Part shown: positions 1 to 64,000 of the stretch, one piece after another
Layout: each line of letters opens with the position of its first letter
How positions within the stretch are numbered: the first letter of the stretch is position 1
IMG/VR virus record: IMGVR_UViG_3300017991_005548
Location: 62,001 to 126,000 of that record
Strand: one strand, 5' to 3'
DNA length: 64,000 bases
Made by a program: the position numbers and the translations under genes
Notes under the pieces: generated by a model
What the model was told of the DNA's origin: nothing
The model's input: only the letters and a program-made list of their open reading frames with translations
The model's database searches: none

Positions 1-600
1 GCTTTCATCTGGACTTTGGACCATTAGGTAGTAATTGCCCCAAGGAATGTCATCATCATCAAATACCCACTCTACAGGACATTCATCCTTTAGTTTAATT
101 TCAGCATATGTTTTTCTATTAACCTCAACAGTACGGAATCCTTCATCAAGAATAACACTTTCGCATACTCTGGTTGCTTCATAGCATTCAGCCCTGATCC
201 CAAGAGCATTCGCTTTCAGTCTAACGTTAATATCTCTTGAAATAACTATACACTCATTCTCTGGCTCTTGAGCCTTCATAATATCTGCAATATGAAGTAC
301 ATGAAAATCGACATCCTTCTCCTTTCTATAGGTTCCTAAGTTGCCATTATAAATAACTCTTATTTGACCTTCCCTATCATCTCCTAATCTAACCCCTTTT
401 CTTAAATCCCCCAATTCTCTGAATTTGTCGAGTGATCTAGAAACTTGACGGGAGTTTCGCCCTAACGCCCCATTGTCTCTTTTGAATGTGTCTAGCTCTT
501 CAATCACTCCGATTGGAATAATCACAGTATGTTCCTCAAAACTGAATATCGCTTCAGGATCTTGCAACAGAACATTTGTGTCAATAACGAAATTTTTCAT
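1..600 (-). CDS. phoH: PhoH-family protein (PIN domain + PhoH ATPase), runs off the window edge
   Basis: Manual translation from ATG at 600 (RBS AGGAGG): MKNFVIDTNVLLQDPEAIFSFEEHTVIIPIGVIEELDTFKR...SRDINVRLKANALGI, the PIN N-terminus typical of PhoH2/YlaK; not in the ORF track because truncated. Confidence 0.85.
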   Translation of the reverse strand, partial: MKNFVIDTNVLLQDPEAIFSFEEHTVIIPIGVIEELDTFKRDNGALGRNSRQVSRSLDKFRELGDLRKGVRLGDDREGQIRVIYNGNLGTYRKEKDVDFHVLHIADIMKAQEPENECIVISRDINVRLKANALGIRAECYEATRVCESVILDEGFRTVEVNRKTYAEIKLKDECPVEWVFDDDDIPWGNYYLMVQSPDES

Positions 601-618
601 TATTCCTCCTTTATGGAT

Positions 619-981
619 TTATTTTGGCGTGTTCTTCTTTTTCTCTTCTTTCTGGGAAGCCTTCACTTCATCCATAGAAGAGTAAACTTTTGTGACTTTG
701 CCAAAAACTTTTTTGGTCCAACCATTGATTCGACCATGATTGTTTCCAATTAAACAACCACGTTTATCGTTTTTAGCTTTAACTAGGTGAGTATATAGGT
801 TCCCTCGAACCTTGCAGTATACCATATCCCCGACTTCGGTATCCTGCCATGTGGTGGGTACAAGCTTTACTGGTTGCTTGCTTTTGATGAGTGGAGTCAT
901 GCTGTTTCCAGGTTCTCGACTGATGATCGACTCCCCTTCCAACAACTTATTGACTTTCCAATTATGCATCCATTCTTCCAT
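619..981 (-). CDS. S24/S26 peptidase-like small protein
   Basis: GNSMTPLI motif followed by GDMVYCKV...YTHLV. Confidence 0.5.
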   Translation of the reverse strand: MEEWMHNWKVNKLLEGESIISREPGNSMTPLIKSKQPVKLVPTTWQDTEVGDMVYCKVRGNLYTHLVKAKNDKRGCLIGNNHGRINGWTKKVFGKVTKVYSSMDEVKASQKEEKKKNTPK

Positions 982-1092
982 TCAGTGACTTTTGTTGGTC
1001 ATTAATTCAATAATGATCCGACCTTTTCCTACCGACACTATTTTAGGAAAATAAAATCAACATTTAAATCACTGTTCTACAACAAAATAGAA

Positions 1093-1296
1093 CTAAGAAT
1101 CCTTCTTCTCCTGTTCCCTTTGTTTCTTTGCATATGCTAAACGTTTATTCCAAGCCTTTCTTCTTCTTTCGCAAGCTTCACAAGGCTTTATGCCAAACGT
1201 CTTTGTAATTTTGGCGAATGTATCTCCGAAACCTTCAGAAGGTTGAGACCAAATCTTTTTTGTCCTATTCCAAAACCATTTTATCCACTTAATCAT
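1093..1296 (-). CDS. small hypothetical phage protein (GDT...GIKPCxxC motif)
   Basis: ORF track; overlaps upstream ORF by 4 nt. Confidence 0.55.
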   Translation of the reverse strand: MIKWIKWFWNRTKKIWSQPSEGFGDTFAKITKTFGIKPCEACERRRKAWNKRLAYAKKQREQEKKDS

Positions 1297-1763
1297 AACT
1301 TCAAAAACCTCGAAAATAATTCCCTTGCCTTAGGGTCTTTTACAATCTCCAAACCGTGATCTATTATCATCCCATTCGGTCTATGTTTATTTCTGTCAAG
1401 TAAGTGAATAGCCCTTTCTGGACCCAAGAATTTGCAACCAACGATATAAGCAGTAGCAGAGCTTCTGGAAATGCCAGCCCAACAATGAACCATAAGATTT
1501 TTTGGGTTAACTTCTTTTACCCACTGAATAATCTCCTCAACATCCTCTTTCTTTGGAGAATGGTATCCCCAATCGTCATATCTCTTATATGGAACATCAT
1601 CCATATATTTGATCAGGATGTCTTTAGCATGCTTTTCTAAACCATTCAGTGGATGGTTATCCATTCTGTACTTACAATCCCTTAAAGAAATTACATGCCA
1701 TCTTTTAGAGTGTTGCTTCAACTCTTTTGCGGCTTCTTCTGCACTGAAAATTTGAATGTTCAT
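1293..1763 (-). CDS. protein-tyrosine/dual-specificity phosphatase family protein
   Basis: Catalytic HCxxGxxRS motif (HCWAGISRS). Confidence 0.8.
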   Translation of the reverse strand: MNIQIFSAEEAAKELKQHSKRWHVISLRDCKYRMDNHPLNGLEKHAKDILIKYMDDVPYKRYDDWGYHSPKKEDVEEIIQWVKEVNPKNLMVHCWAGISRSSATAYIVGCKFLGPERAIHLLDRNKHRPNGMIIDHGLEIVKDPKARELFSRFLKL

Positions 1764-1799
1764 AATTACTTCCCTTATACTTAATTATACAAAGGCTTT

Positions 1800-2711
1800 T
1801 TGCCACTTTTACTTGAACAAAAACAAAAACGGCTTACTAATATGGATCTAATAGACTTCGGTTCTGGACACCCAAAACATTCAAAGTTTTTTGAATACTT
1901 TATCTCACAAACAGAGAATATTAAAATCAAACGATATCTAAGTATCGGTTCTTATAACCCAAAGAAACTCATTGATAAAAAAGTAGGATACTTTCAATTC
2001 AGAATCAATGAAGTGCTATGCTCCATGGATAATGGAGATTTCATAAACATAGATCTCGACACCCTTAGAGAACTTAATACCGAAATACTTTTTATCTCTC
2101 AAATAAGAAAAGATCAGAAAGAACAGCTATATGAGCTTAACAGAAATTATGGGTATCGAATATATCCATTCATCCTGATACCGAGATATCACAAAACGAT
2201 ATATCCCATTTTTGCAAAATATGCTAAAGAATACACATACATGCTATCCAAAAACAAAAAATATGTAGCCCATATGAGATATGGACTCAGACATAGGTGG
2301 CATAGAACTCCTTGGGTTCGATTTACTAATCAACATAACACCCATTTTCCTCGCGAAAAACTAATAGGAGAACCTTTCTTCCAAAGATTATGTGACTGCG
2401 ATTGGGGAGTCAGTCTAAAAGGCTCTGGTGATGATTACAAATGTATGAGAGAAACTGAGTTTGCAAACTTTGGCATACCAATGGCCCTAAACTTCGAACC
2501 ATATTATCCTTTCAAATTTGAAAAAAACGTTCACTATAAATTGCTACATAAGCCAGAAGACCTCCAGGACTTAATTTACTCAGAATACTCTGAGCTTTAT
2601 AAATTCTCACAAGCGTCTAAAAAACTTGGAGAAAAATACTTCTCCCCACAAGGTTGTCTTGGATTAATGAAGTCTCTTTTGAATCAAAAGAAGTACAACA
2701 TAGAATTTTAA
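1800..2711 (+). CDS. putative glycosyltransferase-like protein
   Basis: C-terminal WGVSLKGSG..KCMRETEF..FGIP segment resembles GT-B donor-binding halves; inference. Confidence 0.4.
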   Translation: MPLLLEQKQKRLTNMDLIDFGSGHPKHSKFFEYFISQTENIKIKRYLSIGSYNPKKLIDKKVGYFQFRINEVLCSMDNGDFINIDLDTLRELNTEILFISQIRKDQKEQLYELNRNYGYRIYPFILIPRYHKTIYPIFAKYAKEYTYMLSKNKKYVAHMRYGLRHRWHRTPWVRFTNQHNTHFPREKLIGEPFFQRLCDCDWGVSLKGSGDDYKCMRETEFANFGIPMALNFEPYYPFKFEKNVHYKLLHKPEDLQDLIYSEYSELYKFSQASKKLGEKYFSPQGCLGLMKSLLNQKKYNIEF

Positions 2712-2712
2712 T

Positions 2713-2789
2713 TGGTGGCAACGAGAGGAGTCGAACCTCCGACGCTCTGCTCTTCAGGCAGACGCTCTTCCACACTGAGCTACGTTGCC
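2713..2789 (-). tRNA. tRNA-Phe(GAA)
   Basis: Cloverleaf, anticodon arm TCTGC-CTGAAGA-GCAGA, encoded CCA. Confidence 0.95.
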
Positions 2790-2792
2790 ATT

Positions 2793-2868
2793 TGGTGGGA
2801 TGCCTCGGTATCGAACCGAGTTCTCTGGTTTTTCAGACCAGCGCAATGACCTCACCTGCTCACATCCC
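2793..2868 (-). tRNA. tRNA-Phe(GAA), atypical D arm
   Basis: Anticodon arm CTGGT-CTGAAAA-ACCAG, T loop TTCGATA, CCA. Confidence 0.85.
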
Positions 2869-2871
2869 AAT

Positions 2872-2935
2872 AAAAAACCCCGACCAGAAGTCGGGGCCAA
2901 AATACACGAAAAAAACCCCGACGAATGTCGAGGTT
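2872..2935 (-). terminator. two tandem intrinsic terminators of the Phe attenuator
   Basis: AACCTCGAC-ATTC-GTCGGGGTT+U run (2909-2935) and CCCCGAC-TTCTG-GTCGGGG+U6 (2872-2896). Confidence 0.85.
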
Positions 2936-2973
2936 AAAAAGATCTAAACAACACTTTGATCTAACTACCTCGA

Positions 2974-3018
2974 CTAGAGGTGGCTAAAAAATCGAAAGAT
3001 GTTGTTTAAGTTGTTCAT
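2974..3018 (-). CDS. Phe attenuator leader peptide MNNLNNIFRFFSHL
   Basis: 14 codons, three TTT codons, RBS AAGGA, between promoter and terminators upstream of two tRNA-Phe genes. Confidence 0.8.
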   Translation of the reverse strand: MNNLNNIFRFFSHL

Positions 3019-3043
3019 AATGTAAAATCCTTTTGTTGCCCCT

Positions 3044-3071
3044 ATTATAGGGTATCATCCATGCTTTTCAA
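3044..3071 (-). promoter_or_regulatory. sigma70-like promoter of the tRNA-Phe operon
   Basis: TTGAAA-N16-TATAAT. Confidence 0.8.
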
Positions 3072-3086
3072 GTCAGAACTGCAAAA

Positions 3087-3338
3087 TTAATCCAATTCAA
3101 GCATATCAATAAGATCAGCCTTACTTCTATATCCTGCAAACTTCAACTGAGGATCATCCACAAAAGACATAGGAACGGCCATAATGCCGAGTCTTTGAGC
3201 TTCTTTGAGGTTATCTGGATCTTCAGTCGGCTTAAGCTCTACTTTTACTTCTGGGTACTCTTCTACCAGTTTGTCAAGCTCTTTCTTGAGTCTCTTACAT
3301 GGGATACAGTGCTCTCCTGTAAAAACTGTTACTTTCAT
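3087..3338 (-). CDS. thioredoxin/glutaredoxin-like protein
   Basis: CIPC redox motif, cis-Pro motif AVP, 83 aa. Confidence 0.8.
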   Translation of the reverse strand: MKVTVFTGEHCIPCKRLKKELDKLVEEYPEVKVELKPTEDPDNLKEAQRLGIMAVPMSFVDDPQLKFAGYRSKADLIDMLELD

Positions 3339-3350
3339 TTTCTTTCTCCT

Positions 3351-4133
3351 TTAGGTTAAAAAATCTTTGTCAACGTAATGCACCATGAACTTACATACAG
3401 TATCGATAAGTTCATCAGGCATTCTTTTAAAACATTCGTTCACAAACTCATCTGGAACGTTTTTGTAATATGCATGAGCAATTGAGCCAGCCATAGCCGC
3501 AATGGTATCGCTGTCTCCACCCATCATTACTGCTTCTCTTATTGTACTCTCAAAATCCTCAGAATACAAGAAAGCGTATACAGCTTGCGGAACTGTCTCC
3601 TGGCAACTACAATTAAATCCTAGATGCTCAGAGGTCAAAATAAGGTCCGTTCTGTATCCAAACGACTCTACTGCTTCTCTAATTTCTTGCTTTGTCCCTC
3701 CATGCCAAGCTATGAATGTTGCCAAAGCAATTGCTTGAGCACCTTTAACTCCCTCTTCATGATTATGAGTCGCATCAGCACTCTTTTTGGCCTCTGCTAG
3801 AACATCCTTTTTAGATCTGCAATAGAAAGCAACAGGGCTAACTCTCATCGCAGACCCATTGCCATAACTATTATACCCTTCTTCTTGCTCACTTAAAGCC
3901 CACTCTTTGAAAGCACTACCATACCCTCTATCTTTGTAATTTCTATAGTATTCACGAATAGATTGTGAATAGTTTCCTGAATTCATCAAAACATCTGCTA
4001 CTGCGCAGGTTAGAACAGTATCGTCAGTAAAAATACACTTCTTGTTGAATAGAAGAAAATTTTTGGTTTTGGGGTGTCTTTTTGGGCCTTCCCAACGAGA
4101 GCCTATTATGTCTCCTAAAATCGCGCCTATCAC
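3351..4133 (-). CDS. ADP-ribosylglycohydrolase (DraG/ARH family)
   Basis: GAILGDIIGS, FTDDT, SYGNGSAMR, GGDSDTIAAMAG motifs; probable GTG start at 4133 coupled (GTGA) to upstream stop. Confidence 0.9.
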   Translation of the reverse strand: MIGAILGDIIGSRWEGPKRHPKTKNFLLFNKKCIFTDDTVLTCAVADVLMNSGNYSQSIREYYRNYKDRGYGSAFKEWALSEQEEGYNSYGNGSAMRVSPVAFYCRSKKDVLAEAKKSADATHNHEEGVKGAQAIALATFIAWHGGTKQEIREAVESFGYRTDLILTSEHLGFNCSCQETVPQAVYAFLYSEDFESTIREAVMMGGDSDTIAAMAGSIAHAYYKNVPDEFVNECFKRMPDELIDTVCKFMVHYVDKDFLT

Positions 4134-5149
4134 AATCTTTCTCCTTTTACTCTTTCCTTTTCGTACCCTAACCAAACTTTCCAACTTTTCCAGCCTCTAT
4201 CTTTATAAGTCCTATCTGGCACACTTGGTAAACAAACAGGTCTAGTATTTTCTTTCCAATATAAACACCATTCTGTTTTGCTTCTTATTCCCAATTTATG
4301 AACGAATTTTTCTGCTTCTTTATAAGGCATAAACCCACTTTTTGCAACTTTTATACTCCCCAAATCATAAAATTTGTTCTTTTTCCTTATTAAAAATAAA
4401 TTCGAAGGAGTGTTATACATATATTCTCTTAAAAGTATCGAACTGTTCTTAGCCACCCTAACTCTATAATACTTCTCTTTTAAACTTCTAACATTCCCCC
4501 TAAAACCATTTATATTTTCTTTTAATTTTAATAACAAACCATATGAGAACTTCTCACTTCCACTAGTAAGAGATGATTCTATGGAGTTCCTAGATATAGA
4601 TACATTACCGTCTCCGTCCCATAGCCCTCGTATAAAATCTGGCAGAAATTCTTCTGGAACATTAGGCATTTCACATGTCAGGCTTTTTCTCTCAGTTCCA
4701 CCTATTTTTTTAATTGATTCAACTAAATTTCTACAATAAATGTTCAAATGACAATATTTGCTTCTTGTCTCTTTAATGGGTCCATCAAAACCCATCGTTT
4801 TTGCGATTAACTCTAATAGATATTTATCTTTATTACTTTGCGTAATTGAAAACAAACTTTCATAAATACACCCATCTGCCCACCAAAAACCCAAAATATA
4901 CGCCATATCATGAGTCCATATCTCAAAGAAATCCTCATTTATCGAATATTTATCTCTTTTATAGGACATCTTTTTATACCCCATCCAATCCATGTACGAA
5001 ACCCATTCCGACTTATATACTTGATGAGGACTGCGAGGAATGAATGGAGGTCTGTTGTTTTTACACCAATCTTCCCATTCTGACTGCTTTTTAAGACCTA
5101 ATTGACGTACATATTGTCTTGCTTCTTCAAATAACAGGAATTTACTCAT
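4130..5149 (-). mobile_element. free-standing LAGLIDADG homing endonuclease with terminal integrase-repeat-like domains
   Basis: YILGFWWADG and FIRGLWDGDG motifs; N- and C-terminal F/YxEA(R/E)xxVxxLG...EW repeats. Confidence 0.85.
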
Positions 5150-5178
5150 TTCTTACTCTCCTTAAATGTTTTCGTCAT

Positions 5179-5247
5179 TTAATTCAAATAATTATGCACT
5201 TTATCCTGCGATTGACCCAACATTTTTCCGATGATTGCTCCGATCAT
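5179..5247 (-). pseudogene. relic 5' end of the ARH gene (MIGAIIG...)
   Basis: RBS AAGGA + ATG ATC GGA GCA ATC ATC GGA matches ARH N-terminus VIGAILG; ORF then diverges and stops after 22 codons. Confidence 0.6.
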
Positions 5248-5274
5248 AGTCTTTGTCCTTGTATTAAATCGATA

Positions 5275-5619
5275 TTACCAAGCGGCTTTTATTGTATGAT
5301 TTCCCTCGGCATCATATGTGATTTGTTGCCAATAACCAGATGAGTCTGTATGGAGAATAATCCTACCCAAAACATCGTATGACCAATACTGCCATGCTCC
5401 ATTATAGAAATCAATCCTTACGCATTGTTTCTTATCATTATATGATCTTCTGTGCCATTCCCCTTTGGAATTATTGTAGGCTATCCAAAGCCCTGCTTTA
5501 TCATACTCTTTGGTTTCCCAAACTCCATTATCATGGACATCTCGTATGATTTGCCCCCCATCTTTCGTTCTTGTTACAAATGAAGGCATGTTGTTACCTC
5601 TTTCGTAAAGGCGTTGCAC
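5275..5619 (-). CDS. hypothetical protein with short YD-like repeats
   Basis: Repeats EYDKAG / SYNDKK / SYDVLG / TYDAEG. Confidence 0.6.
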   Translation of the reverse strand: MQRLYERGNNMPSFVTRTKDGGQIIRDVHDNGVWETKEYDKAGLWIAYNNSKGEWHRRSYNDKKQCVRIDFYNGAWQYWSYDVLGRIILHTDSSGYWQQITYDAEGNHTIKAAW

Positions 5620-5651
5620 ATCATTATTCTAAAAGCCGAATAGGGAATCCT

Positions 5652-6755
5652 TTATCGGTGATCAGCCATCTCTTTCAGAATTCTTGAGAACCAAAGTTTT
5701 CTTGAAAATTCCCAAGCTTCATTTTGGGTTTCTTCGTTCTCATCTTTAACAGAAAAAGAACCCATTGGTATCCTTGCGGCTCCTGCACCCATTTTTCCGC
5801 CACCATGTTCTTTCCCAAAAATCTTTTTACAGATCTTATCAACATCAATGGCCAGTCCGCTACTTCTAACACTGACTTCCAGGTTATCTCCGACAATAGC
5901 AACAATAAAAGAAGTGTCAATACCCTCGACTCTAGCTCTTTCTTCAGCTATACTTGGAAGGGCATCTCTTTTTGCAGGGGTTATGTAACCAATTCCTCCA
6001 AGAAACACTCCATTCTCTGAAATAGCATGTCCGTCATGGTCCAATCTTTTTCTAAGATCAAAATGATATGGTGGAATTGGATAGTTGATGATTTTAGCAA
6101 GCATTTTTTGATCTGTAACAACAATCAAGCTCTTATACGCATCAAAATCGAGATCTGTAACGACATCTGTAACTAAATCGCACGTATCTGTCTTAATGCC
6201 AATTAACAATGCTGTTGCAACATTAGAATCTTCTTCTGACATTTTGTCGAACTCTATTTTAGCCTGCATCATGTATTCCCATACAATCGTGGAAGCAGAG
6301 CCGACACTTCTAATGTCTTTTAATTTTGCCTTCTTTGTATCACCTTTATGATGATCAATAACCAAAGTGTAGACTGCATTGGGTATTGCGCTCCTTTCTG
6401 GAATGGTATCTACACAAACATATATGTCGGCAAAATTCTCAACATCTTCAGGAGTTTGAAGTTCCCCCTCAACCTCATCAACATGCGTTAACTGAAGATT
6501 AAGAACATTAATCATAGTTTTGTTTTGGGGATGGGAAATCTCTCCACTATAAATCAAAGAAACTCTAGCTTCTGGAAGCCAACTTCTGATAAGTCTTTTG
6601 AGTCCATATGCAGATCCGATACAGTCTGGGTCTGGACAGGAATGCATTGTTATTGCAATATGAAGTTGATGATTTGCCTCAAAAACCTCAAAAAGTTCAT
6701 CTTTGAACTGATCTGCAATATGGTCAACATTCTTTACTTCTTCTTTTTCATCCAT
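5652..6755 (-). CDS. DHH/DHHA1 family phosphoesterase (NrnA-like)
   Basis: HxxPDPD, DHH, GIKTDT, SVRS, GGG motifs. Confidence 0.9.
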   Translation of the reverse strand: MDEKEEVKNVDHIADQFKDELFEVFEANHQLHIAITMHSCPDPDCIGSAYGLKRLIRSWLPEARVSLIYSGEISHPQNKTMINVLNLQLTHVDEVEGELQTPEDVENFADIYVCVDTIPERSAIPNAVYTLVIDHHKGDTKKAKLKDIRSVGSASTIVWEYMMQAKIEFDKMSEEDSNVATALLIGIKTDTCDLVTDVVTDLDFDAYKSLIVVTDQKMLAKIINYPIPPYHFDLRKRLDHDGHAISENGVFLGGIGYITPAKRDALPSIAEERARVEGIDTSFIVAIVGDNLEVSVRSSGLAIDVDKICKKIFGKEHGGGKMGAGAARIPMGSFSVKDENEETQNEAWEFSRKLWFSRILKEMADHR

Positions 6756-6827
6756 CTTCTTCTCCTTAATAAATAGAAAACGACTCCTACATTGGTTAAT
6801 ATAGGAGTCGTTTAGGATAAGTCAAGC

Positions 6828-7025
6828 TCAGGAAACAACTAAATTTTCAGATTCTTCTGACTCGTTTTCAGCCAGTAAATTCTCTTTACACTCTTCGCAA
6901 ATTCCATGCGACAGCATAATTAGTCGATCCTCTACATAATGATCCACTTCATGCGTAGAAATGCTGATAGTTTTTCTGCACCAAGCGCATCCAACTACAA
7001 TCGTTTGTAAGTATATGTCTTTCAT
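6828..7025 (-). CDS. small Cys-rich hypothetical protein
   Basis: CAWC...SHGICEEC. Confidence 0.6.
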   Translation of the reverse strand: MKDIYLQTIVVGCAWCRKTISISTHEVDHYVEDRLIMLSHGICEECKENLLAENESEESENLVVS

Positions 7026-7071
7026 TTTTATTCCTACACATAGTGGGGTTAGTTTTCTTCCATTAGGGTAT

Positions 7072-7099
7072 ATTATACTACATATTCTGAGGAAGTCAA
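7072..7099 (-). promoter_or_regulatory. sigma70-like promoter
   Basis: TTGACT-N16-TATAAT. Confidence 0.7.
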
Positions 7100-7130
7100 G
7101 TTAAGAAACTTATTTTTTTATAAGTTCGGC

Positions 7131-7158
7131 TTGACTTTGGCCAGAAAAGCCTTATACT
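7131..7158 (+). promoter_or_regulatory. divergent sigma70-like promoter
   Basis: TTGACT-N16-TATACT. Confidence 0.65.
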
Positions 7159-7222
7159 AAATATTAAGTAATTGTTAACTTGATTAACAATCAGTTTGGA
7201 AAATTTCTAAAGGATGTGAAAA

Positions 7223-7315
7223 ATGAAACGTTTAGAAGACATGTTCATGACCATGATGGAGAAGTCAACAGAGATCATTATCTTTGCTATCTTCTTGTTA
7301 ATCATCTTGGCTTAA
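7223..7315 (+). CDS. 30-aa putative membrane peptide
   Basis: MKRLEDMFMTMMEKSTEIIIFAIFLLIILA, RBS AAGGA, downstream of 7131 promoter. Confidence 0.45.
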   Translation: MKRLEDMFMTMMEKSTEIIIFAIFLLIILA

Positions 7316-7331
7316 TACCACTCATCAGATT

Positions 7332-7409
7332 TGGTCGGGATAGCTGGATTCGAACCAGCGACTCCTTGACCCCCAGTCAAGTGCTCTAACCAGGCTGAGC
7401 TACATCCCG
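7332..7409 (-). tRNA. tRNA-Pro(GGG)
   Basis: Cloverleaf, loop CTGGGGG, CCA. Confidence 0.95.
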
Positions 7410-7451
7410 ACAATTATTCCGACACTTATCCCGACATTTTGTCGGGATTCA

Positions 7452-7574
7452 GAAAAACGCCAGTGTATTGCTCATTTATACTACCTCACAAAGTTTAGAA
7501 TGCTGAATAGAACCTTATTCAAGTTCACTTTTAATAGTACTGTATGGGTGGGATTCGAACCCACATCTCTGGCT
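7452..7574 (-). ncRNA. circularly permuted tRNA-like RNA 1
   Basis: 3' half (GCCAG, AGAT, T arm GTGGG-TTCGAAT-CCCAC, CCATACA; 7540-7574) precedes 5' half (TGTGAGG, D arm, CTGGC; 7452-7490); linker holds the CAGCA element. Confidence 0.7.
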
Positions 7575-7650
7575 TGGTATCCCCAACGGGAATTGAACCC
7601 GTATCTGTTGGTTGAGAACCAACTATCCTAGACCGTTAGACGATGGGGAC
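7575..7650 (-). tRNA. tRNA-Glu(CTC)
   Basis: Loop TTCTCAA, CCA. Confidence 0.95.
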
Positions 7651-7657
7651 ATTAAAA

Positions 7658-7785
7658 ATGAGTCGGAAGGAATCGAACCTTCATTCCCTGGTTGATTTAT
7701 TAAACATCAAATAGTTGCTGGAACGAAACTTATACAGTTTCACTTGGTTTTATGTCCAGGAGTTCTACCATTAAACTACGACCCA
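7658..7785 (-). ncRNA. tRNA-like gene with CAGCAA element inside the anticodon arm
   Basis: Acceptor TGGGTCG/CGACTCA, D and T arms intact, stem CCTGG/CCAGG enclosing ~60 nt; no CCA. Confidence 0.7.
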
Positions 7786-7805
7786 AGTTGTATCTCTAAT
7801 GAGAT

Positions 7806-7882
7806 TGGTCGGGTATGCAGGATTCGAACCTGCGATCTCATCATCCCAAATGATGCGCCTTACCAGACTAGGCTAATACCCG
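7806..7882 (-). tRNA. tRNA-Pro(TGG)
   Basis: Loop TTTGGGA, CCA. Confidence 0.95.
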
Positions 7883-8055
7883 ATACAGAAGTGTTTTATC
7901 CTGTTAAACTATCCCCAACAAGATCGTACTTTAAGTCATCTGACACTAACTCATTTCTGACCCCAGAATATATTTTATTGTTTTGAATGTCAGTTCGTAA
8001 CAACTACTTTACACTCTTAAGCCGAGGCTGGGACTCGAACCCAGATCTCTCCTTT
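7883..8055 (-). ncRNA. circularly permuted tRNA-like RNA 2
   Basis: 3' half (AGGAG, AGAT, CTGGG-TTCGAGT-CCCAG, CCTCGGC; 8020-8055) precedes 5' half (GTTGGGG, D arm, CTTCT; 7883-7919) with ~100-nt linker. Confidence 0.7.
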
Positions 8056-8146
8056 TGGTGACGCAGACGGGATTCGAACCCGCAAAGGAATCTCTTCCTA
8101 CCAGATTGAAAGTCTGGTTACTTCAGGCCAATTTGTATACTGCGCC
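8056..8146 (-). tRNA. tRNA-Glu(TTC) with long variable arm
   Basis: CCAGA-CTTTCAA-TCTGG; V arm AGGAA-GAGA-TTCCT; CCA. Confidence 0.85.
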
Positions 8147-8152
8147 ATTTTT

Positions 8153-8273
8153 TAGTCAGGACGGCTGGATTCGAACCAACTCCTTTAGCTCCTCAAGCTA
8201 AAATAAATATTGCTGTAGCGAACCTTATTGTCAAGTTCATGTTTATAACGTGCTACCATTACACTACGTCCTG
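8153..8273 (-). ncRNA. tRNA-like gene (C1-G72 body, GAG anticodon) with CAGCAA element between D and anticodon arms
   Basis: CAGGACG/CGTCCTG acceptor, 47-nt insert after D arm, TTAGC-TTGAGGA-GCTAA, ends A-CTA. Confidence 0.7.
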
Positions 8274-8318
8274 ATGGTCTGACCCTCAAAAATCATAAGT
8301 CTGATTCTCGAAAAGTCA

Positions 8319-8397
8319 TGGTCTGGATGGTAGGATTCGAACCTACGCTACTCCTCAGTCCAAGTGAGGCGGGATGACCAGACTTCCCCACATCCAG
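8319..8397 (-). tRNA. tRNA-Pro(TGG)
   Basis: CCTCA-CTTGGAC-TGAGG, CCA. Confidence 0.95.
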
Positions 8398-8427
8398 ATT
8401 AAGTCTTCTAAATTTTCAAAGATCATT

Positions 8428-8503
8428 TGGTGACCCCAGTGGGAATCGAACCCAACCTTCCCAGGATGAAAACCTGGTGTCCTAGCCGATAGACGATGGG
8501 GCC
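8428..8503 (-). tRNA. tRNA-Glu(TTC)
   Basis: CCAGG-TTTTCAT-CCTGG, CCA. Confidence 0.95.
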
Positions 8504-8512
8504 ATGGACAAT

Positions 8513-8578
8513 AAAAAAGCCCTCCTAACGCAAGCTAAGAGGGCACAAAAAAAGCCCTCCCGCTCATGGCAGAAGGGC
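8513..8578 (-). terminator. two tandem intrinsic terminators of the Glu/Pro attenuator
   Basis: GCCCT...AGGGC+U7 (8547-8578) and GCCCTC...GAGGGC+U6 (8513-8544). Confidence 0.8.
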
Positions 8579-8600
8579 CAAAATCATAGTTATGATCTAA

Positions 8601-8678
8601 CTACAGATCGGCTGACCTCCTGCCAAAGGCTGGCGGTTCTTCTCGTTCTGGTTCTCGAATGTACATGTAGTTGTTCAT
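8601..8678 (-). CDS. Glu/Pro attenuator leader peptide MNNYMYIREPEREEPPAFGRRSADL
   Basis: 25 codons with GAA x4 and CCA/CCG x3; RBS AAAGGA. Confidence 0.8.
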   Translation of the reverse strand: MNNYMYIREPEREEPPAFGRRSADL

Positions 8679-8703
8679 AACAAATTTTCCTTTCGTTACC
8701 CCC

Positions 8704-8731
8704 ATTATAAACCATCCTAGAGACTTTTCAA
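8704..8731 (-). promoter_or_regulatory. promoter of the Glu/Pro tRNA operon
   Basis: TTGAAA-N16-TATAAT. Confidence 0.8.
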
Positions 8732-8815
8732 GTCGAATTTGAAAATTTTTAGCAAAGTAATAAAAATAAAACGATTATGGCGACTTCCATATATACTGGA
8801 TTACACCAGAAACAA

Positions 8816-9076
8816 CTAGTCTTGCTTAGAAATTGTCTCAACATCTATATAATTCTTCCCCGTTAAAATCCAATTCTTCACTAACTTTTGCAAACATCTT
8901 GAGCAAAGAGCCGCTTCCTCATCTTTGACATCAAAATTATTCAAAGAGATCTGAATACAGACTTTCTTCCCCTTATTGTCCATCTCTATAGTAAACTCTT
9001 GGTCACCAAGTACCCCCGTTTCTGGAGTTACTTGGCAACCACAAGAGTCACATAGATATTCTATCTTAATCGCCAT
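8816..9076 (-). CDS. hypothetical protein with CxxC pairs
   Basis: CDSC...CSRC. Confidence 0.6.
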   Translation of the reverse strand: MAIKIEYLCDSCGCQVTPETGVLGDQEFTIEMDNKGKKVCIQISLNNFDVKDEEAALCSRCLQKLVKNWILTGKNYIDVETISKQD

Positions 9077-9594
9077 TACTTCTGAAAAACTCTTGCTCTT
9101 TTGGCATGAGATTGTCTAGCGGCAACCATTCGTGGATCATCATCAGCCAAACTCAATCCTTGTTCTGCTCCCAAAAGGAAAGAGTCAACGACTTCACGGG
9201 CCAATTTATGATTTTCTCCCCATTCTGGGTTTGTGGCAAATAGAAGGTCAATACCATTCAAAAGAGCCAAAGAGCCTGCTAAGGCCAAAGGGCGTTCGTT
9301 TGGCTTAATTTTACCCTCTGCAACGGCTTTATCGAGGTAATCCTCAACAACAGGGAAAAGAACCTGGGTATAGGTTGCTCCTTGAGAGGTATCAGCGGTT
9401 ACACCTTTGATAACTCCAATAACTTCTTTTACAACTGCCATTTCTTCTGGAGTTGGGTCGTCATAAGCAACCCAGGTTACTGAGGCACCTAAACCTGCGT
9501 TCAGAGCTACTACTTTTGCTTGGCTTGGTGTACAACCAGTTAATGGGATCATCAACATGGCTACGATTGCGGTGAAAAACATACTTCTTTTCAT
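9076..9594 (-). CDS. putative lipoprotein
   Basis: Signal peptide with lipobox LTGC. Confidence 0.65.
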   Translation of the reverse strand: MKRSMFFTAIVAMLMIPLTGCTPSQAKVVALNAGLGASVTWVAYDDPTPEEMAVVKEVIGVIKGVTADTSQGATYTQVLFPVVEDYLDKAVAEGKIKPNERPLALAGSLALLNGIDLLFATNPEWGENHKLAREVVDSFLLGAEQGLSLADDDPRMVAARQSHAKRARVFQK

Positions 9595-10112
9595 TTCAAG
9601 TTCTCCTTATTTTTGGTTAATTTTACTGAAATAAATCTTGGTTCATCTTTTCTACTAGTGACAGTCGCAAAATCAGAGCATTTTTCTACAATTTCGTCCA
9701 TTTTGCTCTTCGCAACATTAATATTTACTCTACGTCTGATCTTCATGGTGAAATGAAGTTCATGGCCATGATCAATAAACTCTTGAGCGTGTTTCATTTT
9801 ATGCTCAACATCATGATCGTCAATCGAAGGAGTAAAACGTATCTCCTTCATCTCATGTTTTTGATCTTTTTGTTGCTTCTTTTGTTTTTTACCTTTTTGA
9901 TATTTCCACTTACCGTAATCAATCAACTTACATAATGGGTTGTTCTTCTCGGTTTCCCCAGAGAAACAAACTAGGTCTAAACCTTTGTCCTGAGCTATCT
10001 CAATAGCATCAAGTGTTTTGATTTCTCTGTGAAATTTGTTATTTTCATCAACCAAATCAAGAATGACGAAGCTTTTGCTGTCAACGACCAAGAACGGTTC
10101 CATGGACTTCAA
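9591..10112 (-). CDS. infC: translation initiation factor IF-3
   Basis: AQDKGLDLV...CKLIDYGKWKYQ...KEIRFTPSIDDHD signature. Confidence 0.9.
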   Translation of the reverse strand: MKSMEPFLVVDSKSFVILDLVDENNKFHREIKTLDAIEIAQDKGLDLVCFSGETEKNNPLCKLIDYGKWKYQKGKKQKKQQKDQKHEMKEIRFTPSIDDHDVEHKMKHAQEFIDHGHELHFTMKIRRRVNINVAKSKMDEIVEKCSDFATVTSRKDEPRFISVKLTKNKENLK

Positions 10113-10123
10113 TGGTGTCCCTC

Positions 10124-10381
10124 CTATTTTGTGTAGTAATCTTTCATTTCTTTGATTAAGACTTCCAATTTCTCCTGATAAGCCTTCATTTCGACTATGT
10201 TGTTCCTCAGAAGAACGGCGTTGCCTTTATCTAAATACAACCTATCACCCTCTTTTTCAAACGCTGGTTGCGTTAAAACAGGTTTCTCAGGCATAACCCA
10301 TGCTTTACCAACTGGATTCGTATGATGACATCCAGTGAAGACAAACAAACTAAAACATGCTATTAAGATCGTCTTGTACAT
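10124..10381 (-). CDS. small lipoprotein (possible o-spanin)
   Basis: Lipobox FTGC, Pro-containing N-region, coiled C-terminus; overlaps upstream ORF. Confidence 0.5.
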   Translation of the reverse strand: MYKTILIACFSLFVFTGCHHTNPVGKAWVMPEKPVLTQPAFEKEGDRLYLDKGNAVLLRNNIVEMKAYQEKLEVLIKEMKDYYTK

Positions 10382-10568
10382 CGTCTAAATCCTCACTCTC
10401 TTTCTGCTCTTCCTTCTCTTCATCAATTTTATCATATTCTTCTTTCAGTGTCTCTTGAATTTCCTGGGCCTGAGCTTCTTGCTCTTCTTTCTCTTCCTTC
10501 TTCTTAGTAAAGAAGTAATCGAGAATAGTTTTGATAAGATCCCATAAACTCGTTCCTTTTTTACCCAT
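10350..10568 (-). CDS. acidic coiled-coil small protein
   Basis: ORF track, RBS GGAGG. Confidence 0.5.
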   Translation of the reverse strand: MGKKGTSLWDLIKTILDYFFTKKKEEKEEQEAQAQEIQETLKEEYDKIDEEKEEQKESEDLDDVQDDLNSMF

Positions 10569-10618
10569 GATATAGTCCCTCCAAATAGTTCTACCAGACT
10601 CTTTCTGAAAAATTGTTT

Positions 10619-10984
10619 TTAATCCTCTGCATTTTCCGACAATTTATTCACCTGAAGAACTACAGTATGTCTAGGTCTCCACCCAACAGTTTTTGCCGCC
10701 AGAATAGCTGATTTAGCTTTCACTTCAACTATTTGATCAGTTCTTTTATTTCTAATAACATAAGAGGTATCTATTTCATCCTTCTTATTATCGTATTTGC
10801 TTTTCTTCATGGCTTTGAATTCTTTGGCCCCTACGTGGACTTCAGGTTCCTTATCGACCTTTTTCGTAGCGTCAAGCAAATCGTTTTTTCTGAGAGAGTC
10901 AACAAGTTTTTTCGATACATTCTTATCCATCGGTATAAGCCTCAAAATTAAGATCTTCAAAGCAGAAGCCAAGAAGGGGTTCAA
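10619..10984 (-). CDS. hypothetical protein
   Basis: ORF track, in - strand gene run. Confidence 0.55.
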   Translation of the reverse strand: MNPFLASALKILILRLIPMDKNVSKKLVDSLRKNDLLDATKKVDKEPEVHVGAKEFKAMKKSKYDNKKDEIDTSYVIRNKRTDQIVEVKAKSAILAAKTVGWRPRHTVVLQVNKLSENAED

Positions 10985-11348
10985 TTAGCTCATCCAGAGG
11001 AACATTATTTTTTCTAGCTTTTTCTCTGATGTTATGAGCAAACATATTAGCGGACTCAACGAAGTTTTTTAATTCTTCGATATTATTGGATTCCAAAGTG
11101 CCAATCCATGTTGCTATTGGCTGATTGCAGGAACATTTGATTACACAACTTCCATGAACATGATCTACTTCCAATTCAAGGAACTCAAACTCAGTGCAAT
11201 CTTCTAAATGTTGTTTAATATCTTCTTCGAAACTCATGAGAATTGAACTTTTTTCTTTGAAATAATAGACTTTGTGCAAAAATGTATTTATATCGATAAT
11301 CCCTTCTGCACGTAATTTAATAAGACGATCTAATTCTTTAGAGTCCAT
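10923..11348 (-). CDS. hypothetical protein
   Basis: ORF track. Confidence 0.5.
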   Translation of the reverse strand: MDSKELDRLIKLRAEGIIDINTFLHKVYYFKEKSSILMSFEEDIKQHLEDCTEFEFLELEVDHVHGSCVIKCSCNQPIATWIGTLESNNIEELKNFVESANMFAHNIREKARKNNVPLDELIEPLLGFCFEDLNFEAYTDG

Positions 11349-11370
11349 TATAGCTGTTTTGAAAATGTTT

Positions 11371-11712
11371 TCAAGTTTCGTTGCTTCTTACCCATTCAGG
11401 CACTTCGCCTTCTTCCCAACGGATAGCTCTGTCCAAATCTTCTTGAGTGGGCATCAGAATATTGTTTGATATCATATAATTCTGCCAATCTTCCCCAAAC
11501 TGTTCTCGGCATAAAGCTTGACCCCAATCAAACAACTCTCCTGAAATTGAGTAAACGGTATTCCCATGTTTCTCATTCATTCTCTTGACCCATTCAAAAA
11601 CACCTAATACTACTTGTTTTTGCTGTTCTTCGAGACTCATTTGATCTACTGCTTCTTCTACTACCTCATTTGATTCTTGAGTAATGTCCATTTTTTCCTC
11701 AATGGTTTTCAA
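11371..11712 (-). CDS. hypothetical protein
   Basis: ORF track. Confidence 0.6.
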   Translation of the reverse strand: MKTIEEKMDITQESNEVVEEAVDQMSLEEQQKQVVLGVFEWVKRMNEKHGNTVYSISGELFDWGQALCREQFGEDWQNYMISNNILMPTQEDLDRAIRWEEGEVPEWVRSNET

Positions 11713-11749
11713 ATCAATTTGTTTTTTATTATACAGTCGATTTTCTCCA

Positions 11750-11853
11750 AAACAGTTTTTAAACGGTTTTAAACTGTTTATAAATGCAATTTCAGGTCGG
11801 TTGGTAAGTGTACACTCCCCCTATAGCAGGAAGGAGGAGTAATACACTTACCA
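11750..11853. repeat. palindromic AT-rich repeats plus long inverted repeat
   Basis: AAACAGTTTTTAAACGGTTTTAAACTGTTT; TGGTAAGTGTA (11802-11812)/TACACTTACCA (11843-11853). Confidence 0.6.
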
Positions 11854-11876
11854 GAGGCAGTTTATAACTGCAATTT

Positions 11877-12133
11877 CCAGTATAGGCAGTTTCATGTCAC
11901 GATAGTGTTGAGGACTGGATTACCTCGGGTAGGTTAGCGGTCACCACTACACTATACTCCCAGAATAAAATTCTCTAACGGTCGGCTTAAAGCTCGGTCA
12001 CTTTTCGTTTTAGCGCCATATTCATTGCTTCCTGGGCTTTACCCGTCTCGGAACCCAGCCCCTAGCCAACTAACCTAGAATAGTCAATCTGACTGGGGTA
12101 CAGCGCCCTACCGTATCAATCCATTTCGGTAGG
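11877..12133 (-). ncRNA. candidate structured ncRNA
   Basis: ORF-free, GC-enriched; helices CCTACCG/CGGTAGG, TAGGTTAGT/GCTAACCTA, CTGGG/CCCAG. Confidence 0.4.
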
Positions 12134-12175
12134 ATTTTGAATATTTCTGCTGATTTTAGTCTGGTAGTATTTTAG

Positions 12176-12601
12176 TTATTCAGTTTCTTTGAATAAAAAT
12201 TTATGTTCAGAAAAGTATTCGTTAATACAACAACATGTTTTTGGATGTTTGTTGTTCCCATTTCCATGATGAGTCATGATTTTTTTATCATCAAGTAAAT
12301 ATATCCATTCGGCCCAGTACCCATCACTATCGTCATATCTTATTACTCTTCCTAAATCATCATACTTGTACTCTTCCCAAAGCTGATCCCCATTTTTGTC
12401 AATATCGCTGTTCCATCTGGTTAATAAGCCTTTTGTGTAATGCTTTTCATCCCATGAACCATCGTCATAATCAGTCCTGACAACGCATGCATGAGTTGTC
12501 ATCTCGGCCCCTTGGAAGTTTACTCGGATCTCTTTGCCGCACCTCTTGCAAATTTTGGCATAATAGCTCTGGACCTTTCCATTGGGCAGTATTTCACCCA
12601 T
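12176..12601 (-). CDS. hypothetical protein, N-terminal CxxC and YD-like repeats
   Basis: CKRC; YKYDDLGRVIRYDDSDGYW, similar to ORF 5275-5619. Confidence 0.6.
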   Translation of the reverse strand: MGEILPNGKVQSYYAKICKRCGKEIRVNFQGAEMTTHACVVRTDYDDGSWDEKHYTKGLLTRWNSDIDKNGDQLWEEYKYDDLGRVIRYDDSDGYWAEWIYLLDDKKIMTHHGNGNNKHPKTCCCINEYFSEHKFLFKETE

Positions 12602-12609
12602 AATTTACC

Positions 12610-13545
12610 TCACTCAAACAGTGGATCTTTAAATTCACAAACTCTTCCATCATGATAGAAAACTCTGTCATATGGATGGACTTCTTGTCCCCAGAGATGT
12701 CTCAGTACTTCTAATGTATAGCTTCCCTGACAGCATTTCAAGTCAAAATTTCCGTCAGGGTATCTTTTTACAAAAGCACAGGATGATTTCATCTTAATTG
12801 GCTCAATCACAAAGTCTTGAACTCTTGTCTTTATCTCGTAACCATTTACGTTACAATTTTCCAGTATTTTTCGCATATCTTGTACTGGCATCGGAATAAG
12901 ATGGTCTGATTGACGTAAAATAAGCTCATCGGAAGAGATCATACTAAGATCATAGTTGGCGTTATGGACTGTCAGATGACCCCAAACAGCCCACATGATC
13001 TTTTTAGTGATGGTTTGTTGCTTTTTTGGGGACAAATTGCCGAAAATTATCTGTCGAATCTTTTTTGATTTCTTGAAGTATTCTAAATCTGTAAAATTCG
13101 AGACGAATTCGTCATAACTATCACAATTTTGAACTAACTCAGGGAAAGTCATCCGAAAAGTTTGAAAATTTGCCGAAACCAGGTCTACAGAGACCATTTG
13201 CTTCCCTACATTGTCATGTTTATAGACACATTTATCTGGAACTTTGCGGTTCAAACTAGTTTGGTGGATCGCATGGTCCTCATCTGTAACAAAATCCTGA
13301 TATTTACTGTGATCTTTGACTGAATCAATGATACTTTCGCGAGTGGCCTTCATATATGCCAAGAAATCGCCCTCATTTCCAAATCGAGCCAATGCCTCAC
13401 CAAGCATATCAACTTTACATAAAGTTTCATACTGCCTATTCAGGGCAAGTATCTGGTGTTCGAAATAGGGGTCTTGCACCACAGAAATAGGAAGACTGTA
13501 GTCTTTGACGAAACTGCGTCTTAGTGAATGAGACCAGTTTTTCAT
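12610..13545 (-). CDS. hypothetical protein with polymerase-palm-like motifs
   Basis: VDLVSANF, KKIRQIIFG, SSDEL resemble motifs A/B/C; inference. Confidence 0.35.
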   Translation of the reverse strand: MKNWSHSLRRSFVKDYSLPISVVQDPYFEHQILALNRQYETLCKVDMLGEALARFGNEGDFLAYMKATRESIIDSVKDHSKYQDFVTDEDHAIHQTSLNRKVPDKCVYKHDNVGKQMVSVDLVSANFQTFRMTFPELVQNCDSYDEFVSNFTDLEYFKKSKKIRQIIFGNLSPKKQQTITKKIMWAVWGHLTVHNANYDLSMISSDELILRQSDHLIPMPVQDMRKILENCNVNGYEIKTRVQDFVIEPIKMKSSCAFVKRYPDGNFDLKCCQGSYTLEVLRHLWGQEVHPYDRVFYHDGRVCEFKDPLFE

Positions 13546-13571
13546 TGTGTTGCTCCGATAAAATCAGATGA

Positions 13572-14009
13572 TTAGTCGAACAGATCTTGTAAAAAGCCTT
13601 TCTCAGGTATATCTTCAGGGTTCTTCTTGGCCCTGGTCATACCGTTGTTTATTACTGTACTGTTTAATCTAACGACCTTTTCTCGTTTGTCAAGGTCTTT
13701 TATCTTAACAAAGTAACTTTTTGCATTTCCAAGTCTGTAGAGCTTACCTAAATCCATTACATCTTCAAAATCACAGTATTTGACTTCTTGAATCTTGTTT
13801 AGATCACTTTGGGAGAAGAGGAAACATCTTTCATTCTCATCATATTTGTTCTCAACCCAAAGTGCATAGTAGAATTCGCTTTCTACAGCTTTTTTGTTTT
13901 TATTAGGCAGTTTCACCATTTTTCCGTGAACTGCATTGGCATTTCTAAAGAGTCCCATAATAGCCTCCATTGTTTTAATCAATGGATTTATTCTGGAAAA
14001 CTTTTTCAA
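13572..14009 (-). CDS. hypothetical protein
   Basis: ORF track. Confidence 0.55.
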   Translation of the reverse strand: MKKFSRINPLIKTMEAIMGLFRNANAVHGKMVKLPNKNKKAVESEFYYALWVENKYDENERCFLFSQSDLNKIQEVKYCDFEDVMDLGKLYRLGNAKSYFVKIKDLDKREKVVRLNSTVINNGMTRAKKNPEDIPEKGFLQDLFD

Positions 14010-14018
14010 CTACCTTTA

Positions 14019-14360
14019 TTAGTCAGCCAAAACAACCAGCATGTGGTCATCATCAAAAATCTCAACATTATCTATGACAATATAGTGAGTATCTTGTTTG
14101 ATAAACTCTTCTAATAATTGAGAAGCGATGTGATGTAGTCCATCGTCAGTAATGAAATAGGAAAATTCCTGTATTGATCTCACTACATCAATTTCATCTG
14201 AGAATTGGATGAGAATTTGGAATAATTTCGGGACATCTTCATGAGAGATGTCGAATTCTTGAGTGAGATTTTTCGTTCTGACCCATTTTAGGAACTCAAC
14301 TTTGAAATTTTCGTCCCTTTTGTGTTTAAGTATGGTGACATGAGGCATTTTACCACTCAA
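14019..14360 (-). CDS. hypothetical protein
   Basis: ORF track. Confidence 0.5.
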   Translation of the reverse strand: MSGKMPHVTILKHKRDENFKVEFLKWVRTKNLTQEFDISHEDVPKLFQILIQFSDEIDVVRSIQEFSYFITDDGLHHIASQLLEEFIKQDTHYIVIDNVEIFDDDHMLVVLAD

Positions 14361-14898
14361 TCGCTTTCGTAAACTTAACGTTGGTCTCTGATTTCAGTCT
14401 TTTCCGTAGTTTTGAAAAATCTTCTCTGCCAGTCCCAGGTCTTCTTTCATAATGATATTCCACAAACATCAAATCGACATAATGAATTGATCCTTCGTTT
14501 AGCATATGGTAGAGGATATCGTATTCAGCACCCTCTATATCCATTTTTACGACAATGTAGTCATCTGGAGAGAAATTATCTTTAATCCATTTGTCAAAAT
14601 CGATACACTCAATAGTTCGTTTCTTCTCTCTTCTTGGTTTACTTGGGTTAGGAAAGACACTATTGGCCTGACCATATACCCTTCCGCTTGCATAAAAAGA
14701 AATTTCGCCATCAAAAGTCCATAGTGCTTTATTAAAGAAGGTAATATTCTTCTTTTTCATCTCTTCATCGTGATTATCTGGCATTTTATTTGGGTCAAAT
14801 GCAAAGAATTCAAAAGAGTCATCGTATTCTGGCCTTTTTTTAAAAAGCCTAATACCTTTACCTCTATAATATCCACAATCTATAAAAATTTTTCTCAT
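14350..14898 (-). CDS. FkbM-family methyltransferase
   Basis: IFIDCGYYRG, FDPN, VKMDIEGAEY. Confidence 0.8.
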   Translation of the reverse strand: MRKIFIDCGYYRGKGIRLFKKRPEYDDSFEFFAFDPNKMPDNHDEEMKKKNITFFNKALWTFDGEISFYASGRVYGQANSVFPNPSKPRREKKRTIECIDFDKWIKDNFSPDDYIVVKMDIEGAEYDILYHMLNEGSIHYVDLMFVEYHYERRPGTGREDFSKLRKRLKSETNVKFTKAIEW

Positions 14899-16304
14899 TG
14901 TTTCACCTCTACCTCATTATACAAAAGGTCTTTATATGCCCTCAAAAGCTTCAGTTTATTTTCTTTGCCTATTGTCCAGTTTGCATGAAACGTTTTTATT
15001 GGGTAATCGGGCAAAGGTATTTTACCTCCATCATAATGAACTTCATTTGTGACTCTCCATACGGAAAAATACTCTTTGGGAAGCTGACAGATTTTAAATT
15101 TAGTCTTCATTTTTTTTCGAAAAGTTCTCAAAGCATTATCCATGTTATCTTGGTCATCTCTACTGGAATCATAAACCTGTTCATAGTAATCAAAGAAACT
15201 CCGAACTCTATCGGTAACTCTTGCGGCGAACAAACCAGTACAATGTATGTAGTTAGAATCCATTTGAAACACCATATCACTACCCGTTAAATGTTTTTCA
15301 ATATCTTTGCGAATACTATTGAGAAATAGTACATCTACGTCTGAAAACAATACATAATCATTTTTTGATGACCTGAACTCTTCTATTATTTTTGAAGCTT
15401 TTAGCCGAGTAACATCAAACCACCCAGATTTATAATAGTCACCACATGAACCTTTTTGATCTATTTCAACAAATTTTAAGTCATATTCATTCGCCAGGAA
15501 TTTATCGAACGATGGTTTGAAGAAATTTTTATAATAATCTAAATGTGATTTTGATGCAACGGCGAATAATATAGGTTTTATTATCTCTCCATCTGAGGTC
15601 CTCCTAAAAACGATCCTATGACGGTCCAAGATGCCCTGAGTTCTATACTTTTTGCCACAAATATCCTCTTTAATCAATGCCGCTGGCCCTTTATACGAAT
15701 CGCTCAGCCCTCTATAGTTTCTTATATTGGAAGCATGATGGTGTATGGCTTTAATATGTGGGTAACCGTTTTTCATTTCTAAACCAGCGAACTGCGCCTC
15801 ATATGCAAAGGAACTTTCGCAGTTTCCTTTACCAAGAAGAAAGTCACAATCGAATTTTATCATGGGAGTCTTAAAAGCCCATGCGTCATGAGAATATCTA
15901 GGGTCAACTCGGAAAAGTGAACCTTCTGGAGTTCGATAGTTTTTGGGGCTGGAAATTTTACCGTTTTTTAACATGTCATGTCTAGTGATAACAACAATCA
16001 GATTATTCCAATCCATTTTTTCAAGAAAGTTTAGTGATTGATCAAAGAAGATGTCATTATTTGCTAACAGGAAGATGTCATTTGTACCCATTTCGTTAGC
16101 GAACTTGATAGCATCAGAATATTGCAACCTTTGGCCTATAATTATTTGACATATCTTGTCTGAGCTAAAGGAATATTTTGTTTCATTTAGCAAATATATC
16201 TTTGATATAAATGGATTATCAACATTTCGTTGCAATGTCTCGTCAATTTCTTTTTGACGATCAGGATCTTTATCCACATAGTATTGGCAAATGAGATTAA
16301 TCAT
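14895..16304 (-). CDS. two-domain glycosyltransferase-like protein (C-terminal nucleotide-diphospho-sugar transferase)
   Basis: LANNDIFFD in N-domain; LFSDVDVLF...FQMD...CTGLF...DDQ in C-domain. Confidence 0.65.
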   Translation of the reverse strand: MINLICQYYVDKDPDRQKEIDETLQRNVDNPFISKIYLLNETKYSFSSDKICQIIIGQRLQYSDAIKFANEMGTNDIFLLANNDIFFDQSLNFLEKMDWNNLIVVITRHDMLKNGKISSPKNYRTPEGSLFRVDPRYSHDAWAFKTPMIKFDCDFLLGKGNCESSFAYEAQFAGLEMKNGYPHIKAIHHHASNIRNYRGLSDSYKGPAALIKEDICGKKYRTQGILDRHRIVFRRTSDGEIIKPILFAVASKSHLDYYKNFFKPSFDKFLANEYDLKFVEIDQKGSCGDYYKSGWFDVTRLKASKIIEEFRSSKNDYVLFSDVDVLFLNSIRKDIEKHLTGSDMVFQMDSNYIHCTGLFAARVTDRVRSFFDYYEQVYDSSRDDQDNMDNALRTFRKKMKTKFKICQLPKEYFSVWRVTNEVHYDGGKIPLPDYPIKTFHANWTIGKENKLKLLRAYKDLLYNEVEVKQ

Positions 16305-16406
16305 ACGTTTTTATTCAAAACTGGATGCAGTTCTTCCTATTGTGTTTGGTAGGGTTTCCGGTTTTGGGAAGAGAATTATTTGTGAGGATTAAATAGAGTT
16401 TGAATT

Positions 16407-17366
16407 ATGGCAGATAAAATATTTGATGATTATCATGGACCATCTATTAAAATAAATGGAGTTTGCTATAAGTGGATAGGCGAAACAACTGCTTCAAAGA
16501 ATGCAGAACCATCTGATATTGGTGGTTTTTATGATTCCTGTTTAGAATGTAATTTAGAATCAAGTTCTTCAAGTTCTGAGGGTCCACCTGCGCAACGGTC
16601 AGTAAGGCTTGGACCGTCGCAAACTGGCTGGGGTGGTTATCTGGGATACTCAGGAGGGATTATTTCCCCATATGACGAGCCAGACGATTTGAGCGGCCAG
16701 CAGGTTGCATATTCTATTTGGCTTAAGGTTGATGGAGGGGTTGGGTATGTAATGAGTGAGTTCGACAGTAGCTCTAATTTTGTCAATGGGATATACGGTG
16801 CTGGTAACGGTTGGGGGCCGAGATGGGCATGGCCAGGAAATCTTGATAGCGGTATTGGCGGAATCGCTGATAATCTGCCAGGGAACTGGAAACACGTTTT
16901 CTGTGGGTTTTTGCCAGACCAACCCCCAGATGTAGACAACAACGCACGAAAAGTCTATCTATGGGAAGATGGTGTCCGAAAAACCCGACCTGCACATCAG
17001 TATTTTGGGGATGACCAACCTGAAGCCGCCAACTCCTACTTGGGAAATTGGGGAGGAAAAGTGATAGCGTGTTGTTTTGGTGTTTGGAAGTTCGCCACTC
17101 AATTGACACTGTCTGAGATGGATGACATGGCGAGTTATCTCCGAAACAGTGGTGACGCTTTCTTATATGAGGACATGGTTTCAGATGGCGGTTCAGATTT
17201 ACATCTAACTGATTTAGTCCACTTTTACAATCTGAATGAGTATAGTGATGGAAGTACTGCGGTAACAAGAGAAGATAAGGTTGGAAACAAAGATTATATT
17301 GCATATGAGGGAGGTGGGTCTATAGAAGGCTATCCAGTATCTTCAACCGACTTCCCATCATCTTAA
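16407..17366 (+). CDS. repeat-family protein 1 (shared Cys N-domain, Ser linker, LamG-like C-domain)
   Basis: IFDDYxGPSIKINGVCYK...C..C.ESSSS N-terminus; YSIWLK...WKHV...W C-domain. Confidence 0.65.
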   Translation: MADKIFDDYHGPSIKINGVCYKWIGETTASKNAEPSDIGGFYDSCLECNLESSSSSSEGPPAQRSVRLGPSQTGWGGYLGYSGGIISPYDEPDDLSGQQVAYSIWLKVDGGVGYVMSEFDSSSNFVNGIYGAGNGWGPRWAWPGNLDSGIGGIADNLPGNWKHVFCGFLPDQPPDVDNNARKVYLWEDGVRKTRPAHQYFGDDQPEAANSYLGNWGGKVIACCFGVWKFATQLTLSEMDDMASYLRNSGDAFLYEDMVSDGGSDLHLTDLVHFYNLNEYSDGSTAVTREDKVGNKDYIAYEGGGSIEGYPVSSTDFPSS

Positions 17367-17376
17367 GGAGTAAATC

Positions 17377-18690
17377 ATGGCAAACAGAATATTTGACGAT
17401 TATCAGGGACCATCTGTAAAAGTAAATGGTGTCTGTTATAAATTTATAGGAGAAACAACTTCTTCTGTAAATTCATACCCAACTCAAATCCAAGGAACTT
17501 TTGACTCTTGCCTAGAGTGTGCTTTAGAAAGTTCATCTTCTGAAAGTACTGTATCTTCGTCTTCAGAATCATTTGATAATGTAAGTACATCTTCAGAATC
17601 AATCAACAATAATTCATCTTCAAGTTCATATATTTGTGAGAACGCAGAAGTTAATCAAGTTGTTCCAGCTTTTAATCAAATAACAATTACACCTCCAACT
17701 TTATGGAGTTCTCAGTTCCCAACAGGTAAAGTTTGTGTTGATGAAACTCATGAAGGAAATTATGAAAACCATGGTGCAGTTGATTTAATCACTTTTGATA
17801 ATGAGGGAGCGGCAAGTACTTTTTCTTCTGGACAATCCATTCAAGTGTGTGAGGGACCATGCCCTCCTGTTTCCAGTAGTTCAAGTTCTGAAGGATATTC
17901 TGAATCAAGTTCTTCAAGTTATGTTCCACCTGATTTAACAGGAAGGTCGATATATGTGGGCAACGGCAACTCTCTTACCCAATTAGATCCAGTTGTTGGA
18001 GATCTTTTGGAAGATCCAGCTACTCAAGGAAATCAAATCGTCTGGGGTGGATGGTTCCAAGGGTTACAGGGTTCAAGTGGAGCATATTGGTTTTGGATAG
18101 AGAATGAATGGAGATTAGGAAAAGATGTCGCTGGAAACTCTCAATCATATGTTCGTTTAAATGGAGAGTGGCAATGGTCAAGACCTGCAAGTGGCCCCGC
18201 AAGAGGTGGTTGGCAACACTTAATGTGGTCATGGACCCCTTATTCCAATGAAGATGGTGGAATAGCTCAATATGCTTCTTATTGGAATGGGCTTGCATGG
18301 ACCCCATATAGAACTTTTAATGGAACTTTCTCATTCACGAATCCTGGTGGAGGAACAATATTCTATGATACAGAACCCAATTTTGGGATAAGGGCTACTG
18401 GTGTAGGAGTTTGGTCATTTCCTTATGAAAGTCAAATGACCAGAGCACAGATAGCCTCTTGGTGTACTAGTATGAAAAACGATTATACAACTATAAATTA
18501 CTATAATATGAATGAAGCAACTTACAAGAAAAGCAATATTATTCATTTTTGGAATTTTAACGAACCTAGTGATGGAAGTTCTCCAGTAACAAGATATGAT
18601 GTTGTAGGAGAAAAACATTGGACAGATAATGACAATGGTAGTGGATATGTAACTAGTGCTACAGTAATCCCAACAGAAGTTCCATCTTAA
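17377..18690 (+). CDS. repeat-family protein 2 (LamG-like C-domain)
   Basis: Same N-domain; GGWF...WQHLMWSW...HFWNFNE. Confidence 0.65.
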   Translation: MANRIFDDYQGPSVKVNGVCYKFIGETTSSVNSYPTQIQGTFDSCLECALESSSSESTVSSSSESFDNVSTSSESINNNSSSSSYICENAEVNQVVPAFNQITITPPTLWSSQFPTGKVCVDETHEGNYENHGAVDLITFDNEGAASTFSSGQSIQVCEGPCPPVSSSSSSEGYSESSSSSYVPPDLTGRSIYVGNGNSLTQLDPVVGDLLEDPATQGNQIVWGGWFQGLQGSSGAYWFWIENEWRLGKDVAGNSQSYVRLNGEWQWSRPASGPARGGWQHLMWSWTPYSNEDGGIAQYASYWNGLAWTPYRTFNGTFSFTNPGGGTIFYDTEPNFGIRATGVGVWSFPYESQMTRAQIASWCTSMKNDYTTINYYNMNEATYKKSNIIHFWNFNEPSDGSSPVTRYDVVGEKHWTDNDNGSGYVTSATVIPTEVPS

Positions 18691-18700
18691 GGGGTAAATT

Positions 18701-20044
18701 ATGGCTAACAGAATATTTGATGACTATCAAGGAGCATCCGTTAAAATAAACGGCATTTGCTACAAATTTATAGGGGAAACTACACGTTCTGTAAATTCTC
18801 AACCTCAAGAAATTGAAGAAACTTATGATAGTTGTTTAGCTTGTGCTATTGAGTCAAGTTCATCAGAAAGTACTCAGTCTTCCAGTTCAGAATCAATTGG
18901 AAATACTAGTTCATCTTCTGAATCATTTGGTAATGAGTCATCTTCAAGCTCTCAACCATGTGTTGATTGCGAGATATCTATTATTTCAATTGCGGGGAAT
19001 AAATTGTGGATTTCTCCTCCAACAATTTTTATCTCTGGAACGATCCCCTCACCTAGCCCAGTTTGTGTTGATGATATTTATGAAGCAAATTATAGAAACA
19101 TGGGAAATGAAGATGAGATTGAATTTGTAGGTGCTGGAGTGGCGAGTAAATTTTCTGTTGGACAAATTATTGAAGTTTGCGAAGGTAATTGTGTTGGAAC
19201 TAGTTCTTCAAGCTCTGAAGGATATTCTGAATCAAGTTCTTCAAGTTATGAGCCACCTGCACAACGTAGCGTCAATGTTGTAAGAACGGATGGCTCTACA
19301 GTCAATCGTGGCAGGATTATATATGATGGTGGACCACTCGCATCACCGACAGAACATTGGACACAGCAAGGAACGCAGAAGATCTATTCAATATGGTCTC
19401 GCTGGACTTACGTATCCAATGTTTGGAACTACACAGAAAGCGGCTCAGCCCCTTTAGTCAATTTTGGGACTGGAAACTTCTCAGCCCGTCAGATGCGCGT
19501 TGGCTTAGCCAACCTTACGATGTATAACTCAGTAAGGATAAGTGGTGATAATAGTTTCCAGTGGTATCATGCTCTTTATGCATGGACACCAATAGGCGTT
19601 TGGCATGATGACTACATGTTGGCCTACCGTGATGGCAATGTAGGCTTCAAGTTCCCAGACAGCAGAAATACAGAACTTACATCTCCTGCCGCTACTACGT
19701 GTATATTGGGGGCAGGAGGAGGACCTAGTCACTACTGTTGTATGGGCATGTGGGACTTTCCATATGGTGATCACCTTTCTAAGGCAGAAGTTCAGGCTTT
19801 AGCTGTTTACCTTTATAATGGCGGCACTGCATTACAATATGAGAATCTGAGTGATGTTCCAGCGTATTTAGACAACATGACACATTTCTGGAATTTAAAT
19901 GAGTATTCTGATGGCACATCGCCTGTGACTTACGAAGATAAAGTTGGAAATGCCGACTTCATAGGTGACCTATCGCCAGCATCCCCTGAGTATGGCCCCT
20001 TTAGCACCTACCCGATATCAACAACAGACTTCCCATCATCTTAA
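18701..20044 (+). CDS. repeat-family protein 3 (LamG-like C-domain)
   Basis: Same N-domain; YSIWSR...WYHALYAW...HFWNLNE. Confidence 0.65.
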   Translation: MANRIFDDYQGASVKINGICYKFIGETTRSVNSQPQEIEETYDSCLACAIESSSSESTQSSSSESIGNTSSSSESFGNESSSSSQPCVDCEISIISIAGNKLWISPPTIFISGTIPSPSPVCVDDIYEANYRNMGNEDEIEFVGAGVASKFSVGQIIEVCEGNCVGTSSSSSEGYSESSSSSYEPPAQRSVNVVRTDGSTVNRGRIIYDGGPLASPTEHWTQQGTQKIYSIWSRWTYVSNVWNYTESGSAPLVNFGTGNFSARQMRVGLANLTMYNSVRISGDNSFQWYHALYAWTPIGVWHDDYMLAYRDGNVGFKFPDSRNTELTSPAATTCILGAGGGPSHYCCMGMWDFPYGDHLSKAEVQALAVYLYNGGTALQYENLSDVPAYLDNMTHFWNLNEYSDGTSPVTYEDKVGNADFIGDLSPASPEYGPFSTYPISTTDFPSS

Positions 20045-20073
20045 GGAATAAATTATGACAAAAGGAATAAATT

Positions 20074-20766
20074 ATGGCTAACAAAATATTTGATGATTAC
20101 CAAGGGCCATCTATTAAAATAAATGGAGTGTGCTACAAGTTTATAGGTGAAACTACAGAACCCTTCGACTCTAACCCAAGTGAAATTGAAGGAGAATTTG
20201 ACTCATGCCTTGCTTGTGCTTTAGAATCTAGTTCTTCAAATTCATCTGAAAGTATAGGTAACTTTTCAACATCAAGTTCAAGTAGCTCAAGCGAAGTGCC
20301 TGTTGTTCTTGGAAATGGAGAAACAGTAGATGTTGATGAAGTCCTTGGTGCAGGACATTATGGAAGGGTTCAAATCACTTATACTGGAGATCCTACTCCA
20401 CCCAACGCCGCTGGTGTTGTGACAGTAAACAATGTCAGCTACAACATAGCCAATGAAGATCCTGATTTTGCTTGGGATTACGACGATGCACAAAATGGTA
20501 GGCATGTGTTCACAGTTATTGGAGAGACTATCCACAGAACGGCTGATGGTAAAGAGTTTTCGGTAACTTGGGATGGTACTGGTAGTATAATCTTTACGGT
20601 AGATGTTGAAGACATTAACAAGTCAAGCAGTAGCTCAAGTTCTTCAAGTTTTGATGATTTTAAAGCGTGGAATGATTTCGCTACTGATGGGCCAAAACCT
20701 AAGACTTGGGCAGACATGAGTAATAGTGGTGACTATCCAAGAACCTGGTCTGAACTACAAAGTTAA
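20074..20766 (+). CDS. repeat-family protein 4
   Basis: Same N-domain, different C-domain. Confidence 0.6.
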   Translation: MANKIFDDYQGPSIKINGVCYKFIGETTEPFDSNPSEIEGEFDSCLACALESSSSNSSESIGNFSTSSSSSSSEVPVVLGNGETVDVDEVLGAGHYGRVQITYTGDPTPPNAAGVVTVNNVSYNIANEDPDFAWDYDDAQNGRHVFTVIGETIHRTADGKEFSVTWDGTGSIIFTVDVEDINKSSSSSSSSSFDDFKAWNDFATDGPKPKTWADMSNSGDYPRTWSELQS

Positions 20767-20775
20767 GGAGTAAAA

Positions 20776-21480
20776 ATGGCACAAATATTAGATACAGATT
20801 ATGTTGGTGATAGTTTAGATAAACTATTATTGAATTCAAATACAACAGTAAATTTAACAAGTTCTCAAACTGCTACTCAAATACAAGCTGAGATTAATGC
20901 ACAACCTAAGAATTTGAATGGTTACGACCTGACATTTCAGTTTGCAGATGGGACTTATGCGCTGGATGCGGCATTGACGTTTAAGGGATTCCATGGTGGG
21001 ACATTTAAAATATATGGTAATGCTTCTGATAATAGTCTATCAACTTCGAAATCGGTTGATTTAACTTTCAACAACAACACTAGCGGGATAATTGTGGACT
21101 CATGTTCGCGAGTAGAAATCTACTACTGTGATATCAGTCATAACACAGATGTTAATACAACATATGGTGTGCATGCTACAGATATCCCAGATATATATGT
21201 CAGGTATTGTTACATTCATGGGAACAGCAATGTTCGTGGCTCAAATGCTCAGTTTTTACGATCACTCGGCGTATTTCGTGATAACTATGTCAGCAACGTT
21301 CAGTATGCCTTATTTGTAGCAAATTCAGCAACAATATACTGTCAAAATTGTGACGATACTGGAACTCAGCCTGCGTATGGTTTGTATTCAGTCGGAGCTT
21401 CAACAATTGGAAAAAACGGTACTCAACCATCTGGAAGCACCGCCAATGAAAGTTCTGCATCTGGCGGCGTAATCCGATAA
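20776..21480 (+). CDS. beta-helix-like paralog 1 (possible fiber/depolymerase module)
   Basis: DYVGDSLDKLLLN...QPKNLNG..LTFQFADGTY...GFHGG...DDTGTQP...GGVIR. Confidence 0.6.
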   Translation: MAQILDTDYVGDSLDKLLLNSNTTVNLTSSQTATQIQAEINAQPKNLNGYDLTFQFADGTYALDAALTFKGFHGGTFKIYGNASDNSLSTSKSVDLTFNNNTSGIIVDSCSRVEIYYCDISHNTDVNTTYGVHATDIPDIYVRYCYIHGNSNVRGSNAQFLRSLGVFRDNYVSNVQYALFVANSATIYCQNCDDTGTQPAYGLYSVGASTIGKNGTQPSGSTANESSASGGVIR

Positions 21481-21498
21481 ATAAGGAGATTTTTTCAA

Positions 21499-22200
21499 AT
21501 GGCAGTTATACAAGATAGTGATTATGTTGGAGATTCATTGGGGAAGTTGTTGTTAAATGAGAATACTACAGTAAATCTCAATTCTTCAATGAGTGCTAGT
21601 GAAATTCAGGGGTTAATTGATGGTCAGCCTAAGAATTTGAATGGATTTAATTTAAATTTTCAATTTGGTGATGGAACATATACGTTGGATAGTCAGCTTT
21701 TATTTACTGGATTTTTTGGAGGAACTGTTCGTGCATATGGTAACTCATCTGACAATTCTTTGAGTACCAGTAAGAATGTAGTGCTTAACTTCAACAGCAA
21801 TTCAGAAGGTGTTATTGCAAGTAAATGTATGGATTTTGATGTTCGATATATGGAAATCTCAGTACAATCAAGTTCCAATTTTCGCAGATGCACTTATGGG
21901 ATTGCTTGTCCTAGATTCAATGTTTTGTATTGTTATTTGCGAGGGAATTCTACATCTTTAGGTGCCTCAATATATGTAAGTCATGGCACATCATATACTT
22001 CAGGCAACTATGTGTCGAATATCCAGAATGGTATTTATGCGGGTTGGTGTTCGAAAATTGGCAGTGATGGGAATGATGATACAGGTACTCAACCAGCATA
22101 TGGGTTGTATGCTCTTGGTGGTGGTGTTATAGCAAAAAATGGGACACAGCCTTCAGGTAGCACAAATGAAGGAACAGCAACTGGTGGGGAGATTCGATAA
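21499..22200 (+). CDS. beta-helix-like paralog 2
   Basis: Same conserved termini. Confidence 0.6.
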   Translation: MAVIQDSDYVGDSLGKLLLNENTTVNLNSSMSASEIQGLIDGQPKNLNGFNLNFQFGDGTYTLDSQLLFTGFFGGTVRAYGNSSDNSLSTSKNVVLNFNSNSEGVIASKCMDFDVRYMEISVQSSSNFRRCTYGIACPRFNVLYCYLRGNSTSLGASIYVSHGTSYTSGNYVSNIQNGIYAGWCSKIGSDGNDDTGTQPAYGLYALGGGVIAKNGTQPSGSTNEGTATGGEIR

Positions 22201-22898
22201 TGGCTACAATTTCAGAAAGTGATTATGTAGGGGATTCGTTAAGTAAGTTGCTCTTAAATGAGAATACAACAGTAAATTTAAATAGTTCGATGAGTGCTAC
22301 TCAAATACAAGCAGAGATAGATGCTCAACCTAAGAATTTGAATGGTTTTGATTTAACGTTCAAGTTTGCGGATGGTACATACACGCTGGCTTCTGGTTTG
22401 ACTTTTAGCGGATTTCATGGGGGGCAAACACTCATCAACGGAAATGCTTCTGACAATACCCTGTCTACCACCAAATCTGTATTTTTGGATGCAGATGGTG
22501 CTACTGGGGAGAATGCTATTACAGTTGAAGAGTGTGACCTCGTTTACATCCAGTACTTAAAAATAGAATTTGATAGTGCTACTGGTAGGGGCGTTAGGCT
22601 AAGGTCTTCGAATTTCTATGTTGATGCGTGTTACATTTTAGGAGATAGCACATCAAATGGTGAATGCATACAGGCTGATTATGGCGCAGGAGCGGTAAGG
22701 CGTTGCTATTTAAGTAACGCGGAAAATGGAATCAGGGCAACTTATGGATCTTGTGGATCAATTGACAACGATGATACAGGTACGGCTCCAGCATACGGTT
22801 TATATGCCTTGTATGGAGCAACGATTGGGAAAAGTGGTACGCAACCCTCTGGATCGACTGCAAACGAGCAAGCTTTCGGTGGCGGCGCAATCCGATAA
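22200..22898 (+). CDS. beta-helix-like paralog 3
   Basis: Same conserved termini. Confidence 0.6.
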   Translation: MATISESDYVGDSLSKLLLNENTTVNLNSSMSATQIQAEIDAQPKNLNGFDLTFKFADGTYTLASGLTFSGFHGGQTLINGNASDNTLSTTKSVFLDADGATGENAITVEECDLVYIQYLKIEFDSATGRGVRLRSSNFYVDACYILGDSTSNGECIQADYGAGAVRRCYLSNAENGIRATYGSCGSIDNDDTGTAPAYGLYALYGATIGKSGTQPSGSTANEQAFGGGAIR

Positions 22899-22916
22899 AT
22901 TTAAGGAGATTTTCAA

Positions 22917-23024
22917 ATGGCACAAATATTAGATACAGATTATGTAGGTGATAGTTTAGACAAATTGTTATTGAATCCGAATACAACAGTAAAAGGAACA
23001 GCAACTGGAGGAGTAATAAGATAA
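22917..23024 (+). pseudogene. internally deleted beta-helix paralog (35 aa)
   Basis: MAQILDTDYVGDSLDKLLLNPNTTV fused in frame to KGTATGGVIR; RBS AAGGAG kept. Confidence 0.7.
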
Positions 23025-23746
23025 TGGGTGGACCAAATATTCAAACAAGCGATTATGTAGGTGATAGTCTTGATAAGTTGATCCTTTCAAATAACAAGAC
23101 TGTCAATCTCGACAACTCAATGAGTACAAGTGAGATTCTGGCGTTAGTGAATGATCAACCTCGCAATCTTAATGGCTACACTCTGACGTTTCAGTTTGCA
23201 GATGGCACCTACAATTTGAGCAATACATTGGACTTCCGAGGGTTTCATGGCGGAACTTTGTATATCCATGGGAATACAAGTGAAACTGATGCAACCGTTA
23301 AGCATACTACTCAGCAAGTCCATCTTAATGGCGCTTCAGTTGATGGGAATGTCATATTTGTATTTAGTTGTCAAAGTTACATCCAGATAAGGAATTTGAA
23401 GGTAACAGTTAAGGATTACAACAATGCAGGTGGGATCGTTGTACAAGGCTGTTGTCAAATTTTCATCCAATACAATTATGTTGTTGGTAGTGGGAAGTCA
23501 AATGCGAGGGCGGCAATTAGAGTTGATACATCGATTGGTGGAGTTTATTCGAATTATGTGAGCAATATTCCTTATGGGATTGATTGTAATTTCGGAAAAA
23601 TTTATTCTTATGACAATGATGACACTGGGACTCAACCTAACTATGGGCTGTTAGCTGGCTCTGGTGCAACAATTGGAAAAGGAAGTACTCAACCAACTGG
23701 TTCAATATCCAATGAAACAACAGGAAATGGAGCAGTGATAAGATAA
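23024..23746 (+). CDS. beta-helix-like paralog 4
   Basis: Same conserved termini. Confidence 0.6.
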   Translation: MGGPNIQTSDYVGDSLDKLILSNNKTVNLDNSMSTSEILALVNDQPRNLNGYTLTFQFADGTYNLSNTLDFRGFHGGTLYIHGNTSETDATVKHTTQQVHLNGASVDGNVIFVFSCQSYIQIRNLKVTVKDYNNAGGIVVQGCCQIFIQYNYVVGSGKSNARAAIRVDTSIGGVYSNYVSNIPYGIDCNFGKIYSYDNDDTGTQPNYGLLAGSGATIGKGSTQPTGSISNETTGNGAVIR

Positions 23747-23856
23747 TGACACAGATATTAGATACAGATTACGTTGGTGATAGTTTAGATAAGTTGTTAT
23801 TGAATTCAAATACAACAGTCAATTTAACATTAAAAGCAAAAAGGGAAAAGACATGA
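23746..23856 (+). pseudogene. truncated beta-helix paralog (36 aa)
   Basis: MTQILDTDYVGDSLDKLLLNSNTTVNLT then unrelated tail. Confidence 0.65.
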
Positions 23857-24041
23857 ATACATTTATAGCACGAAAGGATAACGGTGATAAAATTTCCTTC
23901 TTAGAAGGAAATTTTAAACTTGGTGGATTAAATCCAGAATATGAAGCAAAGTATTGTGATTGTGATGAGAACACAACCAATACTTCGGAAATCGCAGATT
24001 GGGACACCGCTTTGGATGTGTCATATGTAATTGATGAATAA
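23853..24041 (+). CDS. hypothetical protein
   Basis: ORF track, ATGA-coupled. Confidence 0.4.
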   Translation: MNTFIARKDNGDKISFLEGNFKLGGLNPEYEAKYCDCDENTTNTSEIADWDTALDVSYVIDE

Positions 24042-24233
24042 GAAGGAGAGACAATAAAATGGGCGCTTTTATTATTTGTTTATTGTTAATTGGTCTCCTA
24101 ATACTAATTTGTAATTTATTAACACCAAAACTCATTGTTGTTACAAAAGCGGCAAAACTAGAAAGACGTTTTAATAATTATAGGCAAATTATTTTTCTTT
24201 TAGAGATAGAAGATAATTAATTAGGAATAAATT

Positions 24234-25706
24234 ATGGTAAACAGAATATTTGACGATTATCAAGGACCATCCATTAAAATAAATGGAGTCTGTTATAAAT
24301 GGGCTGGGGAAACAACTGAACCCTTTAATTCTCACCCCAGTGAAATTGAAGGAACTTTTGATACTTGCTTGGAATGTGCAATAGAAAGTTCTTCAAGTTT
24401 GTCTTCTGAATCTGAGTCCTCTGAATCAATTAATAACTTTAGCTCTTCTTCTGAATCAATTGAAAATACTTCATCAAGTGAATCAATTGCATGTCAAGAA
24501 GGAGATATCCAATTTGTGCTAAGTCAAGCAAACGCATTACAATTCTCTCCCCCAGTATTTCAAGGAGCCATTGACGAAGGAATTGTTTGTATTGATGGAA
24601 TTCGAGAGGGAACTTACACAAACTATGGGCAGGAAGATCTTATTGTTTTGAGTGACCCAGGAGCTTATGTGAATTATACTGCTGGACAAACTGTTGAAGT
24701 TTGTGAAGGGCAATGTCCTCAAGTTTCAAGTTCTTCAAGTTCTGAAGCATATAGTTCAGAGAGTTCAAGTAGTTCGTTCCCTGAAGGTATATTCTTAAAA
24801 ATGGAATACGATGCAAGTACGAGTCTTACAACACAGCTTCGATTCGATAATGTAATTGATTACGGAGATGCTATTATATATTGGGGAGATGGAGATACTA
24901 CTGATATTAGTGGTACTGGGAACGGTACAGAAAACCATGTTTATGATTCTAGTGGAACCTATGAGGTTAAAATAAGTGCTACTGGCAATTTTTGGTTAGG
25001 ACAATCTACCACTACTTCATATCGAACAGGGTATAAAAAAATTACCCAATGGGGAGATGTAAAATGGTCCAGATGTGATTTCTCCTTTGCCAACCTTCCA
25101 GACCTAGAGGTGACAGCAACAGATTATCCTGATTTATCAAATGTAACAGATGTTAGATATATGCTTGCTGGTTGTACGAATATGGTTGGAGACCAGCATG
25201 ACTGGGCATGGGATATGACAGGAGTAACTGATTTAAGCCACATGTTTCAGAATTCTCTTGCTTTTAACGGCACTGTTCAAAACTTTAGCAACATGGGAGA
25301 TGCAGAGAACCTGTCGTTCATGTTTGTGGGGAATGGCAGAAGTAATCCTGGTTCGTTCAATCAACCGATTGGAGTTTGGGATACATCTAGTGTAACAGAT
25401 ATAACTCAAATGTTACAATATCAGCCTGATTTTGATCAGGATTTATCAAACTGGGATGTTAGTAACGTGACAGATACTGCTCAATTTATGGAGAATTTTG
25501 GTGTTGAAGAGTTATCAAATGCAAACTATAACGCACTTCTGATTTCATGGGGTGGACAATCATTAATCTCTCATGGCGATACTATTTCTTTTGGAAAAAG
25601 TAAGTATACAGATGACAGCGGAGATTGCCCAAGTTGTCCTATTACAACAGGCAGAAGTGCTATAGCGGCGGCATGGGGTACATTACGAGATGGTGGGTCT
25701 GTTTAA
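24234..25706 (+). CDS. repeat-family protein 5 with PKD-like and BspA/DUF285-like repeats
   Basis: Shared N-domain; IYWGDG...HVYDSSGTYEV; FNQPIGVWDTSSVTD...FDQDLSNWDVSNVT. Confidence 0.7.
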   Translation: MVNRIFDDYQGPSIKINGVCYKWAGETTEPFNSHPSEIEGTFDTCLECAIESSSSLSSESESSESINNFSSSSESIENTSSSESIACQEGDIQFVLSQANALQFSPPVFQGAIDEGIVCIDGIREGTYTNYGQEDLIVLSDPGAYVNYTAGQTVEVCEGQCPQVSSSSSSEAYSSESSSSSFPEGIFLKMEYDASTSLTTQLRFDNVIDYGDAIIYWGDGDTTDISGTGNGTENHVYDSSGTYEVKISATGNFWLGQSTTTSYRTGYKKITQWGDVKWSRCDFSFANLPDLEVTATDYPDLSNVTDVRYMLAGCTNMVGDQHDWAWDMTGVTDLSHMFQNSLAFNGTVQNFSNMGDAENLSFMFVGNGRSNPGSFNQPIGVWDTSSVTDITQMLQYQPDFDQDLSNWDVSNVTDTAQFMENFGVEELSNANYNALLISWGGQSLISHGDTISFGKSKYTDDSGDCPSCPITTGRSAIAAAWGTLRDGGSV

Positions 25707-25716
25707 GGAGTAAATT

Positions 25717-26307
25717 ATGGCTAACAGAATATTTGATGATTATCAAGGAGCATCCGTTAAAATAAACGGTATTTGCTATAAATTTATTGGAGAAACAACA
25801 AGACCATTTGATTCTCATCCAAGTGAAATTGAAGGAACTTTTGATACTTGTTTGGCATGTGCTGTTGAAAGTTCATCTTCAGAAAGTACCCAGTCTTCCA
25901 GTTCTGAATCAATTAATAACTTTAGCTCTTCTTCTGAATCAATTGAAAATACTTCATCAAGTGAATCAATTGCATGTCAAGAAGGAGATATCCAATTTGT
26001 GCTAAGTCAAGCAAACGCTTTGCAATTTTCTCCCCCAGTATTTTTCGGAGTTATTCCAGAAGGAACCGTTTGTGTTGATGGGGTACATGAAGGAACTTAT
26101 ACAAATTATGGTGGAGAAGATTTAATTGTTTTTAGTGATTCAGGAGCTTATCAAAGCTATACTGATGGACAAACCATTGAAGTTTGTGAAGGGGTTTGTT
26201 TGCCACAAGCAGTTTATAAGTATAGCAATCTACAACTGAATGTATCACCAAACACATATAGATATACTCCAGTTATAATTGAGTCAAGTTCATCAAGTTC
26301 AGGATAA
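25717..26307 (+). CDS. repeat-family protein 6
   Basis: Shared N-domain; ~110 bp near-identical to protein 5 (24421-24535 vs 25904-26018). Confidence 0.6.
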   Translation: MANRIFDDYQGASVKINGICYKFIGETTRPFDSHPSEIEGTFDTCLACAVESSSSESTQSSSSESINNFSSSSESIENTSSSESIACQEGDIQFVLSQANALQFSPPVFFGVIPEGTVCVDGVHEGTYTNYGGEDLIVFSDSGAYQSYTDGQTIEVCEGVCLPQAVYKYSNLQLNVSPNTYRYTPVIIESSSSSSG

Positions 26308-26322
26308 ATTTTAGGAGGATTT

Positions 26323-26805
26323 ATGGATTTATATTTTTTACAAGACCAAGGAGACGCTTTGGTTTATAATGACGGAATTGCATATGAGTTTGTTGAGCAA
26401 ACAGTTCAAGTCCCAAATGCAAGTGGAGCGCAAGTTATTGAAGGAAACATCTCTTCATTTAATTTCAGCATTGCTGACGCACAATTAAAAACAGCTTACA
26501 CTGCTGGTGAACATGCTTTGGCTTTTTATGTTGATGAAAATAAAATTGAAGTTGACATGCCCCTTGCCAACACTTGGTATACTTTCCCCGATGTTCCAGT
26601 TGCAGGAGTTATTCGGGTTTGGCAAACGGGAGCATTTTACCCAAACATAAAAATTAATGGTATTGATCAGGCCGTTAACGCAGGAACAAGCAAAGCTAGT
26701 GCAATGCCATACAATGTTGCTGTTGGAGATGTAATCGAAATACGAGAACCAACTACTAGTGGAAACACTGGGTACGGATATATATTGCCATTTGTTTATC
26801 CATAA
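26323..26805 (+). CDS. hypothetical beta-rich protein
   Basis: ORF track, RBS AGGAGG. Confidence 0.55.
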   Translation: MDLYFLQDQGDALVYNDGIAYEFVEQTVQVPNASGAQVIEGNISSFNFSIADAQLKTAYTAGEHALAFYVDENKIEVDMPLANTWYTFPDVPVAGVIRVWQTGAFYPNIKINGIDQAVNAGTSKASAMPYNVAVGDVIEIREPTTSGNTGYGYILPFVYP

Positions 26806-26826
26806 ATTGGGCGCAAGGATTGAATT

Positions 26827-26856
26827 AAAAAAGGGTGGACTAAGTCCACCCTTTAA
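26827..26856. terminator. probable bidirectional terminator
   Basis: AAAAAAGGGTGGAC-TAA-GTCCACCCTTT between convergent genes. Confidence 0.75.
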
Positions 26857-26864
26857 CATTTACT

Positions 26865-27194
26865 TCATTCAGTTAGTACAGGGATCTTCTTCGGTTTGCC
26901 CCTACTAGACTTCGGCAAACTAATTTTAAGAACTCCATTGTCTAAAGCACTTTTTATCTTACTTACCGCAACATCATTTGGAAGTCTGAAGGATAAATCT
27001 TTTTTGCCATAAGCTCTCTTCCTATATCCACCTTCTTTATCTCGTTCCCAAGAAATGTCCAAATAATTGTCCTTTGCATAAACCTCTACTTTGTCCTTCT
27101 CGACACCTGGCATATCAACTCTTACTTCATAGCTTTCATCATTTGTCCAAGTGTCATACTCAACGTCTCTGTTAAAAAAGAAATCAGAATACAT
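26865..27194 (-). CDS. small heat shock protein (Hsp20)
   Basis: DMPGVEK...LSFRLP...ALDNGVLKISLPK. Confidence 0.85.
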   Translation of the reverse strand: MYSDFFFNRDVEYDTWTNDESYEVRVDMPGVEKDKVEVYAKDNYLDISWERDKEGGYRKRAYGKKDLSFRLPNDVAVSKIKSALDNGVLKISLPKSSRGKPKKIPVLTE

Positions 27195-27324
27195 AACTTG
27201 TTCCTCCTTTAGTTAGTTTGTTATGCAATTTTACTAAAAAGCAAAACACATGCCAACTCTATTTAAGCAGGAATCTAGGTAAGAAAAGGGACAGTTTGAC
27301 ACATATAAGTGAGACAAATGGGCG

Positions 27325-27352
27325 CAAAAAAGCGCCATCCTAAAATGGCGCT
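27325..27352 (-). terminator. terminator of the Arg-to-His tRNA operon
   Basis: AGCGCCAT-TTTAGG-ATGGCGCT + U run. Confidence 0.75.
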
Positions 27353-27358
27353 TGAGTT

Positions 27359-27450
27359 TGGGCGCAAGGACGGAATTCGAATCCGTAGGGGAGATTACCT
27401 CCAACAGGGTCACAACCTGTCACGCTAAGCCAATTACGTTCTACCTTGCG
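27359..27450 (-). tRNA. tRNA-His(GTG) with long variable arm
   Basis: ACAGG-TTGTGAC-CCTGT; V arm GGAG-GTAAT-CTCC; C73, CCA. Confidence 0.8.
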
Positions 27451-27451
27451 A

Positions 27452-27527
27452 TGGGCTACTCGACGGATCTTGAAACCGCAACCTCCAGGGCCACAACCTA
27501 GCGCTCTGCCTTTGAGCTACGAGTAGC
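27452..27527 (-). tRNA. tRNA-His(GTG)
   Basis: G-1:C73, loop TTGTGGC, CCA. Confidence 0.9.
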
Positions 27528-27538
27528 ATCAAATTGGT

Positions 27539-28210
27539 CTATCCCAACCATTTGTCTCTTTTAAATCCACCTATTTCTTGAATGCCTCCCATAATTTTTT
27601 GTTTTATTTCAACGCTGTGTAATCTTACTGTGCAAATTCCGTATTTTAGTTTACCCTGAAATTCGCTAGATTTAAAATAACATTTTCTCAAATTTTCTTT
27701 CGTCAAACTAAGTGCATTAAGCCAAAATTCAACAATCTCTTGTTCAGAAACTCCATTGTTTGTATAGGCATTTATAGAAAGAGCAAATCTTTTTTCTTCA
27801 AACTCAAAGTGTTCTCTAAGGAACTTCATAAAAAGAATCATCATGTCAATATCGCTATTGCAGAATGTCACTCCTTTATTGGATTCTTTTGTTCCTTCTG
27901 CCCAATAAAGAATACAGCCAACCCGAAAACTTTCAGATATTTTAGCAAGTGCTCTTCCATCAGTTTGCCACTTCCTTCTTTTTCTTCTGAATTTTTCCGA
28001 ATATTTCTCCTGTTTACCAAAATAACCACCTTTTCTTGTTTTTGTCCTGTGCCGCAATTTTAGGTTTTCTATTTGTTCTTTCGTTAGTTGAATATCTCGA
28101 ACCCATAAACTAACAGACGATTGAGACACATCTAGAATCTTGGCTATTTTCTTTATAGATTGTCCACTTTTTCTTAGTTCTCTTGCTTTGTTTCTTTCGA
28201 CTTTTTTCAT
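27539..28210 (-). mobile_element. HTH + LAGLIDADG-like putative homing endonuclease inside tRNA operon
   Basis: N-terminal HTH (GQSIKKIAKILDVSQSSVSLW), LYWAEG, FCNSD; likely start MKK at 28210. Confidence 0.6.
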
Positions 28211-28268
28211 TTTCGAACCCCCATAGTTATATGTGATATAACATATTATACAGCAAGTTCGAACTTTT

Positions 28269-28343
28269 TGGTAGCAGTATCGGGACTTGAACCCGAACGG
28301 CACTCCTTATGAAAGAGTCGCACTACCATTATGCTATACTGCT
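28269..28343 (-). tRNA. tRNA-Met or Ile2 (CAT)
   Basis: ACTCT-TTCATAA-GGAGT, CCA. Confidence 0.85.
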
Positions 28344-28397
28344 ATGAAAGTCTTGGGCTAACCATTGCCCAACCTAGCGTCATTTATCGTATCCAAT

Positions 28398-28472
28398 TGG
28401 CGGTGATAAGGGGAATCGAACCCCTGTCCTCTGGGCGACAACCAGAAATCCTAGCCATTAAACGATATCACC
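28398..28472 (-). tRNA. tRNA-Asp(GTC)
   Basis: Loop TTGTCGC, G73, CCA. Confidence 0.95.
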
Positions 28473-28478
28473 GATAAG

Positions 28479-28552
28479 CGGAACCGAAGGGACTCGAACC
28501 CTCAATCTCCTGATCGACAGTCAGGGGCACTAACCAATTGCGCTACGGCTCC
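28479..28552 (-). tRNA. tRNA-Asp(GTC), no encoded CCA
   Basis: Loop CTGTCGA, G73. Confidence 0.9.
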
Positions 28553-28670
28553 ATAAAACTGAAAGCTCTAAAGTTTTCGTTAGTCTTTTTGCTTTCGCTC
28601 ATACTCCTATACTCTTTATTGTCCAATCCAGTTGTCAATTGGCTCTAAGGAACGATACGAACTTTCAGTT

Positions 28671-28747
28671 TGGTGACGACAGTTGGACTTGAACCAACGC
28701 TCTCCAGTGTGTCGAACTGGCGATTTATCCATCTAATCTATGCCGTC
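28671..28747 (-). tRNA. tRNA-Val(GAC)
   Basis: CCAGT-TCGACAC-ACTGG (C33), CCA. Confidence 0.85.
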
Positions 28748-28751
28748 AATT

Positions 28752-28829
28752 TGGTTCTGCGAGAGGGACTTGAACCCCCGACCTCCTCCTTATCAGGGAG
28801 GCGCTACTTACCATCTGAGCTACCGCAGA
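28752..28829 (-). tRNA. tRNA-Ile(GAT)
   Basis: Loop CTGATAA, CCA. Confidence 0.9.
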
Positions 28830-28834
28830 ATCAT

Positions 28835-28925
28835 TGGTGGGAGTAGCAGGACTTGAACCTGCGTTTACCTTTCGGCCTCCTGTGTATCAGACAGGCGCTC
28901 TAACCAAATACTGAGCTATACTCCC
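28835..28925 (-). tRNA. tRNA-Ile(GAT) with long variable arm
   Basis: Loop CTGATAC; V arm GCC-GAAA-GGT; CCA. Confidence 0.85.
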
Positions 28926-28985
28926 ATAACATTCTTTTTGCATTGTAACATCATCAATGTTATCGTGCAAATTTGATGTTACAAT

Positions 28986-29060
28986 TGGCAGGGACGAAAG
29001 GATTTGAACCCTTACCGCATGGTTTTGGAGACCAGCAGGCTACCATTACAACACGCCCCT
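28986..29060 (-). tRNA. tRNA-Trp(CCA)
   Basis: Loop CTCCAAA, CCA. Confidence 0.95.
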
Positions 29061-29065
29061 GTTAG

Positions 29066-29141
29066 TGGTACTCCTACCAGAACTCGAACCTGGATCTTCG
29101 ACTTCGAAGGCCGTTATTCTAATCCATTGAACTATAGGAGC
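29066..29141 (-). tRNA. tRNA-Arg(TCG)
   Basis: Loop CTTCGAA, CCA. Confidence 0.9.
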
Positions 29142-29175
29142 ATCTACATATAAATTTTCAAAGAACTCTAATTCT

Positions 29176-29252
29176 TGGTACACCCAGCAGGATTTGAACC
29201 TGCAACCTCCTGGTTCGTAGCCAGACGCTCTATCCAATTGAGCTATGAGTGC
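29176..29252 (-). tRNA. tRNA-Arg(ACG)
   Basis: Loop CTACGAA, CCA. Confidence 0.95.
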
Positions 29253-29257
29253 AACTT

Positions 29258-29334
29258 TGGTACTCCTGGCGGGACTCGAACCCACATAGACCTGTTTAGA
29301 AGACAGGTGCCTGATCCAGTTAGACTACAGGAGC
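29258..29334 (-). tRNA. tRNA-Arg(TCT)
   Basis: Loop CTTCTAA, CCA. Confidence 0.95.
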
Positions 29335-29342
29335 ATCTAAAA

Positions 29343-29498
29343 TTATTTCAACTTTTCTTTCGCTTTTTTCAAATCCTCAATTAACTGTTTCTTTGAGTAG
29401 TTTCTGCCTACCCAAACTAATTCATACATTTTCTCGTCTTTTTGATTCTGAACACTGTTCAGAACTCGTTCTAAAATCTCTTGTGCTGTTTCTTTCAT
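29343..29498 (-). CDS. 51-aa hypothetical protein within tRNA operon
   Basis: MKETAQEILERVLNSVQ...LKKAKEKLK, manual translation. Confidence 0.4.
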   Translation of the reverse strand: MKETAQEILERVLNSVQNQKDEKMYELVWVGRNYSKKQLIEDLKKAKEKLK

Positions 29499-29501
29499 TT
29501 T

Positions 29502-29576
29502 TGGCCTCTCCTATAGGACTCGAACCTATATCTGCGGTTTAGGAAACCGATATTCTATCCCTTGAACTAAGGAGAG
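29502..29576 (-). tRNA. tRNA-Arg(CCT)
   Basis: Loop TTCCTAA, CCA. Confidence 0.9.
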
Positions 29577-29584
29577 TCAGGCAC

Positions 29585-29617
29585 AAAAAAAGCCCAAGCT
29601 CCTTAGAGCCTGGGCTT
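29585..29617 (-). terminator. attenuator terminator of the Arg-led tRNA operon
   Basis: AAGCCCAGGCTC-TAAG-GAGCTTGGGCTT + U run. Confidence 0.85.
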
Positions 29618-29635
29618 CGTAAATCTGCTTATCTA

Positions 29636-29716
29636 TCAGAACATGCGATAGCGCAGATCAGAAGCCCTGTGGCTCCAATCGCGTCTAATAATATGCATGT
29701 CTCTAACAACGTTCAT
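29636..29716 (-). CDS. multi-amino-acid attenuator leader peptide MNVVRDMHIIRRDWSHRASDLRYRMF
   Basis: 26 codons; RBS AAGGA; residues 3-14 are only V,R,D,M,H,I,W. Confidence 0.8.
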   Translation of the reverse strand: MNVVRDMHIIRRDWSHRASDLRYRMF

Positions 29717-29813
29717 TTTTCTTAAATCCTTATTCGATTTAGTTTTTCAACTTACCCTCATTAGTCACATTTGATTTGAGTTTTTCTCAGATCTGTACCA
29801 AGAAGTTATTATC

Positions 29814-29841
29814 ATTATAAGCCTTATTCAGAGTATTTCAA
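29814..29841 (-). promoter_or_regulatory. promoter of the Arg-led tRNA operon
   Basis: TTGAAA-N16-TATAAT. Confidence 0.8.
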
Positions 29842-29867
29842 GTCGTCTTTGAAGATTTTCTTGAATT

Positions 29868-30383
29868 TTATCTGAGGGTATCGTACAAGTCCTCATACCT
29901 AGCTCTCCACCAGTAAGCTTTAGGTACATTGCCAATGCAGAAATAATCCCCTGCATCCTTGGCCTTTAAATAAAAATTATGTGCTTCCTCATATAAGCCA
30001 AAGATCCTGGCAGAACGAATAATCCTGGTAATTCTAAGTAAGTTATGGTTGAACTCTTTACACCAAACCCTTTGTTTATCTTTGTCATCAACATCCAGGC
30101 CATAGAAATCGAGCATACGTTCAACAGCATTGGTCATATTCTCTGTGATTTCTGGGATATCTCTGCATTCTTCCACTATCATTGGGTTAATAACTGGATA
30201 TGTCATTGCCCAATTAGATGTTTCGTGCAAAGGGAAGATCCATTGAACCTGATCATGACACTTTTCCATTTCTTCATCACTACAATAAAGAATGTCCTCA
30301 TAAATCCTTCCTTTGTAATCAGCGTGATTGCCTGACAAGAATTTTACAATCCAATCTTTATCTGTAATGATCATTTTAGTCAC
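29868..30383 (-). CDS. OGFr N-terminal-like domain protein
   Basis: MEKCHDQVQWIFPLHETS and HNLLRITRIIRS motifs. Confidence 0.75.
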   Translation of the reverse strand: MTKMIITDKDWIVKFLSGNHADYKGRIYEDILYCSDEEMEKCHDQVQWIFPLHETSNWAMTYPVINPMIVEECRDIPEITENMTNAVERMLDFYGLDVDDKDKQRVWCKEFNHNLLRITRIIRSARIFGLYEEAHNFYLKAKDAGDYFCIGNVPKAYWWRARYEDLYDTLR

Positions 30384-30415
30384 ATTTGATCCAGGTTTTT
30401 CCTAGATCTGTACTG

Positions 30416-31207
30416 TTAGAAAAGACCCAAGGCTCTCCCCTGATCCCTGAAAGCAATTTCGATAACAAGTGAGAACCCTTCTGGAACCAAATATTGCTTG
30501 ATTACTTGTTTCTCACATTCTTCGCTCATATCCTGTTCTATTCCCATTTGACCTTCAAGAACTTTTACAGCCACATTGAATGCTTCATATTCAAATTCCA
30601 CAATATCAACTTCTCCTTCAAGATCTCGAAGAAGCGCCTGACCTTCATTCAAACCAATCATCTCATAGAAATAGATCATAGCTTTATAAAGTTCATGTAA
30701 TTTATCTGACTCACGCATCTGATCGTGAATCTCAAATGATATATTGTCCAAAGCCTCTCTACATTCTACAAGTTTCTTGAAGTCTTCGTCTTCAAAAGCA
30801 TCGTTAAGATTTCCACTTGCCATGATCTCTGCGATCTTATCTCCAGAAACATATTCGTCGTCGTCAGGAATAGCTCGATACAAATCTTGTAGAAGTTTGA
30901 TGTTTTCCATTTTTTCTCCACTATTTTCATCAATAACAAGCTCAATTCTGAATTCGCGCTCTTTATTGTCGATAAAGTGAGATACATTTTCGATCAACCA
31001 AGTTAAAACTTCTTCTGCGGCTTTATCAGCATCTACATTTTTACTTAGTTCATGGATTTCTTGAAGGGTCTTTTTCTCGAATGTCATTTTGACTTCTTCA
31101 AATTCGAATTTACCTTCAGCAAGGTTTTGGAATGCTTCAATAATTTTCTCTTCATCACTCATTTTATTTCTCCTTAGTAAACCATCTACATTGGTGTAAT
31201 TTTTCAC
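30416..31207 (-). CDS. acidic hypothetical protein
   Basis: ORF track. Confidence 0.6.
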   Translation of the reverse strand: MKNYTNVDGLLRRNKMSDEEKIIEAFQNLAEGKFEFEEVKMTFEKKTLQEIHELSKNVDADKAAEEVLTWLIENVSHFIDNKEREFRIELVIDENSGEKMENIKLLQDLYRAIPDDDEYVSGDKIAEIMASGNLNDAFEDEDFKKLVECREALDNISFEIHDQMRESDKLHELYKAMIYFYEMIGLNEGQALLRDLEGEVDIVEFEYEAFNVAVKVLEGQMGIEQDMSEECEKQVIKQYLVPEGFSLVIEIAFRDQGRALGLF

Positions 31208-31622
31208 TACATTTGGGACATTGGATTCCTTTTTGGATAGCTTCTTGGAAATTTAGCATACTGGAACCAGTAGTTGGGCATTTTTTTGGAAGTCCAGCCT
31301 TTTTGATTGCTTCATCTAAAGAATCTAAATCGTCTAAGAACACATCATATTGCCATAGACATTCTGCACCAATACTCCAGAGATTTACTCTATAGCATTT
31401 GGTTTTGATTCCTTCCTTGTTCGGGAAAGTAATTAGGGCGTATTCTCTGCCAGTGTTTTTGAGTTCCTGGATTTGTTGTTTTAGCTCAGGAAGTTCTTTA
31501 ATACGTTCAGAGTTAATAATATCATCAATATCCCCCATAGGCCAGGGGGCAGTAATAGTGAAACCAGTCCCACAGTATTCGCAGTCGTCGTTTCTACAGG
31601 TAAAATCGCATCCAGCAGGCAT
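31164..31622 (-). CDS. Cys-rich hypothetical protein
   Basis: C..C motifs at both ends. Confidence 0.55.
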   Translation of the reverse strand: MPAGCDFTCRNDDCEYCGTGFTITAPWPMGDIDDIINSERIKELPELKQQIQELKNTGREYALITFPNKEGIKTKCYRVNLWSIGAECLWQYDVFLDDLDSLDEAIKKAGLPKKCPTTGSSMLNFQEAIQKGIQCPKCSEKLHQCRWFTKEK

Positions 31623-31655
31623 AATATAACCTCTTTTGTTTTTAGAGATTATACA

Positions 31656-31943
31656 TTATTTTTTCTTGTTATTCTTCCTTTGCTCTTTCTTCTGTGCTTC
31701 AAGGGCCTTGCGATCCCTTTCGTACATCTCTTGCCTGTTCTGAATTCTTTTATTTCTTGCTTCAATTCGTTTCTTGCGTTGCTGAACTCTTTCTTGTCTT
31801 AGACGAATACGTTTTTGTCGAGGAGTCATCCCTTCAAGCTCTTTCTCAAGCCTCTCTTTTTCACGTTTCTCAATAATACGTCTACGTCTTTCAGCGACTT
31901 CTTGTTTGAATTTTGCTTTACTTCTTTTACATTTACATCCCAT
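31656..31943 (-). CDS. basic Arg/Lys-rich small protein
   Basis: ORF track. Confidence 0.5.
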   Translation of the reverse strand: MGCKCKRSKAKFKQEVAERRRRIIEKREKERLEKELEGMTPRQKRIRLRQERVQQRKKRIEARNKRIQNRQEMYERDRKALEAQKKEQRKNNKKK

Positions 31944-32022
31944 TTCTCAGTCTTCCAAGTTAGAACCGATATATATTTCTTCTTGAAATTATACCTGATT
32001 TCCTTGCAAATTTGTAGTGGGA

Positions 32023-32280
32023 TTACCGATTTTCAAAATGTTCTTCAATTTTTTTATTCTGTTCGGTAGCGTACTCATTATAAGCCTTTATTCCAATCTC
32101 AAGCTTGGTAGCATACTTGACCATGGACTCAAAGTCTTTCTTGTCCAGAGCAGGGCTTAAAACGGGCCTATCAGGCATCGGGATTATTGGATACCTCTGA
32201 TTTATCATCGTCGTGTGATGACACCCCGTTAGAACCGTCAATCCAATCGTCAAGATTAACATCATCTTTATCCACTGCAT
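32023..32280 (-). CDS. small lipoprotein (possible o-spanin)
   Basis: Lipobox LTGC-HHT as in ORF 10124-10381; Pro-rich then coiled. Confidence 0.5.
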   Translation of the reverse strand: MQWIKMMLILTIGLTVLTGCHHTTMINQRYPIIPMPDRPVLSPALDKKDFESMVKYATKLEIGIKAYNEYATEQNKKIEEHFENR

Positions 32281-32497
32281 TTTGGGCCTCCTGGATTCTT
32301 CTTTCTAGTTCGATTGCTTTTTTCATGCTCTGTAACACTTCTTCCATTGCTTCAATGTCAGAGCCTTCGGCATGGTCAAGTTTATTGGCAATCATCTTCA
32401 GAAGAGATTTGATGATCTCAAGTGCAGTAGTTGCCAATAGCATTTCTGTTCCTGTAAAACGTGCAGACATAATTGATCTCCTTCGTTGCAGAAACAT
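32171..32497 (-). CDS. hypothetical protein
   Basis: ORF track; likely start MSARF. Confidence 0.45.
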   Translation of the reverse strand: MFLQRRRSIMSARFTGTEMLLATTALEIIKSLLKMIANKLDHAEGSDIEAMEEVLQSMKKAIELERRIQEAQNAVDKDDVNLDDWIDGSNGVSSHDDDKSEVSNNPDA

Positions 32498-32563
32498 TAT
32501 TCTATATAGAAAAAGAAAAACCCTAGAGCGGGGAACTCTAGGGCTTTTCAGGTGGGCCGAATC

Positions 32564-33997
32564 TTAGACGGTGACCCCTTCTGGGACTACGATTTCATAC
32601 TTCTCGATTGCTCGATCAAGTACTGCCATTGGCGAGAAATCAGTGCCTCCGAGAACTGCGCCTAAGATTGAAGGACTGAAGCCACTTACAAGAGCAACAT
32701 TCTCATGCGTACCTCTTGCAGGACTTCCTGCATATCCAGCAGTATTCCAATATACAATCTTTGGACGACTGTATCCATTTGCTTCCCACTCTTCCATGCA
32801 TCTTTCAATAGTGGTCTTATCGCAGTTACTAGCGCCAGAGCACCAGCCTCCACCATTATCGAACTGCATGTCTGAAATGATCAACAGACAGTTTGGAATC
32901 TGTTCATCAGTTACGTTGAACATCTTTGCAGAGTTCAGGATCTGATCAAGAGCCGCCTTGACGTTCGTTGATCCACAATATCCTTCTCTTCTGCAACGCT
33001 GAATTCCCTGAACAAAAGTCTTTCCCTTCCAATCGACAAGGTGACTGTCGTTTGAGAATGGAATGAACTTCCTGTAGAAAGGGTTATCCTTTCCAACCCT
33101 GTCAGAGCAGTACAATCCCAAACTGGTTGAGATATCAATAGCTCTGATAGAACCAGAGACAGTAACTCCCATAGATCCAGAGAAGTCACAAATTGGCATG
33201 ATTCTCATGTTGCAGTCTTCCATGAAGTTTGGAAGAGCTTCAAACTGAGCATTTGCCAACTTACCATCCTTGTTAGCAGTACGAAGAACGTCATGTGGGA
33301 ACAAAGCACTTGCGTTAACCTTGTTGTCAGAGTCCTCGTCAGTCAAAGACTCTCTCCACTGATCGTATCTTGCAGGATCATGCTTCAAGAATGCGTTAGC
33401 AGATCTTGCCATTGCGACAGAAGGAACAGTGTTGTAGTCAATGTCATGCCAGTCGCCTGAGCACATTGCAGTCTCTACAACATTAGTGTACTCAGCCAAG
33501 TGCTTTCTGAATACCTTTGGAGACATTCCGAGAGCCTTTCTAAGCTTTGCGAAAACAACCTTGTTCTTCTTCTCTCTTGGTGCCCACTTGCAAGCAAGAC
33601 CATGCTTATCAGCAATAGCTCTTGCCCAGTACTGGATTGCAGTATCTTCGCAAGGAGTATCGATACATGCAGTCAAGTCATCCCAACGTCCAGTCTCTGG
33701 AATAAGATGAATATTGACAGTAATCCACTCAGGATGCTTCTCAGCCATCCACTTCAATACAGAACGGAATCCGCTTCTGTTACCTGCTCCACCTCTAGCA
33801 TCACGAAGCCAGAAAGCAAGCTTTGCGGCACGAAGTTGATCGGACTTGAACGCAGGCTTAAACAAGTTCAGAGCACCTGCCTCCGAACCGTAGTAGCTAC
33901 CACGCTTCTCGAAAAGTGATCCTGCCTTGGAGAAGAACTCCAAAAGTGCGTTTCCAGTTGAGTCATACAGAAAGTCGTTGTTGTGTCCTCTTGCCAT
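32564..33997 (-). CDS. TROVE-like/DUF2828 family protein with vWA domain
   Basis: FWLRDARGGAG.R..FR, GRWDDL, KWAPRE, DFSGSM MIDAS, ISDMQFD, IVYWN. Confidence 0.8.
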   Translation of the reverse strand: MARGHNNDFLYDSTGNALLEFFSKAGSLFEKRGSYYGSEAGALNLFKPAFKSDQLRAAKLAFWLRDARGGAGNRSGFRSVLKWMAEKHPEWITVNIHLIPETGRWDDLTACIDTPCEDTAIQYWARAIADKHGLACKWAPREKKNKVVFAKLRKALGMSPKVFRKHLAEYTNVVETAMCSGDWHDIDYNTVPSVAMARSANAFLKHDPARYDQWRESLTDEDSDNKVNASALFPHDVLRTANKDGKLANAQFEALPNFMEDCNMRIMPICDFSGSMGVTVSGSIRAIDISTSLGLYCSDRVGKDNPFYRKFIPFSNDSHLVDWKGKTFVQGIQRCRREGYCGSTNVKAALDQILNSAKMFNVTDEQIPNCLLIISDMQFDNGGGWCSGASNCDKTTIERCMEEWEANGYSRPKIVYWNTAGYAGSPARGTHENVALVSGFSPSILGAVLGGTDFSPMAVLDRAIEKYEIVVPEGVTV

Positions 33998-34028
33998 CGT
34001 ACCATCCTCCTATTGTTGGTTTTGTGTC

Positions 34029-34094
34029 AAAAAAAAGACCAGTCAAACTTGGTTCCGAGTCCCATCTCGCGTATGGAACAAAGTCTAACTGGTC
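34029..34094 (-). terminator. long terminator-like hairpin just upstream of the TROVE-like gene
   Basis: GACCAGTTAGACTT/AAGTTTGACTGGTC + U8. Confidence 0.7.
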
Positions 34095-34111
34095 AAAGTT
34101 AAAAATCGGAA

Positions 34112-34459
34112 CAGGTTAGCAATTTTGGTTTTCATTTCAAGTGAAAGTTTTGGTTGCTGTAACTAACCTTCTATCCTAAATTAAAAATTTGAACAGACTG
34201 ACTTGTTTTTTTTAGCATAAAAAATTTTGAGTTGCTGAATGCAGTCTTATATCAAATTGTTTTTCTAAATTTTCCTTTTTCTTGTTTTCAAAGAAACAAG
34301 TGAAACAGCTTGGGTTTTCCATCCTTTATTTCAGACCTCGATGAATTTGGGTCCTCAAATTTATTTTTAAAACCCTCTCGACTGGGTTCTCGTTTTATTT
34401 CTGTCAGGGCGACTCTGACGCTCGTTTTATCGTGTTTTTTGGTTGCAGTAACCAAGCTT
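34112..34459 (-). ncRNA. structured leader with three CAGCAA elements and anticodon-loop mimics
   Basis: AAG-N8-C(A/T)GCAA at 34154-70, 34232-48, 34443-59, each closed by a helix+CTG; TTTCA-CTTGAAA-TGAAA and T6-ATGCTAA-A6 hairpins. Confidence 0.7.
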
Positions 34460-34477
34460 TATTCAGTTGTTGGTTCC

Positions 34478-34505
34478 ATTATAAGGATTACGAAAAACTT
34501 TTCAA
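34478..34505 (-). promoter_or_regulatory. promoter of TROVE leader
   Basis: TTGAAA-N16-TATAAT. Confidence 0.8.
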
Positions 34506-34534
34506 GTCGGTTTTGAATATTTTTTTTGAATTTT

Positions 34535-35407
34535 TTATTTTTCGATTTCGAACGGTGGATCTCCGAATAGGATTCTGGAGTATTCAAGCATCCTTTTATC
34601 AAGTGTAAGAACTTTCATTAAATGCTTTTTTGCCTTTTCTTCCTTGAAACTCCTTTCCCATCTATCAAGTGTCTTTAGATTTTGGCCCCTTTTTTTGTTC
34701 TCAAAAGTGCTACCACCACCATATTGGGTAATAACATTGAGTCTCCTGTCAGTGAACTCAACATCTAATTGTTTACAGATATTTTTCCTGTAATCAATGT
34801 CAACAAACCATTGGTCATATATAATAGGAATGAAGTTTTCAGGGATATGATTTGTGATCCCTAGAAACTCTTCCGCATAACCTATCCAAAGAGATGAAAA
34901 CGTTTTGGGGCCATTTATGCGGTGCCTCAGACTTCTCCAGAAGAATGCGCTTGTTATATGATTCCAAGGAGATCTTAGGATAAAGATAAAGAAGCTTTTA
35001 GGGCTAATTGAGCGTAAGTTCTCATATTCAGGGTTAGTTTGCTTCAATCTTTCTAAAAGACCCTTTTCTTCATCTTTGTAAAACTTATCGTAGATCCTGG
35101 CAAAGGATTCTGGAGATGAATTTTCTGATCCAAGAACGATAGCCTGTCTTTTATCCCTGTAATGATAGTCAAGAACTTCGATATCGCTCTTCTTTTTTTC
35201 ACCTTTAGCAAAGTGTTGGTATCTCCACTTTCTTCCTGGAGGGTTATGGTTAATTTTAAATGACGAGTTCGATGGCTTACAACAACTCAAATTATTTTTG
35301 TAGATAGCATGATCAAAAGTTCCTAAAAGCCAAGAGCTAATTCCATGTTGTCCACATCTATTCATGCCACAAACATGAATGGTTTTTTCAGTCAGATATT
35401 CTGTCAT
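34535..35407 (-). CDS. sulfotransferase-like protein
   Basis: GMNRCGQHGI (5'-PSB-like) and ILRSPWNHITS (3'-PB-like) segments; inference. Confidence 0.5.
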   Translation of the reverse strand: MTEYLTEKTIHVCGMNRCGQHGISSWLLGTFDHAIYKNNLSCCKPSNSSFKINHNPPGRKWRYQHFAKGEKKKSDIEVLDYHYRDKRQAIVLGSENSSPESFARIYDKFYKDEEKGLLERLKQTNPEYENLRSISPKSFFIFILRSPWNHITSAFFWRSLRHRINGPKTFSSLWIGYAEEFLGITNHIPENFIPIIYDQWFVDIDYRKNICKQLDVEFTDRRLNVITQYGGGSTFENKKRGQNLKTLDRWERSFKEEKAKKHLMKVLTLDKRMLEYSRILFGDPPFEIEK

Positions 35408-35409
35408 TC

Positions 35410-35997
35410 TTAGCCCTCTACTATAGATATCTTTGCTACTCTGTCAGGCTGTGTTAACGCCATTCCAATCTTACCCCTGGAATCATAAATGATTCCAATG
35501 TACTCAGCATCTTCTAATGCGTAGATCTCTTTCTGTGGAATTTTATCACTCCAAAAAATCCTAGCACCCTCAAATGATCCTACCGAAGTCACTCCATCAA
35601 TGATCTCCAGATCCCAGCTAAAGAACTTTCCTGAGGGATCTACTTCTTTTTTAATGAACATACCCATCATTGGGTTCATGATGATAGCTTTCGGGTCTTC
35701 TAAAAGCTTACAAAGCTCATACACACCTTGTATAGTAAAGCCTCCGACAGATAAAGCATGTTTCTTTGGTAAAATACTTGCTTCTAGTAAAAGAAAAAAT
35801 AGTTCATCTTCTTTTTCTTGTCCGACTTGCTCTAAAGGAGGGATCAAAGCGGAATCTCTGCCAGTTACATGATCAACAGTATGATCAGGCATCATTAGAT
35901 ATCCACCAAGCTCTCTGTTTATTTCATAAACTGGATGAAGTCCACCTAAGTCATCATTAATTAATAGGATTCTTGCAAGGTTGTTTAATTTTTTCAT
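35410..35997 (-). CDS. hypothetical protein
   Basis: ORF track. Confidence 0.55.
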   Translation of the reverse strand: MKKLNNLARILLINDDLGGLHPVYEINRELGGYLMMPDHTVDHVTGRDSALIPPLEQVGQEKEDELFFLLLEASILPKKHALSVGGFTIQGVYELCKLLEDPKAIIMNPMMGMFIKKEVDPSGKFFSWDLEIIDGVTSVGSFEGARIFWSDKIPQKEIYALEDAEYIGIIYDSRGKIGMALTQPDRVAKISIVEG

Positions 35998-36011
35998 TAT
36001 TTTCCTCCACT

Positions 36012-36040
36012 AAAAAAGCCCCCGAATTTAATCAGGGGCT
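36012..36040 (-). terminator. intrinsic terminator
   Basis: AGCCCC...GGGGCT + U6. Confidence 0.6.
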
Positions 36041-36045
36041 TGAGT

Positions 36046-36537
36046 TTAACATCTCTTGTCTGCGGCCCAGGTTGCGGCCCATGAGTGAGGCTTGTGTTCG
36101 CAGTGGAACCCTTGAGCGGCAACCATACCAACCAACTCTGGTAGGTATTTTGAGCTTTTGTACTTAAGATTTGGATTAACATCCAAGTGAATGGTGATGA
36201 TCTTCGCAGGGTCAATCTTACCATTTAGGAACCATCCTACCTCAAGAGACCTAAAGGCTTCAATCATCAATCTCTGTCTCAAATTACTGATTCTCTCAGT
36301 TCTTTCTGAAGATAGGATTGCGCATCCACCTAATCCAAGGGTATATGCTACGAGGCAAGTAGTAAAGGTGCAGTACTTTTTGCCTTTTCTGGAATAGTTC
36401 TGGCTATCTGTACCAATGTAGAACTCCGCATTGGGATGTTCTCCCATAAAGTCTATCACTTCGATAGCTGTCCTATCCCCAAACCTTTTCCACTTCCAGT
36501 TAATAAAAGGCGTGTACTTCCCCTCGTAGAATCCCAT
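36046..36537 (-). CDS. RNase H-like YkuK (DUF458) family protein
   Basis: IGTDSQ...IHLDVN...KP.SWAA..AAD. Confidence 0.75.
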   Translation of the reverse strand: MGFYEGKYTPFINWKWKRFGDRTAIEVIDFMGEHPNAEFYIGTDSQNYSRKGKKYCTFTTCLVAYTLGLGGCAILSSERTERISNLRQRLMIEAFRSLEVGWFLNGKIDPAKIITIHLDVNPNLKYKSSKYLPELVGMVAAQGFHCEHKPHSWAATWAADKRC

Positions 36538-36554
36538 AATATGTCTCTCCTATT

Positions 36555-36872
36555 CTATGGTATGATGATCCCTCCTTTTCTTTTGTCGTTAGGAGTGACT
36601 ATCGTACTCTGTTGTTCTTTCAATTTTTCGATAGCTTCTTGTTGAGCCTCGTCTCTCAACCGATCATACTCTTCTTCAGCGAATTTCTGAAAATCTTCGA
36701 AGCACTGCTCAAGAGTATACCCTTCTGGGAATTCAAAGTTTTGTGGATCTCCCCCATATGGAGTTGGAATGATGAACATCCCGATGAACTGAGGTTCACC
36801 TTCTCCAACGGGGAATTTGCCAACTAACTGCTTCCCGTCGTCGTCCACGAATTGTTTAATTTCGTAGATCAT
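36555..36872 (-). CDS. hypothetical protein
   Basis: ORF track. Confidence 0.55.
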   Translation of the reverse strand: MIYEIKQFVDDDGKQLVGKFPVGEGEPQFIGMFIIPTPYGGDPQNFEFPEGYTLEQCFEDFQKFAEEEYDRLRDEAQQEAIEKLKEQQSTIVTPNDKRKGGIIIP

Positions 36873-37222
36873 ACCCCAATCCCCAGAGTCTCTTCAAGAT
36901 CCATGACAACGTCTCCACTGTCATTCCAGGAATTGACGACTTTGCTCTGGATGTTTCTCAGAGCAGGCAACGGAAGGTTCTCAATGTTGACCATATGAGG
37001 AACAACCATTACCTTAACCCCAGTTACTCCTTCGAAAAGTTCGTTTACCGTTTCGGCAACTCTTTCCATGTCGGACTTTGTTGCTGGAGTCTTTTCATTG
37101 CCAACCGTGACAATCAAAAGAGATCCGTCTTCGACATTTGGGAACACCTGGGTTTTGAGTGTTTCCAGATCTCGATCCATCTGTCCACTCGTTTCTTTTT
37201 TTACAGTCTCTTTCTTTGACAT
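36869..37222 (-). CDS. hypothetical protein
   Basis: ORF track, RBS AAGGAG. Confidence 0.55.
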   Translation of the reverse strand: MSKKETVKKETSGQMDRDLETLKTQVFPNVEDGSLLIVTVGNEKTPATKSDMERVAETVNELFEGVTGVKVMVVPHMVNIENLPLPALRNIQSKVVNSWNDSGDVVMDLEETLGIGV

Positions 37223-37263
37223 TGTCTTGCTCCTTAGTTAGACTTAAGAACGATGATATTTAT

Positions 37264-37291
37264 AGTATAGACCGAAAAAACAATAAATCAA
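37264..37291 (-). promoter_or_regulatory. sigma70-like promoter
   Basis: TTGATT-N16-TATACT. Confidence 0.55.
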
Positions 37292-37773
37292 GGGCGAGTA
37301 TGCAAAATAACTTGTTCGATCAACCTTTCTATGGAAGTTTCTGGCAACCTTCTCCTTTCCTTTTTATAAAGAAAATCAAGGTATCTCGTTTTTGGTGCAT
37401 TATCTGGACGACCATAAAAGAAGTTCTCAGATCCTACATGTAACCCAAATTCAACATTGGTTGTAAACGCTGGCATTGTTTTAAGTTCTCTAGGAACCCA
37501 CGCAAGTATGGCTCCAAATTCTCGACAATGCGCTAAAGCCCTATATTCCCAATAAACTTGTTTGTGATAGTCAAAGGTGTCATCACCCTCTTTTTCTCGT
37601 GGTTCAGGGACATAGAGAACTCCATCGAATTCATGCTGTTTAAAAATATCGATAGCATTTGGCCTCCATGACTGCACATCAATGCTTCTTGGAGATGGCC
37701 CGACTAAAAACACAGGTTTTGATATACCTCTGATATCCTCTTGAATTGGTTCTCTTGCATAAACTACTTTCAT
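37288..37773 (-). CDS. nucleoside 2-deoxyribosyltransferase-like protein
   Basis: VFLVGP..R...SWR; QV.WE; AWVPR...TTNVEFG. Confidence 0.75.
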   Translation of the reverse strand: MKVVYAREPIQEDIRGISKPVFLVGPSPRSIDVQSWRPNAIDIFKQHEFDGVLYVPEPREKEGDDTFDYHKQVYWEYRALAHCREFGAILAWVPRELKTMPAFTTNVEFGLHVGSENFFYGRPDNAPKTRYLDFLYKKERRRLPETSIERLIEQVILHTRP

Positions 37774-38093
37774 TGTATCTCTCCTTTATTCTTACACTCC
37801 ATGTTTTTAACAGTGAAGATTTCATATCTAATGCTAAGGATGATGTTAAACTGGCTACAAACGTCTATTAATTCTTCATCCATTGGAAAGTCAGGAATTT
37901 CTTCCCCTTCTGGCAATGCACTTATCCAATCTTCTGCTTTTTTGACCCATTCATTCGCCATATGTAAGTTTGTAAATGTTCCCACTTTCCAAGTAGTGAA
38001 GCTATTAGTACCAGAAACGGTGCCCTCAACAAGATAGACATTATTAACGTCTTCAAGATTATGGTGACTTAATAGAGTGGGTTTAATTTTCAT
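37770..38093 (-). CDS. hypothetical protein
   Basis: ORF track. Confidence 0.5.
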   Translation of the reverse strand: MKIKPTLLSHHNLEDVNNVYLVEGTVSGTNSFTTWKVGTFTNLHMANEWVKKAEDWISALPEGEEIPDFPMDEELIDVCSQFNIILSIRYEIFTVKNMECKNKGEIQ

Positions 38094-38121
38094 TGTAATA
38101 CTCTAAATTTTATTGCAAAAC

Positions 38122-38327
38122 TCCAAGCTCATAGGCAGGATTCTGTTTAATATTTTCCATCATTTATCTATTGGCATCAACCCGACCATTATAGAGTAGC
38201 TCACCCTCTAGGTCTGTTTGAATTGCAACCTCGGTAGTGCAAACGAATCTCTTCTCCTACCTTAAGCTAAGTTGTCCTGACCTTCCTCTCATGAGCATTA
38301 CCTCGTAGAGCGATGGATCGGCTTGAA
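38122..38327 (-). ncRNA. rnpB: minimal RNase P RNA
   Basis: CR-I GAGGAAGGTCAGGA (38275-88), CR-IV AGATAAAT (38162-69), CR-V ACAGAATCCTGCCTA (38132-46); P4 AGGTCAGGA/TCCTGCCT, P1 TCAAGC/GCTTGG, P2 TCCATCG/TGATGGA. Confidence 0.85.
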
Positions 38328-38333
38328 AATGTT

Positions 38334-38765
38334 TTATCCTGGCCAAGGCCAAGACATAGTTAAGTGTATTGAATACATAAATCCGCCACCATCCTTAACG
38401 GCGGAATATATAAAGGGGAAAGGCTTCTTTTTAATGTCTGCGATGGCTTCCTCAAGATAAGCGATAACCTCTTCCTCAGCCTTATTATCTCCAAGTTCTT
38501 TCCGCTTTTCGTGCCAACGAATCTGATCCCTATTTGGAACAATCCGAATAAACATGTCAGCAGGAATCCTGTCCTCATTACTACAGAACTCAGTCTTAAC
38601 CCCAATTTTCTTTTCGTTGGCTTTCTTAATAAAATCTAGGATTTCTGCTTCAGTCATCTCCATAACTTCAGACATCCCAAAATCTTCTTCTGGAATGCCA
38701 AGTGACTCTAGGATATGGACATCCTCTGCAATTGCGTGAAAAACGACTTTCATTGATGGCTCCAA
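38334..38765 (-). CDS. hypothetical protein
   Basis: ORF track. Confidence 0.55.
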   Translation of the reverse strand: MEPSMKVVFHAIAEDVHILESLGIPEEDFGMSEVMEMTEAEILDFIKKANEKKIGVKTEFCSNEDRIPADMFIRIVPNRDQIRWHEKRKELGDNKAEEEVIAYLEEAIADIKKKPFPFIYSAVKDGGGFMYSIHLTMSWPWPG

Positions 38766-39155
38766 TTATTTCTGTTTTCTACCAAGCAGTTTTTTAGTCT
38801 TCTTTTCCAAATCGTTGAGTTCAGAGAGCATTTTATCTCTTTCTTTACCTTTTTTGTTGGCTCTAACCTCACGTTTCATCCTACGGATTTCAGCAAGTGC
38901 TGATTTGAGTCTGTCTTCATTGGTTTTTTCTTCAGGCTCTTCGTCAAGAGCTTCGTCTATATCATCCAAAAATTTATCAATGATATGTTCAGTATCTCCT
39001 GCCTTGTTAGCCCACTGTATAACGAGTTCTGTTGCAGTGAAGTTGAATTCATCCATAATTCCATCTATGCCAAACTCGTTGTAAGTTTCTTCTATGTTTT
39101 GGGCAATTTTCGGAGAGCATTCGTTTTTGATCAAGAATTTATATAAGCTTTTCAT
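38766..39155 (-). CDS. hypothetical protein
   Basis: ORF track. Confidence 0.55.
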   Translation of the reverse strand: MKSLYKFLIKNECSPKIAQNIEETYNEFGIDGIMDEFNFTATELVIQWANKAGDTEHIIDKFLDDIDEALDEEPEEKTNEDRLKSALAEIRRMKREVRANKKGKERDKMLSELNDLEKKTKKLLGRKQK

Positions 39156-39607
39156 CTGTTTTGCTCAATGTATTTTTTCTTGTATCTCAGTGCTACTTCG
39201 CGAGTAGTAGGAATTATTTCCCTGTTCCCTTCATTCTTTAATTTCTTGTATCCTGTTCCCCATCCCTCTTCTGCGAGGCCACATTCTCTGCAAGATCTAA
39301 AAGGAGGTCTATGAGAATGATAATCACTGCTTTTCGCTTCAGCTTCTAAAACTAATTCATGAGGACATTTGTCCATATAAGCTTCTTCAGCTTTTATTCT
39401 GAGTTCAGTCAAGGATTTTAATCTGCGTCCCACTTGGTCAATTTTGTCTTGGACTTGTTGAATGAGAGCCTTTTCAACTGCACCATCACTGATTGCTTCT
39501 TGAACAGTCGATCCTAAGTCTGCAATACTTTGGATTTCTTCTGCTTCTTCGTCTTCGCACCACATTGGGTCAGGATCTGTATCAATCATTTCATTATTTA
39601 TGGACAT
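39152..39607 (-). CDS. hypothetical protein with Zn-finger-like motif
   Basis: CPH...CRECG. Confidence 0.55.
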   Translation of the reverse strand: MSINNEMIDTDPDPMWCEDEEAEEIQSIADLGSTVQEAISDGAVEKALIQQVQDKIDQVGRRLKSLTELRIKAEEAYMDKCPHELVLEAEAKSSDYHSHRPPFRSCRECGLAEEGWGTGYKKLKNEGNREIIPTTREVALRYKKKYIEQNR

Positions 39608-39637
39608 AGTCTACCTCATCGATTGTTGGTTAGACTT

Positions 39638-39729
39638 TGGCGGAAGGAGAGGGATTTGAACCCTCGTGCCCCTTTCAGGACCAACCGCTTTCCAGGCGGT
39701 GACGATTAACCAGACTCCGTCATCCTTCC
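39638..39729 (-). tRNA. tRNA-Ser(GGA)
   Basis: Loop CTGGAAA, long V arm, G73 CCA. Confidence 0.95.
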
Positions 39730-39735
39730 ATATTT

Positions 39736-39993
39736 TTATTTTTCATCTTGGGTTTTCGTTTCCCCTACTTTGATCAGATGTCTTGGGTTAACTAAAACAA
39801 GATAATTTTTAAGTACACAATATCCATTATCCAACATATACTCAATTTCATACATGGTGTTTATACTCATACTCCAAATACCTGCACCATGCCAGTCTTG
39901 ATATTTTTGGGGGCGTTTAACAACATCCCCAATTTTCAAGCCGTTAGGATTGCAAACATCTGCCAGTTCAAGATCCGTTCTTTTCATCTTCAA
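39736..39993 (-). CDS. hypothetical protein
   Basis: ORF track. Confidence 0.5.
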   Translation of the reverse strand: MKMKRTDLELADVCNPNGLKIGDVVKRPQKYQDWHGAGIWSMSINTMYEIEYMLDNGYCVLKNYLVLVNPRHLIKVGETKTQDEK

Positions 39994-40246
39994 GTTCCTT
40001 GTTGATGAAATTCTTTAACACTGCATTGAACCCAATAGAGACAAGTTCTGAAAGCTCGTCCTCTGTTAAATCATGGGTTCTGACCCCCTCAATATTTTCT
40101 GATGCTTTTACAGCAACAACAGGAAGTCCACTCTCTTTTATTAAATCTTTTAGTGCAATAAGTATTAACGTATCGATCTCTCCTTCAGTAAGATCGATCT
40201 TAAATGGTTCGCCTGCTTCAAGTTTTTCTGGTTCAAGAATTTTCAT
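39968..40246 (-). CDS. hypothetical protein
   Basis: ORF track. Confidence 0.5.
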   Translation of the reverse strand: MKILEPEKLEAGEPFKIDLTEGEIDTLILIALKDLIKESGLPVVAVKASENIEGVRTHDLTEDELSELVSIGFNAVLKNFINKELEDEKNGS

Positions 40247-40473
40247 CGTTTAATTACCTTCTCAGGCATTTCATCTCTTTTGTTCACAACCATGTACTTC
40301 CCATTGCCCTCAAAAATAACAGAAAGACCGCCATTTATTAGCTTAGCTGTTTCGCATTTGATCATTTCTGCCCCATCTTTTCTTTTGATCATCTCCCCAA
40401 CATACTCTTCCTGTACTTTTTGATTGATAAAATCTGTTAGATTCATATATCTACCTTTTATTTGGCTCTTCAA
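40243..40473 (-). CDS. hypothetical protein
   Basis: ORF track. Confidence 0.45.
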   Translation of the reverse strand: MKSQIKGRYMNLTDFINQKVQEEYVGEMIKRKDGAEMIKCETAKLINGGLSVIFEGNGKYMVVNKRDEMPEKVIKR

Positions 40474-40678
40474 TCACCATTATACAGCCAAGATTAGTAT
40501 CAAAGTAACTAAGTCCATATTCTTCCAGAACTTCTAGGACCAGTTCCCTCATTTTAAGGGAATTTCCTGTAACAACCTCAAAAGGAGGGTCATAATTAAA
40601 AATATGAGAGTCAAGTAAAGACCGAACATCTTGATGCTTAACCCCATGTAAATCTAACTTCATTTTCCGTGTAACCAA
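40451..40678 (-). CDS. Smr-domain-like small protein
   Basis: LDLHG...VVTGNS motif. Confidence 0.6.
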   Translation of the reverse strand: MVTRKMKLDLHGVKHQDVRSLLDSHIFNYDPPFEVVTGNSLKMRELVLEVLEEYGLSYFDTNLGCIMVIEEPNKR

Positions 40679-41325
40679 CCCTTCCGATTATGAGTCTCTT
40701 TCATTTGAACCTCTTCGGAAGGGACATAAAGACAGTGGTCCTGGATATATCGTTGAACTTCTTCGTCCAAATATGGCAAAAAGTCTGATCTGCCATGTTT
40801 TTTGAAGTGATCTCTTGCCATAGTAGACGAACATTCGGTAATTTTGTCTTCTACGTCCAAGAAAAGATGGGGAGGATTCTTATACCATCGATATTTCTTC
40901 TTCAATTCGATTCCACTTCTTGTTACAACAACAAATTTGGCAATTTCCCGTAATTTTTTGAAATTATGCCAGTTAATGAAGTTGTTTACGTTGTCAGCAC
41001 CAATGATAAAACTGATATCAACATCAAGTTGTGGGTCTTTGAGGAGGGTTTGGACTAATTCGAAGGTCGAACCACTCAGTTCATGTCTAATTTCGTAATC
41101 AAATACATGAAGTTTCGGATTTTTTCTGCAAGCGATAGCGCACATCCTGAGTCTGTGTAAATTAAGCTCTAAATTCTTACCAAATCGATGTTTATTGCAA
41201 GGCAAGAGCCAAACTTCATCAAATTTTCCTTTTTCAAGGACAAATTCAGCTACTTGTATATGAGCAAGTGTTGGGGGATTGAAAGCCCCGCCAAGAATGG
41301 CAATTTTAGTCATAGTTTTCTCCAA
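40660..41325 (-). CDS. nadD: nicotinate/nicotinamide mononucleotide adenylyltransferase
   Basis: GGAFNPPTLAH, FIIGADN...W, CSSTMAR. Confidence 0.9.
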   Translation of the reverse strand: MEKTMTKIAILGGAFNPPTLAHIQVAEFVLEKGKFDEVWLLPCNKHRFGKNLELNLHRLRMCAIACRKNPKLHVFDYEIRHELSGSTFELVQTLLKDPQLDVDISFIIGADNVNNFINWHNFKKLREIAKFVVVTRSGIELKKKYRWYKNPPHLFLDVEDKITECSSTMARDHFKKHGRSDFLPYLDEEVQRYIQDHCLYVPSEEVQMKETHNRKGWLHGK

Positions 41326-41331
41326 TGATTT

Positions 41332-41419
41332 TGGCGGAAGAGGTGGGATTCGAACCCACGGATGCTCTCACATCAACGGTTTTCAAGACCGCCGCCTTCG
41401 ACCTCTCAGCCACTCTTCC
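41332..41419 (-). tRNA. tRNA-Ser(TGA)
   Basis: Loop CTTGAAA, long V arm, CCA. Confidence 0.95.
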
Positions 41420-41428
41420 AAATTTTGA

Positions 41429-41562
41429 TGGACAAGACGGGATTCGAACCCGCAAATCGAGATGCCTCACCCATTGCTTAGGAGAAAAATAACTCCTGCC
41501 CATGGTAGCGACATTACTCTTAAGACCAGAGCCTCAACTTTGCCAATTTAAGTTACTTGCCC
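41429..41562 (-). ncRNA. tRNA-like RNA with branched ~75-nt insert replacing the anticodon loop
   Basis: GGGCAAG/CTTGTCC acceptor, D arm, T arm GCGGG-TTCGAAT-CCCGT; two inserted hairpins; no CCA. Confidence 0.65.
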
Positions 41563-41576
41563 GTCTTGTCAAATTT

Positions 41577-41698
41577 TGGCGGATGAGGTAGGATTCGAAC
41601 CTACACTGTAGCGGTTTCTGTTTTTTGGTTGCTGAAGAGAACCTTTTTGTCAAGTTCATTTTTTGGACCGCCGTCTCTGCCAGTTGGACTACTCATCC
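41577..41698 (-). ncRNA. tRNA-like gene with CAGCAA element in the anticodon loop
   Basis: GGATGAG/CTCATCC-GCCA; stem GCGGT/ACCGC encloses 51 nt. Confidence 0.75.
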
Positions 41699-41709
41699 AT
41701 ATTTATAGT

Positions 41710-41737
41710 AATATAGCCTTAAAATAAGAGATTGCAA
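41710..41737 (-). promoter_or_regulatory. internal promoter
   Basis: TTGCAA-N16-TATATT. Confidence 0.55.
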
Positions 41738-41756
41738 GTTAAATATAAAGAAAAAT

Positions 41757-41843
41757 TGGAGGAAGATTGAGGGTTCGAACCCCATCCCTTTCGGAACCAT
41801 CTGTTTTCGAAACAGTGACAGGAGCCATCCTGCATAATCTTCC
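41757..41843 (-). tRNA. tRNA-Ser(CGA)
   Basis: Loop TTCGAAA, long V arm, CCA (U73). Confidence 0.85.
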
Positions 41844-41851
41844 ATAGAAAT

Positions 41852-41941
41852 TGGCGGAAGGGGAGGGATTCGAACCCTCGGACCCCTTGCGGGGTCGCAG
41901 GTTTAGCAAACCTGTACTTTCGGCCACTCAGTCACCCTTCC
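41852..41941 (-). tRNA. tRNA-Ser(GCT)
   Basis: Loop TTGCTAA, long V arm, CCA. Confidence 0.95.
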
Positions 41942-41951
41942 ATAGGGGGCA

Positions 41952-42689
41952 TTATACCCCAAAAATCAATAATTCAAAATCGCCATTCTCATGTTCTACG
42001 ATTGCAGAGCAATGCTCTACCCAATCTCCGCAGTTATAGTAGTCAATCCCATCAATTTTTTTGATTATAGGAGAATGAACATGACCACATATAACTCCAT
42101 CGCAATGATTCTCTTTGGCATACTCTGAAAGGAGACCTTCAAACTCTCCAACATAAGTAACAGCTTTTTTAAAATTTTCCCTGGCAAACTTTGATAAACG
42201 AACTCTTTTCACTCCGAACATCCTTAAACATCTTGCCAGGAACTCATTCATTGAAACAAGAGTGTCATAACCCCAACTTCCAACCTTTGAGATCATGACT
42301 CCAATTCTTGAAAAAAGAATGAAATCAAACTTATCTCCATGAGTGATGTAATACTTCTTTCCAAAACTGTGATAATATGTTTCTTTACAAATTTCCAGGT
42401 TCGGATAATGAAAACTGTCCAAAAGTTCCATCATACCATGATCATGATTTCCTAAAACATAATGGACGTTACAGTGTTTTGACATTTTTAGAAGTCTTCT
42501 AATGACTTCTGTTTGGTTTTTATCCCATTTAGTTCTGTCTAATCTCCAAAGATCAAAGATATCTCCGATAAGATATAAATTGTCACATTCAGTCTCTTTT
42601 AGGAATTTAAGTAGTTCTTTAGATTTGCATCCAACACTGGCCATGTGGCAGTCTGAGATGAATACTGCTCGGTACTTAGTTTTACTCAT
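41952..42689 (-). CDS. LpxH-like calcineurin-type metallophosphoesterase
   Basis: FISDCH, GDIFD, GNHD, THGD, GHVH, NCGDW; likely start MSKTK at 42689. Confidence 0.85.
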   Translation of the reverse strand: MSKTKYRAVFISDCHMASVGCKSKELLKFLKETECDNLYLIGDIFDLWRLDRTKWDKNQTEVIRRLLKMSKHCNVHYVLGNHDHGMMELLDSFHYPNLEICKETYYHSFGKKYYITHGDKFDFILFSRIGVMISKVGSWGYDTLVSMNEFLARCLRMFGVKRVRLSKFARENFKKAVTYVGEFEGLLSEYAKENHCDGVICGHVHSPIIKKIDGIDYYNCGDWVEHCSAIVEHENGDFELLIFGV

Positions 42690-42777
42690 ATTTTTCCTCC
42701 TATAAGTAGTAAGGAATAATACTGAGAAAACAGGATAAAACCTACTCAATAATGAGTTGTTAACCAAGTATTAATAT

Positions 42778-42868
42778 TGGCAGAGGGAGTGGGACTCGAA
42801 CCCACAAACCGCATTTCTACAGCTTACATGATTTCAAATCAAGCTCTTCATCCAGCCAGATTCCCTCC
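42778..42868 (-). tRNA. tRNA-Ser(TGA), divergent
   Basis: CTTGA-TTTGAAA-TCATG, long V arm, G73 CCA. Confidence 0.75.
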
Positions 42869-42874
42869 ATTGAT

Positions 42875-42960
42875 TGGTAGCTAGGAGGGGGGTCGAACCC
42901 CTACGCCTTTCGGCATTAGTTTCTAAGACTAACATGTCTACCAAGTTCCATCACCTAGCC
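42875..42960 (-). tRNA. tRNA-Leu(TAG)
   Basis: Loop CTTAGAA, long V arm, CCA. Confidence 0.95.
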
Positions 42961-42965
42961 ATCTT

Positions 42966-43042
42966 TGGTAGCCTCGCTGGGAGTCGAACCCAGAACATAC
43001 AGTTTCTAAGACTGCCCTCTCTGCCAATTGGAGTACGAGACC
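42966..43042 (-). tRNA. tRNA-Leu(TAG), short variable arm
   Basis: Loop CTTAGAA, 5-nt V region, CCA. Confidence 0.85.
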
Positions 43043-43050
43043 ATTAAATT

Positions 43051-43136
43051 TGGCGGAAGGTAGGAGATTCGAACTCCTATGCCCGTGAGGACGACAGTTT
43101 AGCAAACTGCTGGCTTACCATTCGCCACAACCTTCC
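43051..43136 (-). tRNA. tRNA-Ser(GCT)
   Basis: Loop TTGCTAA, CCA. Confidence 0.9.
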
Positions 43137-43138
43137 AT

Positions 43139-43225
43139 TGGTAGCCAGGGAGGGCCTCGAACCCTTACTCCCTTTCGGGAACTGGATTTTGAATCCAGCG
43201 CGTCTGCCAATTTCACCACCTGGCC
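43139..43225 (-). tRNA. tRNA-Leu(CAA)
   Basis: Loop TTCAAAA, long V arm, CCA. Confidence 0.95.
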
Positions 43226-43236
43226 AATAAATTTAA

Positions 43237-43304
43237 TGGAGCTAATGAGATTCGAACTCATCCCCCTGCCTCTATGGGCAGTTCGGCTACCGTCTAGTAA
43301 CCCC
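43237..43304 (-). ncRNA. degenerate tRNA-like RNA with G3:U70 acceptor
   Basis: GGGGTTA/TAGCTCC-A, T arm ATGAG-TTCGAAT-CTCAT, 6-nt loop CATAGA, poor D arm. Confidence 0.5.
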
Positions 43305-43336
43305 AATTGGTTGCGTATAAACATATAAACAATATT

Positions 43337-43424
43337 TGGTAGTCTCGGGGAGATTCGAACTCCCACCTCCTTCGCGGAGACAACGACCTCAACGTTGCGT
43401 GTCTGCCAGTTCCACCACGAGACC
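43337..43424 (-). tRNA. tRNA-Leu(GAG)
   Basis: Loop TTGAGGT, long V arm, CCA. Confidence 0.95.
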
Positions 43425-43494
43425 ATTATAAGTGGCCATAACTGACGAATTAACCCCAGTTTTGGCCGTTTATTCGTAATATATTACGAATTAT

Positions 43495-43570
43495 TGGTAG
43501 CCCTGGTCGGATTCGAACCGACACTTTACGGATTTTAAGTCCGCTCCCTCTGCCGTTGGAGTACAGGGCC
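43495..43570 (-). tRNA. tRNA-Leu(TAA), short variable arm
   Basis: Loop CTTAAAA, CCA. Confidence 0.85.
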
Positions 43571-43645
43571 ATTTTTAACTGTTTTTCTCGTTATAGTGGA
43601 AAATATAACTGTTTTTCCAGTTTTGTAACTGTTTTTCCAGTAAAA

Positions 43646-43737
43646 TGGTGAGCAGGGAGGGATTCGAACCCCCAATGTTTACCCAAAGGGGACAGATTTA
43701 CAGTCTGCCGCAACACCACCATCGTTGCCGCCTACCC
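43646..43737 (-). tRNA. tRNA-Tyr(GTA)
   Basis: Loop CTGTAAA, long V arm, CCA. Confidence 0.9.
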
Positions 43738-43741
43738 ATTT

Positions 43742-43829
43742 TGGTCCTGGTGGTAGGTAACGATCCTACTTGATGCGCAATGATGATAGTTTTACAGACT
43801 ACCCCGTCTCCTTAACGGTCTACACCAGG
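43742..43829 (-). tRNA. tRNA-Tyr(GTA), atypical T loop
   Basis: Loop CTGTAAA; T loop ATCGTTA; CCA. Confidence 0.75.
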
Positions 43830-43940
43830 ATAAAAAGGTGACTTAAGTCACCTAATGCCTCTGGGTCAGACTTACCAATACCGTCATATTGGGTCCGATA
43901 GCCCAGTAAGGACTTTAAGCGTCTGGTTTTCCCCAGACCC

Positions 43941-44028
43941 TGGAGCGCGGTGAGGGATTCGAACCCTCGCGGACATAAGTCCCATCAGTTTTGCAGACTG
44001 TGCCATTAAACCACTCTGGCAACCGCGC
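43941..44028 (-). tRNA. tRNA-Cys(GCA) with long variable arm
   Basis: Loop CTGCAAA; V arm GGAC-TTAT-GTCC; U73 CCA. Confidence 0.85.
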
Positions 44029-44034
44029 ATATTA

Positions 44035-44105
44035 AGCACGATGTCGGAATCGAACCGACTTCTGCGGGTTTGCAATCCGCCGCCTCACCATCTGGCTCAT
44101 CGTGC
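44035..44105 (-). tRNA. tRNA-Cys(GCA), no encoded CCA
   Basis: Loop TTGCAAA, U73. Confidence 0.9.
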
Positions 44106-44141
44106 ATGGCAATAAAATTTCAAAGATCTCTTGATGTTTTA

Positions 44142-44213
44142 AATATTCCCGTTCGGTAACATTCGAAACACTCTGAAGTTCAAAACCTTAGAATATTACC
44201 GCTCGGTAACATT
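44142..44213. repeat. pair of 22-bp palindromes 50 bp apart
   Basis: AATATT(C/A)CCG(TT/CT)CGGTAACATT at ~44142-44163 and ~44192-44213. Confidence 0.65.
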
Positions 44214-44233
44214 TTGGCTATCAATTAAGCCAT

Positions 44234-44266
44234 AAAAAAACCCCGTTCGGAAAACCGAACGGGGTT
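44234..44266 (-). terminator. attenuator terminator of the Cys/Tyr/Leu/Ser tRNA operon
   Basis: AACCCCGTTCGG-TTTT-CCGAACGGGGTT + U run. Confidence 0.9.
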
Positions 44267-44284
44267 GAAAACCGAGTTAAGAAC

Positions 44285-44362
44285 TTACGTTCTCTGGACG
44301 CACAACCCCGTCCATCTCAAACTGAGATATGATGAACATAGGCTGAGCGATAAAGATTTCAT
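44285..44362 (-). CDS. Ser/Leu/Cys/Tyr attenuator leader peptide MKSLSLSLCSSYLSLRWTGLCVQRT
   Basis: 25 codons; residues 3-15 are only S,L,C,Y; RBS AGGA. Confidence 0.8.
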   Translation of the reverse strand: MKSLSLSLCSSYLSLRWTGLCVQRT

Positions 44363-44401
44363 TATAAGTTCTTTCCTGTTAAAAATTCAAATTACAACCC
44401 T

Positions 44402-44429
44402 ATTATAAACTGGATCTGAAGCTTTTCAA
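44402..44429 (-). promoter_or_regulatory. promoter of the Cys/Tyr/Leu/Ser tRNA operon
   Basis: TTGAAA-N16-TATAAT. Confidence 0.8.
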
Positions 44430-44731
44430 GTTGAAAACGCAATTATTTCAAATTTTTCTTTTTCTTTCAGCCATTCGTACTCATGAAGGTAAGGGTTATC
44501 GTAGAAAATAATTGGATACTTTCCACCACCAGTACATATTGGGACAACATTATAGGATAGCCATTCAGTCGCCTCTTCAAAATCCATCCCTTCTCCCATG
44601 AACTTCTGCAACATAAGTTCATAAGAATAAATAAGTTCATCTCTTATGGTGATGCCAACAACACAATTGTCCAAATCATCTAGTTTAATGGTCCCATCAT
44701 CACATTCTTCCAATATTTTTTGAATATCCAT
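44426..44731 (-). CDS. hypothetical phage protein
   Basis: ORF track. Confidence 0.55.
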   Translation of the reverse strand: MDIQKILEECDDGTIKLDDLDNCVVGITIRDELIYSYELMLQKFMGEGMDFEEATEWLSYNVVPICTGGGKYPIIFYDNPYLHEYEWLKEKEKFEIIAFST

Positions 44732-44986
44732 TTATGGGCCAACCCAAATAATTCCAATGTTTTTACCAACAGTTACTTTTAATTTAACCATATTATTGCC
44801 GATTGCAACGATTCTGTTGAATTTGTAGGTAATAATCTCTCTGGCTTGGATCATGGAGTTACATACGCCTGTTGAAACGGTAAAACAGGTATCAGGACAT
44901 TCTATGCTTGCTTGAATGCCACGGGGATGAATATTCTCAAATATTATGTGAGCTTCTTCTCCACAAACTGGGCATTTCATACTCAT
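44732..44986 (-). CDS. small Zn-ribbon protein (Lar-like)
   Basis: KCPVCG...IECPDTC. Confidence 0.45.
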   Translation of the reverse strand: MSMKCPVCGEEAHIIFENIHPRGIQASIECPDTCFTVSTGVCNSMIQAREIITYKFNRIVAIGNNMVKLKVTVGKNIGIIWVGP

Positions 44987-44991
44987 GGCAC

Positions 44992-45106
44992 AAAAAAAGT
45001 GCGATACATCTCAACATCAACAACTCGAAATAATCGTACAGGCCGCTAAACCTAACAACTACGCCCCATGGTAGCTAGAATCGCCAACGTTAAAACATAC
45101 CGCACT
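44992..45106 (-). ncRNA. G-U-rich long-stem RNA with multiloop, ending in U run
   Basis: AGTGCGGTATGTTTTAACGTTGGCGA pairs with TTGTTGATGTTGAGATGTATCGCACT; inner hairpins. Confidence 0.5.
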
Positions 45107-45110
45107 AAAG

Positions 45111-45710
45111 CTATTTTATCTTACCTTTCATGATTTTCTTGGCGATATCCAAAATATTCTCGTCAATGGGGAATACATCTTTTTTCTGGTCGATCTGACC
45201 AAGATGATCTTCAAGTTCATCACTTTCGAACTCATCATCTTCAGGAATTACTCCAAAATGCTCTGGAAGAAGTTTCCTTAACAAATCAGTGCTAATCATA
45301 ATATCCATGTTTTCCAACACAGAGATAATTATGGCATCAATGAACCCTACTCTACTGATCGCATCAATAATTCCGTCTGAAACTGACGACAACATGATAT
45401 TAACGTTGATTACTTCATCCCCTATTTCAGGATCATAATGCAAGTCAATATAAATACCGCTCAAGAATCGGTCTCCAGCCCTCCAAGTATTTACCATAGT
45501 TTTGTATACTTCTACCATATTTGGTGCGTGTGGGTCATCTTCGTTCACTTCCAAAACATAATTAATGGATTGGGCAACTTCATCAGATACTGGGAAAAAC
45601 AATATGCAATTGTTCTGAATCTCTGAAGCTAAAGGCAATACGAGTCCCCCAGAACTATCTTCGTTGATCTGTGATTGATCAACGCATGGCATTACGTGGA
45701 ATCTGTTCAT
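45111..45710 (-). CDS. DUF151 (bifunctional nuclease)-like protein
   Basis: Overall pattern resembles DUF151; inference. Confidence 0.4.
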   Translation of the reverse strand: MNRFHVMPCVDQSQINEDSSGGLVLPLASEIQNNCILFFPVSDEVAQSINYVLEVNEDDPHAPNMVEVYKTMVNTWRAGDRFLSGIYIDLHYDPEIGDEVINVNIMLSSVSDGIIDAISRVGFIDAIIISVLENMDIMISTDLLRKLLPEHFGVIPEDDEFESDELEDHLGQIDQKKDVFPIDENILDIAKKIMKGKIK

Positions 45711-45745
45711 GTGAAAACCTCAAAATCTTGATACCTTATTATACA

Positions 45746-46000
45746 TTATCTTCTGCAAATTGGTAGCTGAACATACAATTGATTTGAAGAAGGCTGTTCT
45801 GTTGTGTTACCTGGGTTACCCCGAAAATGTTTTCCAGCATATCTGTAAACAGGTTGTTGCCAATACTGAGGTTGATTGATGTAATATGGATGAGTGTAGA
45901 ACTTCAACCAATATGCTGGTCCAGTACTGTCTAATTGGATCAACGGAGGTGGATATCCGCTAAATCTATACTGATACTTGTCTTTATCGTATTCTGTCAT
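45746..46000 (-). CDS. hypothetical protein
   Basis: ORF track. Confidence 0.45.
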   Translation of the reverse strand: MTEYDKDKYQYRFSGYPPPLIQLDSTGPAYWLKFYTHPYYINQPQYWQQPVYRYAGKHFRGNPGNTTEQPSSNQLYVQLPICRR

Positions 46001-46257
46001 ATGATATCCAAAGTGTTTTGGGTTCTTTTGGCGACAGTTCCGTATTTGGAACCGTATCGAGTGGCAGAGAAACGATAATAATCTTTAATCTTCTGCTGAT
46101 AATCTTCGTCAAAAGAATTGATGTCAACCCTACCTTCTAACACATTAACTGCATCAATTCGGAGTTGTTGGACATCGGGAGGAACCCCAAGTACATCATC
46201 ACCTATCTGCTCAGGCCCAATAGGTTCTTGGGGATACAGTTGATTTTGATTCGCCAT
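45997..46257 (-). CDS. hypothetical protein
   Basis: ORF track. Confidence 0.45.
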
Positions 46258-47269
46258 ATGCCTCTCTCAAAGCTTTTACCAAGCCTTCCCTTTTATCTTT
46301 ACCAATATACTTCGAGGGAATCTGAGGCAATACCTTCACAAAAATAGTCCCACCATTCAAGAAGTCAACTTTGATCTCATAGAATTTTTCAGTGTCCCAA
46401 TCTGACTTTAGTTGAAACGTGACATCCTTCTTCTTGAACAGTTTAACGGTAATGTTTTCTTCAGCTAAAATCTTATCAATTGTAACTTGAACAGATAGAA
46501 AAAGATCCGATCCTTTCTGAACAACCCCATCTTGCTCAGAAGGATAATTAACAACAACGTAATGAGACCCAGTATAAGTAGAGTCATCCGACTGATAAAT
46601 CGTATTTCCCTTGTCTTTGAGTCTCATACTGGCATTATGATTGATGTTTGGGGGGATCTGTATTCTCGTTTTTGAACGAGTTTGCATGTAGCCAACTCCT
46701 TTGCATTTCTCGCAAGGCTTGAATCTTTTTCCACTTCCACCACAGGCTCCACAAATGTTTATATATTGGAACCCAGGTTGATTTACGTGTTGTTGCCCTT
46801 GACCATTACAAGTAGGGCAAACAATTTCTTTTCCAAGAAATGCCCCAGTTGTTTTGCAAGCATCGCAAGCAACAACCTGTTGTATAGTGTGGTTTTTCTT
46901 ACAACCAAATATCGCTTCTGCTAGAGTAATGCTAATAGATGATCTCGAATCTGGATTGATCCGTTTTCTGGAAGGCTGATTGCTTCGTTGTCCCCCAAAG
47001 AAGTCTTTGAAAACACTCCAAGTTCTTGAAGTCCCAGAATGCGGATGTGGTTGTTGATTTCCTATCGTACCAAACCTGTCATATTGAGCTTTCTTTTGGG
47101 CATCCGAAAGGACTTCGTAAGCTAAAGAGATCTCTTTAAACTTCTCTTCTTTTGCCTCATCGCCAGCATTTTTATCAGGATGGTATTCCTTAGCTAATTT
47201 TCGATAAGCTTTCTTAATCTCATCCTGTGAAGCTTCTCGCCCCACCCCTAATACTTCATATGGATTCAT
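46211..47269 (-). CDS. dnaJ: DnaJ chaperone
   Basis: J domain HPDKN and CxxCxGxG repeats. Confidence 0.92.
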
Positions 47270-49578
47270 CTGGAACGCTTTCTCTTTCTTTTTCTAATGA
47301 CAATGTCGCCACTTTTATCAGCAGTTATAGTCAGAGTATAACTGTACTGATCGATATCCTCAATTTCAAGGATTGTGTCTGCAACAAGTGGCTCAACTTG
47401 TTTTGAAATAATTCGATCAAGTGACATGGCATTCATACCATGTTCAGAGTCATGATATTTAACAATAGCTTCAGCTATCTTCGCCCCAATCTTAATACTA
47501 ATGTATTTGTGATTAACGCGCTGAGCGAATTCTGTAAGTCTCATTTCTACAATGTCTTGAAGATTCTCTTTCGTCAGTTCCACAAATGGTACGAAGGCAT
47601 CGACACGATTAACGAATTCTTCACCATAAGATTTCTTACAGAAGTCAATTAAACGAGTTCTCTCATTTTCCACAAGGCTTTTTTTACCTTTTGAATTAAA
47701 ACCCATGGAAGCTGACTTAGAAATATTCAAACCGAAGTTACCTGTCATGATGAAGAAGATATTTTTGCAGTCAACCTTTTCACCTACTGCACTAGTAATG
47801 GTTCCTTCTGACATAACTTGTAAAAACAGCCTCATGACTTGTGGATGAGCTTTCTCAATTTCATCGAGCAGTAGGATGCAATAAGGTCTTCTTTTGATTT
47901 TGTCAACTACAACATCAACATCCTTGAAACCCACATATCCTGGTGGACTCCCAATTATTTTGCTAATTGAGTGTTTTTCAGAGTATTCTGACATATCAAT
48001 CTTAATCAGATTTTTCTCGCTTCCAAAAATTGCTTGAGATAACTGTTTGGCGGTATAAGTTTTCCCTGTTCCACTTTGCCCTCCAAAAGTAAGAACTCCA
48101 ATGGGTCTGTCAGGGTTTCTAACTCCGCTATAAGCATTTCTAAGTACCCTACAAACGCTTGTAACGGCTTCTTCTTGTCCAATTACTCTTTTCTTCAGAA
48201 ATTCCTCAGTCTTTTTAATTCTTTCATGTGTATCCCACATGATAACTTCTAAAGGAACTCCGCATTGTTTACTGATGACTTTGGCAACATCATCTGAGGT
48301 AATTATGGGAGTGTGTTCGTCATTTTCCGACCAAGCGTTTTGAGCACATGCAGTATCCATACAGTCAATTGCTTTATCTGGGAAGTATTTGGTTGGTCTG
48401 TATCGTTTGGTCAGATTGATAATGGAGTCAATAGCATCGTTTGAGATCGTGCATTCATGATACTTTTCAAAACGATCTTTGATTCCCATCAAGATTTTTT
48501 TGACATCTTCATCTGATGGTTCATCAATATTGACAACTCCAAAGCGTCTTGATAATGCCCCATCGTCAACAAAATGTTTTTTATATTCTTGATGAGTTGT
48601 GGCCCCAATACACTTCAACTTCCTTGCAAGAGCAGGTTTAAGAATGTTTGCGGCATCCATAGCGGAGCCAGCACCTCCTGCACCTACAATCGTATGAATT
48701 TCATCAATAAACAGAATGACATCTGGATCATCTTCAACGGCCTTGATTAGATCCTGTATCCTTTTTTCAAAATCTCCACGATATTTTGTCCCTGCAACCA
48801 TTCCTGCCATATTGAGGGAATAAATCCTACACCCTCTGAGTTTGGGAGGGACAGCATTACTGATGATTCTTTGAGCGATGCCCTCAACAATAGCAGTCTT
48901 CCCGACTCCAGCTTCACCAACTAAAATTGGATTTGATTTTGTTCTTCTGCAAAGGATTGTAATTGTTTCTTCGATTTCTGAATCTCTTGAAATTATCGGA
49001 TCAAATTCTCCGTTGTTTGCCAACTCTGTCATATCAGTGCAGTATTGGTCAATAATAGAGTCTTTGGTCTTTTTCTTCGAACTTCTTGAAGTTTTAACTG
49101 TGCTTTTGTGAGATTTGCTACTTAAGATCTCTTCAATGCAACTCTTGAACTCCTTGCATTCTTTGGAAATGATTCTCTTAAGATTCAGGTGAAGATCCAT
49201 GATAGATATGAACAGATGTCCAAGTCCAACGATTTTGTGGCCATTATCGCGAGATAACTTATCTGCCGCTTTGCACACTTCAACGATTTCTTTTGAAATA
49301 TTAATTTCGTCAAAGGTAACCCCAGAGTCCCCACTCTCATTTTCCTTTTGTCTATTGGAAAGGAGTCTCTTAAACTTCTTAACGCAAGTGTCTAAATCAA
49401 CTCCATGCTCGTGCAACGCTAATGTTACAACGTTTTCTCCAGTGAGCAATGTTCCAATCAAGAATGACTCTGGATATAGGCAATCCACATGAGCATCAAT
49501 ACTTGCGGCTTTAGCAAATACGATCATGTGTAGAACATCGTTACTAAACCTGTCATACATCTTCTGGTTTTCTGACAT
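47266..49578 (-). CDS. Clp/Hsp100 ATPase (ClpA/B/C class)
   Basis: Clp N-domain, [35 protein letters not shown]. Confidence 0.95.
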
Positions 49579-49596
49579 ATCTTAATCCTTTCTAAT

Positions 49597-49803
49597 TTAG
49601 GAGCAAAAAACTTCCTCTTCTTCTTCAAAACGTAAAAAACTTAACACTTCATCAAGATCATCTCCAGACAATTCCTGGTAGATCTTTGCGATACCATTAA
49701 TCTCATCATCAGACAGGTCGGGATAACGAGACAACGCCAACTTCCCCTTCTTGTTCATGCTAATCAGGGGTCTTCCTTTTTTATCTCTTATTTCGAATGA
49801 CAT
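49597..49803 (-). CDS. hypothetical protein
   Basis: ORF track, RBS GGAGG. Confidence 0.55.
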   Translation of the reverse strand: MSFEIRDKKGRPLISMNKKGKLALSRYPDLSDDEINGIAKIYQELSGDDLDEVLSFLRFEEEEEVFCS

Positions 49804-49828
49804 AGCTACCTCCTAAAATGTCTACCTT

Positions 49829-49856
49829 AATATACTCAGGTTTCTACTCAAGTCAA
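49829..49856 (-). promoter_or_regulatory. sigma70-like promoter
   Basis: TTGACT-N16-TATATT. Confidence 0.65.
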
Positions 49857-49872
49857 GCTAAGGTAGCTAATA

Positions 49873-50991
49873 TTATTCGATGTCTACAAAATTGACAATT
49901 GGGTTGTAATCTTCGGGCATATACTCGTCTTCAGCGAGAGCCACTAATTTCCTCAAACTGTCCTTAATAACCTTTTTGTCTCGTTCGCCTTTATACTTGC
50001 TGACTTCGTTATCCAATTCTTCTAGAGTCTTCTTGATTTCTTCGTCATTATAAAAATTCAAATTGTTAATATGCTTGATCATCTTTTTGATTTTTCTGAC
50101 ATGCATCTTATTCACATCTCTGTCATGACGTTGTAGAACTTTGTAAGTATTATCTGCCAACTCAGCGATTTGATGCCTCAAGAAAGAAACCGTGGAATCT
50201 AGGAACGAATCTACTAGTTCTTTCTTTTTGTCTTGATATTCTTGAGCAACAACTTGCTTCATTTCAAGTTCCAAACGGTGGTCAAGAGCTTTTTGCTCAC
50301 TGTCTCTTGCAATCTGTTCGGCCTTAGCGATATCACTCTGAATAAAGGATGGTAACGGGATGGACAGAAATGTAACTTCATACTTGAATGAAGCCACTAT
50401 TTTTTCTCTGTCGGGGATTTTATCTATGATTCTTGAAGTGAAACTTTCAGTAAACGATACTGGAGGGGATTTGTCATCATCTGGATACAAACGTTTCCAG
50501 ACTTCATGAGCCATACCCTCATAGTCTTGTTTTACTTCTTCAATAATTGAATCGTATCGCATCCCTATGCTTTTGGCAAGATCTAAGAACTCATCTCGGA
50601 GATCATCACTTTCTGCTTTCCAGTTCTTGAAGGCAGAATATGGGACGAATTTTCCCCAAACAGTGTTGAAGCTATGTGATGTCAGGGTTTGTCTGGCTCG
50701 TCTTTCAACTGATGCGATTTCAGCAAGAACACTTGGAGGTAAAAGCTTCTCATGCCCTAGATCGATATAGTTGAGCATGAAATCTTTGTGATCTGAATTG
50801 TTAAAATCAATACCAAGTTCTTCATATTTTAGACGACTAATTGCTCTCCATCTGGAAAGGGTCAGTTTGACAATGACTCCTTGTTCCATTAAAGCAAGTG
50901 CCCAATCGTCCCTGAACTGTTTGATTTCAACTTCCTGTCCATTAATTTCCATCTTCAGGTTCCTTAGTGCAATTCTTCCTAAAGAACTCAA
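49873..50991 (-). CDS. helical hypothetical protein (DUF3150-like)
   Basis: 372 aa ORF; family call is inference. Confidence 0.45.
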   Translation of the reverse strand: MSSLGRIALRNLKMEINGQEVEIKQFRDDWALALMEQGVIVKLTLSRWRAISRLKYEELGIDFNNSDHKDFMLNYIDLGHEKLLPPSVLAEIASVERRARQTLTSHSFNTVWGKFVPYSAFKNWKAESDDLRDEFLDLAKSIGMRYDSIIEEVKQDYEGMAHEVWKRLYPDDDKSPPVSFTESFTSRIIDKIPDREKIVASFKYEVTFLSIPLPSFIQSDIAKAEQIARDSEQKALDHRLELEMKQVVAQEYQDKKKELVDSFLDSTVSFLRHQIAELADNTYKVLQRHDRDVNKMHVRKIKKMIKHINNLNFYNDEEIKKTLEELDNEVSKYKGERDKKVIKDSLRKLVALAEDEYMPEDYNPIVNFVDIE

Positions 50992-51658
50992 CTAATCGTT
51001 CTGGACAGAATTGATTTACTGTTGCTCTGGTGTCAATCCCTGGCAACCCCGCATATTTCCTAAGGAAATTATACATAAGTCTGTCATCATTGTATTCTTC
51101 AGTGTTTCGATAGAGACATGCCGCAGATACTCCATACTTTCTTTTAAAGATCATACAGTTGTTGTCAACCATCTTGTATGGAGTTTTTGCATCCTCTCCA
51201 ACACTCTCGAACTCATCAATGCCAATACATTCATATTGGTCGTCTGAAGTCGTTGTCCAGATCCTTCGTCTGCAAAACCCCCATTCTTTCCCACCAAGGA
51301 CTTCCATAATGTTGTCAACATGGTCAGCATCCCACATTGCGTCATCATCTAGGAAAGTAACCCATTCAGTGTTAGCAATCATCAAGCCAACAGCCCTTAA
51401 TGCAGATCCAGCGGCCTTCGAGTTGATAAGATTGTCCTTAATCACAATACTATTTACAGAATAATTCGCTCCTTCTCGTTCCATGTCATATGGAGACCTA
51501 ACTTTCCCCGCATCATTTGGGAACAGGAATTCATCTTCTCTCTTATTGTCCCACAACAGAAGATGTTTTATGGGAATAACCGATTTCTGGTTCTGCACTG
51601 ATTGCATTGTAAGCTTAAGACTGTCTCTGCCTGTTGTCGGTGTAATTACAGTGATCAT
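50942..51658 (-). CDS. glycosyltransferase family 2 protein
   Basis: ITVITPT.GR, WVTFLDDD. Confidence 0.8.
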   Translation of the reverse strand: MITVITPTTGRDSLKLTMQSVQNQKSVIPIKHLLLWDNKREDEFLFPNDAGKVRSPYDMEREGANYSVNSIVIKDNLINSKAAGSALRAVGLMIANTEWVTFLDDDAMWDADHVDNIMEVLGGKEWGFCRRRIWTTTSDDQYECIGIDEFESVGEDAKTPYKMVDNNCMIFKRKYGVSAACLYRNTEEYNDDRLMYNFLRKYAGLPGIDTRATVNQFCPERLVEFFRKNCTKEPEDGN

Positions 51659-52491
51659 AGTTGTCCTCCTAAATCAAAACCCGCTTCTGGCAAATCCAGA
51701 ACGTTTGGCATTTCTGGCATTTCTGACATTTCTGGGTTCATTAACTCTTGTTGAGGTCCGTTGTCTTCTGGAACGCTCTTTGGCACCTTTTTCTGAACAA
51801 CAACTTCAAAATTCCAAAGAGCATGAGATTTTTCACCATAATGTCTCAGAACAATACTGGTGTCTGCGAAAATCTGCCCCCCGATATCTCTCCATCTTTG
51901 GCAAAAGCTCCAATCTTCAGAGAGATATTTCTTCTTTTCTCCATCTTTGAGATGCAAAGTCTGGAGCATTGGGATGTAAAGGCCGTAAATCTTCTTGTCT
52001 GACATATTGTCATCGCCATCATAGATTAGGTCTGGGTATGCATCGATCATTTTCTCAACTGCGCTTCTGTGCAAGCACCAACATCCGCTAGACATCCAAA
52101 GCATTGGAAGTAAGCCCTGATCGAAGTTTGGTTGTCTATTCCTGTCCATCGGAACAGATGAACAAATCGTTTCTTCATCATTCTTCAACGCATACAGTCC
52201 ACCAACAAACTTTGCTTCATGAGAAACAAGTTTGGTAAAAATGTTATTGCTGGAGAATTTGTTAATGATTTCTAAGTCAGAATCAATAGAAATGAAATAG
52301 TCACACTCCTCATATTCATGCATAAATGCGCTAAGATGTACGTTCCTGACTCTAGAAATCATTGAGTCGTTTTCACTGTAATAAATCTGTATGTCATGCT
52401 CTTTACAACTATGGATGGCGCTATATAAGCTTTGCATCATTTTTAGGTGAGGTCTGCCCAAGACAGGGACGGATACCAAAATCTTTGCCAT
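51655..52491 (-). CDS. GT-A fold glycosyltransferase-like protein
   Basis: FISIDSD, SEDWSFCQRW...ADTSIVLRHYG. Confidence 0.75.
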   Translation of the reverse strand: MAKILVSVPVLGRPHLKMMQSLYSAIHSCKEHDIQIYYSENDSMISRVRNVHLSAFMHEYEECDYFISIDSDLEIINKFSSNNIFTKLVSHEAKFVGGLYALKNDEETICSSVPMDRNRQPNFDQGLLPMLWMSSGCWCLHRSAVEKMIDAYPDLIYDGDDNMSDKKIYGLYIPMLQTLHLKDGEKKKYLSEDWSFCQRWRDIGGQIFADTSIVLRHYGEKSHALWNFEVVVQKKVPKSVPEDNGPQQELMNPEMSEMPEMPNVLDLPEAGFDLGGQL

Positions 52492-53027
52492 TATTGATTC
52501 TCCTTGTACTCAATATAATCTAAAGTTTTTTGAAGTAGCTCTTTTGTATTATCAAGGTTATTATACACGATGATTTGAGGAGGAGGGGCCATAGCCGCAA
52601 TCATTTTCTTTTTAGCCTTAATATCGTTCTCATCAATGCATTTTGACCCAATCGTACCATAAACAATTCTATGGATACCTTTTTGTAAAATCATCCGAAG
52701 GCATCTGTGGCAAGGTTCTCCAGTTACATATATCGTGGAGCTACCCAAATCAGAATAACTGCCATGATAATTAATCAAACAGTTTTCTTCTGCATGAATC
52801 ATATACCAGTACTTATCTGGGCGTTTGGATAAATCTTCGTCACTAAAAGTACCACCTTTTAATGGGCCGTTGTATCCAATTGACAAAAGTCTGTGATCGT
52901 AAGAGACTAAGCAGGCTCCATGAACAGTACTTTTATCAACAGATCTTTGGGCGACAGTAAGTGCCAATGCCATATAGTAATCGTCCCAATTTGGTTTCGT
53001 CTCTTCGCCACCTTGCCATTTACCCAT
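52491..53027 (-). CDS. dCMP deaminase
   Basis: GYNG, HAEEN, PCHRC. Confidence 0.92.
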   Translation of the reverse strand: MGKWQGGEETKPNWDDYYMALALTVAQRSVDKSTVHGACLVSYDHRLLSIGYNGPLKGGTFSDEDLSKRPDKYWYMIHAEENCLINYHGSYSDLGSSTIYVTGEPCHRCLRMILQKGIHRIVYGTIGSKCIDENDIKAKKKMIAAMAPPPQIIVYNNLDNTKELLQKTLDYIEYKENQ

Positions 53028-53577
53028 TTTTCAATCTCCCAAACGCTTCATAGCCTATTTTTTGTACAGTTTGATAATTCTGATTTTCCAAAGCTTCGTT
53101 TAATCTTCTATAAGCTTTTGAAACCCATACTTTATGTTTGTGAAAGTCTTTTCTCAATAACATTCTGCATTGATTTGAGACCAGGATGTTCTCATTTTCA
53201 ATTTGTCTTTCGAAATTGATCTTTTTCGAAACGTTTTTCATCCCCTGAAGGATTAAGTCATCCACATCTTTGATGTTATAGTACTTGCAAAGATAGTTGA
53301 TCGCTTCCATCTGATTTCTTAAACCAAAGAAGTCGATGCAAAAGTGGATAATTGTTCCTTTCTTCTGACAGCCAAAACAATGATATAGCCAAACTCCGTC
53401 TATGTTATTTACATGGAAGGAAGGTTTAGTCTCGTAATGGTCTGGCAATGGACACTCACAAACTGCGCCCATTTCATCTCGGTTCCACTTGAGATCTAAT
53501 CCAGATTCAGTTTCAATGAATTCTGGAAGATCGCAAGTTTTTACGAGATGTTCTCTTAGATACCTTAGATCACTCAT
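53020..53577 (-). CDS. DNA primase zinc-binding (CHC2) domain protein
   Basis: CPLPDH.E..PSF...YHCFGC...G..I.F. Confidence 0.8.
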   Translation of the reverse strand: MSDLRYLREHLVKTCDLPEFIETESGLDLKWNRDEMGAVCECPLPDHYETKPSFHVNNIDGVWLYHCFGCQKKGTIIHFCIDFFGLRNQMEAINYLCKYYNIKDVDDLILQGMKNVSKKINFERQIENENILVSNQCRMLLRKDFHKHKVWVSKAYRRLNEALENQNYQTVQKIGYEAFGRLKNG

Positions 53578-55238
53578 TCGATGCCTAGTAGTTCTTCAAG
53601 TTCAGAGTCTGCGTCAATGATATCCTGCAATGCTTGTCCTCCATCAGATGAAGACTCATCAGGGAAAATAATGTTATCATCGTCATCGTCCCCAAGATAG
53701 ATCTGATCTTCCAGTTTCTCTTCATTAATCAATTCGTCTTCGCTGACATCACTATTGAATAGAATTTCATCAACTCCTTGGACCTGTCCTGGCTCAAAAA
53801 CTGGATCTGACACTCTACCAAGACGACCATCGAAATCAAGAACCATCGTTCTTTTTGATTCATCATCTCTGGCCTTAGTTCCAAAGACAAACATTTTGGT
53901 TGGTGGGGAGTCGCTGTTCAAAACAGCACTTAAAGCATTGTCGGCATCAGCACTGATCATATTCGAACCTGAAAGGTCTTCAGTATGAACGGCAACATCC
54001 GCATCATCTGTGCCTGTTGCTTTGTCAGATTTGTTTCTAATGTCCTTAGTGGCCGCTTTTTTGATCTGTACAGCAGATATGGTAACATAATCGTTAACTC
54101 TTCCATAAGCCTGAAGTCTTGAAGATGTATAAGCATCATCAAGATCAGGTCTGCCCTGAGTTCTTGTTTCGTTACCAATAACGCCAAGATAGTCAACAAT
54201 CAAAGTGTCAATCTTTTCGCCTTTGGCTTTCAGTTCGGCCTTAACTTCTTCGATCTTACTGATAATCTTAGACAATTTGGTTTGCTGAGCCATCTGAATG
54301 ACGTGGAAGTTAGGTTTAATCTTATCCACAAGGTCCATGGCCGCTTCTTTCAAACGGAAATAGGACTCATCATTCAAACCTTTCTCCCCTTTTCCACCTA
54401 CTTTGATTCTATTGTAGTCAGTTAAAGCATGTAGGGCCAAAAGTCTGGTGAATAATGGGATGGCTTTCTTCTCCATGGAAACATAAACAACATTGTACCC
54501 TGCCTTGGCCATATTAAAGCCAATGTTGAACATTAATGTTGTTTTTCCACCATTAACCATACCGCTAATGATAGTATAGGTCCCATATTCAAATCCATGA
54601 TAAATGTTATCAATGGCCATCAGACCTGTTGGAATAGTGGGGAGACTTTCTGGATCTTCTCTTCGTTTTTCGATATACTCTAGAGTATGTTTCATCCCTT
54701 CTTCGAAGTCCATTATGAGACTGTATGGATCTGGGTCCATGTTCTCAATCTTCAGAAAGGACTCCTGAACCTCTTTTACAAGGTCAACCTGATTGTTGGT
54801 AGCCTTAACGATTTTTTCAAGATTCTCGTTAATGATTTTAAATGCTTGCCACTGGATAAATCTGTTGTTGATGTTAGTCTTCAACAATTCATAATCTTCA
54901 AGATCTACATCTCTGTGGTAAACGTCATCCCAATAGATCCTAGCGGCCCCTTTGTCCTCATCAGTCAGTTCCTTTTTACCATAATGACTCATACCATCCA
55001 TTATGGACTCCATAGCCGTTCTGGTTAGAACTGCACCATGCTTACCGTAATACGACTTGATTACCTCAAACAGGAATCTTGGCTGATCATGCCAAAAATG
55101 CCCTTCTGGTCCACCTCTAAATCCACAAGACATTGCGTCCATGAGGATCTTTTTGTCCTTCAAAAGAAGGCATAGAAATCTTGGCTCTTCTTTAAGAGCT
55201 TGGCGCTTCAGCGCCTCGTTTTTAATCCGTTCTATCAT
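53574..55238 (-). CDS. DnaB-like replicative helicase
   Basis: GMVNGGKT, SMEK, IVDYLG, AVQ. Confidence 0.88.
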   Translation of the reverse strand: MIERIKNEALKRQALKEEPRFLCLLLKDKKILMDAMSCGFRGGPEGHFWHDQPRFLFEVIKSYYGKHGAVLTRTAMESIMDGMSHYGKKELTDEDKGAARIYWDDVYHRDVDLEDYELLKTNINNRFIQWQAFKIINENLEKIVKATNNQVDLVKEVQESFLKIENMDPDPYSLIMDFEEGMKHTLEYIEKRREDPESLPTIPTGLMAIDNIYHGFEYGTYTIISGMVNGGKTTLMFNIGFNMAKAGYNVVYVSMEKKAIPLFTRLLALHALTDYNRIKVGGKGEKGLNDESYFRLKEAAMDLVDKIKPNFHVIQMAQQTKLSKIISKIEEVKAELKAKGEKIDTLIVDYLGVIGNETRTQGRPDLDDAYTSSRLQAYGRVNDYVTISAVQIKKAATKDIRNKSDKATGTDDADVAVHTEDLSGSNMISADADNALSAVLNSDSPPTKMFVFGTKARDDESKRTMVLDFDGRLGRVSDPVFEPGQVQGVDEILFNSDVSEDELINEEKLEDQIYLGDDDDDNIIFPDESSSDGGQALQDIIDADSELEELLGIE

Positions 55239-55936
55239 TTCACCCTAACCCTAAATACATTCTCATCATTTCGAATATCTGCATGAGACAACATAGCAAG
55301 ATATGATCCGCAATGATCCTCCTTGATAGCGTTCTCCTGATTAGTTAACTGTCCAGCCAAAGGAACTGTAAAAGTAATAATCGTTGGCTTGGAATAATCG
55401 TCGCGATATTCTAACAATTGATCAAAGAAAACCCCCGCATCAGTCAGATACATGCTAAATCTTTTGTGATAAAATTCACTCAGAAAAAGTATCTGCTCTT
55501 CCTTGACCTTTTTGACTAAGTCATTTCTGTTCTCAAATCCAGCCCCTTTCAGTGTTTGGAACTGACCCGCAAGATTAGAACAGTTATAGGTGTTGCCATG
55601 CTTGTCACATGCGATCATTCTAAATAAGATAGCGAATGCCGCTTTTTTTCTTGCATGAGAGTCGTGCAGACTTCCACCATCAATAATAACAAATGGTTTT
55701 TTGAATAGAACCTTTGGGTTCTTGTAAACGGTCTCAGCAAATTTATTGACATCCTTATGGTATTTGTCGCACAGCAAGTCCCTAAATTCATCTTGCTTAA
55801 CTCTGAGGTATTTATCGGGGATACCTGCCCGTTTACCTCTTTGGAGGATTGCCCTCGCCTGGACGAACATTCTCCTTCTCTTTTCCATTTCGTCCTGGTA
55901 ATCTTCTAATGTCTTGTCACCCATCTTATACTCCAC
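55235..55936 (-). CDS. DnaC-like helicase loader (degenerate)
   Basis: N-terminal AGIPDKY, position next to helicase, R....KPTIIT. Confidence 0.45.
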   Translation of the reverse strand: MEYKMGDKTLEDYQDEMEKRRRMFVQARAILQRGKRAGIPDKYLRVKQDEFRDLLCDKYHKDVNKFAETVYKNPKVLFKKPFVIIDGGSLHDSHARKKAAFAILFRMIACDKHGNTYNCSNLAGQFQTLKGAGFENRNDLVKKVKEEQILFLSEFYHKRFSMYLTDAGVFFDQLLEYRDDYSKPTIITFTVPLAGQLTNQENAIKEDHCGSYLAMLSHADIRNDENVFRVRVK

Positions 55937-57149
55937 AACCTATGTATCTGGAATTATAATCACTATATGTCTCCTGAAGAGACTTCAGTGAAGTCTTGTC
56001 TTTGCTTTTAGAGTTATGGCCTTTAAGTTTCGATTCTGCAAAGAAAAGAATCCATGACTTCAGAAATTCTTCGTCATGTCCAGACCCCTTAATCGTATCC
56101 AAGATAACCCCCGCATGACGTACTTCCACTCGATATTCATGGAACTGCGCGTCACCGTATTTTGATTTTACAACACTTCTATAAAACTGGACAAGTGATT
56201 TAGAGTCTTTCATCGGCTCTAAAGACTTGAATGTTTCGAATTTTGCTTCTACGTTTTTCTGGGGAACTCTCTTTCTCTGTTTAGTTTCCTTCACCAGATT
56301 GTCATCTTTTGGTGAGAGGTTTGCCTCAAGTTCTTTATGTTCTTCTCTGGTATTTTTTTTAGGAACCAACTTATTATAAACACCTAATGGCAAACGATCA
56401 TAAAAATGCTCATCTTCTTCCAAACCTTCATAGGCGTTCATTTTGGAAATTCTGCTGTTCAGTCCATTTAGATATTCTTTATACCCAACGCTTTCATTCC
56501 ATCTTTCTAACTTAGCCTGAACATCAGGATGCATTTTCCCAACCATTCGATCAACGAATTGGCAAAACGATTTGCGAACATCATGGATCGATGACTTATC
56601 TCCACTTTCAGAAAGGATTTTGAGCATACTCATGACCATGTTTTTGGTAGGGGCGATGATTTTTCTGATAGTTTTCGGAGTAACTACTCCTTCAGTATTG
56701 TAAAATTTCCATAAACCAATGTCCCTCTCAAGAATGAACATATAGTTTCTTGGAAAGCCACATTTCCAAACATAGAAAATGTTGTTCTCATCAAGTTCAT
56801 TGATTCGTTTGACAATATTACCAACATCTTTATTTGCCTCTTTCCCTTCCATCCTGTATTTCACTGGATGACAGTTCTCCAGAAGCAGAACAGGATTGAC
56901 AGGTATGTTTGTGTAAATCCTTCTTTCTTCTGACGCATCATAATATTTTGAATCTTTCTTGTAGTACATTTTATTAGATATGATCTGATCAAAGATGACC
57001 AAAGAAAGTTTCGTTAAGGTGGCGGGATATAAGCCAGCGTAACAACTCAGAAGATTCAAATTACATAGCTTGTAATTATTCTGATGTTCTGTTAGCTTAT
57101 TTCTCGCTTCGTTTTTCGCTTTTGTAGCCATAGGAGCCTCATCTTGCAA
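55926..57149 (-). CDS. hypothetical protein (possible replication initiator)
   Basis: Position in replication block only. Confidence 0.45.
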   Translation of the reverse strand: MQDEAPMATKAKNEARNKLTEHQNNYKLCNLNLLSCYAGLYPATLTKLSLVIFDQIISNKMYYKKDSKYYDASEERRIYTNIPVNPVLLLENCHPVKYRMEGKEANKDVGNIVKRINELDENNIFYVWKCGFPRNYMFILERDIGLWKFYNTEGVVTPKTIRKIIAPTKNMVMSMLKILSESGDKSSIHDVRKSFCQFVDRMVGKMHPDVQAKLERWNESVGYKEYLNGLNSRISKMNAYEGLEEDEHFYDRLPLGVYNKLVPKKNTREEHKELEANLSPKDDNLVKETKQRKRVPQKNVEAKFETFKSLEPMKDSKSLVQFYRSVVKSKYGDAQFHEYRVEVRHAGVILDTIKGSGHDEEFLKSWILFFAESKLKGHNSKSKDKTSLKSLQETYSDYNSRYIGCGV

Positions 57150-58479
57150 TAATAAGGTACTCTACCCCACGTTCCACATATTTGTGTCCATCATCCAAGT
57201 AGTTCTCGAAGAAATGGTTGGCATCAACTTTATTCTTGCCTTTTCTGTACTGGTAGGTAATCGGAACCTCTATTACTTTTATGTCTGTTTTTCCAGCATT
57301 CCTGATGGTCGATGTGATAGTGTCAATATCTGCATATGAAGAGTCATTGTAGCTTAAAATCCATGTTTTGAATTTCAGACATAGACTCAATAAATACTCA
57401 AACTCGGCCTGATATCCCTTCTTGTTTGAGAACCTTTTTGAACCTTTCTGTATGTGCTCTAAGTCTTCCAACTTTTCCTCATATAAATATTCTTCCAAGA
57501 ACCTGTATAAGGTGGAGTAGTCGCTACTAGCCCCACCATAAGGGGGATCTAAGTAAATCAGATCTGCATTAATAATCCCCCCTTCTAATAATTCTACAAC
57601 ATCCGAATTGAAAACCAAGCTTTCTCCAGAAGAAAGAACAGAATTAAATTTCCCCAACTGTATGTCAATGTCGGTAATTTCCTTCCCTTTGTTCTTGTCA
57701 TGCTTTAGTCTATGTTCTAGATCCGCAATGGTTTGCCCCTGATAATACCTACCGCCAAGGAAGCAATGTCGGTTGATATGATTTTCCATAGCCATCAAAG
57801 AAAATGCGCCTTTGTATTTCTCGCACATTTCGTTCATTGCGGCTTCAAACATAATCTCATTATTGTCATCCCGTCTCTTTCTGGTGGTATCTCTCCATTT
57901 CTCGGTCCAGAATGATTTTCCAACTTGATGGGTGGACCTTAATTTCTTCAGATCTTTGCCATAGACAGAGAAATTACTGTTTGGGATGCTTGCCAAAGTC
58001 GCTTTGTTAAGAAGATCAATCCCGCAGTAAAACTTCTGTCCACATAATATCTCTACATTCCTTCGATAGCGATCAAGGAATCGACATTCTTTCTCTGTAA
58101 AGAACTTGCCTTTATAGTTGTCGAGAACAAACGTTCTGCAACCTTCTGGTTGGTTTTGGCATAAGAATCGGATGTCGTCTTTGGTAACGGGCATAGTGGC
58201 GTTTTCCAAAAGACAAACTGCTGTAATGGACGAAGAAGTTAAAAGATCATTGCAGATAACTTTCTTCCCCATAGCTTTGAAAAGAAGAGATACCATAGCG
58301 CTCCCGCTGAAAGCATCGAACGCGCTGTCGAATTCAATACCTTCACTTTCTATGGTATCCCAAATATGTAACAGGAGCCTTCTCTTGCTTCCAACGTAAT
58401 TACTTGGGAGAGAAGAGATGTTTTTGACAATAGATTTTTTATCCCTGTCATTCTGCAACACTGCGAAAAAATCATCCAT
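57139..58479 (-). CDS. DNA adenine methyltransferase (D12 class)
   Basis: NYVGSKR, FDAFSGS, NDL, LIYLDPPY. Confidence 0.9.
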   Translation of the reverse strand: MDDFFAVLQNDRDKKSIVKNISSLPSNYVGSKRRLLLHIWDTIESEGIEFDSAFDAFSGSAMVSLLFKAMGKKVICNDLLTSSSITAVCLLENATMPVTKDDIRFLCQNQPEGCRTFVLDNYKGKFFTEKECRFLDRYRRNVEILCGQKFYCGIDLLNKATLASIPNSNFSVYGKDLKKLRSTHQVGKSFWTEKWRDTTRKRRDDNNEIMFEAAMNEMCEKYKGAFSLMAMENHINRHCFLGGRYYQGQTIADLEHRLKHDKNKGKEITDIDIQLGKFNSVLSSGESLVFNSDVVELLEGGIINADLIYLDPPYGGASSDYSTLYRFLEEYLYEEKLEDLEHIQKGSKRFSNKKGYQAEFEYLLSLCLKFKTWILSYNDSSYADIDTITSTIRNAGKTDIKVIEVPITYQYRKGKNKVDANHFFENYLDDGHKYVERGVEYLIIAR

Positions 58480-58511
58480 GAAACGCCTCGTAAAATAATG
58501 TACTTCATTGT

Positions 58512-58539
58512 ATTATACTCTGGGATCTTGGAAAAACAA
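58512..58539 (-). promoter_or_regulatory. sigma70-like promoter
   Basis: TTGTTT-N16-TATAAT. Confidence 0.5.
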
Positions 58540-58546
58540 GAAAGAC

Positions 58547-60097
58547 TTAGATATCAAAGATGGTAAAATTCTTACCTGTATCCATGATCTCATCTATTTC
58601 CCCCAATATATAGTCATCGCCAGCGGAATTAATGAGATTAAATCTCTCTTCAGCTTTCAGGAGTTTCTTCACCTTATTATTCTGTTTGGTAAGAAATCTG
58701 GCTTTGTGGTTATAAGTAACAACAATAGATTTGTCTCTGGGATTTGCAGAACCTCTATCTGGTCTGAGAGTCCTGCCAACTCTTTGATAGACTCTGGTTG
58801 CAGATGCACCACCTCCAGCAAGCAAAGCGGCATCAAGTGTAGGAATGTCCAAACCCTCATCTGCAAGAGTAGTTGCAATCATGCACATGATATTTTTATC
58901 TCGCAGATCTTGGATACATTGTCTACGTTTTTTCCCTGTCATCTTCCCAGTTACAAATGGAGTATTTGGGATAAGTTTCTTCAATGCCTCTCCATGATGA
59001 TAATGCTTAACAAGAATTAACGTACTGAGATCTCTGCTGATAAGATGATTGGCTGTCCTGGCTACATGAGCATGAAAAGCATCATTCTTTGTTACACATT
59101 TTGAATAAACGGACGAGAATGTTGATGGTACACTATCATGATGAATGGGATCAAATAATATATATGGAGTGAGAAGATATCCATGGTCAATTAGGTATGA
59201 TGCGCTAATGTCAACAATCTTCTTGCCAAATAAGCCCTGTAAGACGATCTCTGCGTTATCTTCCCTATAAGGGGTAGCCGTACCGCCAAAGCGCCAGTAA
59301 GCGTTTGGAGAGGCCCCTATAACGTCTCTACAGATCTTTGAACTGGCATGATGACTTTCATCAAGGTATAAGCCCTTTGTGGCTCCTAGAAGCTTTCTAA
59401 TGGCTTTATTTTTATCATGTGAGAGAATATCGTTGTCATCCCATACATCTTCATTATCAAACATATAGTCGCTGATCTTAAAAACGTCCTCTTCATGAAG
59501 ACTTCTGACCACAGATTGAATCGTACAAACATTTATATCTTTGATATCAAAATTTCCTGCACCAATTCTTCCGATTGGAACGTTCAGAGTGGAAGATAGG
59601 GTGTCGTAAGCCTGATCAAGCAAATCTCTTGTTAGAACGTAGAACATAAATGGAGCAGTTTTGATTTCGCCAATAAGCTGAGACACCATCATAGTTTTTC
59701 CGCCACCTGTAGCGACTTTAAGTATCCCTCTAGTTCTACTCAAAGCTCTGCTAATAGTGAAATCCTGATAGTCTCTTTGTTCAAAACATTTAGGGGGTTG
59801 GAATTCAAGGAATGGGATGTTCTTTTCAGGAGCAGACCTAATGTCGTCCTTTTTATGAGGAATGTTGTATTTATTCAATACATTTATCACTAGAGACAAC
59901 ATTCCCGTAAGGAATGACTGTCCTTTATTTTTGTGATAAAACCTTATACGGCCATCCCATTTCTTATCTTGATAAGATTTAGCGAATGGAGCGGCAGGAG
60001 AGAAGTACGAAAGATGTCTATGAAGTTCATCTTGTACGTAGTCTGGTAAATGTCCCACAATTTTCGAATTTGCATTTCCGATCAGTATTTTTACCAT
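58547..60097 (-). CDS. SF2 DEAD/DEAH helicase (UvsW-like)
   Basis: ATGGGKT, DESH, TATP, EGLDIP, QRVGR. Confidence 0.9.
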   Translation of the reverse strand: MVKILIGNANSKIVGHLPDYVQDELHRHLSYFSPAAPFAKSYQDKKWDGRIRFYHKNKGQSFLTGMLSLVINVLNKYNIPHKKDDIRSAPEKNIPFLEFQPPKCFEQRDYQDFTISRALSRTRGILKVATGGGKTMMVSQLIGEIKTAPFMFYVLTRDLLDQAYDTLSSTLNVPIGRIGAGNFDIKDINVCTIQSVVRSLHEEDVFKISDYMFDNEDVWDDNDILSHDKNKAIRKLLGATKGLYLDESHHASSKICRDVIGASPNAYWRFGGTATPYREDNAEIVLQGLFGKKIVDISASYLIDHGYLLTPYILFDPIHHDSVPSTFSSVYSKCVTKNDAFHAHVARTANHLISRDLSTLILVKHYHHGEALKKLIPNTPFVTGKMTGKKRRQCIQDLRDKNIMCMIATTLADEGLDIPTLDAALLAGGGASATRVYQRVGRTLRPDRGSANPRDKSIVVTYNHKARFLTKQNNKVKKLLKAEERFNLINSAGDDYILGEIDEIMDTGKNFTIFDI

Positions 60098-60110
60098 TGA
60101 AAGTCATCTT

Positions 60111-60323
60111 TTATTTATCTATTCTGCAAATTCTACCAACACAATTGCAACCTGAAGGTTTCTCTTCTGGAGGGTTGTCAACCAAAACAACAACCATAGC
60201 CCCTTCGCATTTAGGACAGATTGTTGAGGTGTTGTCTACATGTCCGCACATAGCACATTTCTTCATTGAACTGATAACAGTTGGTCTGGTTGGTTCGGAA
60301 TGTCCTCTTTTAATCATACTCAT
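60111..60323 (-). CDS. small Zn-ribbon protein
   Basis: CAMC...CPKC. Confidence 0.5.
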   Translation of the reverse strand: MSMIKRGHSEPTRPTVISSMKKCAMCGHVDNTSTICPKCEGAMVVVLVDNPPEEKPSGCNCVGRICRIDK

Positions 60324-60754
60324 AGTGAATTTTCCTTTAAAAACTTTTCCACTATGTTATTATACCCAAGTTTATACATTTCTTCCTCCACAACAGGATC
60401 TTTTGTAGGTATTTTACCATCGCTGATGTAATCTGTCAACTCATCCAGAGATTTCTCAATGGCTTTCTGAAAGTAGACAGTATTCATGATCCCACATTTT
60501 TTACAGTAGTATTCAACAGCGATATCACCAAAGTTCCTGGCATTCAGGCAAACAGATATTTGTCGGACCCCATTCTCTTTGATTCTCTTTCTACAGGTTG
60601 GGCATTTTACTAGCGCCCAATCTGGAATCCCCATTCCCTCTGACATTTTTTGATGGAAATCAAGAAGCCCATCCCTCATGTCCTTCTCTTCATAAAAATT
60701 ACTTTCCATCTTCCTGTTTTTCGGCCCCGTTTTGAGTTTCTTCAGTTTCCCCAC
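60320..60754 (-). CDS. Zn-ribbon hypothetical protein
   Basis: CPTC...CKKC. Confidence 0.55.
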   Translation of the reverse strand: MGKLKKLKTGPKNRKMESNFYEEKDMRDGLLDFHQKMSEGMGIPDWALVKCPTCRKRIKENGVRQISVCLNARNFGDIAVEYYCKKCGIMNTVYFQKAIEKSLDELTDYISDGKIPTKDPVVEEEMYKLGYNNIVEKFLKENSL

Positions 60755-60941
60755 TGTTTTCTTCTACTTGCACTTGCGCTTCTTTGATCAACCTCTCTTT
60801 CTCTCGTTTGAGATTGGCGAGAACTCTACCCAAGTCTCTATAAGCAAGCACTTCCTGCCCATTAAGCAGTTTGCTGTCGATTTTCTCAACATCTCTTATC
60901 AGAGAGTCAAGAACGTTAACATTTTTCCATAAATCACTCAT
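60699..60941 (-). CDS. hypothetical protein
   Basis: ORF track. Confidence 0.5.
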   Translation of the reverse strand: MSDLWKNVNVLDSLIRDVEKIDSKLLNGQEVLAYRDLGRVLANLKREKERLIKEAQVQVEENSGETEETQNGAEKQEDGK

Positions 60942-62952
60942 TTTTTTGTCCCTCCAGTTCTTCTATGACACTGTCAATAATATCTTTGAAAAGTATCGCA
61001 ATGTTGTAGTTCTCAGGTGTTACCTGTCCTCCGACTTTATCTCTGATCATTTCGTCAATAGAGATTCCTGACTTCAGTTCGAACTTAATTTGCTCACTAT
61101 GAGCTTGTCTTTCATCCTTATCTGTAAGATACAGATACCAATACTTATCACGATCAGTGTCTTTAAGCTTTGGATCTTTATTATACTGATTTTCGTGCTC
61201 TGGATTTGTAATTGAGAACAAATTATGCGCATATTCATGAACCAGAGTAGAAGCCTGTTCCGCAGGAGAGGGCATGTCAACCGTATCAATTGCGATCAAT
61301 GGAGGATTAACAAAGATGCCCTTGGCAATCTCATATGGAGCTTCGATTTCAGACTTCTTAAACGACTCTGCGCTCATGAATCCCCCTTTGATTCCCTGAC
61401 CAAACAACATCTCAACAGGGCCAACAACAACGTTCAGATTCTCAAATGAAACTTCCCTTTCTTTAGCCAATGGCTCAAGAAGTTCACAAGCATCATAATA
61501 ATCTTTTAGATCCCTAAGATGAAAAGAGTCTCCATCTCCAATCCTGATACTTCTGGAGTTATGATCACTACGAAATTGAGGTTTATCTTTCCCCTCTGGA
61601 ACTTCAGTTTCGTTGAAGTATCTGACTTTTGCCAATTGTGTAAGACGATCTTTATCACCTTTCACCATATTGACATAAGAATGATCATCTGACTTGATGT
61701 CAATCGTATTGGTATAACGATTGTATCTCGTAATGAGTGGGATGGTTACTGGATGGAAGAACTTCCTCCAGATTTCTTCTCTAACATAGACAGGAGTCTC
61801 GATAATAACAAACTTAGTTTTGGTATTATAATCAATGACTCTGAACCATGGGATCTGTCTATCTGCACTTAATTTTCCATTTCGAATCATAGATGAAATA
61901 TTAATAGGGAATTTATCATCGGTTTTAAATGACACATAGTATGGTGTCTTCGCAGGGTTCTCATGCCCATCCTCTTCAAATGAATAAGCAATCTTCATCA
62001 ACTCATTGGCAGACCCGATAAGCTGATGGAAGTTCCCGACATTTTTAATGAAGATGTTGCTGATCTCTTCAAAGGTCCAACCAAGTTTCAAAAACCTTTT
62101 GATAGCAAAAAGAAAAGCGTCTCTATGTGCTTGTGGTGCATCTTCGGCATAATCGCCAAAAACAGAAGGGTCAAAGAAGTATTCCCGATAACCATTCAGG
62201 ATATGCCATTCCTTTTCTGGGGCTGATGGTTGAGGATCGCTACCGATATTAATTAAAATAAAGGGAGCCTTCTGAGAGAGAAGATTCTCAGGCTTATCCC
62301 GCTTACGTCCATCAATGTCTATCTCTTCATAAAAATTAATCCCTTTGGTATCATGTGGAGAGACATAGCCCCCAAGAACAGTACCTTCTCGATCATCCTG
62401 GGTTCTCATTTTTAAGTGGGGAGGGAGGGCCTTCGCAACAGATGGCATACGATTGAGATTAACCTCAATGATTGGAATCCTGTCAACGTTTTCTCCACCA
62501 AGATCTTTATGGATTAGATCCTTGATATTTTTGAAGCCATCAAGATACCGTACTCTTAAAGATGAGAAGGGCGATCCATAAATGATAGGTTCTTTTGAGT
62601 AAGTTCCAAAAGTCTCAACGACCTTATCTTTGATCTTGTCAAAGAGTTCTTCAAACTGATAGTTAGTGAAATAATCTTTGTTGATAACATAGAACCTTCC
62701 AGAGTCGATATCATAACAGACCTGTAGAAGGTGTTTGGCATCGAATCCCTTGAACTGCTCCTTAAGAAGCTCCAAGGCGGTTTTTGCATTCATGCTGACA
62801 GGAGCACGAAAAATTCTGGATTTGTGGTTTTTAGTTGGTAATGACGCAAAATAACTAACGATTTGGTTTCTTAGATTCGAGGTAGTCTGTTGCTTCGATG
62901 TCATATTCAATTCTCGCTTTGAACTCGCCCAAATTCCACGAATCTGGATCAA
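60934..62952 (-). CDS. large hypothetical protein with C-terminal HExxH zincin-like motif
   Basis: TLVHEYAH followed by downstream E..A. Confidence 0.55.
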   Translation of the reverse strand: MIQIRGIWASSKRELNMTSKQQTTSNLRNQIVSYFASLPTKNHKSRIFRAPVSMNAKTALELLKEQFKGFDAKHLLQVCYDIDSGRFYVINKDYFTNYQFEELFDKIKDKVVETFGTYSKEPIIYGSPFSSLRVRYLDGFKNIKDLIHKDLGGENVDRIPIIEVNLNRMPSVAKALPPHLKMRTQDDREGTVLGGYVSPHDTKGINFYEEIDIDGRKRDKPENLLSQKAPFILINIGSDPQPSAPEKEWHILNGYREYFFDPSVFGDYAEDAPQAHRDAFLFAIKRFLKLGWTFEEISNIFIKNVGNFHQLIGSANELMKIAYSFEEDGHENPAKTPYYVSFKTDDKFPINISSMIRNGKLSADRQIPWFRVIDYNTKTKFVIIETPVYVREEIWRKFFHPVTIPLITRYNRYTNTIDIKSDDHSYVNMVKGDKDRLTQLAKVRYFNETEVPEGKDKPQFRSDHNSRSIRIGDGDSFHLRDLKDYYDACELLEPLAKEREVSFENLNVVVGPVEMLFGQGIKGGFMSAESFKKSEIEAPYEIAKGIFVNPPLIAIDTVDMPSPAEQASTLVHEYAHNLFSITNPEHENQYNKDPKLKDTDRDKYWYLYLTDKDERQAHSEQIKFELKSGISIDEMIRDKVGGQVTPENYNIAILFKDIIDSVIEELEGQKNE

Positions 62953-64000
62953 CGGGTTCGTATGTTTTGCCGTTAAGTATCAACTTATAGTTGAATATTG
63001 CTATCGTTGTTGGCCAACTCTTTCCATTGTACTGATTACACATTCCAAGACCATGAATCCAAGCGGAAGCTTCTGGTTCGTTGTATCCCTGGTCCATTAA
63101 ACCTGAGAATCCAACAGCATAACAGCCGAATCGGATTGATGGATAATGTATATGCCCAATAAATGTGTTATGACCTAACGATCTTGACGCTTTCTCCAAT
63201 TTGTTTCCATTTTGGTTGTAAAAGGTCATGTCGCCATGTATGAACTTGGCGCTACCTATTTCCAGTACATTCTTAAGATAAGTTATCTCGTATCCAGAAT
63301 TTGTCAAGTCGCAAATGAACTCAACATTGAGAATTGAGTTCAATTGAGGGTATTTTTTTATGAAATCCTGGGCAAATCGCTCATGGTTACCTGTAATCGC
63401 ATGGCGTTCCTTTGCCCATTTTGCCATTCGTTTCATAATATAGCTGGTTCTTGCCCCTTCGTTCAAATAATCACCAAAAATTACATGTCCTTTGTCCAGA
63501 TCATGGTGGTTAATTGCCTTGGCATCAAAAAAGTCTCCAACATTAACTAATACATCTGGTTTGTAATCTTTACATACTTGTTCCTGGAGATCAAGCACAT
63601 TAGCGTCATGACTTGGAGCATGCATGTCAGCCGTCACAAAAATCTTTTTACTTGGTTCATGTACGCCTTTTGAAGAAATGATTTTGTCGAAATACGAAGT
63701 GTAGTATTCGCCATTTATTTGCTGAACCAAACATGGTACAACAGTATGATCCCCATCTTCATTTACATGAACAATCAGAATCCCCTGATTCCAAATCTCA
63801 TATTTATGCTTTTGCTTTCTATACTTAGAAAACCCATCATGATAGGCGACTTTCACAGTCCTTCTGTCTTGAAAGTCAATCTGTTTGATAGTTCTAATTA
63901 TGTGTTTCTCGCATAATGATCCAGGAGACATGAAGAAATGGGAAGATCCATCAGATGCGGCTTTAGAAACAACCTCTTGTCGATGACAGTTCACAATCAT
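62855..64000 (-). CDS. calcineurin-like metallophosphoesterase domain protein, 5' end outside window
   Basis: ADMH, GDFFD, GNHE, HGD, GHIH. Confidence 0.8.
   Translation of the reverse strand: MIVNCHRQEVVSKAASDGSSHFFMSPGSLCEKHIIRTIKQIDFQDRRTVKVAYHDGFSKYRKQKHKYEIWNQGILIVHVNEDGDHTVVPCLVQQINGEYYTSYFDKIISSKGVHEPSKKIFVTADMHAPSHDANVLDLQEQVCKDYKPDVLVNVGDFFDAKAINHHDLDKGHVIFGDYLNEGARTSYIMKRMAKWAKERHAITGNHERFAQDFIKKYPQLNSILNVEFICDLTNSGYEITYLKNVLEIGSAKFIHGDMTFYNQNGNKLEKASRSLGHNTFIGHIHYPSIRFGCYAVGFSGLMDQGYNEPEASAWIHGLGMCNQYNGKSWPTTIAIFNYKLILNGKTYEPVDPDSWNLGEFKARIEYDIEATDYLESKKPNR

Follow-up and report, generated by a model that had tools for sequence, protein, structure and literature searches.

Background

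Some bacteriophages carry many receptor-binding proteins, as in the branched, multi-protein systems of Klebsiella phages, including the jumbo phages RaK2/phiK64-1, in which each protein has a conserved N-terminal anchor or docking peptide and an exchangeable C-terminal glycan-recognising head, heads are exchanged both horizontally and within a genome, and the genes sit in tail-fibre gene blocks (PMC6872550, PMC13352976, PMC10253068). Comparable one-module-to-many-heads designs are found outside of phages, for instance in cellulosome-type assemblies, where dockerin-bearing enzymes sit on a scaffoldin with repeated cohesins, and in the polyserine-linked carbohydrate-active enzymes of marine polysaccharide degraders (PMC2386152, PMC2699552). 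Capsid decoration proteins such as T4 Hoc and T5 pb10 join a small particle-binding domain to exposed adhesive domains that are dispensable for assembly, while in chaperone-usher pili and in split-domain covalent pairs such as SpyTag/SpyCatcher an incomplete domain is completed by a strand supplied by another polypeptide. Long Ser-rich tracts carrying lectin-like binding regions are a feature of the serine-rich repeat adhesins of Gram-positive bacteria, and glycosylated fibrils are found on giant viruses.

Here we consider six neighbouring genes in a 64,000-nucleotide stretch (the window, in whose coordinates positions are given unless stated otherwise) of an uncultured phage of roughly 0.5 Mb (IMG/VR record IMGVR_UViG_3300017991_005548, positions 62,001 to 126,000). 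An earlier note, made from the sequence alone, had claimed that these genes share a Cys-containing N-terminal adaptor and Ser-rich linkers with swappable C-terminal domains, and had inferred a disulfide-stabilised family of adhesins or capsid-decoration proteins docking through the common adaptor. Our analysis confirms the observation itself, whereas the interpretation is supported only in part.

Results

The six genes lie on the + strand at 16407-17366, 17377-18690, 18701-20044, 20074-20766, 24234-25706 and 25717-26307, and all begin with the same module of about 52 residues (the N-module). M1, Y9, G11, C20, Y21, C45, L46 and C48 are among the columns that are invariant across the six, and they stay invariant across all 17 copies that we found in the 296-kb genome record; a 476-kb record of the same phage has 19. 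The family, with at least 19 paralogues in the phage and spread over three loci, is thus larger than the earlier note had seen. A tblastn search with the module of gene 1 scores the copies at E 4e-38 to 1e-19. The tandem layout is not an assembly artefact, as error-free unitigs of a public sequencing run bridge the gene junctions (16444-17916, 17894-19243, 19221-20803 and 20775-22400).

Gene 1 (319 aa) consists of the N-module (16407-16562), a short Ser linker and a LamG-like type A C-domain. Gene 2 (437 aa) has the N-module (17377-17532), poly-Ser, a second module of about 80 residues, which is a four-Cys beta-barrel (module 2, about 17629-17868), poly-Ser and again a LamG-like type A C-domain, and gene 3 (447 aa) follows the same order, with the N-module at 18701-18856, module 2 at about 18956-19195 and a LamG/ConA-like C-domain. 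Gene 4 (230 aa), which has exactly three Cys in all, has the N-module (20074-20229), poly-Ser, an unassigned middle domain of about 100 residues, poly-Ser and a short tail. Gene 5 (490 aa) has the N-module (24234-24389), poly-Ser, module 2 (about 24486-24719), poly-Ser, a PKD-like motif and then DUF285/BspA-like repeats, and gene 6 (196 aa) has the N-module (25717-25872), poly-Ser, module 2 (about 25969-26202) and a short tail. Module 2 is thus present in genes 2, 3, 5 and 6 (E 1e-33 to 1e-39) and absent from genes 1 and 4.

The earlier note had listed LamG-like (three), PKD/BspA-like or other domains as heads. The C-domains of genes 1-3 are homologous to each other (E 1e-11 to 3e-25), and that of gene 3 looks LamG/ConA-like by Atlas features (0.97) and by structure (TM 0.66-0.68 to LamG_3 clusters), though none of the three matches Pfam LamG (PF13385) at E <= 0.1; paralogues in the other cluster do reach the Pfam model (42 bits against a cut-off of 27.6). 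Gene 5 matches DUF285/BspA-like repeats (PF03382) with 75.1 bits against a cut-off of 25. In contrast, no PKD family is found in gene 5 at E <= 0.1, and only a PKD-like motif can be read in its sequence. Across the family at least 7 unrelated C-terminal architectures follow the one N-module. The block linking genes 5 and 6, which the note had described as near-identical over about 110 bp and as a sign of recent shuffling, is an exact identity of 116 nt (24420-24535 and 25903-26018) inside a region that is otherwise 70-87% identical, and is a trace of recent gene conversion across linker 2 and the start of module 2.

The surroundings of the six genes show further duplication. Between genes 4 and 5 lie four co-oriented, paralogous right-handed beta-helix-like proteins of about 233 aa (+ strand, 20776-21480, 21499-22200, 22200-22898 and 23024-23746; PF13229, 27.7 bits), whose N- and C-termini are conserved. 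A 35-aa remnant of a paralogue of these (+ strand, 22917-23024) has the conserved N-terminus fused to the conserved C-terminal heptapeptide, and a second truncated remnant lies at 23746-23856. The + strand block is closed by a 160-aa ORF (26323-26805) that has two paralogues at the equivalent place in the other cluster, and whose N-terminus may be a Cys-less relative of the N-module (hhalign probability 50%). A hairpin with an 11-bp stem (26830-26854), called as a terminator-like site on the - strand, separates the end of this block from the convergent - strand gene. On the other side are two divergent - strand neighbours, a 469-aa nucleotide-diphospho-sugar transferase (14895-16304; PF03407, 40.9 bits) and a 182-aa ORF (14350-14898), which provide a context for possible modification of the Ser tracts. 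Ser-rich tracts occur in 13% of the genes of the genome, and the five tRNA-Ser genes (anticodons GGA, TGA, CGA and GCT twice; - strand, 39638-43136) among the 34 tRNA genes of the window, a full tRNA-Ser set, match this Ser-rich proteome.

Over the 52 codons of the N-module synonymous sites are near saturation (pS 0.66) while nonsynonymous differences are much fewer (pN 0.23), so the module is old and constrained. AF2 predicts it to be an independent fold of three strands and a C-terminal helix, with pLDDT 92 when modelled alone; within gene 6 both modules are above 90, while the linker is below 50 and predicted to be disordered. The recurrence of the module is far from chance, as a profile of it finds only 92 proteins at E <= 1e-3 among 1.84 billion representatives. 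In 74 of these the module starts at residue 1-8, and 53 of 70 of these have at least 30% Ser in the 25 residues after C48. No known relative was found: the N-module has no Pfam or PHROGs hit, whether to the anchors of known receptor-binding proteins (T7 gp17 N-terminus, T4 gp10-like branching domain), to decoration proteins, or to CBM10 or dockerin-type small docking modules, the last of these being absent also from the N-termini of the giant Ser-rich proteins; a PDB profile search gave E >= 0.44, and the best fold matches were Z 2.0 and Foldseek E 4.9.

Covariation of the cysteines implies two disulfides. In a few large proteins the module occurs as internal tandem repeats, and these internal copies carry an upstream Cys (C0) if and only if they carry C48 (15 with both, 5 with neither). 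In contrast, 73 of the 74 N-terminal copies keep C45xxC48 without C0, as the N-terminal form lacks the first strand and its Cys, which would leave C48 unpaired. In agreement with this, 55 of 78 N-terminal-type proteins have an odd number of Cys, and 18 have exactly three.

In two small siphophage-like contigs (JAPOGW010000577.1 of GCA_029935835.1, and Ga0180433_10003050 of JGI 3300018080) the gene order is tail chaperones, tape measure protein (PHROG E 7e-38 and 2e-44), two conserved genes, a Ser-rich protein and then two N-module genes, meaning that the latter lie in the tail-tip block, 3-4 genes after the tape measure gene, though the two conserved genes could not be identified as distal tail or tail-tip proteins. 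The paralogous head next to P0053 matches a PHROG annotated as a virion structural protein. In the megaphage the picture is less clear. One member (G000 158494-160632) lies in a run of giant Ser-rich, propeller/Ig/LamG-type ORFs, but the window cluster sits among non-structural genes (transferases, tRNAs, chaperones), and tail sheath and baseplate-J families were not found in the 296-kb record, so that no link to its tail genes is shown. The clusters lie 120-200 kb from the portal and the capsid candidate.

Discussion

The explanation that we favour, with moderate confidence, is that the family is a kit of virion-borne, tail-associated adhesins or receptor-binding proteins. In this view the shared N-module would fix every member to the same kind of site on the particle, one or two disordered poly-Ser tethers, in about half the copies with the four-Cys spacer between them, would give reach, and the interchangeable head, of a kind that binds or cuts glycans (LamG/ConA-like, GH54-like, right-handed beta-helix, BspA-type repeats or an FG-GAP propeller), would set what is bound. 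The architecture, the copy number, purifying selection on the module, its N-terminal position across metagenomes, its place in the tail-tip blocks of two small phages and the lack of any known relative come directly from the analysis. What we infer is the disulfides (C20-C45, and C0-C48 in the complete repeat form), the unpaired C48 of the N-terminal form, presence in the virion with attachment to the tail, and the docking itself. No signal peptide or hydrophobic N-terminus is visible in the sequences, so release would be by lysis or on the virion. Known receptor-binding proteins are usually trimeric fibres or spikes with structured shafts, for which floppy poly-Ser tethers are unusual, and the internal tandem repeats show that the module is not only an anchor. 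Of the claims of the earlier note, modularity and recent shuffling are supported, disulfide stabilisation fits the covariation of the cysteine pairs, an anchor role fits the module being the first domain, followed by a disordered Ser tether, in 74 proteins, and of its two options the gene context favours a tail-associated adhesin over capsid decoration.

Capsid decoration, with the N-module binding the capsid lattice as the capsid-binding domains of T4 Hoc or T5 pb10 do and the heads forming a mixed lectin coat on a very large head, nevertheless remains possible, if unlikely. Many different proteins sharing one binding site would suit a surface with hundreds of equivalent sites, the giant Ser-rich proteins could form a fibrous coat, and the megaphage clusters are not demonstrably next to tail genes. 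However, in both small phage contigs the genes are not beside the capsid gene present on the same contig, the megaphage clusters are far from the portal and capsid candidate, and there is no PHROG or Pfam match to decoration proteins. Equally unlikely is that these are free glycan-binding or glycan-processing proteins acting on host capsule or biofilm after lysis, with the N-module itself a carbohydrate-binding module. The order of small Cys module, poly-Ser and catalytic or lectin domain is that of the polyserine-linked enzymes (PMC2386152, PMC2699552), the heads include GH54-like and beta-helix domains, and the internal arrays resemble arrays of binding modules, but there is no Pfam match to any CBM, including CBM10, and no signal peptide, the position in tail morphogenesis blocks and the near-universal N-terminal placement are left unexplained, and the conserved Cys inferred to be unpaired is not expected for a CBM.

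An intracellular role, such as in host takeover or as a metal-binding regulatory domain with the three Cys binding zinc, is very doubtful. CxxC at a helix start plus a Cys in a hairpin recalls zinc knuckles, the weak best fold hit is the zinc domain of N-Ada, and the window cluster lies among non-structural genes. However, a Z of 2.0 is noise, zinc ribbon or treble-clef folds need four conserved ligands where the N-terminal form has three Cys, natural two-Cys variants keep only C20 and C45, losing C0 and C48 together as expected for a disulfide pair rather than for zinc ligands, and neither the extracellular lectin, repeat and propeller types of the heads nor the tethers and the tail-block position fit. 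That the shared 5' end is kept only by recombination or for expression, as the gene conversion and a conserved ribosome-binding region (the repeat begins 11 nt upstream of the start codon) might suggest, is contradicted by the near-saturated synonymous sites, the conservation of the module in many unrelated metagenomic proteins and its high-confidence predicted fold.

A more speculative possibility, which we consider improbable but not excluded, is split-domain docking on a phage "scaffoldin". The N-module would be a truncated form of a four-Cys repeat domain that has lost its first strand (motif N-aromatic-x-Y-x-x-C, where the Cys is C0). Matching orphan islands of about 10 residues are embedded in the poly-Ser of giant proteins encoded beside family members: 8 in a 2527-aa, 49% Ser protein, 2 in a 4276-aa, 52% Ser protein, and 1 in the 785-aa protein encoded directly upstream of a family member, and each of the two small phages has 2 in the Ser-rich protein whose gene overlaps the first of exactly two N-module genes. 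Each island would complete one N-module by strand insertion and lock it through a C0-C48 disulfide once the particle is in an oxidising medium, giving long flexible serine fibres studded with different lectin heads. If real, this would be a new way for a virus to assemble a changeable binding surface, and a natural peptide-tag and catcher pair of possible use in protein engineering.

Host recognition is the least understood part of very large uncultured phages. The N-module is a previously undescribed putative anchor domain that marks a whole class of candidate adhesins in metagenomes, one that has expanded to 19 copies in a single phage genome, and the abundance of Ser-rich genes, including two proteins that are about half serine, together with the tRNA-Ser set and the nearby transferase genes points to an unusual virion make-up.

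The known systems each resemble the family in part. The serine-rich repeat adhesins and giant virus fibrils share the long Ser-rich tracts with lectin-like regions, and glycosyl-, sulfo- and methyl-transferase genes lie near the family, but the six proteins have polar N-termini, with no signal peptide, LPXTG anchor or accessory Sec system. T4 Hoc and T5 pb10 are single genes per phage with Ig-like domains, to which we found no homology, and the gene context here is tail rather than head. With donor-strand complementation and SpyTag/SpyCatcher the resemblance is inferred only; the lock would be a disulfide rather than an isopeptide bond, and the fold is unrelated. As in cellulosomes and polyserine-linked enzymes, one small module is shared by many proteins with different functional domains, Ser-rich linkers are used, and there is a candidate scaffold with repeated sites in the 2527-aa protein with its 8 copies of one short motif, though there is no sequence match to dockerin, cohesin or CBM families, the proposed site is a strand of about 10 residues and not a folded cohesin, and the system is encoded by a phage and lacks signal peptides. 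The Klebsiella phage systems share the layout of a conserved N-terminal module and exchangeable heads, the horizontal and intragenomic exchange of heads, the many proteins per phage and, in the two small contigs, the tail gene block. Compared to these, the putative anchor is an unrelated 52-aa Cys mini-domain whose attachment is inferred, the shafts are replaced by disordered poly-Ser tethers, the heads are mostly lectin-like rather than trimeric depolymerase spikes, and the copy number of 19 is about twice that of RaK2.

Shared modules in the six genes

The six plus-strand ORFs singled out in the earlier note exist where it placed them and share their first ~52 residues, so that the observation itself is confirmed. 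In an alignment of all copies found in the genome record, M1, Y9, G11, C20, Y21, T27, P35, C45, L46, C48 and S52 are invariant. Genes 2, 3, 5 and 6 carry a second module of ~80 aa with four conserved Cys, and poly-Ser tracts separate all modules. The near-identical block of ~110 bp that the note saw in genes 5 and 6 is an exact identity of 116 nt (24420-24535 = 25903-26018), lying within a region that is otherwise 70-87% identical. Error-free unitigs from a public run bridge the gene junctions, and the tandem array is thus not an assembly artefact. No RNA run was found to hold the locus.

The cluster contains further signs of rearrangement. Between 20776 and 23856 there are four paralogous ~233-aa beta-helix-like proteins with strongly conserved N- and C-termini, together with two remnants, a 35-aa mini-ORF at 22917-23024 that keeps only both conserved ends and a truncated copy at 23746-23856, which are signs of deletion and recombination within the array. 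Additionally, a segmental duplication relates 24234-26805 of the window to 23027-25516 of the 296-kb record of which the window is part: the trio of a DUF285-headed member, a short member with only the N-module and module 2, and a 160-aa ORF occurs in both clusters. The 160-aa ORFs may start with a Cys-less relative of the N-module (hhalign probability 50%, E 1.7e-4). A 53-aa ORF with a strongly hydrophobic N-terminal half lies just upstream of gene 5 (24059-24220, +) and, judging from the sequence only, may be a small membrane protein. A small release-factor-like protein with a GGQ motif is encoded inside the other family cluster (20147-20548 of the 296-kb record, -) and is conserved in a related contig (L051, 5846-6226), where the relative matches Pfam RF-1.

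The phage genome

The window belongs to a 296,327-bp IMG/VR record that encodes a portal protein (PHROG E 2e-47), an HK97-type capsid candidate just under the Pfam cut-off, DnaB-like and other helicases, ClpB and DnaJ. This record, labelled as a provirus of 98% completeness, is only a fragment of a larger phage genome. A 476,248-bp IMG/VR record (IMGVR_UViG_3300018080_008436) is 99.99-100% identical over the five of six fetched loci that lie inside the 296-kb record, has matching gene positions at an offset of +212,353, and extends ~212 kb further; a 524-kb contig (ENA ERZ27256796 k141_941235) continues beyond the left end of the 476-kb record. Contigs of 523,871 and 524,692 bp carry the adjoining genes. 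The two assemblies differ in the length of a poly-Ser repeat near position 1-2000 of the 296-kb record. This is thus an uncultured phage of about 0.5 Mb, and the same strain is present in two sediment runs and one seawater run from three studies. The provirus label of the records is probably a pipeline call. We saw no host flank.

The genome is unusually rich in serine. Of 277 ORFs in the 296-kb record, 37 have Ser-rich tracts; one protein of 4276 aa (261791-274621, -) is 52% Ser, and one of 2527 aa, encoded in the 476-kb record (208568-216151, -), is 49% Ser. These mucin-like giant proteins look very unusual for a phage, and literature searches for serine-rich or polyserine features in huge or jumbo phages and in tail fibres found nothing relevant. 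The window alone holds 34 tRNA genes (2713-44105), of which two are tRNA-Cys and five are tRNA-Ser that cover both Ser codon families (39638-39729, 41332-41419, 41757-41843, 41852-41941 and 43051-43136), which fits a proteome of this kind.

Size and age of the family

The 296-kb record holds 17 copies, of which six are in the window, ten are at 11.8-25.5 kb on the other strand, and one, of 712 aa with an FG-GAP propeller, is at 158.5-160.6 kb; the 476-kb record has 19. The family is thus much larger than the six genes listed in the earlier note. Over the 52 module codons, the mean proportion of synonymous differences is 0.66 and of non-synonymous differences 0.23, and the copies are therefore old and the protein sequence is under purifying selection. 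Gene conversion is real, as the 116-nt block shows, but it does not explain the conservation.

The C-terminal parts fall into at least seven unrelated classes: LamG-like type A (window genes 1-3), Pfam LamG_3 type B (six tandem genes in the other cluster), a PKD-like motif plus DUF285 (gene 5 and one paralogue, 43% identical), right-handed beta-helix, FG-GAP propeller, a Cys-rich ~170-aa domain, and short tails in gene 6 and its paralogue. In the larger contig, a beta-helix head homologous to that of a family member occurs without the N-module, so that heads and anchor recombine.

Predicted structure and distribution of the N-module

AlphaFold2 with a 68-row alignment gives a confident model of the N-module (pLDDT 92), with predicted strands at 13-16, 19-22 and 38-42 and a helix at 45-52 that starts at the CxxC. 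In the model of gene 6, both this module and module 2 are confident and the Ser linker is disordered. We sought known relatives by several means. Pfam and PHROGs on the six proteins gave nothing for the N-module or module 2, tblastn of gene 2 against 50,697 GenBank phage records gave no match, and PDB sequence searches with the genes and with the module profile gave nothing below E 0.4. A fold search of the N-module model had a best Z of 2.0 and a best Foldseek E of 4.9, and thus assigns no known fold; only three unnamed clusters of viral proteins in the ESM Atlas share the shape (TM 0.65-0.70). Module 2 matches only the generic small six-stranded barrel (F1 crown, riboflavin synthase), with Z no higher than 7.4, within the noise range of the method, and has no specific relative. 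Hits in BFVD were spurious collagen-like rows.

A profile search of 1.84 billion representative proteins gives 92 hits at E <= 1e-3 and 45 at E <= 1e-10. In 74 of them the module begins within the first eight residues, and 73 of those keep C20 and C45xxC48. In 53 of 70, at least 30% of the next 25 residues are Ser. A few large proteins (1040-1616 aa) instead carry two to seven internal tandem copies, and two of the metagenomic proteins with tandem copies (P0023 and P0047) also share a region that contains a GDPH motif, which is found in autocleaving VWD-type domains. The carriers examined are phage-like contigs of 6 kb to 524 kb from sediment and marine samples.

Genomic context

Two contigs with classical siphophage-type tail modules are the most informative. 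In GCA_029935835.1 JAPOGW010000577.1 the order is a tail assembly chaperone, a tail protein (Phage_tail_T), the tape measure protein, a 318-aa gene, a 336-aa gene, a 434-aa Ser-rich protein, and then N-module genes of 129 and 522 aa. In JGI 3300018080 Ga0180433_10003050 the order is capsid, connector, tail terminator, chaperones, tape measure protein, a 315-aa gene, a 353-aa gene, a 349-aa Ser-rich protein, and N-module genes of 325 and 283 aa. The 315/318-aa and 336/353-aa pairs are homologous between the two contigs (E 3e-63 and 8e-56), though our searches yielded no name for either of these two conserved genes. This is the place where tail-tip and receptor-binding proteins are encoded in such phages, and for this reason we rank a tail-associated adhesin role above capsid decoration. 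In the megaphage itself the link to tail genes is not shown, since tail sheath and baseplate-J models find nothing in the 296-kb record. PHROGs and Pfam on the giant ORFs next to the 712-aa member gave only FG-GAP, BNR-like, Ig-like, LamG and LRR hints.

Inferred cysteine pairing and a possible partner

Internal copies are preceded by an extra strand with a Cys (C0), with the motif N-[YW]-x-Y-x-x-C, about six residues before the point where the N-terminal form starts. Among true internal copies, 15 have both C0 and C48 and 5 have neither; the four apparent cases with C48 only are mis-called starts, and one further case carries a compensating extra Cys. C20 and C45 are always present. Loss in pairs fits two disulfides, C20-C45 and C0-C48, better than a zinc site. 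The N-terminal form cannot have C0, yet it keeps C48 almost without exception, and 55 of 78 such proteins have an odd number of Cys, with 18 having exactly three, so that one conserved Cys is expected to lack a partner within the chain. Disulfides also argue for a role outside the cell, though all of this is inference from sequence patterns.

Inside the Ser-rich tracts of the giant proteins lie short conserved islands of the form TEN-[VI]-x-[FYH]-x-Y-x-x-C-[DEA]-L-F-T-E-S-I-S-S, with eight in the 2527-aa protein, two in the 4276-aa protein, and one, around residue 535, in the 785-aa protein whose gene (160646-163003 of the 296-kb record) ends 13 nt before the 712-aa family member. The first part of the island has the same pattern as the C0 strand. 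A scoring matrix built only from C0 strands of unrelated metagenomic proteins ranks three of the five islands in the 296-kb record at places 2, 5 and 10 among its 1188 cysteines. Rank 1 is a further C0-like strand (residue ~277) that follows a poly-Ser tract in a Ser-rich protein of 1075 aa (3810-7037 of the same record, -). That protein also holds a C0-less module 460 residues downstream (residues ~733-785), and a weak trypsin-like (NAL1-type) protease region lies between the two, which looks like a domain inserted into the module's first loop. The Ser-rich proteins of the two small phages each carry two such islands with the Y-x-x-C core, for example GNWEYRVC and NHGYVLC, and their genes overlap the start of the first of exactly two N-module genes.

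This suggests that orphan C0 strands on Ser-rich scaffolds capture the N-modules and complete their fold, possibly with a C0-C48 disulfide. The pattern is specific and recurs in three lineages, but the interaction is inferred from sequence alone and we consider this more novel docking mechanism an unlikely, though possible, reading. We also suspected that the N-termini of the giant Ser-rich proteins were dockerins, but Pfam did not support this and the idea was dropped.

A model for the family

The interpretation offered in the earlier note, a modular and disulfide-stabilised family of adhesins or capsid decorations docking through a common adaptor, is partly supported, and sharpened towards a tail-associated rather than a capsid role. 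Our analysis establishes a modular family with one conserved, independently folding N-terminal mini-domain (as judged from structure prediction), disordered Ser tethers, exchangeable glycan-type heads, and genes in tail-tip blocks of the small relatives. It is by inference that these proteins would be expressed and carried on the virion, held by the N-module at a common kind of site, and give the phage many different binding specificities at the end of flexible tethers, with duplication, head exchange and gene conversion renewing the repertoire.

Modification of the Ser tracts is possible, but is suggested only by neighbouring genes, as transferase genes recur next to family members or their relatives. 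These are a nucleotide-sugar transferase beside the window cluster (14895-16304, -), a further glycosyltransferase and a sulfotransferase in the 296-kb record (152257-153348 and 198750-200360), and sulfotransferase, GT8, methyltransferase and APS kinase genes beside relatives (contig L038, 15565-20010, and the contig encoding the metagenomic protein P0057).

Comparison with known systems

The architecture recalls polyserine-linked carbohydrate-active enzymes and cellulosome docking, but no such family matches. In function the family is closest to the multi-protein, branched receptor-binding systems of Klebsiella phages, including the jumbo phage RaK2 with ten adsorption-complex proteins (PMC10253068), where conserved N-terminal anchors or docking peptides carry variable heads (PMC6872550, PMC13352976). 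It is not a member of those families, as the anchor has no detectable relation to them, the shafts are replaced by poly-Ser, and attachment is only inferred. The layout of shared anchor and variable head is thus of a kind already known from these phages, whereas the anchor domain is new to the libraries searched.

Follow-up and report, generated by a model that had tools for sequence, protein, structure and literature searches.

In classical transcription attenuation, slow decoding of a leader leads to read-through into the genes beyond it (PMC1183508). The leader units described here resemble the trpL, hisL, pheL, leuL, thrL and ilvL/ivbL leaders in having a short translated ORF, a run of regulatory codons, and mutually exclusive antiterminator and terminator hairpins, with an intrinsic terminator placed before the regulated genes and slow decoding predicted to give read-through. 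They differ from the classical leaders in their targets, which are tRNA genes instead of enzymes, in their phage setting, and in the number of amino acids per leader, which reaches seven. The phage leader has neither sequence nor covariance-model similarity to the Rfam leader families (Trp, His, Phe, Leu and Thr). A scan of the whole window (the 64-kb stretch of DNA analysed here) at Rfam gathering thresholds detected only tRNAs, with no amino-acid leader family and no T-box, and a relaxed scan of positions 29560-29860 gave only weak matches to sRNA and snoRNA models, far below thresholds, and again no T-box.

Multivalent attenuation is known from the thr leader, which contains Thr and Ile codons, and from the ilvGMEDA leader, with Leu, Val and Ile codons. 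As proposed for the phage leaders, the codons of several amino acids are mixed in these regulatory runs and a shortage of any of them relieves termination. To our knowledge, the known multivalent leaders respond to two or three metabolically linked amino acids, whereas the phage leaders contain codons for four to seven unrelated ones, grouped only by a shared tRNA operon. Leader-peptide attenuation also acts on aminoacyl-tRNA synthetase genes, as in the E. coli pheST leader. His-codon leaders have been described upstream of hisS paralogs in bacilli, in a survey that reports no tRNA-gene target and in which the terms 'tRNA gene' and 'tRNA operon' have 0 occurrences (PMC2965389). The aminoacyl-tRNA synthetase leaders are similar to the phage leaders in that a component of translation is controlled by the translation speed of its own cognate codons, and different in that the target is a charging enzyme and a single amino acid is involved. 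The T-box riboswitch binds uncharged tRNA directly and needs neither an ORF nor a ribosome. Here too a choice between terminator and antiterminator reports tRNA charging and controls genes for aminoacylation supply; the difference lies in the direct binding of uncharged tRNA, whereas the phage leader has an ORF and no T-box match.

Compared with these systems, the machinery of the leader unit at 29585-29842 is familiar; what appears to be new is the tRNA-gene target, the huge-phage setting, the range of up to seven amino acids and the bespoke leader of each operon. From the comparative and modelled evidence presented below, it is likely that the unit is a ribosome-mediated (leader-peptide) transcription attenuator that gates the tRNA operon of a huge phage. 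The leader was absent from GenBank phages, in which a distant search matched a tRNA-Arg gene only, and from a collection that covers 185,579 species of bacteria and archaea with one genome per species. The only match there, from a Paenibacillus MAG (L031), was rejected as a chance match located inside a coding gene and without tRNAs. No report of leader-peptide control of tRNA genes was found by a full-text literature search, which covered few subscription-journal papers.

The window is AT-rich and phage-like (GC ~38%), with PHROG matches to a replicative helicase, a DNA helicase, a methyltransferase and an ATP-dependent protease. No close relative was found among GenBank phages by megablast. 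Two IMG/VR contigs of 296 kb and 476 kb are 99% identical to the window at the tested gene, and a 525-kb contig carries the same protein as that gene, indicating that the window belongs to a huge phage. Thirty-four tRNA genes were found in the window, all of them on the minus strand. Unusually long Ile, Glu and His tRNA genes of 88-92 nt are present, and Rfam tRNA matches of 119-134 nt, absent from the ARAGORN output, map to 7658-7785, 41429-41562 and 41580-41698 (minus strand); both kinds of unusual length are possibly due to inserts or introns in phage tRNA genes. A gene for an LpxH-like metallophosphoesterase (41952-42767, minus strand) is located between two tRNA arrays, and its best named cellular matches, at 40-43% identity, are mostly from Arcobacter-group Campylobacterota, which gives a weak hint of the host.

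All parts of the leader unit are on the minus strand. A sigma-70-type promoter (CTTGAAA-16 nt-TATAAT, 29814..29842), in which TTGAAA-16-TATAAT at 29841..29814 scores 11/12, is followed by a 5' leader of roughly 90 nt that extends to an AAGGA Shine-Dalgarno sequence (29727..29731), read from the sequence and located 10 nt 5' of the ATG. The leader ORF, MNVVRDMHIIRRDWSHRASDLRYRMF, consists of 26 codons plus the stop (29636..29716, with the ATG at 29716 and the stop ending at 29636), and both the ORF and the codons quoted in the preliminary description were found there. Its codons 3-14, VVRDMHIIRRDW (29675..29710), form the regulatory run, in which each of the seven amino acids carried by the downstream tRNAs occurs and no other. 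Protector (anti-antiterminator) helices span 29633..29709 of the ORF region; in both the full-length minimum-energy fold and the RNAalifold consensus (n=13), the start of the ORF pairs with its end, with an additional inner 1:2 hairpin.

The predicted antiterminator has a 5' strand in codons 13-21, TTGGAGCC..GGGCTTC..GATCTGC (29653..29678), taken from the fold of a truncated transcript, and a 3' strand, GCAGATT..GAAGCCC..GGCTCTAA (29603..29628), which overlaps the 5' arm of the intrinsic terminator. The latter (29585..29618) has a 13-bp stem, a 4-nt loop and a T7 tract, as read from the sequence, and shows compensatory pair changes in homologs. The stop codon and the terminator stem are separated by 17 nt, and the terminator end and the first tRNA by 8 nt.

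Downstream of the terminator, ARAGORN detected an array of 12 tRNA genes (27452..29576, minus strand), namely four for Arg (cct, tct, acg and tcg), one for Trp, two for Ile, one for Val (gac), two for Asp, one for Met (cat) and one for His. The operon had been counted as one of 13 tRNAs in the preliminary description; 12 of these are firm, while the thirteenth, a possible second tRNA-His of 92 nt (27359..27450, minus strand), was recovered only at a relaxed ARAGORN threshold. Two His genes are present at the default threshold in the relatives L009, L015 and L019. Positions 1 and 72 of the CAT tRNA are paired, and its anticodon stem lacks the three G-C pairs of initiators, indicating that it is of the elongator type. 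Within the array, starting 4 nt after tRNA-Arg(cct), there is a 51-aa ORF (29343..29498, minus strand), presumably co-transcribed with the array tRNAs, which shares 80% identity with its positional counterpart in L013 (9669-9824); from this conserved ORF, the attenuated operon seems to encode a small protein as well. Another ORF, of ~230 aa, was found between tRNA-Met and tRNA-His (27539-28231, minus strand). It carries an N-terminal helix-turn-helix domain with weak matches to HTH_7, HTH_23 and HTH_38, and may be a mobile or homing element.

The central proposal of the preliminary description was that one leader peptide senses seven amino acids that match those of the tRNA operon, and a statistical test of this match was carried out. 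Codons 3-14 encode exactly Val, Arg, Asp, Met, His, Ile and Trp, none missing and none foreign with respect to the array, and the run lies directly 5' of that array. In the 30 long ORFs of the window, these seven amino acids account for 0.27 (codon level) to 0.30 (amino-acid level) of the codons, and the probability of a 12-codon cognate run in 25 codons is ~5e-7 by simulation and 2e-6 analytically, that is, about 1e-6. A six-frame scan of the whole 64 kb served as a control for the look-elsewhere problem: the longest run of those seven residues was the 12 of the leader, and the next was 9. The proposed match is thus borne out by the sequence statistics.

Under standard wobble rules, all the codons of the run (12/12) and the AGG at codon 17 are readable by array tRNAs, as had been claimed, and the run contains no codon specific to tRNA-Arg(tcg). 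Codon-level tuning to the array anticodons, or sampling of every isoacceptor, was not significant when the amino-acid sequence was held and the phage's own synonymous usage applied (P = 0.28), so the decodability of the codons adds nothing beyond the amino-acid match. The same test on the leader of the Cys/Tyr/Leu/Ser array described below was not significant either (P = 0.10). Codon-level design of the leaders was dropped on these two values, the signal being at the amino-acid level.

Three sister units were found in the window, all on the minus strand. At 2872..3072, a promoter, the leader MNNLNNIFRFFSHL and two tandem terminators precede two tRNA-Phe genes. The unit at 8513..8732 is composed of a promoter, the leader MNNYMYIREPEREEPPAFGRRSADL and two tandem terminators, followed by a Glu/Pro tRNA array, and that at 44234..44430 of a promoter, the leader MKSLSLSLCSSYLSLRWTGLCVQRT and a terminator, followed by a Cys/Tyr/Leu/Ser tRNA array. 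The last of these leaders has a cognate run of 13 (P ~3e-8), which is the longest such run in the window. In the spacer between its terminator and the first tRNA (44106-44233, minus strand), two imperfect copies of a ~21-nt motif, ATGTTACCGA.CGG.AATATT, were seen by eye only. Every one of the 34 tRNAs of the window lies 3' of one of the four leaders, and in a leader-by-cluster matrix the longest cognate run of each leader falls on its own cluster. The tRNA gene clusters in these genomes would correspond to regulatory units. A fifth leader type, NQQNNQ (...FNQQNNQ...; MLFSLFNQQNNQTK...), was found in the related phage L025 (6690-6870), where it is followed by a terminator and then by tRNA-Gln(ttg) and two tRNA-Asn(gtt) genes (6872-7130), and is served by a promoter motif of the same type; L004 contains a Glu/Pro-type leader.

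These recurrences bear on the explanation that the small ORF is the gene of a functional micro-protein, or else a chance ORF whose likeness to the tRNA set is a coincidence or a by-product of base composition. Small ORFs are common in phages, and a real 51-aa gene is present in the same array, but a chance ORF is excluded by the run statistics and by the recurrence in five leader types; the explanation as a whole is scarcely credible, and the frameshifted homologs described below argue against its micro-protein form.

The four leader units of the window share a promoter motif, CTTGAAA-N15-20-TATAAT, for which 6 sites were found in the window against 0.04 expected; 4 of the 6 precede leaders. 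The other two sites (11347-11375 and 34478-34506) were rejected as leader units, with neither a leader nor a terminator there. In the region at 34150-34506 (minus strand), the motif at 34506-34478 is followed by ~330 nt without an evident ORF, possibly a non-coding RNA or else a long 5' leader. A sigma-70-family protein is encoded in more distant phages that have an OGFr_N-like gene (L005, 2964-3881; L007, 2484-3623). The extended -35 motif of the leaders might be read by a phage sigma factor together with host core polymerase.

The gene just upstream of the leader unit encodes a 171-aa protein with an OGFr_N domain, which has graded homologs in metagenomes. In four contigs with a 66-77% identical upstream protein, the synteny with the leader and the tRNA array is kept. 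Next to four other upstream-gene homologs, P0015 (51%), P0020 (44%), P0010 (56%) and P0005 (75% identical), no adjacent tRNAs were detected in the sequence examined. Further leaders were obtained from metagenome contigs by a DNA pattern search built on the leader core; two of the pattern matches (L018 and L026) were discarded as chance matches inside coding genes, without tRNAs. The final set contained 13 distinct leaders, that of the window and 12 diverged relatives, which were aligned. In all 13, an ORF of 26-30 codons is preceded by a promoter-like motif and an AGGA-like site and followed by a terminator, with the AGGA at a similar distance from the start in most of them. In 12 of the 13, a tRNA-Arg gene starts 53-82 nt after the stop; the contig of L030 ends 144 nt past the stop.

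The homologous leaders were checked for loss of the cognate composition, which turned out to be kept in the 12 relatives, with one exception for Val (L003) and imperfect matches in L019, L020 and L027. The Val codons of the window (GTT GTT) are accompanied by a gac tRNA, the GTA of L013 by an aac tRNA, and the GTA of L015 by a tac tRNA (Infernal match at 2487-2558, anticodon read from the sequence), while L009, L020, L025 and L027 have neither a Val codon nor a Val tRNA. The GTA of L019 and its gac tRNA match at the amino-acid level only, since gac cannot read GTA under standard wobble, and the exception, L003, has GTA with no Val tRNA. Across these loci, Val codons and Val tRNAs are largely present together or absent together. 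A Trp tRNA was not detected in L027, nor a Met tRNA in the stretch of the L020 locus that was examined. L027 also contains two tRNA-like genes with odd anticodon loops (6447-6522 and 4417-4489); at the relaxed ARAGORN setting the first is given a four-base anticodon (aaac) and the second is left unassigned.

All 12 relatives carry a peptide core, MHI(I)RRWD(D)R (as WDDR in L029), and the corresponding sequence of the window is MHIIRRDW. This conservation in the 12 relatives, with few synonymous changes, is more than codon sensing alone requires, and favors a variant of the same architecture in which the signal is a nascent-peptide (arrest-peptide) or small-molecule effect acting through MHI(I)RRWDR, as in TnaC/SecM-type leaders. 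We regard this variant as quite improbable: the four other leader types have unrelated peptides, each built of the amino acids of its own cluster, part of the nucleotide conservation of the core is explained by pairing with the ORF end, and most of the variation at the positions 5' of the core stays among V, I, M and R, members of the cognate set. The invariance of the core nucleotides could be due in part to RNA pairing or to a nascent-peptide effect.

The two halves of the ORF are conserved in different ways. In the first half, conservation follows the reading frame. L003 and L025 carry a 1-nt deletion that puts the 3' half in another frame (peptide ...SFGLLDCANAYSDM vs ...SHRASGLRYRMF), but the antiterminator-strand nucleotides GGGCTTCT..CTGC..GCAT are kept, indicating that the 3' half of the ORF is under selection as RNA and not as peptide. 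The C-terminal half is therefore not conserved as protein, contrary to what a functional micro-protein would show.

RNAalifold analysis of the 13 sequences recovered a conserved protector helix and the terminator, with pair-keeping changes on both sides in 6/31 pairs, and compensatory changes among homologs were found in the terminator. For the antiterminator as drawn for the window, 76% of the cells are paired across the 13 homologs, vs 29-56% when the partner strand is slid, and one of its pairs is U-A in five sequences and C-G in four. Because this structure was derived from one of the 13 sequences, the support given by its pairing and covariation is modest.

In folding simulations, the full-length leader forms the long helix in the ORF and the terminator (z = -5.8 vs shuffles). 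When the transcript is cut before the 3' arm of the terminator, the minimum-energy fold is the antiterminator (-37.9 kcal/mol), in which 29678-29653 pairs with 29628-29603; this is the same pairing that the preliminary description had quoted. The cut transcript prefers the antiterminator even without a ribosome, and the untranslated default state of the leader is uncertain in these models. For the full-length RNA, the terminator form always wins at equilibrium, so that any regulation must be kinetic, as in classical attenuators.

A very stable terminator, dominant in every equilibrium fold, would also be a property of a constitutive attenuator or insulator, which sets a low fixed tRNA level or blocks upstream transcription, with no sensing role for the ORF. 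The promoter, however, sits between the upstream gene and the terminator, so the transcript on which the terminator acts is that of the unit itself. A constitutive device also leaves unexplained the composition match (P ~1e-6 for this leader and 3e-8 for that of the Cys/Tyr/Leu/Ser array), the conservation of an antiterminator overlapping the terminator arm, and the contrast between a run conserved in frame and a frameshifted 3' half, and we find it highly unlikely.

The effect of the ribosome position was modelled by placing the ribosome codon by codon and allowing only the RNA 3' of it to fold. This procedure replaced equilibrium folds with a masked ribosome, in which helices could close around the ribosome, which is unrealistic. 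In the window leader with 3'-only folding, the terminator 5' arm stayed ~0.9 sequestered as long as the A site was at codons 2-10 or 11. With the A site at codons 11-13 the value was ~0.5, and from codon 14 onward to the stop it was <=0.2; this drop at codons 11-14 makes the switch point coincide with the end of the cognate run. Under the same model, all 13 leaders had the arm 0.8-1.0 sequestered with the A site anywhere up to the RR pair, and sequestration dropped through W-D-R to ~0-0.4 beyond. The three sister leader types gave the same dependence on ribosome position in the masked-ribosome equilibrium folds. In silico, the antiterminator and the terminator are mutually exclusive, and the antiterminator persists when a ribosome is stalled in the run and is lost after the ribosome passes, in 13/13 homologs. 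The statistics, the three sister units, the 12 homologs and the 13/13 folds agree in silico with the view, advanced in the preliminary description, that these leaders are functional; they would act as leader-peptide attenuators.

From the sequence elements, their statistics and conservation, the partial covariation and the folds, we infer ribosome-polymerase coupling, stalling and a regulatory outcome as follows. A bacterial-type RNA polymerase would start at the promoter (29842-29814), and a ribosome would begin to translate the 26-codon leader. If charged tRNA were short for Val, Arg, Asp, Met, His, Ile or Trp, the ribosome would linger between codons 3 and ~12, leaving 29678-29653 free to pair with 29628-29603. 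This pairing would sequester the terminator 5' arm and allow read-through into the tRNA genes and the 51-aa ORF. If all seven amino acids were decoded fast, the ribosome would cover the antiterminator 5' strand and reach the stop, the terminator would form, and transcription would end at 29585. With no translation, the conserved protector helix in the ORF may also favor termination. The logic would be that of an OR gate with negative feedback, in which a decoding shortage in any served codon class turns on the whole tRNA set.

The quantity sensed by such a leader would be the supply of charged tRNA at the ribosome A site, and not necessarily the seven free amino acids. Since the product of the operon is tRNA, the loop would correct a tRNA shortage rather than an amino-acid shortage. 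Theory predicts a lower sensitivity where the regulatory codons of one amino acid make up little of the control region (PMC1183508), and as only 1-3 codons are present for each, the sensitivity of the leader to any single amino acid may be modest. In the Phe (2872-2960) and Glu/Pro (8513-8585) leaders on the minus strand, each with its two tandem terminators, a ribosome stalled in the cognate run is predicted to free the 3' arm of terminator 1 for pairing with the 5' arm of terminator 2, with 9 bp in the Phe unit. By this pairing, antitermination would be relayed to the second terminator.

The purpose and the control of phage tRNA genes are debated; among the proposals are that they compensate for codon usage, replace degraded host tRNAs or help to evade defences that cleave tRNAs. 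An attenuator through which slow decoding of an operon's own codons switches on its tRNA genes would amount to a built-in sensor of decoding capacity. On the broader proposal we are evenly divided: that these phages have a closed-loop, demand-driven tRNA supply, in which the bespoke leader of each tRNA operon lists its own amino acids and fires only when those codons slow, and in which the new tRNAs switch the operon off. If this were true, the slowing could be triggered by depletion of host tRNAs through host shut-off, by cutting by anticodon nucleases or by a misfit in codon usage; the operons would hold the first tRNA genes found to be regulated by the translation of their cognate codons, and would provide a direct read-out of why phages carry tRNAs. 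The leader alone could report which tRNA shortages the phage expects, which would make the question of phage tRNAs experimentally tractable. Leader-peptide attenuation would thereby reach beyond metabolic enzymes to tRNA genes, and its range would grow from between one and three amino acids to as many as seven.

What the first reader, a model, noticed from the sequence alone, without database searches (positions are those of the whole stretch)
34029..34505. TROVE/DUF2828 gene has a ~480-nt leader with anticodon-loop mimics and a terminator
After the promoter come three CAGCAA elements. One encloses three A-rich-spaced hairpins; the other two enclose ASL-like hairpins with 7-nt loops. CTTGAAA is identical to the loop of tRNA-Ser(TGA) at 41332, and ATGCTAA resembles tRNA-Ser(GCT) TTGCTAA. 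A 14-bp hairpin + U8 then precedes the gene. Ro60/TROVE proteins are established partners of tRNA-mimicking Y RNAs and RNA repair systems. Inference: a decoy for, or sensor of, host anticodon nucleases that gates TROVE expression, or a standalone Y-like RNA.
Basis: partly seen in the sequence, partly recalled or inferred. Interest (0 to 1): 0.8.

Follow-up and report, generated by a model that had tools for sequence, protein, structure and literature searches.

The report
Y-like small RNAs beside phage Ro60-like gene
The 480-base stretch before this huge phage's Ro60-like (DUF2828) gene is a promoter-to-terminator unit of three small RNAs from a widespread, undescribed family that has the design of Dictyostelium Class I RNAs, often mimics tRNA anticodon loops, and most likely supplies the protein's RNA partners.

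Summary
On the minus strand, 34505..34029 has a near-consensus promoter, three modules, a strong hairpin+U8 terminator, then the SD and the DUF2828 gene.

Each module has this plan: (A)AG, a 7-bp covarying closing stem, UU[A/U]C[A/U]GCAA, a variable insert, the 3' arm, then CUGU(U). This is not a one-off. A covariance model finds 262 copies in 112 of 146 DUF2828 loci. All lie on the gene's strand and all 7 pairs show compensatory changes. Unrelated viral DNA (~355 kb) gave no hit. Copies also occur in Listeria phage A511/P100, Felix O1-like, Campylobacter and cluster-L mycobacteriophages, and inside phage tRNA arrays.

About a fifth of the short modules carry a 5-bp stem with a 7-nt YU-NNN-RN loop (49/222; shuffles give 0-3). 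M1's loop equals the phage's own tRNA-Ser(UGA) loop. More distant loci enclose a permuted tRNA-like body, as YrlA does.

The protein models confidently as a Ro60 ring plus vWA domain.

The module plan matches every published hallmark of Dictyostelium Class I RNAs, but scores below Rfam's threshold.

Best reading: stand-alone Y-RNA-like partners of a Ro60-like anti-defence protein, not a sensing leader. Binding, expression and the decoy role are untested.

The parts
34478..34505 (-). Sigma-70-type promoter: TTGAAA (34505..34500), 16-nt spacer, TATAAT (34483..34478)
   Evidence: 11/12 match. The -35 (CTTGAAAAA) and the -10 are conserved in six relatives.
34303..34460 (-). Module M3 (large, about 158 nt): AAAG, arm AGCUUGG (34458..34452), UU, ACUGCAA (34449..34443), three internal hairpins with A-rich spacers, arm CCAAGCU (34313..34307), GUUU
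   Evidence: Fold. The closing stem covaries in relatives: AGCUUAG/CUAAGCU, AGAUUGG/CCAAUCU, AGUUUGG/CUAAACU. It is too long for model R1; only its 5' half aligns.
34192..34249 (-). Module M2 (58 nt): UAAG, arm ACUG.., UUCAGCAA, insert, arm CAGUCU, GUU
   Evidence: R1 43.8 bits, E 3.8e-9, not in the seed. Rfam Dicty_Class_I_RNA 20.6 bits. The stem covaries in relatives, AAGGUUG/CAACCU.
34206..34224 (-). Inner hairpin of M2: U6, loop AUGCUAA, A6. The loop is 6/7 identical to the tRNA-Ser(GCU) loop UUGCUAA.
   Evidence: Sequence. It is non-canonical (A at position 32, A/U-only stem) and is not counted by the strict ASL scan.
34110..34171 (-). Module M1 (62 nt): GAAG, arm GUUAG.., UUACAGCAAC, insert, arm CUAACC, UGUU
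   Evidence: R1 50.6 bits, seed member. Rfam Dicty_Class_I_RNA 22.9 bits, E 0.1. Conserved in relatives.
34130..34146 (-). Anticodon-stem-loop mimic in M1: UUUCA / CUUGAAA / UGAAA. The loop is identical to that of the phage tRNA-Ser(UGA).
   Evidence: Strict scan hit. tRNA sequence. The same loop CUUGAAA recurs on unrelated stems in L187, L198 and L178. MFE folding prefers a 4-bp alternative.
34029..34094 (-). Intrinsic terminator: 20-bp hairpin with one mismatch (34094..34037) plus U8 (34036..34029)
   Evidence: -28.3 kcal/mol, z -5.2, 0/200 shuffles as stable. The hairpin plus U-run is kept with different stem sequences in relatives.
34006..34011 (-). Shine-Dalgarno AGGAGG, 8 nt before ATG 33997
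   Evidence: Sequence.
32564..33997 (-). DUF2828+DUF7788 protein, 477 aa: Ro60-fold HEAT ring plus vWA domain with an intact MIDAS motif (D271-x-S273-x-S275, T344, D376 invariant)
   Evidence: Pfam. PHROG 850 'RNA-binding protein'. Invariant columns. AF2 pLDDT 91.5, pTM 0.90. Foldseek top 11 are all Ro60/TROVE, E 1e-8 to 7e-7, TM 0.53-0.61.
41580..41698 (-). Related element elsewhere in the window: a tRNA-like gene whose anticodon arm holds AAGGUUCUCUUCAGCAACCAAAAAAC, the same core as M1 and M3
   Evidence: Rfam tRNA 36.8 bits with a long insert. R1 14.6 bits. Sequence. Similar elements lie at 8290..8160 and 7785..7658.

Best explanation
The region is a self-contained non-coding RNA unit: promoter, three tandem small RNAs, terminator. 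The RNAs are the likely partners of the Ro60-fold DUF2828 protein encoded just downstream.

Each RNA has two parts. The first is a conserved platform: a 7-bp terminal helix with fixed A-U and G-C outer pairs, the single-stranded UU(A/U)CAGCAA next to its 5' arm, and a 3' CUGU tail. The second is a variable 'display' part. In M1 it is a tRNA-Ser anticodon-loop mimic, in M2 a weaker Ser(GCU)-like one, and in M3 three hairpins.

By analogy with Ro60 and its Y RNAs, the platform is inferred to dock on the protein. The display part is inferred to tether or occupy enzymes that read tRNA anticodon loops, such as nucleases, repair enzymes or modification enzymes. That would place the particle in the phage's tRNA-centred counter-defence.

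The terminator lets the RNAs be made in excess. The protein gene would then be expressed by read-through.

Shown: the anatomy, family-wide conservation and covariation, strand and position linkage to the gene, the Ro60 fold, and the excess of anticodon-like loops.

Inferred: RNA-protein binding, processing into about 60-nt species, and the tether or decoy role.
For: 1. R1 finds 262 modules at E<=0.01 in 112 of 146 DUF2828 loci. All are on the gene's strand and 181 lie within 500 nt upstream.
2. Controls: 0 hits in about 355 kb of unrelated viral DNA, and only M1 and M2 in the 64-kb window with filters off.
3. All 7 stem pairs show compensatory changes. 98.9% of cells are paired, with 238 double-change cells against 67 in shuffles; slid registers give 26-44% paired. 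In a motif-only selection, 206/254 instances have a complementary arm against about 95 for shuffled arms.
4. Core positions are 87-99% conserved.
5. The promoter-M3-M2-M1-terminator-gene layout is conserved in relatives.
6. The protein has the Ro60 fold.
7. Precedents: Ro60 orthologues have Y RNAs encoded next to them on the same strand (PMC4201824). Thermus phage phiLo Ro60 binds two upstream-encoded Y-like RNAs (PMC12135203).
8. ASL-like hairpins occur in 49/222 modules against 0-3 in shuffles. More distant loci and a mycobacteriophage enclose a permuted T-arm / acceptor hairpin / D-arm, as YrlA does.
9. Stand-alone status: some modules sit in tRNA arrays 2-5 nt from the flanking tRNAs.
10. 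Function of the protein family: Bas63 gp130, a Ro60-like protein of a Felixounavirus, counters the ppl defence system (PMC11482910). The A511 homologue lies 1.3 kb from an RtcB ligase gene. The CKA15 homologue is packaged in virions and lies downstream of very abundant non-coding transcripts (PMC12282133).
Against: - No RNA data exist for this phage. No RNA run was listed and only DNA contigs were laid.
- Binding is untested.
- Single-sequence stability of M1 and M2 is unremarkable (z -1.3 and -0.16).
- Bas63 gp130 alone, from a plasmid or inserted in T7, rescues T7 on ppl. That phenotype therefore does not need the phage's own modules.
- The one abundant CKA15 RNA with published coordinates (26,236-26,727) is not a module.
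- Only about a fifth of modules carry a strict ASL mimic, and M2's is non-canonical.
- 34 of 146 loci have no hit, though many of these are cut at contig ends.
Confidence: 0.7

Rival explanations
1. Cis-regulatory leader. The modules and terminator form an attenuator or translational operator. DUF2828 protein, or cleavage of the ASL mimics by a host anticodon nuclease, would set how much transcription or translation reaches the gene.
For: The modules lie in the 5' region, and here a strong terminator sits between them and the gene. In many loci the last module ends directly at the ribosome-binding site, as in ..CUGAAAGGAGG..ATG in L163, L202, L054 and L169. 95 hits lie within 100 nt of the start. 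A bound protein could therefore repress translation there as a secondary effect.
Against: Modules also lie downstream of the gene in Felixounavirus, mycobacteriophage, L060, L057 and L098, or in distant tRNA arrays. No conserved antiterminator pairing exists: the 5-bp match between M1's 3' arm and the terminator is absent in relatives. Several tandem copies with different inserts are not what an operator needs.
Confidence: 0.12
2. Protein-independent decoys or sponges. The RNAs act alone as bait for host anticodon nucleases or tRNA-modifying enzymes, and their linkage to DUF2828 reflects only a shared tRNA-related gene neighbourhood.
For: The excess of anticodon-like loops. The 'anticodon' differs between close relatives: UGA here, CAU in L127 and L128. 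Some modules sit in tRNA arrays with no DUF2828 gene in the fetched stretch.
Against: The most conserved part is the stem/CAGCAA/CUGU platform, not the loop. Most modules have no strict ASL. Linkage to the gene holds down to 35% protein identity and is always on the same strand.
Confidence: 0.1
3. Degenerate tRNA remnants or processing punctuation. The modules are leftovers of tRNA genes, or signals that help RNases cut polycistronic tRNA transcripts, with no function of their own.
For: They occur in tRNA arrays at tRNA-like spacing. The window also has tRNA-like genes carrying the same core.
Against: The short modules lack acceptor, D and T elements. The conserved CAGCAA core and the AAG/CUGU ends are not tRNA features. 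Strong covariation and wide conservation argue for selection on the RNA itself.
Confidence: 0.05

Closest known systems
Bacterial and phage Y RNAs (YrlA/YrlB of Salmonella, Yrn1 of Deinococcus, Yrl1/Yrl2 of Thermus phage phiLo) with Ro60/Rsr
   Same: They are small RNAs encoded next to, and on the strand of, a Ro60-fold ring+vWA protein, often several per locus (one large, one or more small). The 5' and 3' ends pair in a terminal helix with a conserved element on its 5' side. The variable part mimics tRNA, and the distant DUF2828 loci even have the YrlA-type permuted T-arm / acceptor hairpin / D-arm.
   Different: The protein is Pfam DUF2828+DUF7788, not TROVE, with 11-15% identity to Ro60 structures. 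The conserved element is UU(A/U)CAGCAA, single-stranded after the helix, not GNCGAAN0-1G / CGAA / GGUCCGA. Many members mimic only an anticodon stem-loop, the part YrlA lacks. There is no Rfam Y_RNA match except a 16-bit chance-level hit on the terminator.
Dictyostelium Class I RNAs (Rfam RF01414)
   Same: Every published hallmark is shared: about 60 nt; a short covarying stem joining the ends with an invariant outer G-C; conserved start AAG and end CUGU; the motif (CC)UUACAGCAA directly after the 5' arm with the same near-invariant C, C, A, A; a variable A-rich remainder; genes in clusters (PMC7919456; Rfam consensus). RF01414 gives the top two Rfam matches in the region, on M1 and M2, and scores 32.3 bits on an L131 module.
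   Different: Scores stay below the gathering threshold of 41.5. The phage RNAs come from bacterial promoters as tandem arrays, not from DUSE promoters. Class I RNAs were reported as unique to dictyostelids and bind the RRM protein Rnp1A. No DUF2828 partner is known there. Homology and convergence cannot be told apart with the data at hand.
Terminator-containing sensing leaders (T-box and other attenuators)
   Same: A long 5' region with tRNA-related hairpins and a terminator before the gene.
   Different: There is no Rfam match, no antiterminator alternative and no specifier or T-box elements. The elements also occur away from any 5' UTR.
Small stable RNAs in phage tRNA clusters (for example T4 species 1 and 2 RNAs; from my own knowledge, not checked here)
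   Same: Non-tRNA small RNAs interleaved with phage tRNA genes and presumably released by tRNA-processing enzymes.
   Different: No sequence or structural relationship was tested, and T4 is not among the phages with a DUF2828 match that were listed.

Membership tests
Y RNA / YrlA-type Ro60 partner RNAs | Encoded within a few kb of, and on the same strand as, a Ro60-fold protein gene | tested here: met
   All 262 hits are on the gene's strand, mostly within 500 nt. The Ro60 fold is supported by AF2 and Foldseek.
Y RNA / YrlA-type Ro60 partner RNAs | Terminal helix formed by the 5' and 3' ends | tested here: met
   A 7-bp helix in which all pairs covary.
Y RNA / YrlA-type Ro60 partner RNAs | Conserved Ro-binding motif GGUCCGA / GNCGAAN0-1G (CGAA) | tested here: not met
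   The conserved element is UU(A/U)CAGCAA.
Y RNA / YrlA-type Ro60 partner RNAs | tRNA-like domain (T-arm, acceptor-like hairpin, D-arm) in at least one RNA per locus | tested here: inconclusive
   It is present in distant loci and in a mycobacteriophage. In the window only anticodon-loop mimics and separate tRNA-like genes carrying the core were seen.
Y RNA / YrlA-type Ro60 partner RNAs | Physical binding to the Ro60-like protein | not testable with these tools
   Needs EMSA, RIP or a structure.
Y RNA / YrlA-type Ro60 partner RNAs | Match to Rfam RF00019 at the gathering score | tested here: not met
   Only 16 bits (gathering score 38, E 2.7), and on the terminator hairpin.
Dictyostelium Class I RNA (RF01414) | Short (about 6 bp) covarying stem joining the ends, with a conserved outer G-C pair | tested here: met
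   G4 97% and C-5 97%. Definition.
Dictyostelium Class I RNA (RF01414) | The 11-nt motif CCUUACAGCAA adjacent to the 5' arm | tested here: met
   U11 96%, C13 98%, A14 87%, G15 98%, C16 98%, A17 99%, A18 92%. M1 reads UUACAGCAA. The first two motif positions are not conserved in phages.
Dictyostelium Class I RNA (RF01414) | Conserved termini AAG ... CUGU | tested here: met
   AG in 214/247 and AAG in 140/247; CUG in 213/247 and CUGU in 142/247. All three window modules have them.
Dictyostelium Class I RNA (RF01414) | Length 42-65 nt | tested here: met
   Median 62.5 nt. M1 is 62 nt and M2 is 58 nt. M3 (158 nt) is outside the range.
Dictyostelium Class I RNA (RF01414) | Rfam gathering score (41.5 bits) | tested here: not met
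   22.9, 20.6 and 32.3 bits.
Dictyostelium Class I RNA (RF01414) | DUSE promoter about 60 nt upstream, with individual transcription | tested here: not met
   One sigma-70-type promoter serves three tandem modules.
Dictyostelium Class I RNA (RF01414) | Binding to Rnp1A/CIBP | not testable with these tools
   No biochemical data are available.
Transcription-attenuation leader | Mutually exclusive terminator and antiterminator structures, conserved in relatives | tested here: not met
   Only a 5-bp match was found, and it is not conserved.
Transcription-attenuation leader | Element confined to the 5' UTR of the regulated gene | tested here: not met
   Modules also lie downstream of the gene or in tRNA arrays.

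The most novel reading that the evidence does not exclude
The phage modules and the Class I RNAs of dictyostelid amoebae are one RNA family, by shared descent or by transfer between phage or bacterial prey and bacterivorous amoebae. Its ancestral role would be as the Y-RNA-like partner of DUF2828/TROVE-fold proteins. If so, Class I RNAs are not a dictyostelid invention tied to multicellularity. It would also predict that an amoebal Ro60-fold protein binds them. [quoted passage not shown]
Probability: 0.3. Interest if true: 0.9.

Novelty: new variant of a known kind. Interest (0 to 1): 0.8.

Why it matters
DUF2828 proteins are encoded by at least 695 cultured phages. These include therapy and biocontrol workhorses: Felix O1-like phages, Listeria P100/A511, and Campylobacter, Staphylococcus and Enterococcus phages. 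One member is an experimentally shown counter-defence factor (PMC11482910).

Two recent papers guessed that Y RNAs must be encoded nearby, but neither identified them (PMC11482910, PMC12282133). This analysis supplies concrete candidates, a consensus and a covariance model.

The candidates extend the Ro60/Y-RNA principle to a second protein family with a different docking motif. They add anticodon-stem-loop mimicry to the tRNA-body mimicry already known from YrlA. That makes the link between Ro-like particles and tRNA-targeting immunity testable in laboratory phage-host pairs.

The match to Class I RNAs offers a first lead on the biochemical role of an abundant amoebal RNA class whose function has been open for twenty years.

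Tried and rejected
- A 16-mer scan of viral contigs returned 42 loci. Apart from the window phage's own two contigs (L007, L042), 38 of the other 40 were chance matches. I reused those 38 as a negative control.
- No DNA-level relatives exist among cultured phages.
- A sequence search of the PDB with a profile found nothing. Only the fold comparison worked.
- Rfam at gathering threshold found only tRNAs in the window and in 24 loci.
- The weak Y_RNA hit (16 bits) falls on the terminator and I treat it as chance.
- RNA evidence for this phage: none was listed. The DNA contigs were identical and uninformative.
- Single-sequence folding statistics for M1 and M2 are not significant, so the case rests on comparison.
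- I looked for an antiterminator between M1's 3' arm and the terminator. It is 5 bp and not conserved, so I rejected it.
- I tried to learn whether Dictyostelium has a DUF2828 protein. The protein atlas showed only viral clusters, a literature search was uninformative, and the Avesson 2011 paper is not held.
- The most abundant CKA15 non-coding RNA (26,236-26,727, equivalent to L205 1958-2449) is not a module and matches no Rfam family. Coordinates of the other two abundant regions are not in the text.
- Whether the mycobacteriophage ET08 YrlA of Chen et al. belongs to this family could not be settled, because no supplement is held.

Full report
**What is there.** All genes around the finding run on the minus strand, so I read the intergenic stretch 34534..33998 on that strand. 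It contains, in order:

- A promoter, TTGAAA-16-TATAAT, at 34505..34478. It matches 11 of 12 consensus positions.
- A large module M3 at 34460..34303.
- Two short modules, M2 at 34249..34192 and M1 at 34171..34110.
- A 20-bp hairpin with one mismatch at 34094..34037, followed by U8. It folds at -28.3 kcal/mol, z -5.2.
- AGGAGG, then the ATG at 33997 of a 477-aa DUF2828+DUF7788 protein.

The window comes from a 476-525 kb phage contig from a sediment metagenome. It holds 34 tRNA genes.

**The modules share one plan.** Each starts (A)AG, then has a 7-nt arm, UU, then [A/U]C[A/U]GCAA(C). A variable insert follows, then the complementary arm, then CUGU(U). TTACWGCAAC is over-represented in the window: 3 occurrences against 0.26 expected. 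Folding the whole leader recovers the modular layout.

**It is a widespread family tied to DUF2828 genes.** I collected 160 loci that encode relatives of the protein, at 35-80% identity, from viral and metagenome contigs.

- The 7-mer AC[AT]GCAA alone recurs upstream of most of these genes, often twice or more.
- I built a covariance model (R1) from 63 short modules with only the closing stem as structure.
- R1 finds 262 matches at E<=0.01 in 112 of 146 non-redundant loci. Every match is on the strand of the gene.
- Of these, 181 lie within 500 nt upstream and 30 lie downstream. There are usually 1-4 per locus.

In the window, with filters off, only M1 (a seed member, 50.6 bits) and M2 (not in the seed, 43.8 bits, E 3.8e-9) are significant. 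M3 has every core feature, but its 130-nt insert defeats the model. Its closing stem covaries among close relatives.

As a negative control I used 38 unrelated viral loci (about 355 kb). They gave no hit. Two further loci that did hit turned out to hold true modules inside tRNA arrays.

**Structure is supported by covariation.**

- All seven pairs show compensatory changes.
- 98.9% of cells are paired.
- There are 238 double-change cells against 67±6 in shuffles.
- Sliding the partner by 1-3 columns drops pairing to 26-44%.

That alignment is fitted to the model, so I also tested instances chosen by the sequence motif alone. Of 254, 206 have a fully complementary arm downstream, against about 95 for shuffled or reversed arms.

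Core positions are 87-99% conserved: A3, G4, U7, U11, C13, A14, G15, C16, A17, A18, and at the 3' end C-5, U-4, G-3.

**The layout in this phage is conserved.** Six relatives with 63-80% protein identity keep the same order. They have the promoter (-35 CTTGAAAAA invariant), M3, M2, M1, then a hairpin plus U-run with different stem sequences, then the SD and the gene. In this clade it is therefore a promoter-to-terminator RNA unit. Read-through is the only evident way to express the gene from this promoter. More distant loci have no terminator, and the last module abuts the ribosome-binding site.

**tRNA mimicry.**

- Among 248 unique modules, MFE folding of the inserts gives 93 hairpins with 7-nt loops out of 259. 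Fifty-two of them fit Y-U-NNN-R-N on a stem of at least 4 bp. Shuffled inserts give 0-1.
- A fold-independent scan for a 5-bp stem plus such a loop finds 49 of 222 modules, against 0-3 in ten shuffles. Forty of the 49 read CU-NNN-AA, and four are T-loops.
- M1 is one of these hits. Its loop CUUGAAA is identical to the anticodon loop of the phage's own tRNA-Ser(UGA). The same loop recurs on unrelated stems in other loci.
- M2's loop AUGCUAA resembles the tRNA-Ser(GCU) loop but is non-canonical.
- The 'anticodon' differs between close relatives: CAU in L127 and L128.
- In loci at 35-38% protein identity, and in cluster-L mycobacteriophages, the insert is a permuted T-arm / acceptor hairpin / D-arm. 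This is the topology described for YrlA.

**Stand-alone RNAs rather than a leader.**

- An RNA-first pattern scan of viral contigs returned nine loci. Five are on DUF2828 contigs. The other four sit inside tRNA arrays on the tRNA strand, 2-5 nt from the neighbouring tRNAs. L023 and L039 show the same arrangement.
- In Felixounavirus VpaE1 the modules lie downstream of the gene, between tRNAs.
- In Listeria phage A511 three lie directly upstream of the gene.
- In Campylobacter phage F358 one lies upstream.
- In mycobacteriophage OhShagHennessy three lie downstream and are followed by a terminator.

These positions do not fit an obligatory cis-acting sensor.

**The protein.**

- The AF2 model has pLDDT 91.5 and pTM 0.90.
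- Its eleven best PDB matches are all Ro60/TROVE structures: Xenopus, human and Thermus phage phiLo. E-values run from 1e-8 to 7e-7, TM 0.53-0.61, over the full length at 11-15% identity. vWA/MIDAS domains follow lower in the list.
- The MIDAS residues are invariant in the family.
- PHROGs calls it 'RNA-binding protein'.
- 695 cultured phages encode homologues. The five I checked are all Pfam DUF2828+DUF7788, not TROVE.

**What the literature adds.**

- Ro60 orthologues have Y RNAs encoded beside them, and YrlA mimics tRNA (PMC4201824).
- Thermus phage phiLo Ro60 binds two upstream-encoded Y-like RNAs with a CGAA motif and recruits host PNPase (PMC12135203).
- Jumbo-phage TROVE proteins have been placed among RNA-repair systems (PMC7824862).
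- In Bas63, a Felixounavirus, the Ro60-like gp130 lies just upstream of the tRNA genes, the same arrangement as in VpaE1 and Felix O1. It counters the ppl defence system and also works when moved alone into T7. The authors guessed that some 'tRNA genes' are Y RNAs (PMC11482910).
- In Listeria phage CKA15 the homologue CKA15_055 is found in virions. Three very abundant non-coding regions lie within 2 kb upstream and were guessed to be Y RNAs (PMC12282133). The three modules map to the unannotated gap at 25,283-25,585, just upstream of CKA15_055. However, the one region with published coordinates (26,236-26,727) is a different RNA.
- No paper in the library describes DUF2828 function or these modules.

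**Resemblance to Dictyostelium Class I RNAs.** In a permissive Rfam scan of the region, the top two matches by score and E-value are both to RF01414 and fall on M1 and M2 (22.9 and 20.6 bits; E 0.1 and 0.39). A module in L131 reaches 32.3 bits. All are below the gathering score of 41.5.

The published definition of Class I RNAs has these parts: 42-65 nt; a 6-bp covarying stem joining the ends with an invariant 5' G; an 11-nt motif next to the 5' arm; conserved start AAG and end CUGU; a variable remainder; clustered genes (PMC7919456). The phage consensus matches it point by point. That paper reports Class I RNAs as unique to dictyostelids. I cannot distinguish homology from convergence. I also could not establish whether dictyostelids have a DUF2828 protein. 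The DdR-21 pull-down included an uncharacterised protein, DDB_G0281243.

**Most likely mechanism.**

- Shown: the anatomy, conservation, covariation, linkage to the gene, the Ro60 fold and the loop mimicry.
- Inferred: the stem/CAGCAA/CUGU platform docks on the DUF2828 ring, as Y RNAs dock on Ro60.
- Inferred: the variable part presents an anticodon-loop or tRNA-body mimic to a tRNA-reading enzyme, as tether, gate or decoy.
- Inferred: the particle serves tRNA-centred counter-defence.
- Inferred: the terminator sets an excess of RNA over protein.

The T7 rescue by gp130 alone shows that at least one activity of the protein does not need the phage's own RNAs.

**Verdict.** It is a new variant of the Ro60/Y-RNA kind, with an unexpected likeness to an amoebal RNA class.

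Noticed in passing
window 41580-41698 (-), 8160-8290 (-), 7658-7785 (-), and a fragment at 7500-7545 (-): tRNA-like genes in the tRNA arrays keep the acceptor, D and T arms, but the anticodon arm is replaced by a 45-65 nt insert. The insert holds a hairpin (GAACUU..AGGUUC) followed by (U)UCAGCAA/ACAGCAA, the same core as M1 and M3 (for example CAGCAACCAAAAAAC). They may be non-permuted versions of the tRNA-like modules seen in distant loci. ARAGORN does not call them. Rfam's tRNA model scores two of them (41580-41698 and 7658-7785) at 36.8 and 46.7 bits with long inserts.
   Followed up: partly
L205 1958-2449 (Listeria phage A511; CKA15 record 26,236-26,727): This is a roughly 490-nt unannotated region behind a consensus TTGACA-17-TATAGT promoter. 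In CKA15 it accounts for up to 67% of phage transcripts (PMC12282133). It is not an R1 hit and matches no Rfam family, so it is a second unknown abundant phage RNA about 650 nt upstream of the module array.
   Followed up: partly
L058 1424-1504: An 81-nt match to the tmRNA model consists only of the tRNA-like domain, with the 302-nt middle missing. It sits in a phage tRNA array next to a DUF2828 locus.
   Followed up: no
L205 6282-7493 and 5549-5980 (A511): An RtcB-type 'tRNA splicing ligase' and an HD phosphohydrolase lie 1.3 kb and 0.6 kb downstream of the A511 DUF2828 gene. This echoes the rsr-yrlBA-rtcBA operon of Salmonella.
   Followed up: no
window 36046-36537 (-), 40660-41325 (-), 41952-42767 (-), 29868-30383 (-): The neighbourhood contains an RNase H-like protein, a cytidylyltransferase-like nucleotidyltransferase, a calcineurin-like metallophosphoesterase and an OGFr_N-domain protein, interleaved with tRNA arrays. 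The direct neighbours of the DUF2828 gene (34535-35407, 35410-35997, 32171-32497) match nothing in Pfam or PHROGs.
   Followed up: partly
window 34262-34300 (-): Between M3 and M2 there is a hairpin, CUUGUUU-CUUUGA-AAACAAG, plus an A-rich run. It is an insertion absent from all six aligned relatives.
   Followed up: no
window 8056-8146 (-), 28835-28925 (-), 41429-41562 (-): Several tRNA genes are unusually long. tRNA-Glu(UUC) and tRNA-Ile(GAU) are 91 nt, and there is a 134-nt Rfam tRNA match. This suggests inserts or introns in this phage's tRNAs.
   Followed up: no
L112 6297-6441: A strong match to the Polynucleobacter-1 RNA family (83 bits) lies on a phage contig about 2 kb downstream of a DUF2828 gene.
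   Followed up: no

Follow-up and report, generated by a model that had tools for sequence, protein, structure and literature searches.

On the minus strand of the analysed window (a 64,000-nt stretch of IMG/VR record IMGVR_UViG_3300017991_005548, positions 62,001 to 126,000, from a roughly 476-kb huge-phage genome) positions 38122-38327 encode a 206-nt RNA. The gene lies in a 240-nt gap between two same-strand ORFs, 38334-38765 and 37770-38093. All tRNA genes of the window are on the same strand. At Rfam gathering thresholds the window yields only tRNAs. A permissive scan, however, detected an end-to-end match (model positions 1-367) to the bacterial type A RNase P RNA, RF00010, at 38329-38116. 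The match scores 48.9 bits (E 5.2e-14 on a 701-nt search and E 4.7e-12 on the whole window), which is below the Rfam gathering score of 100, and RF00010 is the best-scoring Rfam model for this copy. The alignment contains two large deletions: about 140 model positions covering the specificity domain are replaced by about 36 nt, and the 23 positions of P18 are replaced by one nucleotide. No separate S-domain-like RNA is present elsewhere in the window. The first-pass annotation had called this a minimal, phage-encoded RNase P RNA with the specificity domain almost absent, and this is supported. Its coordinates coincide with the outer ends of P1, and every landmark it listed is present and in order. 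The elements of the RNA are as follows.

38122-38327 (minus): whole RNA, from the P1 5' strand to the P1 3' strand
38321-38327 (minus): P1 5' strand, UUCAAGC, pairing with GCUUGGA at 38122-38128
38312-38317 (minus): P2 5' strand, UCCAUC, pairing with GAUGGA at 38156-38161
38288-38310 (minus): P3 hairpin
38274-38288 (minus): CR-I / J3-4 and the P4 5' strand, GAGGAAGGUCAGGAC; P4 is AGG(U)CAGGA / UCCUGCCU, with a single bulged U at 38280
38271-38274 (minus): P5 5' strand, CAAC, pairing with GUUG at 38226-38229
38266-38269 (minus): P6 pseudoknot 5' strand, UAGC in J5/7, pairing with GCUA at 38197-38200 in the P17 loop
38233-38261 (minus): stub replacing the specificity domain, with a P7-like helix GGUAG/CUACC, a GA bulge, a 3-bp hairpin and the strand GUUUGCA
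38223-38226 (minus): J5/15, GCAA
38176-38222 (minus): P15-P16-P17 arm, with P15 UUC/GAU (38220-38222 with 38176-38178; only the two inner pairs form, the outer is a U-U mismatch, and UCA/UGA is possible one register over), P16 ACC/GGU (within GACC/GGUC) and P17 UAGAG/CUCUA; L15 is CGGGUU at 38179-38184, and its GGU motif, the binding site for the tRNA 3'-CCA, is at 38180-38182
38161-38171 (minus): CR-IV / J18-2, AUAGAUAAAUG, with no P18 hairpin preceding it
38141-38146 (minus): CR-V / J2-4, ACAGAA
38133-38140 (minus): P4 3' strand, UCCUGCCU, a pseudoknot relative to P2

Single-sequence MFE folding of either strand was uninformative (z -0.94 and -0.41), as expected for an RNA whose true fold contains two pseudoknots.

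Relatives of the RNA are found on many viral contigs. No close relative was found among GenBank phages at the DNA level, either by megablast of the 3-kb region or by blastn of the window RNA. Three narrow pattern scans of IMG/VR were run: the CR-I 15-mer, CR-IV plus CR-V, and CR-I plus the J5/15 GCAA at short distance. The exact 15-mer returned mostly chance hits, which were filtered by CR-IV/CR-V. After removal of chance and coding matches, the scans gave 43 further distinct copies on viral contigs of 4.6 to 501 kb (individual loci or contigs are given L numbers below). Two more contigs, of 296 kb and 476 kb, carry a sequence identical to that of the window. With family members as blastn queries, copies were also found in two GenBank huge-phage genomes, LR756502.1 (642,428 bp) and LR756511.1 (595,163 bp), both unannotated. 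Only the L070 and L127 queries reached these genomes, and blastn with L156 found nothing. The 642-kb length matches one of the four largest genomes of Al-Shayeb et al. 2020, which that paper places in the 'Mahaphage' clade with predicted Bacteroidetes hosts; the link between accession and paper is inferred. Two contigs filed under cellular MAGs carry short forms as well. L257 (5692-5991, 'Methanosarcinales archaeon') is near-identical to phage locus L111 and is probably a mis-binned phage contig, while L164 (3700-3941) is filed under 'uncultured bacterium'.

A covariance model built from 18 compact phage copies scores the window site (38330-38118) at 186.7 bits (E 8e-54), and no other site in the window scored above 13 bits. 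The relatives score 52-191 bits with spans of 190-300 nt, and the copies in LR756502.1 and LR756511.1 score 140.6 and 127.6 bits. Bona fide bacterial RNase P RNAs, mostly from Bacteroidota and fetched with the same CR-IV/CR-V pattern, score 21-61 bits with spans of about 300-400 nt. Their CR-I to CR-IV distance is 206-340 nt, against 96-206 nt in the viral copies and 118 nt in the window. Against RF00010, L117 (106.8 bits) and L164 (126.1 bits) pass the gathering score and L109 scores 63.5 bits; others score only about 33-36 bits against RF00373 or are not reported at all.

The structure is kept by compensatory changes. RNAalifold on the MAFFT seed alignment recovers P1, P3, P4 (with one bulged column), P5, a P7-like stub helix with an inner hairpin, P16 and P17, and 26 of its 38 pairs have compensatory double changes. 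In the model-based alignment of 46 sequences 94.2% of cells are paired, against 66.8 ± 0.8% in shuffles (0 of 500 reach the observed value) and 33-42% in slid registers; 31 of 38 pairs have double changes, and the covariation score is 0.637 against 0.168 in shuffles. That alignment is fitted to the model, but the MAFFT-based result agrees with it. All 8 P1 pairs show double changes. P3 is 93% paired and P5 100% paired, each with double changes in 3 of 4 pairs. The stub helix is 95% paired and its inner hairpin 97%, both with double changes, and P16 and P17 are 97-98% paired with double changes in all 6 pairs.

Helices that cannot be written in a nested structure alongside P4 were counted by script. 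In the 18 seed sequences P2 is paired in 15-18 of 18 at each of its 6 positions, with up to five standard pair types per position, and P15 (3 bp) is paired in 17-18 of 18. P2 support rests on this anchor-based count, because in the larger alignment the longer J2/4 of the window pushes its P2 3' strand into insert columns. The P6 pseudoknot is paired in 68 of 72 cells in the seed set against 12-37 of 72 slid, and in 120 of 135 (89%) across 45 sequences against 20-41% slid, with UA/CG and UA/CG/AU alternation. P4 is 98% paired in 45 sequences against 20-49% in slid registers; AGG/CCU alternates with ACU/GGU, AAC/GUU and others, and LR756502.1 carries a fully compensated CAAC/GUUG.

The single-stranded nucleotides that matter for catalysis and substrate contact in type A RNAs are nearly invariant. 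The J3/4 AA is present in 45/45 sequences and the P4 bulged U in 44/45. In the J5/15 GCAA, which by alignment to the type A consensus probably holds the A that contacts the nucleotide just 5' of the cleavage site, G, C and the last A are found in 45/45 and the third position is A in 43/45. The L15 GGU is kept in 41-43 of 45, CR-IV in 39-44 of 45 and CR-V in 40-45 of 45. The stub is not a neutral cap: it carries nearly invariant unpaired residues (GGAG, A and AGG), a conservation that remains unexplained.

The RNA gene is linked to tRNA genes. In more than 20 loci it abuts same-strand tRNA genes within 0-10 nt, sometimes on both sides, as in L119 (tRNA-Asn, RNA, tRNA-Pro), L117 and L153. This implies co-transcription, with release of the RNA by the tRNA-processing enzymes themselves. 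In the window, however, the nearest tRNA gene is 1.3 kb upstream. A promoter and terminator scan gave nothing above shuffled expectation, apart from a 10-bp G+C-rich hairpin followed by a T-rich tail at 38382-38405 (minus strand), just upstream of the 5' end of the RNA and inside the 3' end of ORF 38334-38765, which may be a terminator, attenuator or processing signal. tmRNA genes lie close to the RNA and the tRNA arrays on L126 (929-1353), L153 (1020-1389) and L119 (14072-14421). Suppressor-type tRNAs (anticodons CUA and UCA) on L107 (1739-1810), L110 (3246-3318) and L128 (8313-8411) suggest stop-codon recoding in some phages that carry the RNA.

The window itself holds at least 37 tRNA genes (2713-44105, minus strand) in four clusters, with many duplicated isoacceptors and spacers as short as 3-9 nt. 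Most are canonical (34-70 bits against RF00005), and the suggestion in the first-pass annotation that the RNA may serve unusual tRNAs which the host enzyme handles poorly is not supported. A tRNA-Sec-like match (RF01852, 38.3 bits, below its gathering score of 47) was detected at 42781-42869 (minus strand) inside the Leu/Ser tRNA cluster. Of the tRNA genes, 28 of 32 encode the 3'-CCA, which fits the retained L15 GGU. The family as a whole is split between phages whose tRNA genes all encode CCA and phages where none do, so encoded CCA is not a general correlate and the CCA-L15 contact cannot be the general anchor at the time of 5' cleavage. Four over-long tRNA-like genes (118-134 nt) were found on the minus strand at 7658-7785, 8156-8273 and 41580-41698 (also 41429-41562). 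Three share a conserved insert of about 45-57 nt in the anticodon region (a GAACUUGACAAnAAGGUUC-like hairpin followed by CAGCAA). ARAGORN calls them intron-containing tRNAs. ORF 32564-33997 encodes a 477-aa 'RNA-binding protein' (phrog_850; Pfam DUF2828/DUF7788) that may be Ro60/TROVE-like, and the long tRNA-like genes could therefore be Y-RNA-like molecules instead.

No rnpA was found in the window or in the two GenBank huge-phage genomes. A Pfam scan of 78 window ORFs found IF3 (N- and C-terminal domains), DnaJ, a ClpB-like AAA+ ATPase, HSP20, DnaB-like helicase and primase, LAGLIDADG endonuclease-like ORFs, an ADP-ribosylglycohydrolase and a D12 adenine methyltransferase (between 619 and 62952), but no RnpA domain (PF00825), in agreement with the first-pass annotation, which saw no rnpA in the window. 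The ORFs flanking the RNA are not RnpA-like, and PHROGs support phage-type replication genes. This profile scan covers only 64 kb of the genome. In LR756502.1 and LR756511.1, searched only by tblastn with E. coli RnpA and with a second, Pfam-verified RnpA, nothing was found, although the same queries detect distant bacterial RnpAs in the phage collection. No protein family recurs next to the RNA across 47 loci.

Taken together, this is a real gene for an RNase P RNA of bacterial type A descent. It keeps the whole catalytic domain: P1-P5, the P4 and P6 pseudoknots, P15-P17 with the CCA-binding GGU loop, and CR-I, CR-IV and CR-V. The specificity domain (P8-P14, CR-II/III) and P18 are gone, and a short conserved stub is left. 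Most likely (probability about 0.75) it is an active ribozyme that binds the host RnpA protein and cuts the 5' leaders off the phage's own many pre-tRNAs, which would add processing capacity during infection; catalytic activity, use of host RnpA and the biological benefit are inferred, without activity or expression data. It is probably transcribed with neighbouring genes, and in most relatives it sits inside polycistronic tRNA precursors. Without the T-loop-binding domain, substrate binding would rest on the acceptor stem and cleavage-site contacts, the grip of the protein on the leader and, where CCA is encoded, the CCA-L15 pairing. The experimental precedent is direct: an engineered E. coli C-domain-only RNA is active, is stimulated about 190-fold by the C5 protein, depends on a P6-like pairing and does not need P18 (PMC5839562). 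Loss of the S-domain nevertheless costs a lot of activity in E. coli constructs. That RNA is a laboratory construct, while the phage RNA is a natural gene with the same C-domain-only architecture and also has a conserved stub with nearly invariant unpaired nucleotides.

Compared with cellular type A RNAs (E. coli M1 RNA; roughly 300-400 nt in the genes sampled here), the phage RNA has the same catalytic-domain helices in the same order, both pseudoknots and the same conserved strands, but it lacks the S-domain and P18, is phage-encoded and scores below the gathering threshold, and by the Rfam criterion this copy is not a member. The type T minimal RNase P RNA of Thermoproteaceae (Pyrobaculum and relatives) is likewise a natural RNA of about 200 nt that keeps the C-domain with the S-domain almost absent (PMC7191817). 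Type T is archaeal and cellular, however, and works with archaeal protein subunits, whereas RF00010 beats the other RNase P clan models for the window copy; the reductions look independent and convergent. Reduced organellar RNAs, for example fungal mitochondrial RPM1-type RNAs, have usually also lost P15-P17 and other C-domain parts and depend on large nuclear-encoded proteins, while the phage RNA keeps a complete bacterial C-domain. The only viral precedent found is the camelpox/orthopoxvirus RNase P-like RNA, which has only some secondary-structure similarity and showed no pre-tRNA processing in vitro (PMC3001073). No description of a phage-encoded RNase P RNA was found in the literature, subscription-only papers excepted, including a 2024 RNase P review, the 2020 huge-phage paper, the P Finder paper and a 2026 jumbo-phage review, although automated pipelines may already have labelled a few copies, since two family members pass the Rfam threshold.

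RNase P is regarded as a universal cellular housekeeping enzyme. If the inferred activity holds, a widespread phage family naturally lacking the specificity domain would show that the catalytic domain, with P6 and without P18, is enough in vivo, matching what deletion constructs suggested in vitro. It would also add tRNA 5' maturation to the translation functions that huge phages bring with them (tRNAs, tmRNA, IF3 and aminoacyl-tRNA synthetases), and at roughly 190-210 nt these RNAs would be compact natural ribozymes for structural and engineering work.

Other explanations are less likely. The ribozyme may work without the host protein, either as RNA alone or with an unrecognised phage-encoded partner. 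The lack of a detected RnpA in the sequences searched and the nearly invariant unpaired stub nucleotides, which suggest a specific contact with an unknown partner, are consistent with this, but no protein family recurs next to the RNA and C-domain-only RNAs need very high Mg2+ without protein (PMC5839562). This possibility is tentative. It is doubtful that the main substrates are not ordinary pre-tRNAs but tRNA-like punctuation in phage polycistronic mRNAs, tmRNA, Y-RNA-like molecules, or the RNA's own excision from tRNA arrays. The nearby tmRNA genes, the over-long tRNA-like genes and the Ro60-like ORF speak for it, and loss of the T-loop-recognition domain would probably relax specificity. 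The tightest and most frequent association is, however, with canonical tRNA genes, and since ordinary RNase P also cuts these other substrates, this reading extends the main explanation more than it competes with it. A catalytically dead or irrelevant decoy that binds host RnpA or pre-tRNAs, and so shuts down or redirects host tRNA maturation, is improbable. The protein-binding region (P2-P3, CR-IV, CR-V) is retained, no phage rnpA was found in the sequences searched, and a similar idea was raised for the camelpox RNA (PMC3001073). A decoy would not need the near-invariant P4 bulged U, J3/4 AA, J5/15 GCAA and L15 GGU or the covarying P6 pseudoknot, and the phage itself depends on tRNA processing for dozens of tRNA genes. 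A decaying fragment of a host rnpB gene is strongly disfavoured: although the RNA is truncated, scores below the Rfam threshold and in L131 appears to have lost its P1-P3 5' part, more than 45 diverged copies have the same deletion boundaries and keep every remaining helix through compensatory changes, and 45 of 47 phage copies group together.

That grouping comes from a rough tree on 153 shared columns, in which the 45 phage RNAs form one group (SH-aLRT 89) apart from the sampled bacteria. L117 pairs with a Cryomorphaceae RNase P RNA (94) and L164 with a Patescibacteria one (82), which hints at more than one capture-and-shrink event. The bacterial sample is biased, the alignment is fitted to the phage model and support is modest, so this is only a lead. 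A more far-reaching but unlikely possibility is that huge phages carry a self-sufficient minimal RNase P, the smallest natural bacterial-type RNase P RNA, working without any protein or with an unrecognised phage protein through its stub. Phage tRNA maturation would then be independent of the host, and the RNA would have arisen more than once from host rnpB genes: in the main clade, and separately in L117 from a Bacteroidota-like gene and in L164 from a Patescibacteria-like gene.

The architecture varies within the family. Some relatives (L107, L128, L140, L145, L150, L159) do have a hairpin at the position of P18. L109 (678-885) and L125 (2839-3038) have a P15 closed by a simple loop, without P16, P17 and P6, and a different stub of about 90 nt. 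In L117 (484-673, 190 nt) only about 20 nt lie between the P5 strands, and tRNA genes flank it at 0-1 nt on both sides. The copy in L137 (10626-10986) is interrupted by an AT-rich insertion of about 180 nt in the P16/P17 region, so that the model matches it in two pieces; the insertion may be an intron or a mobile insert.
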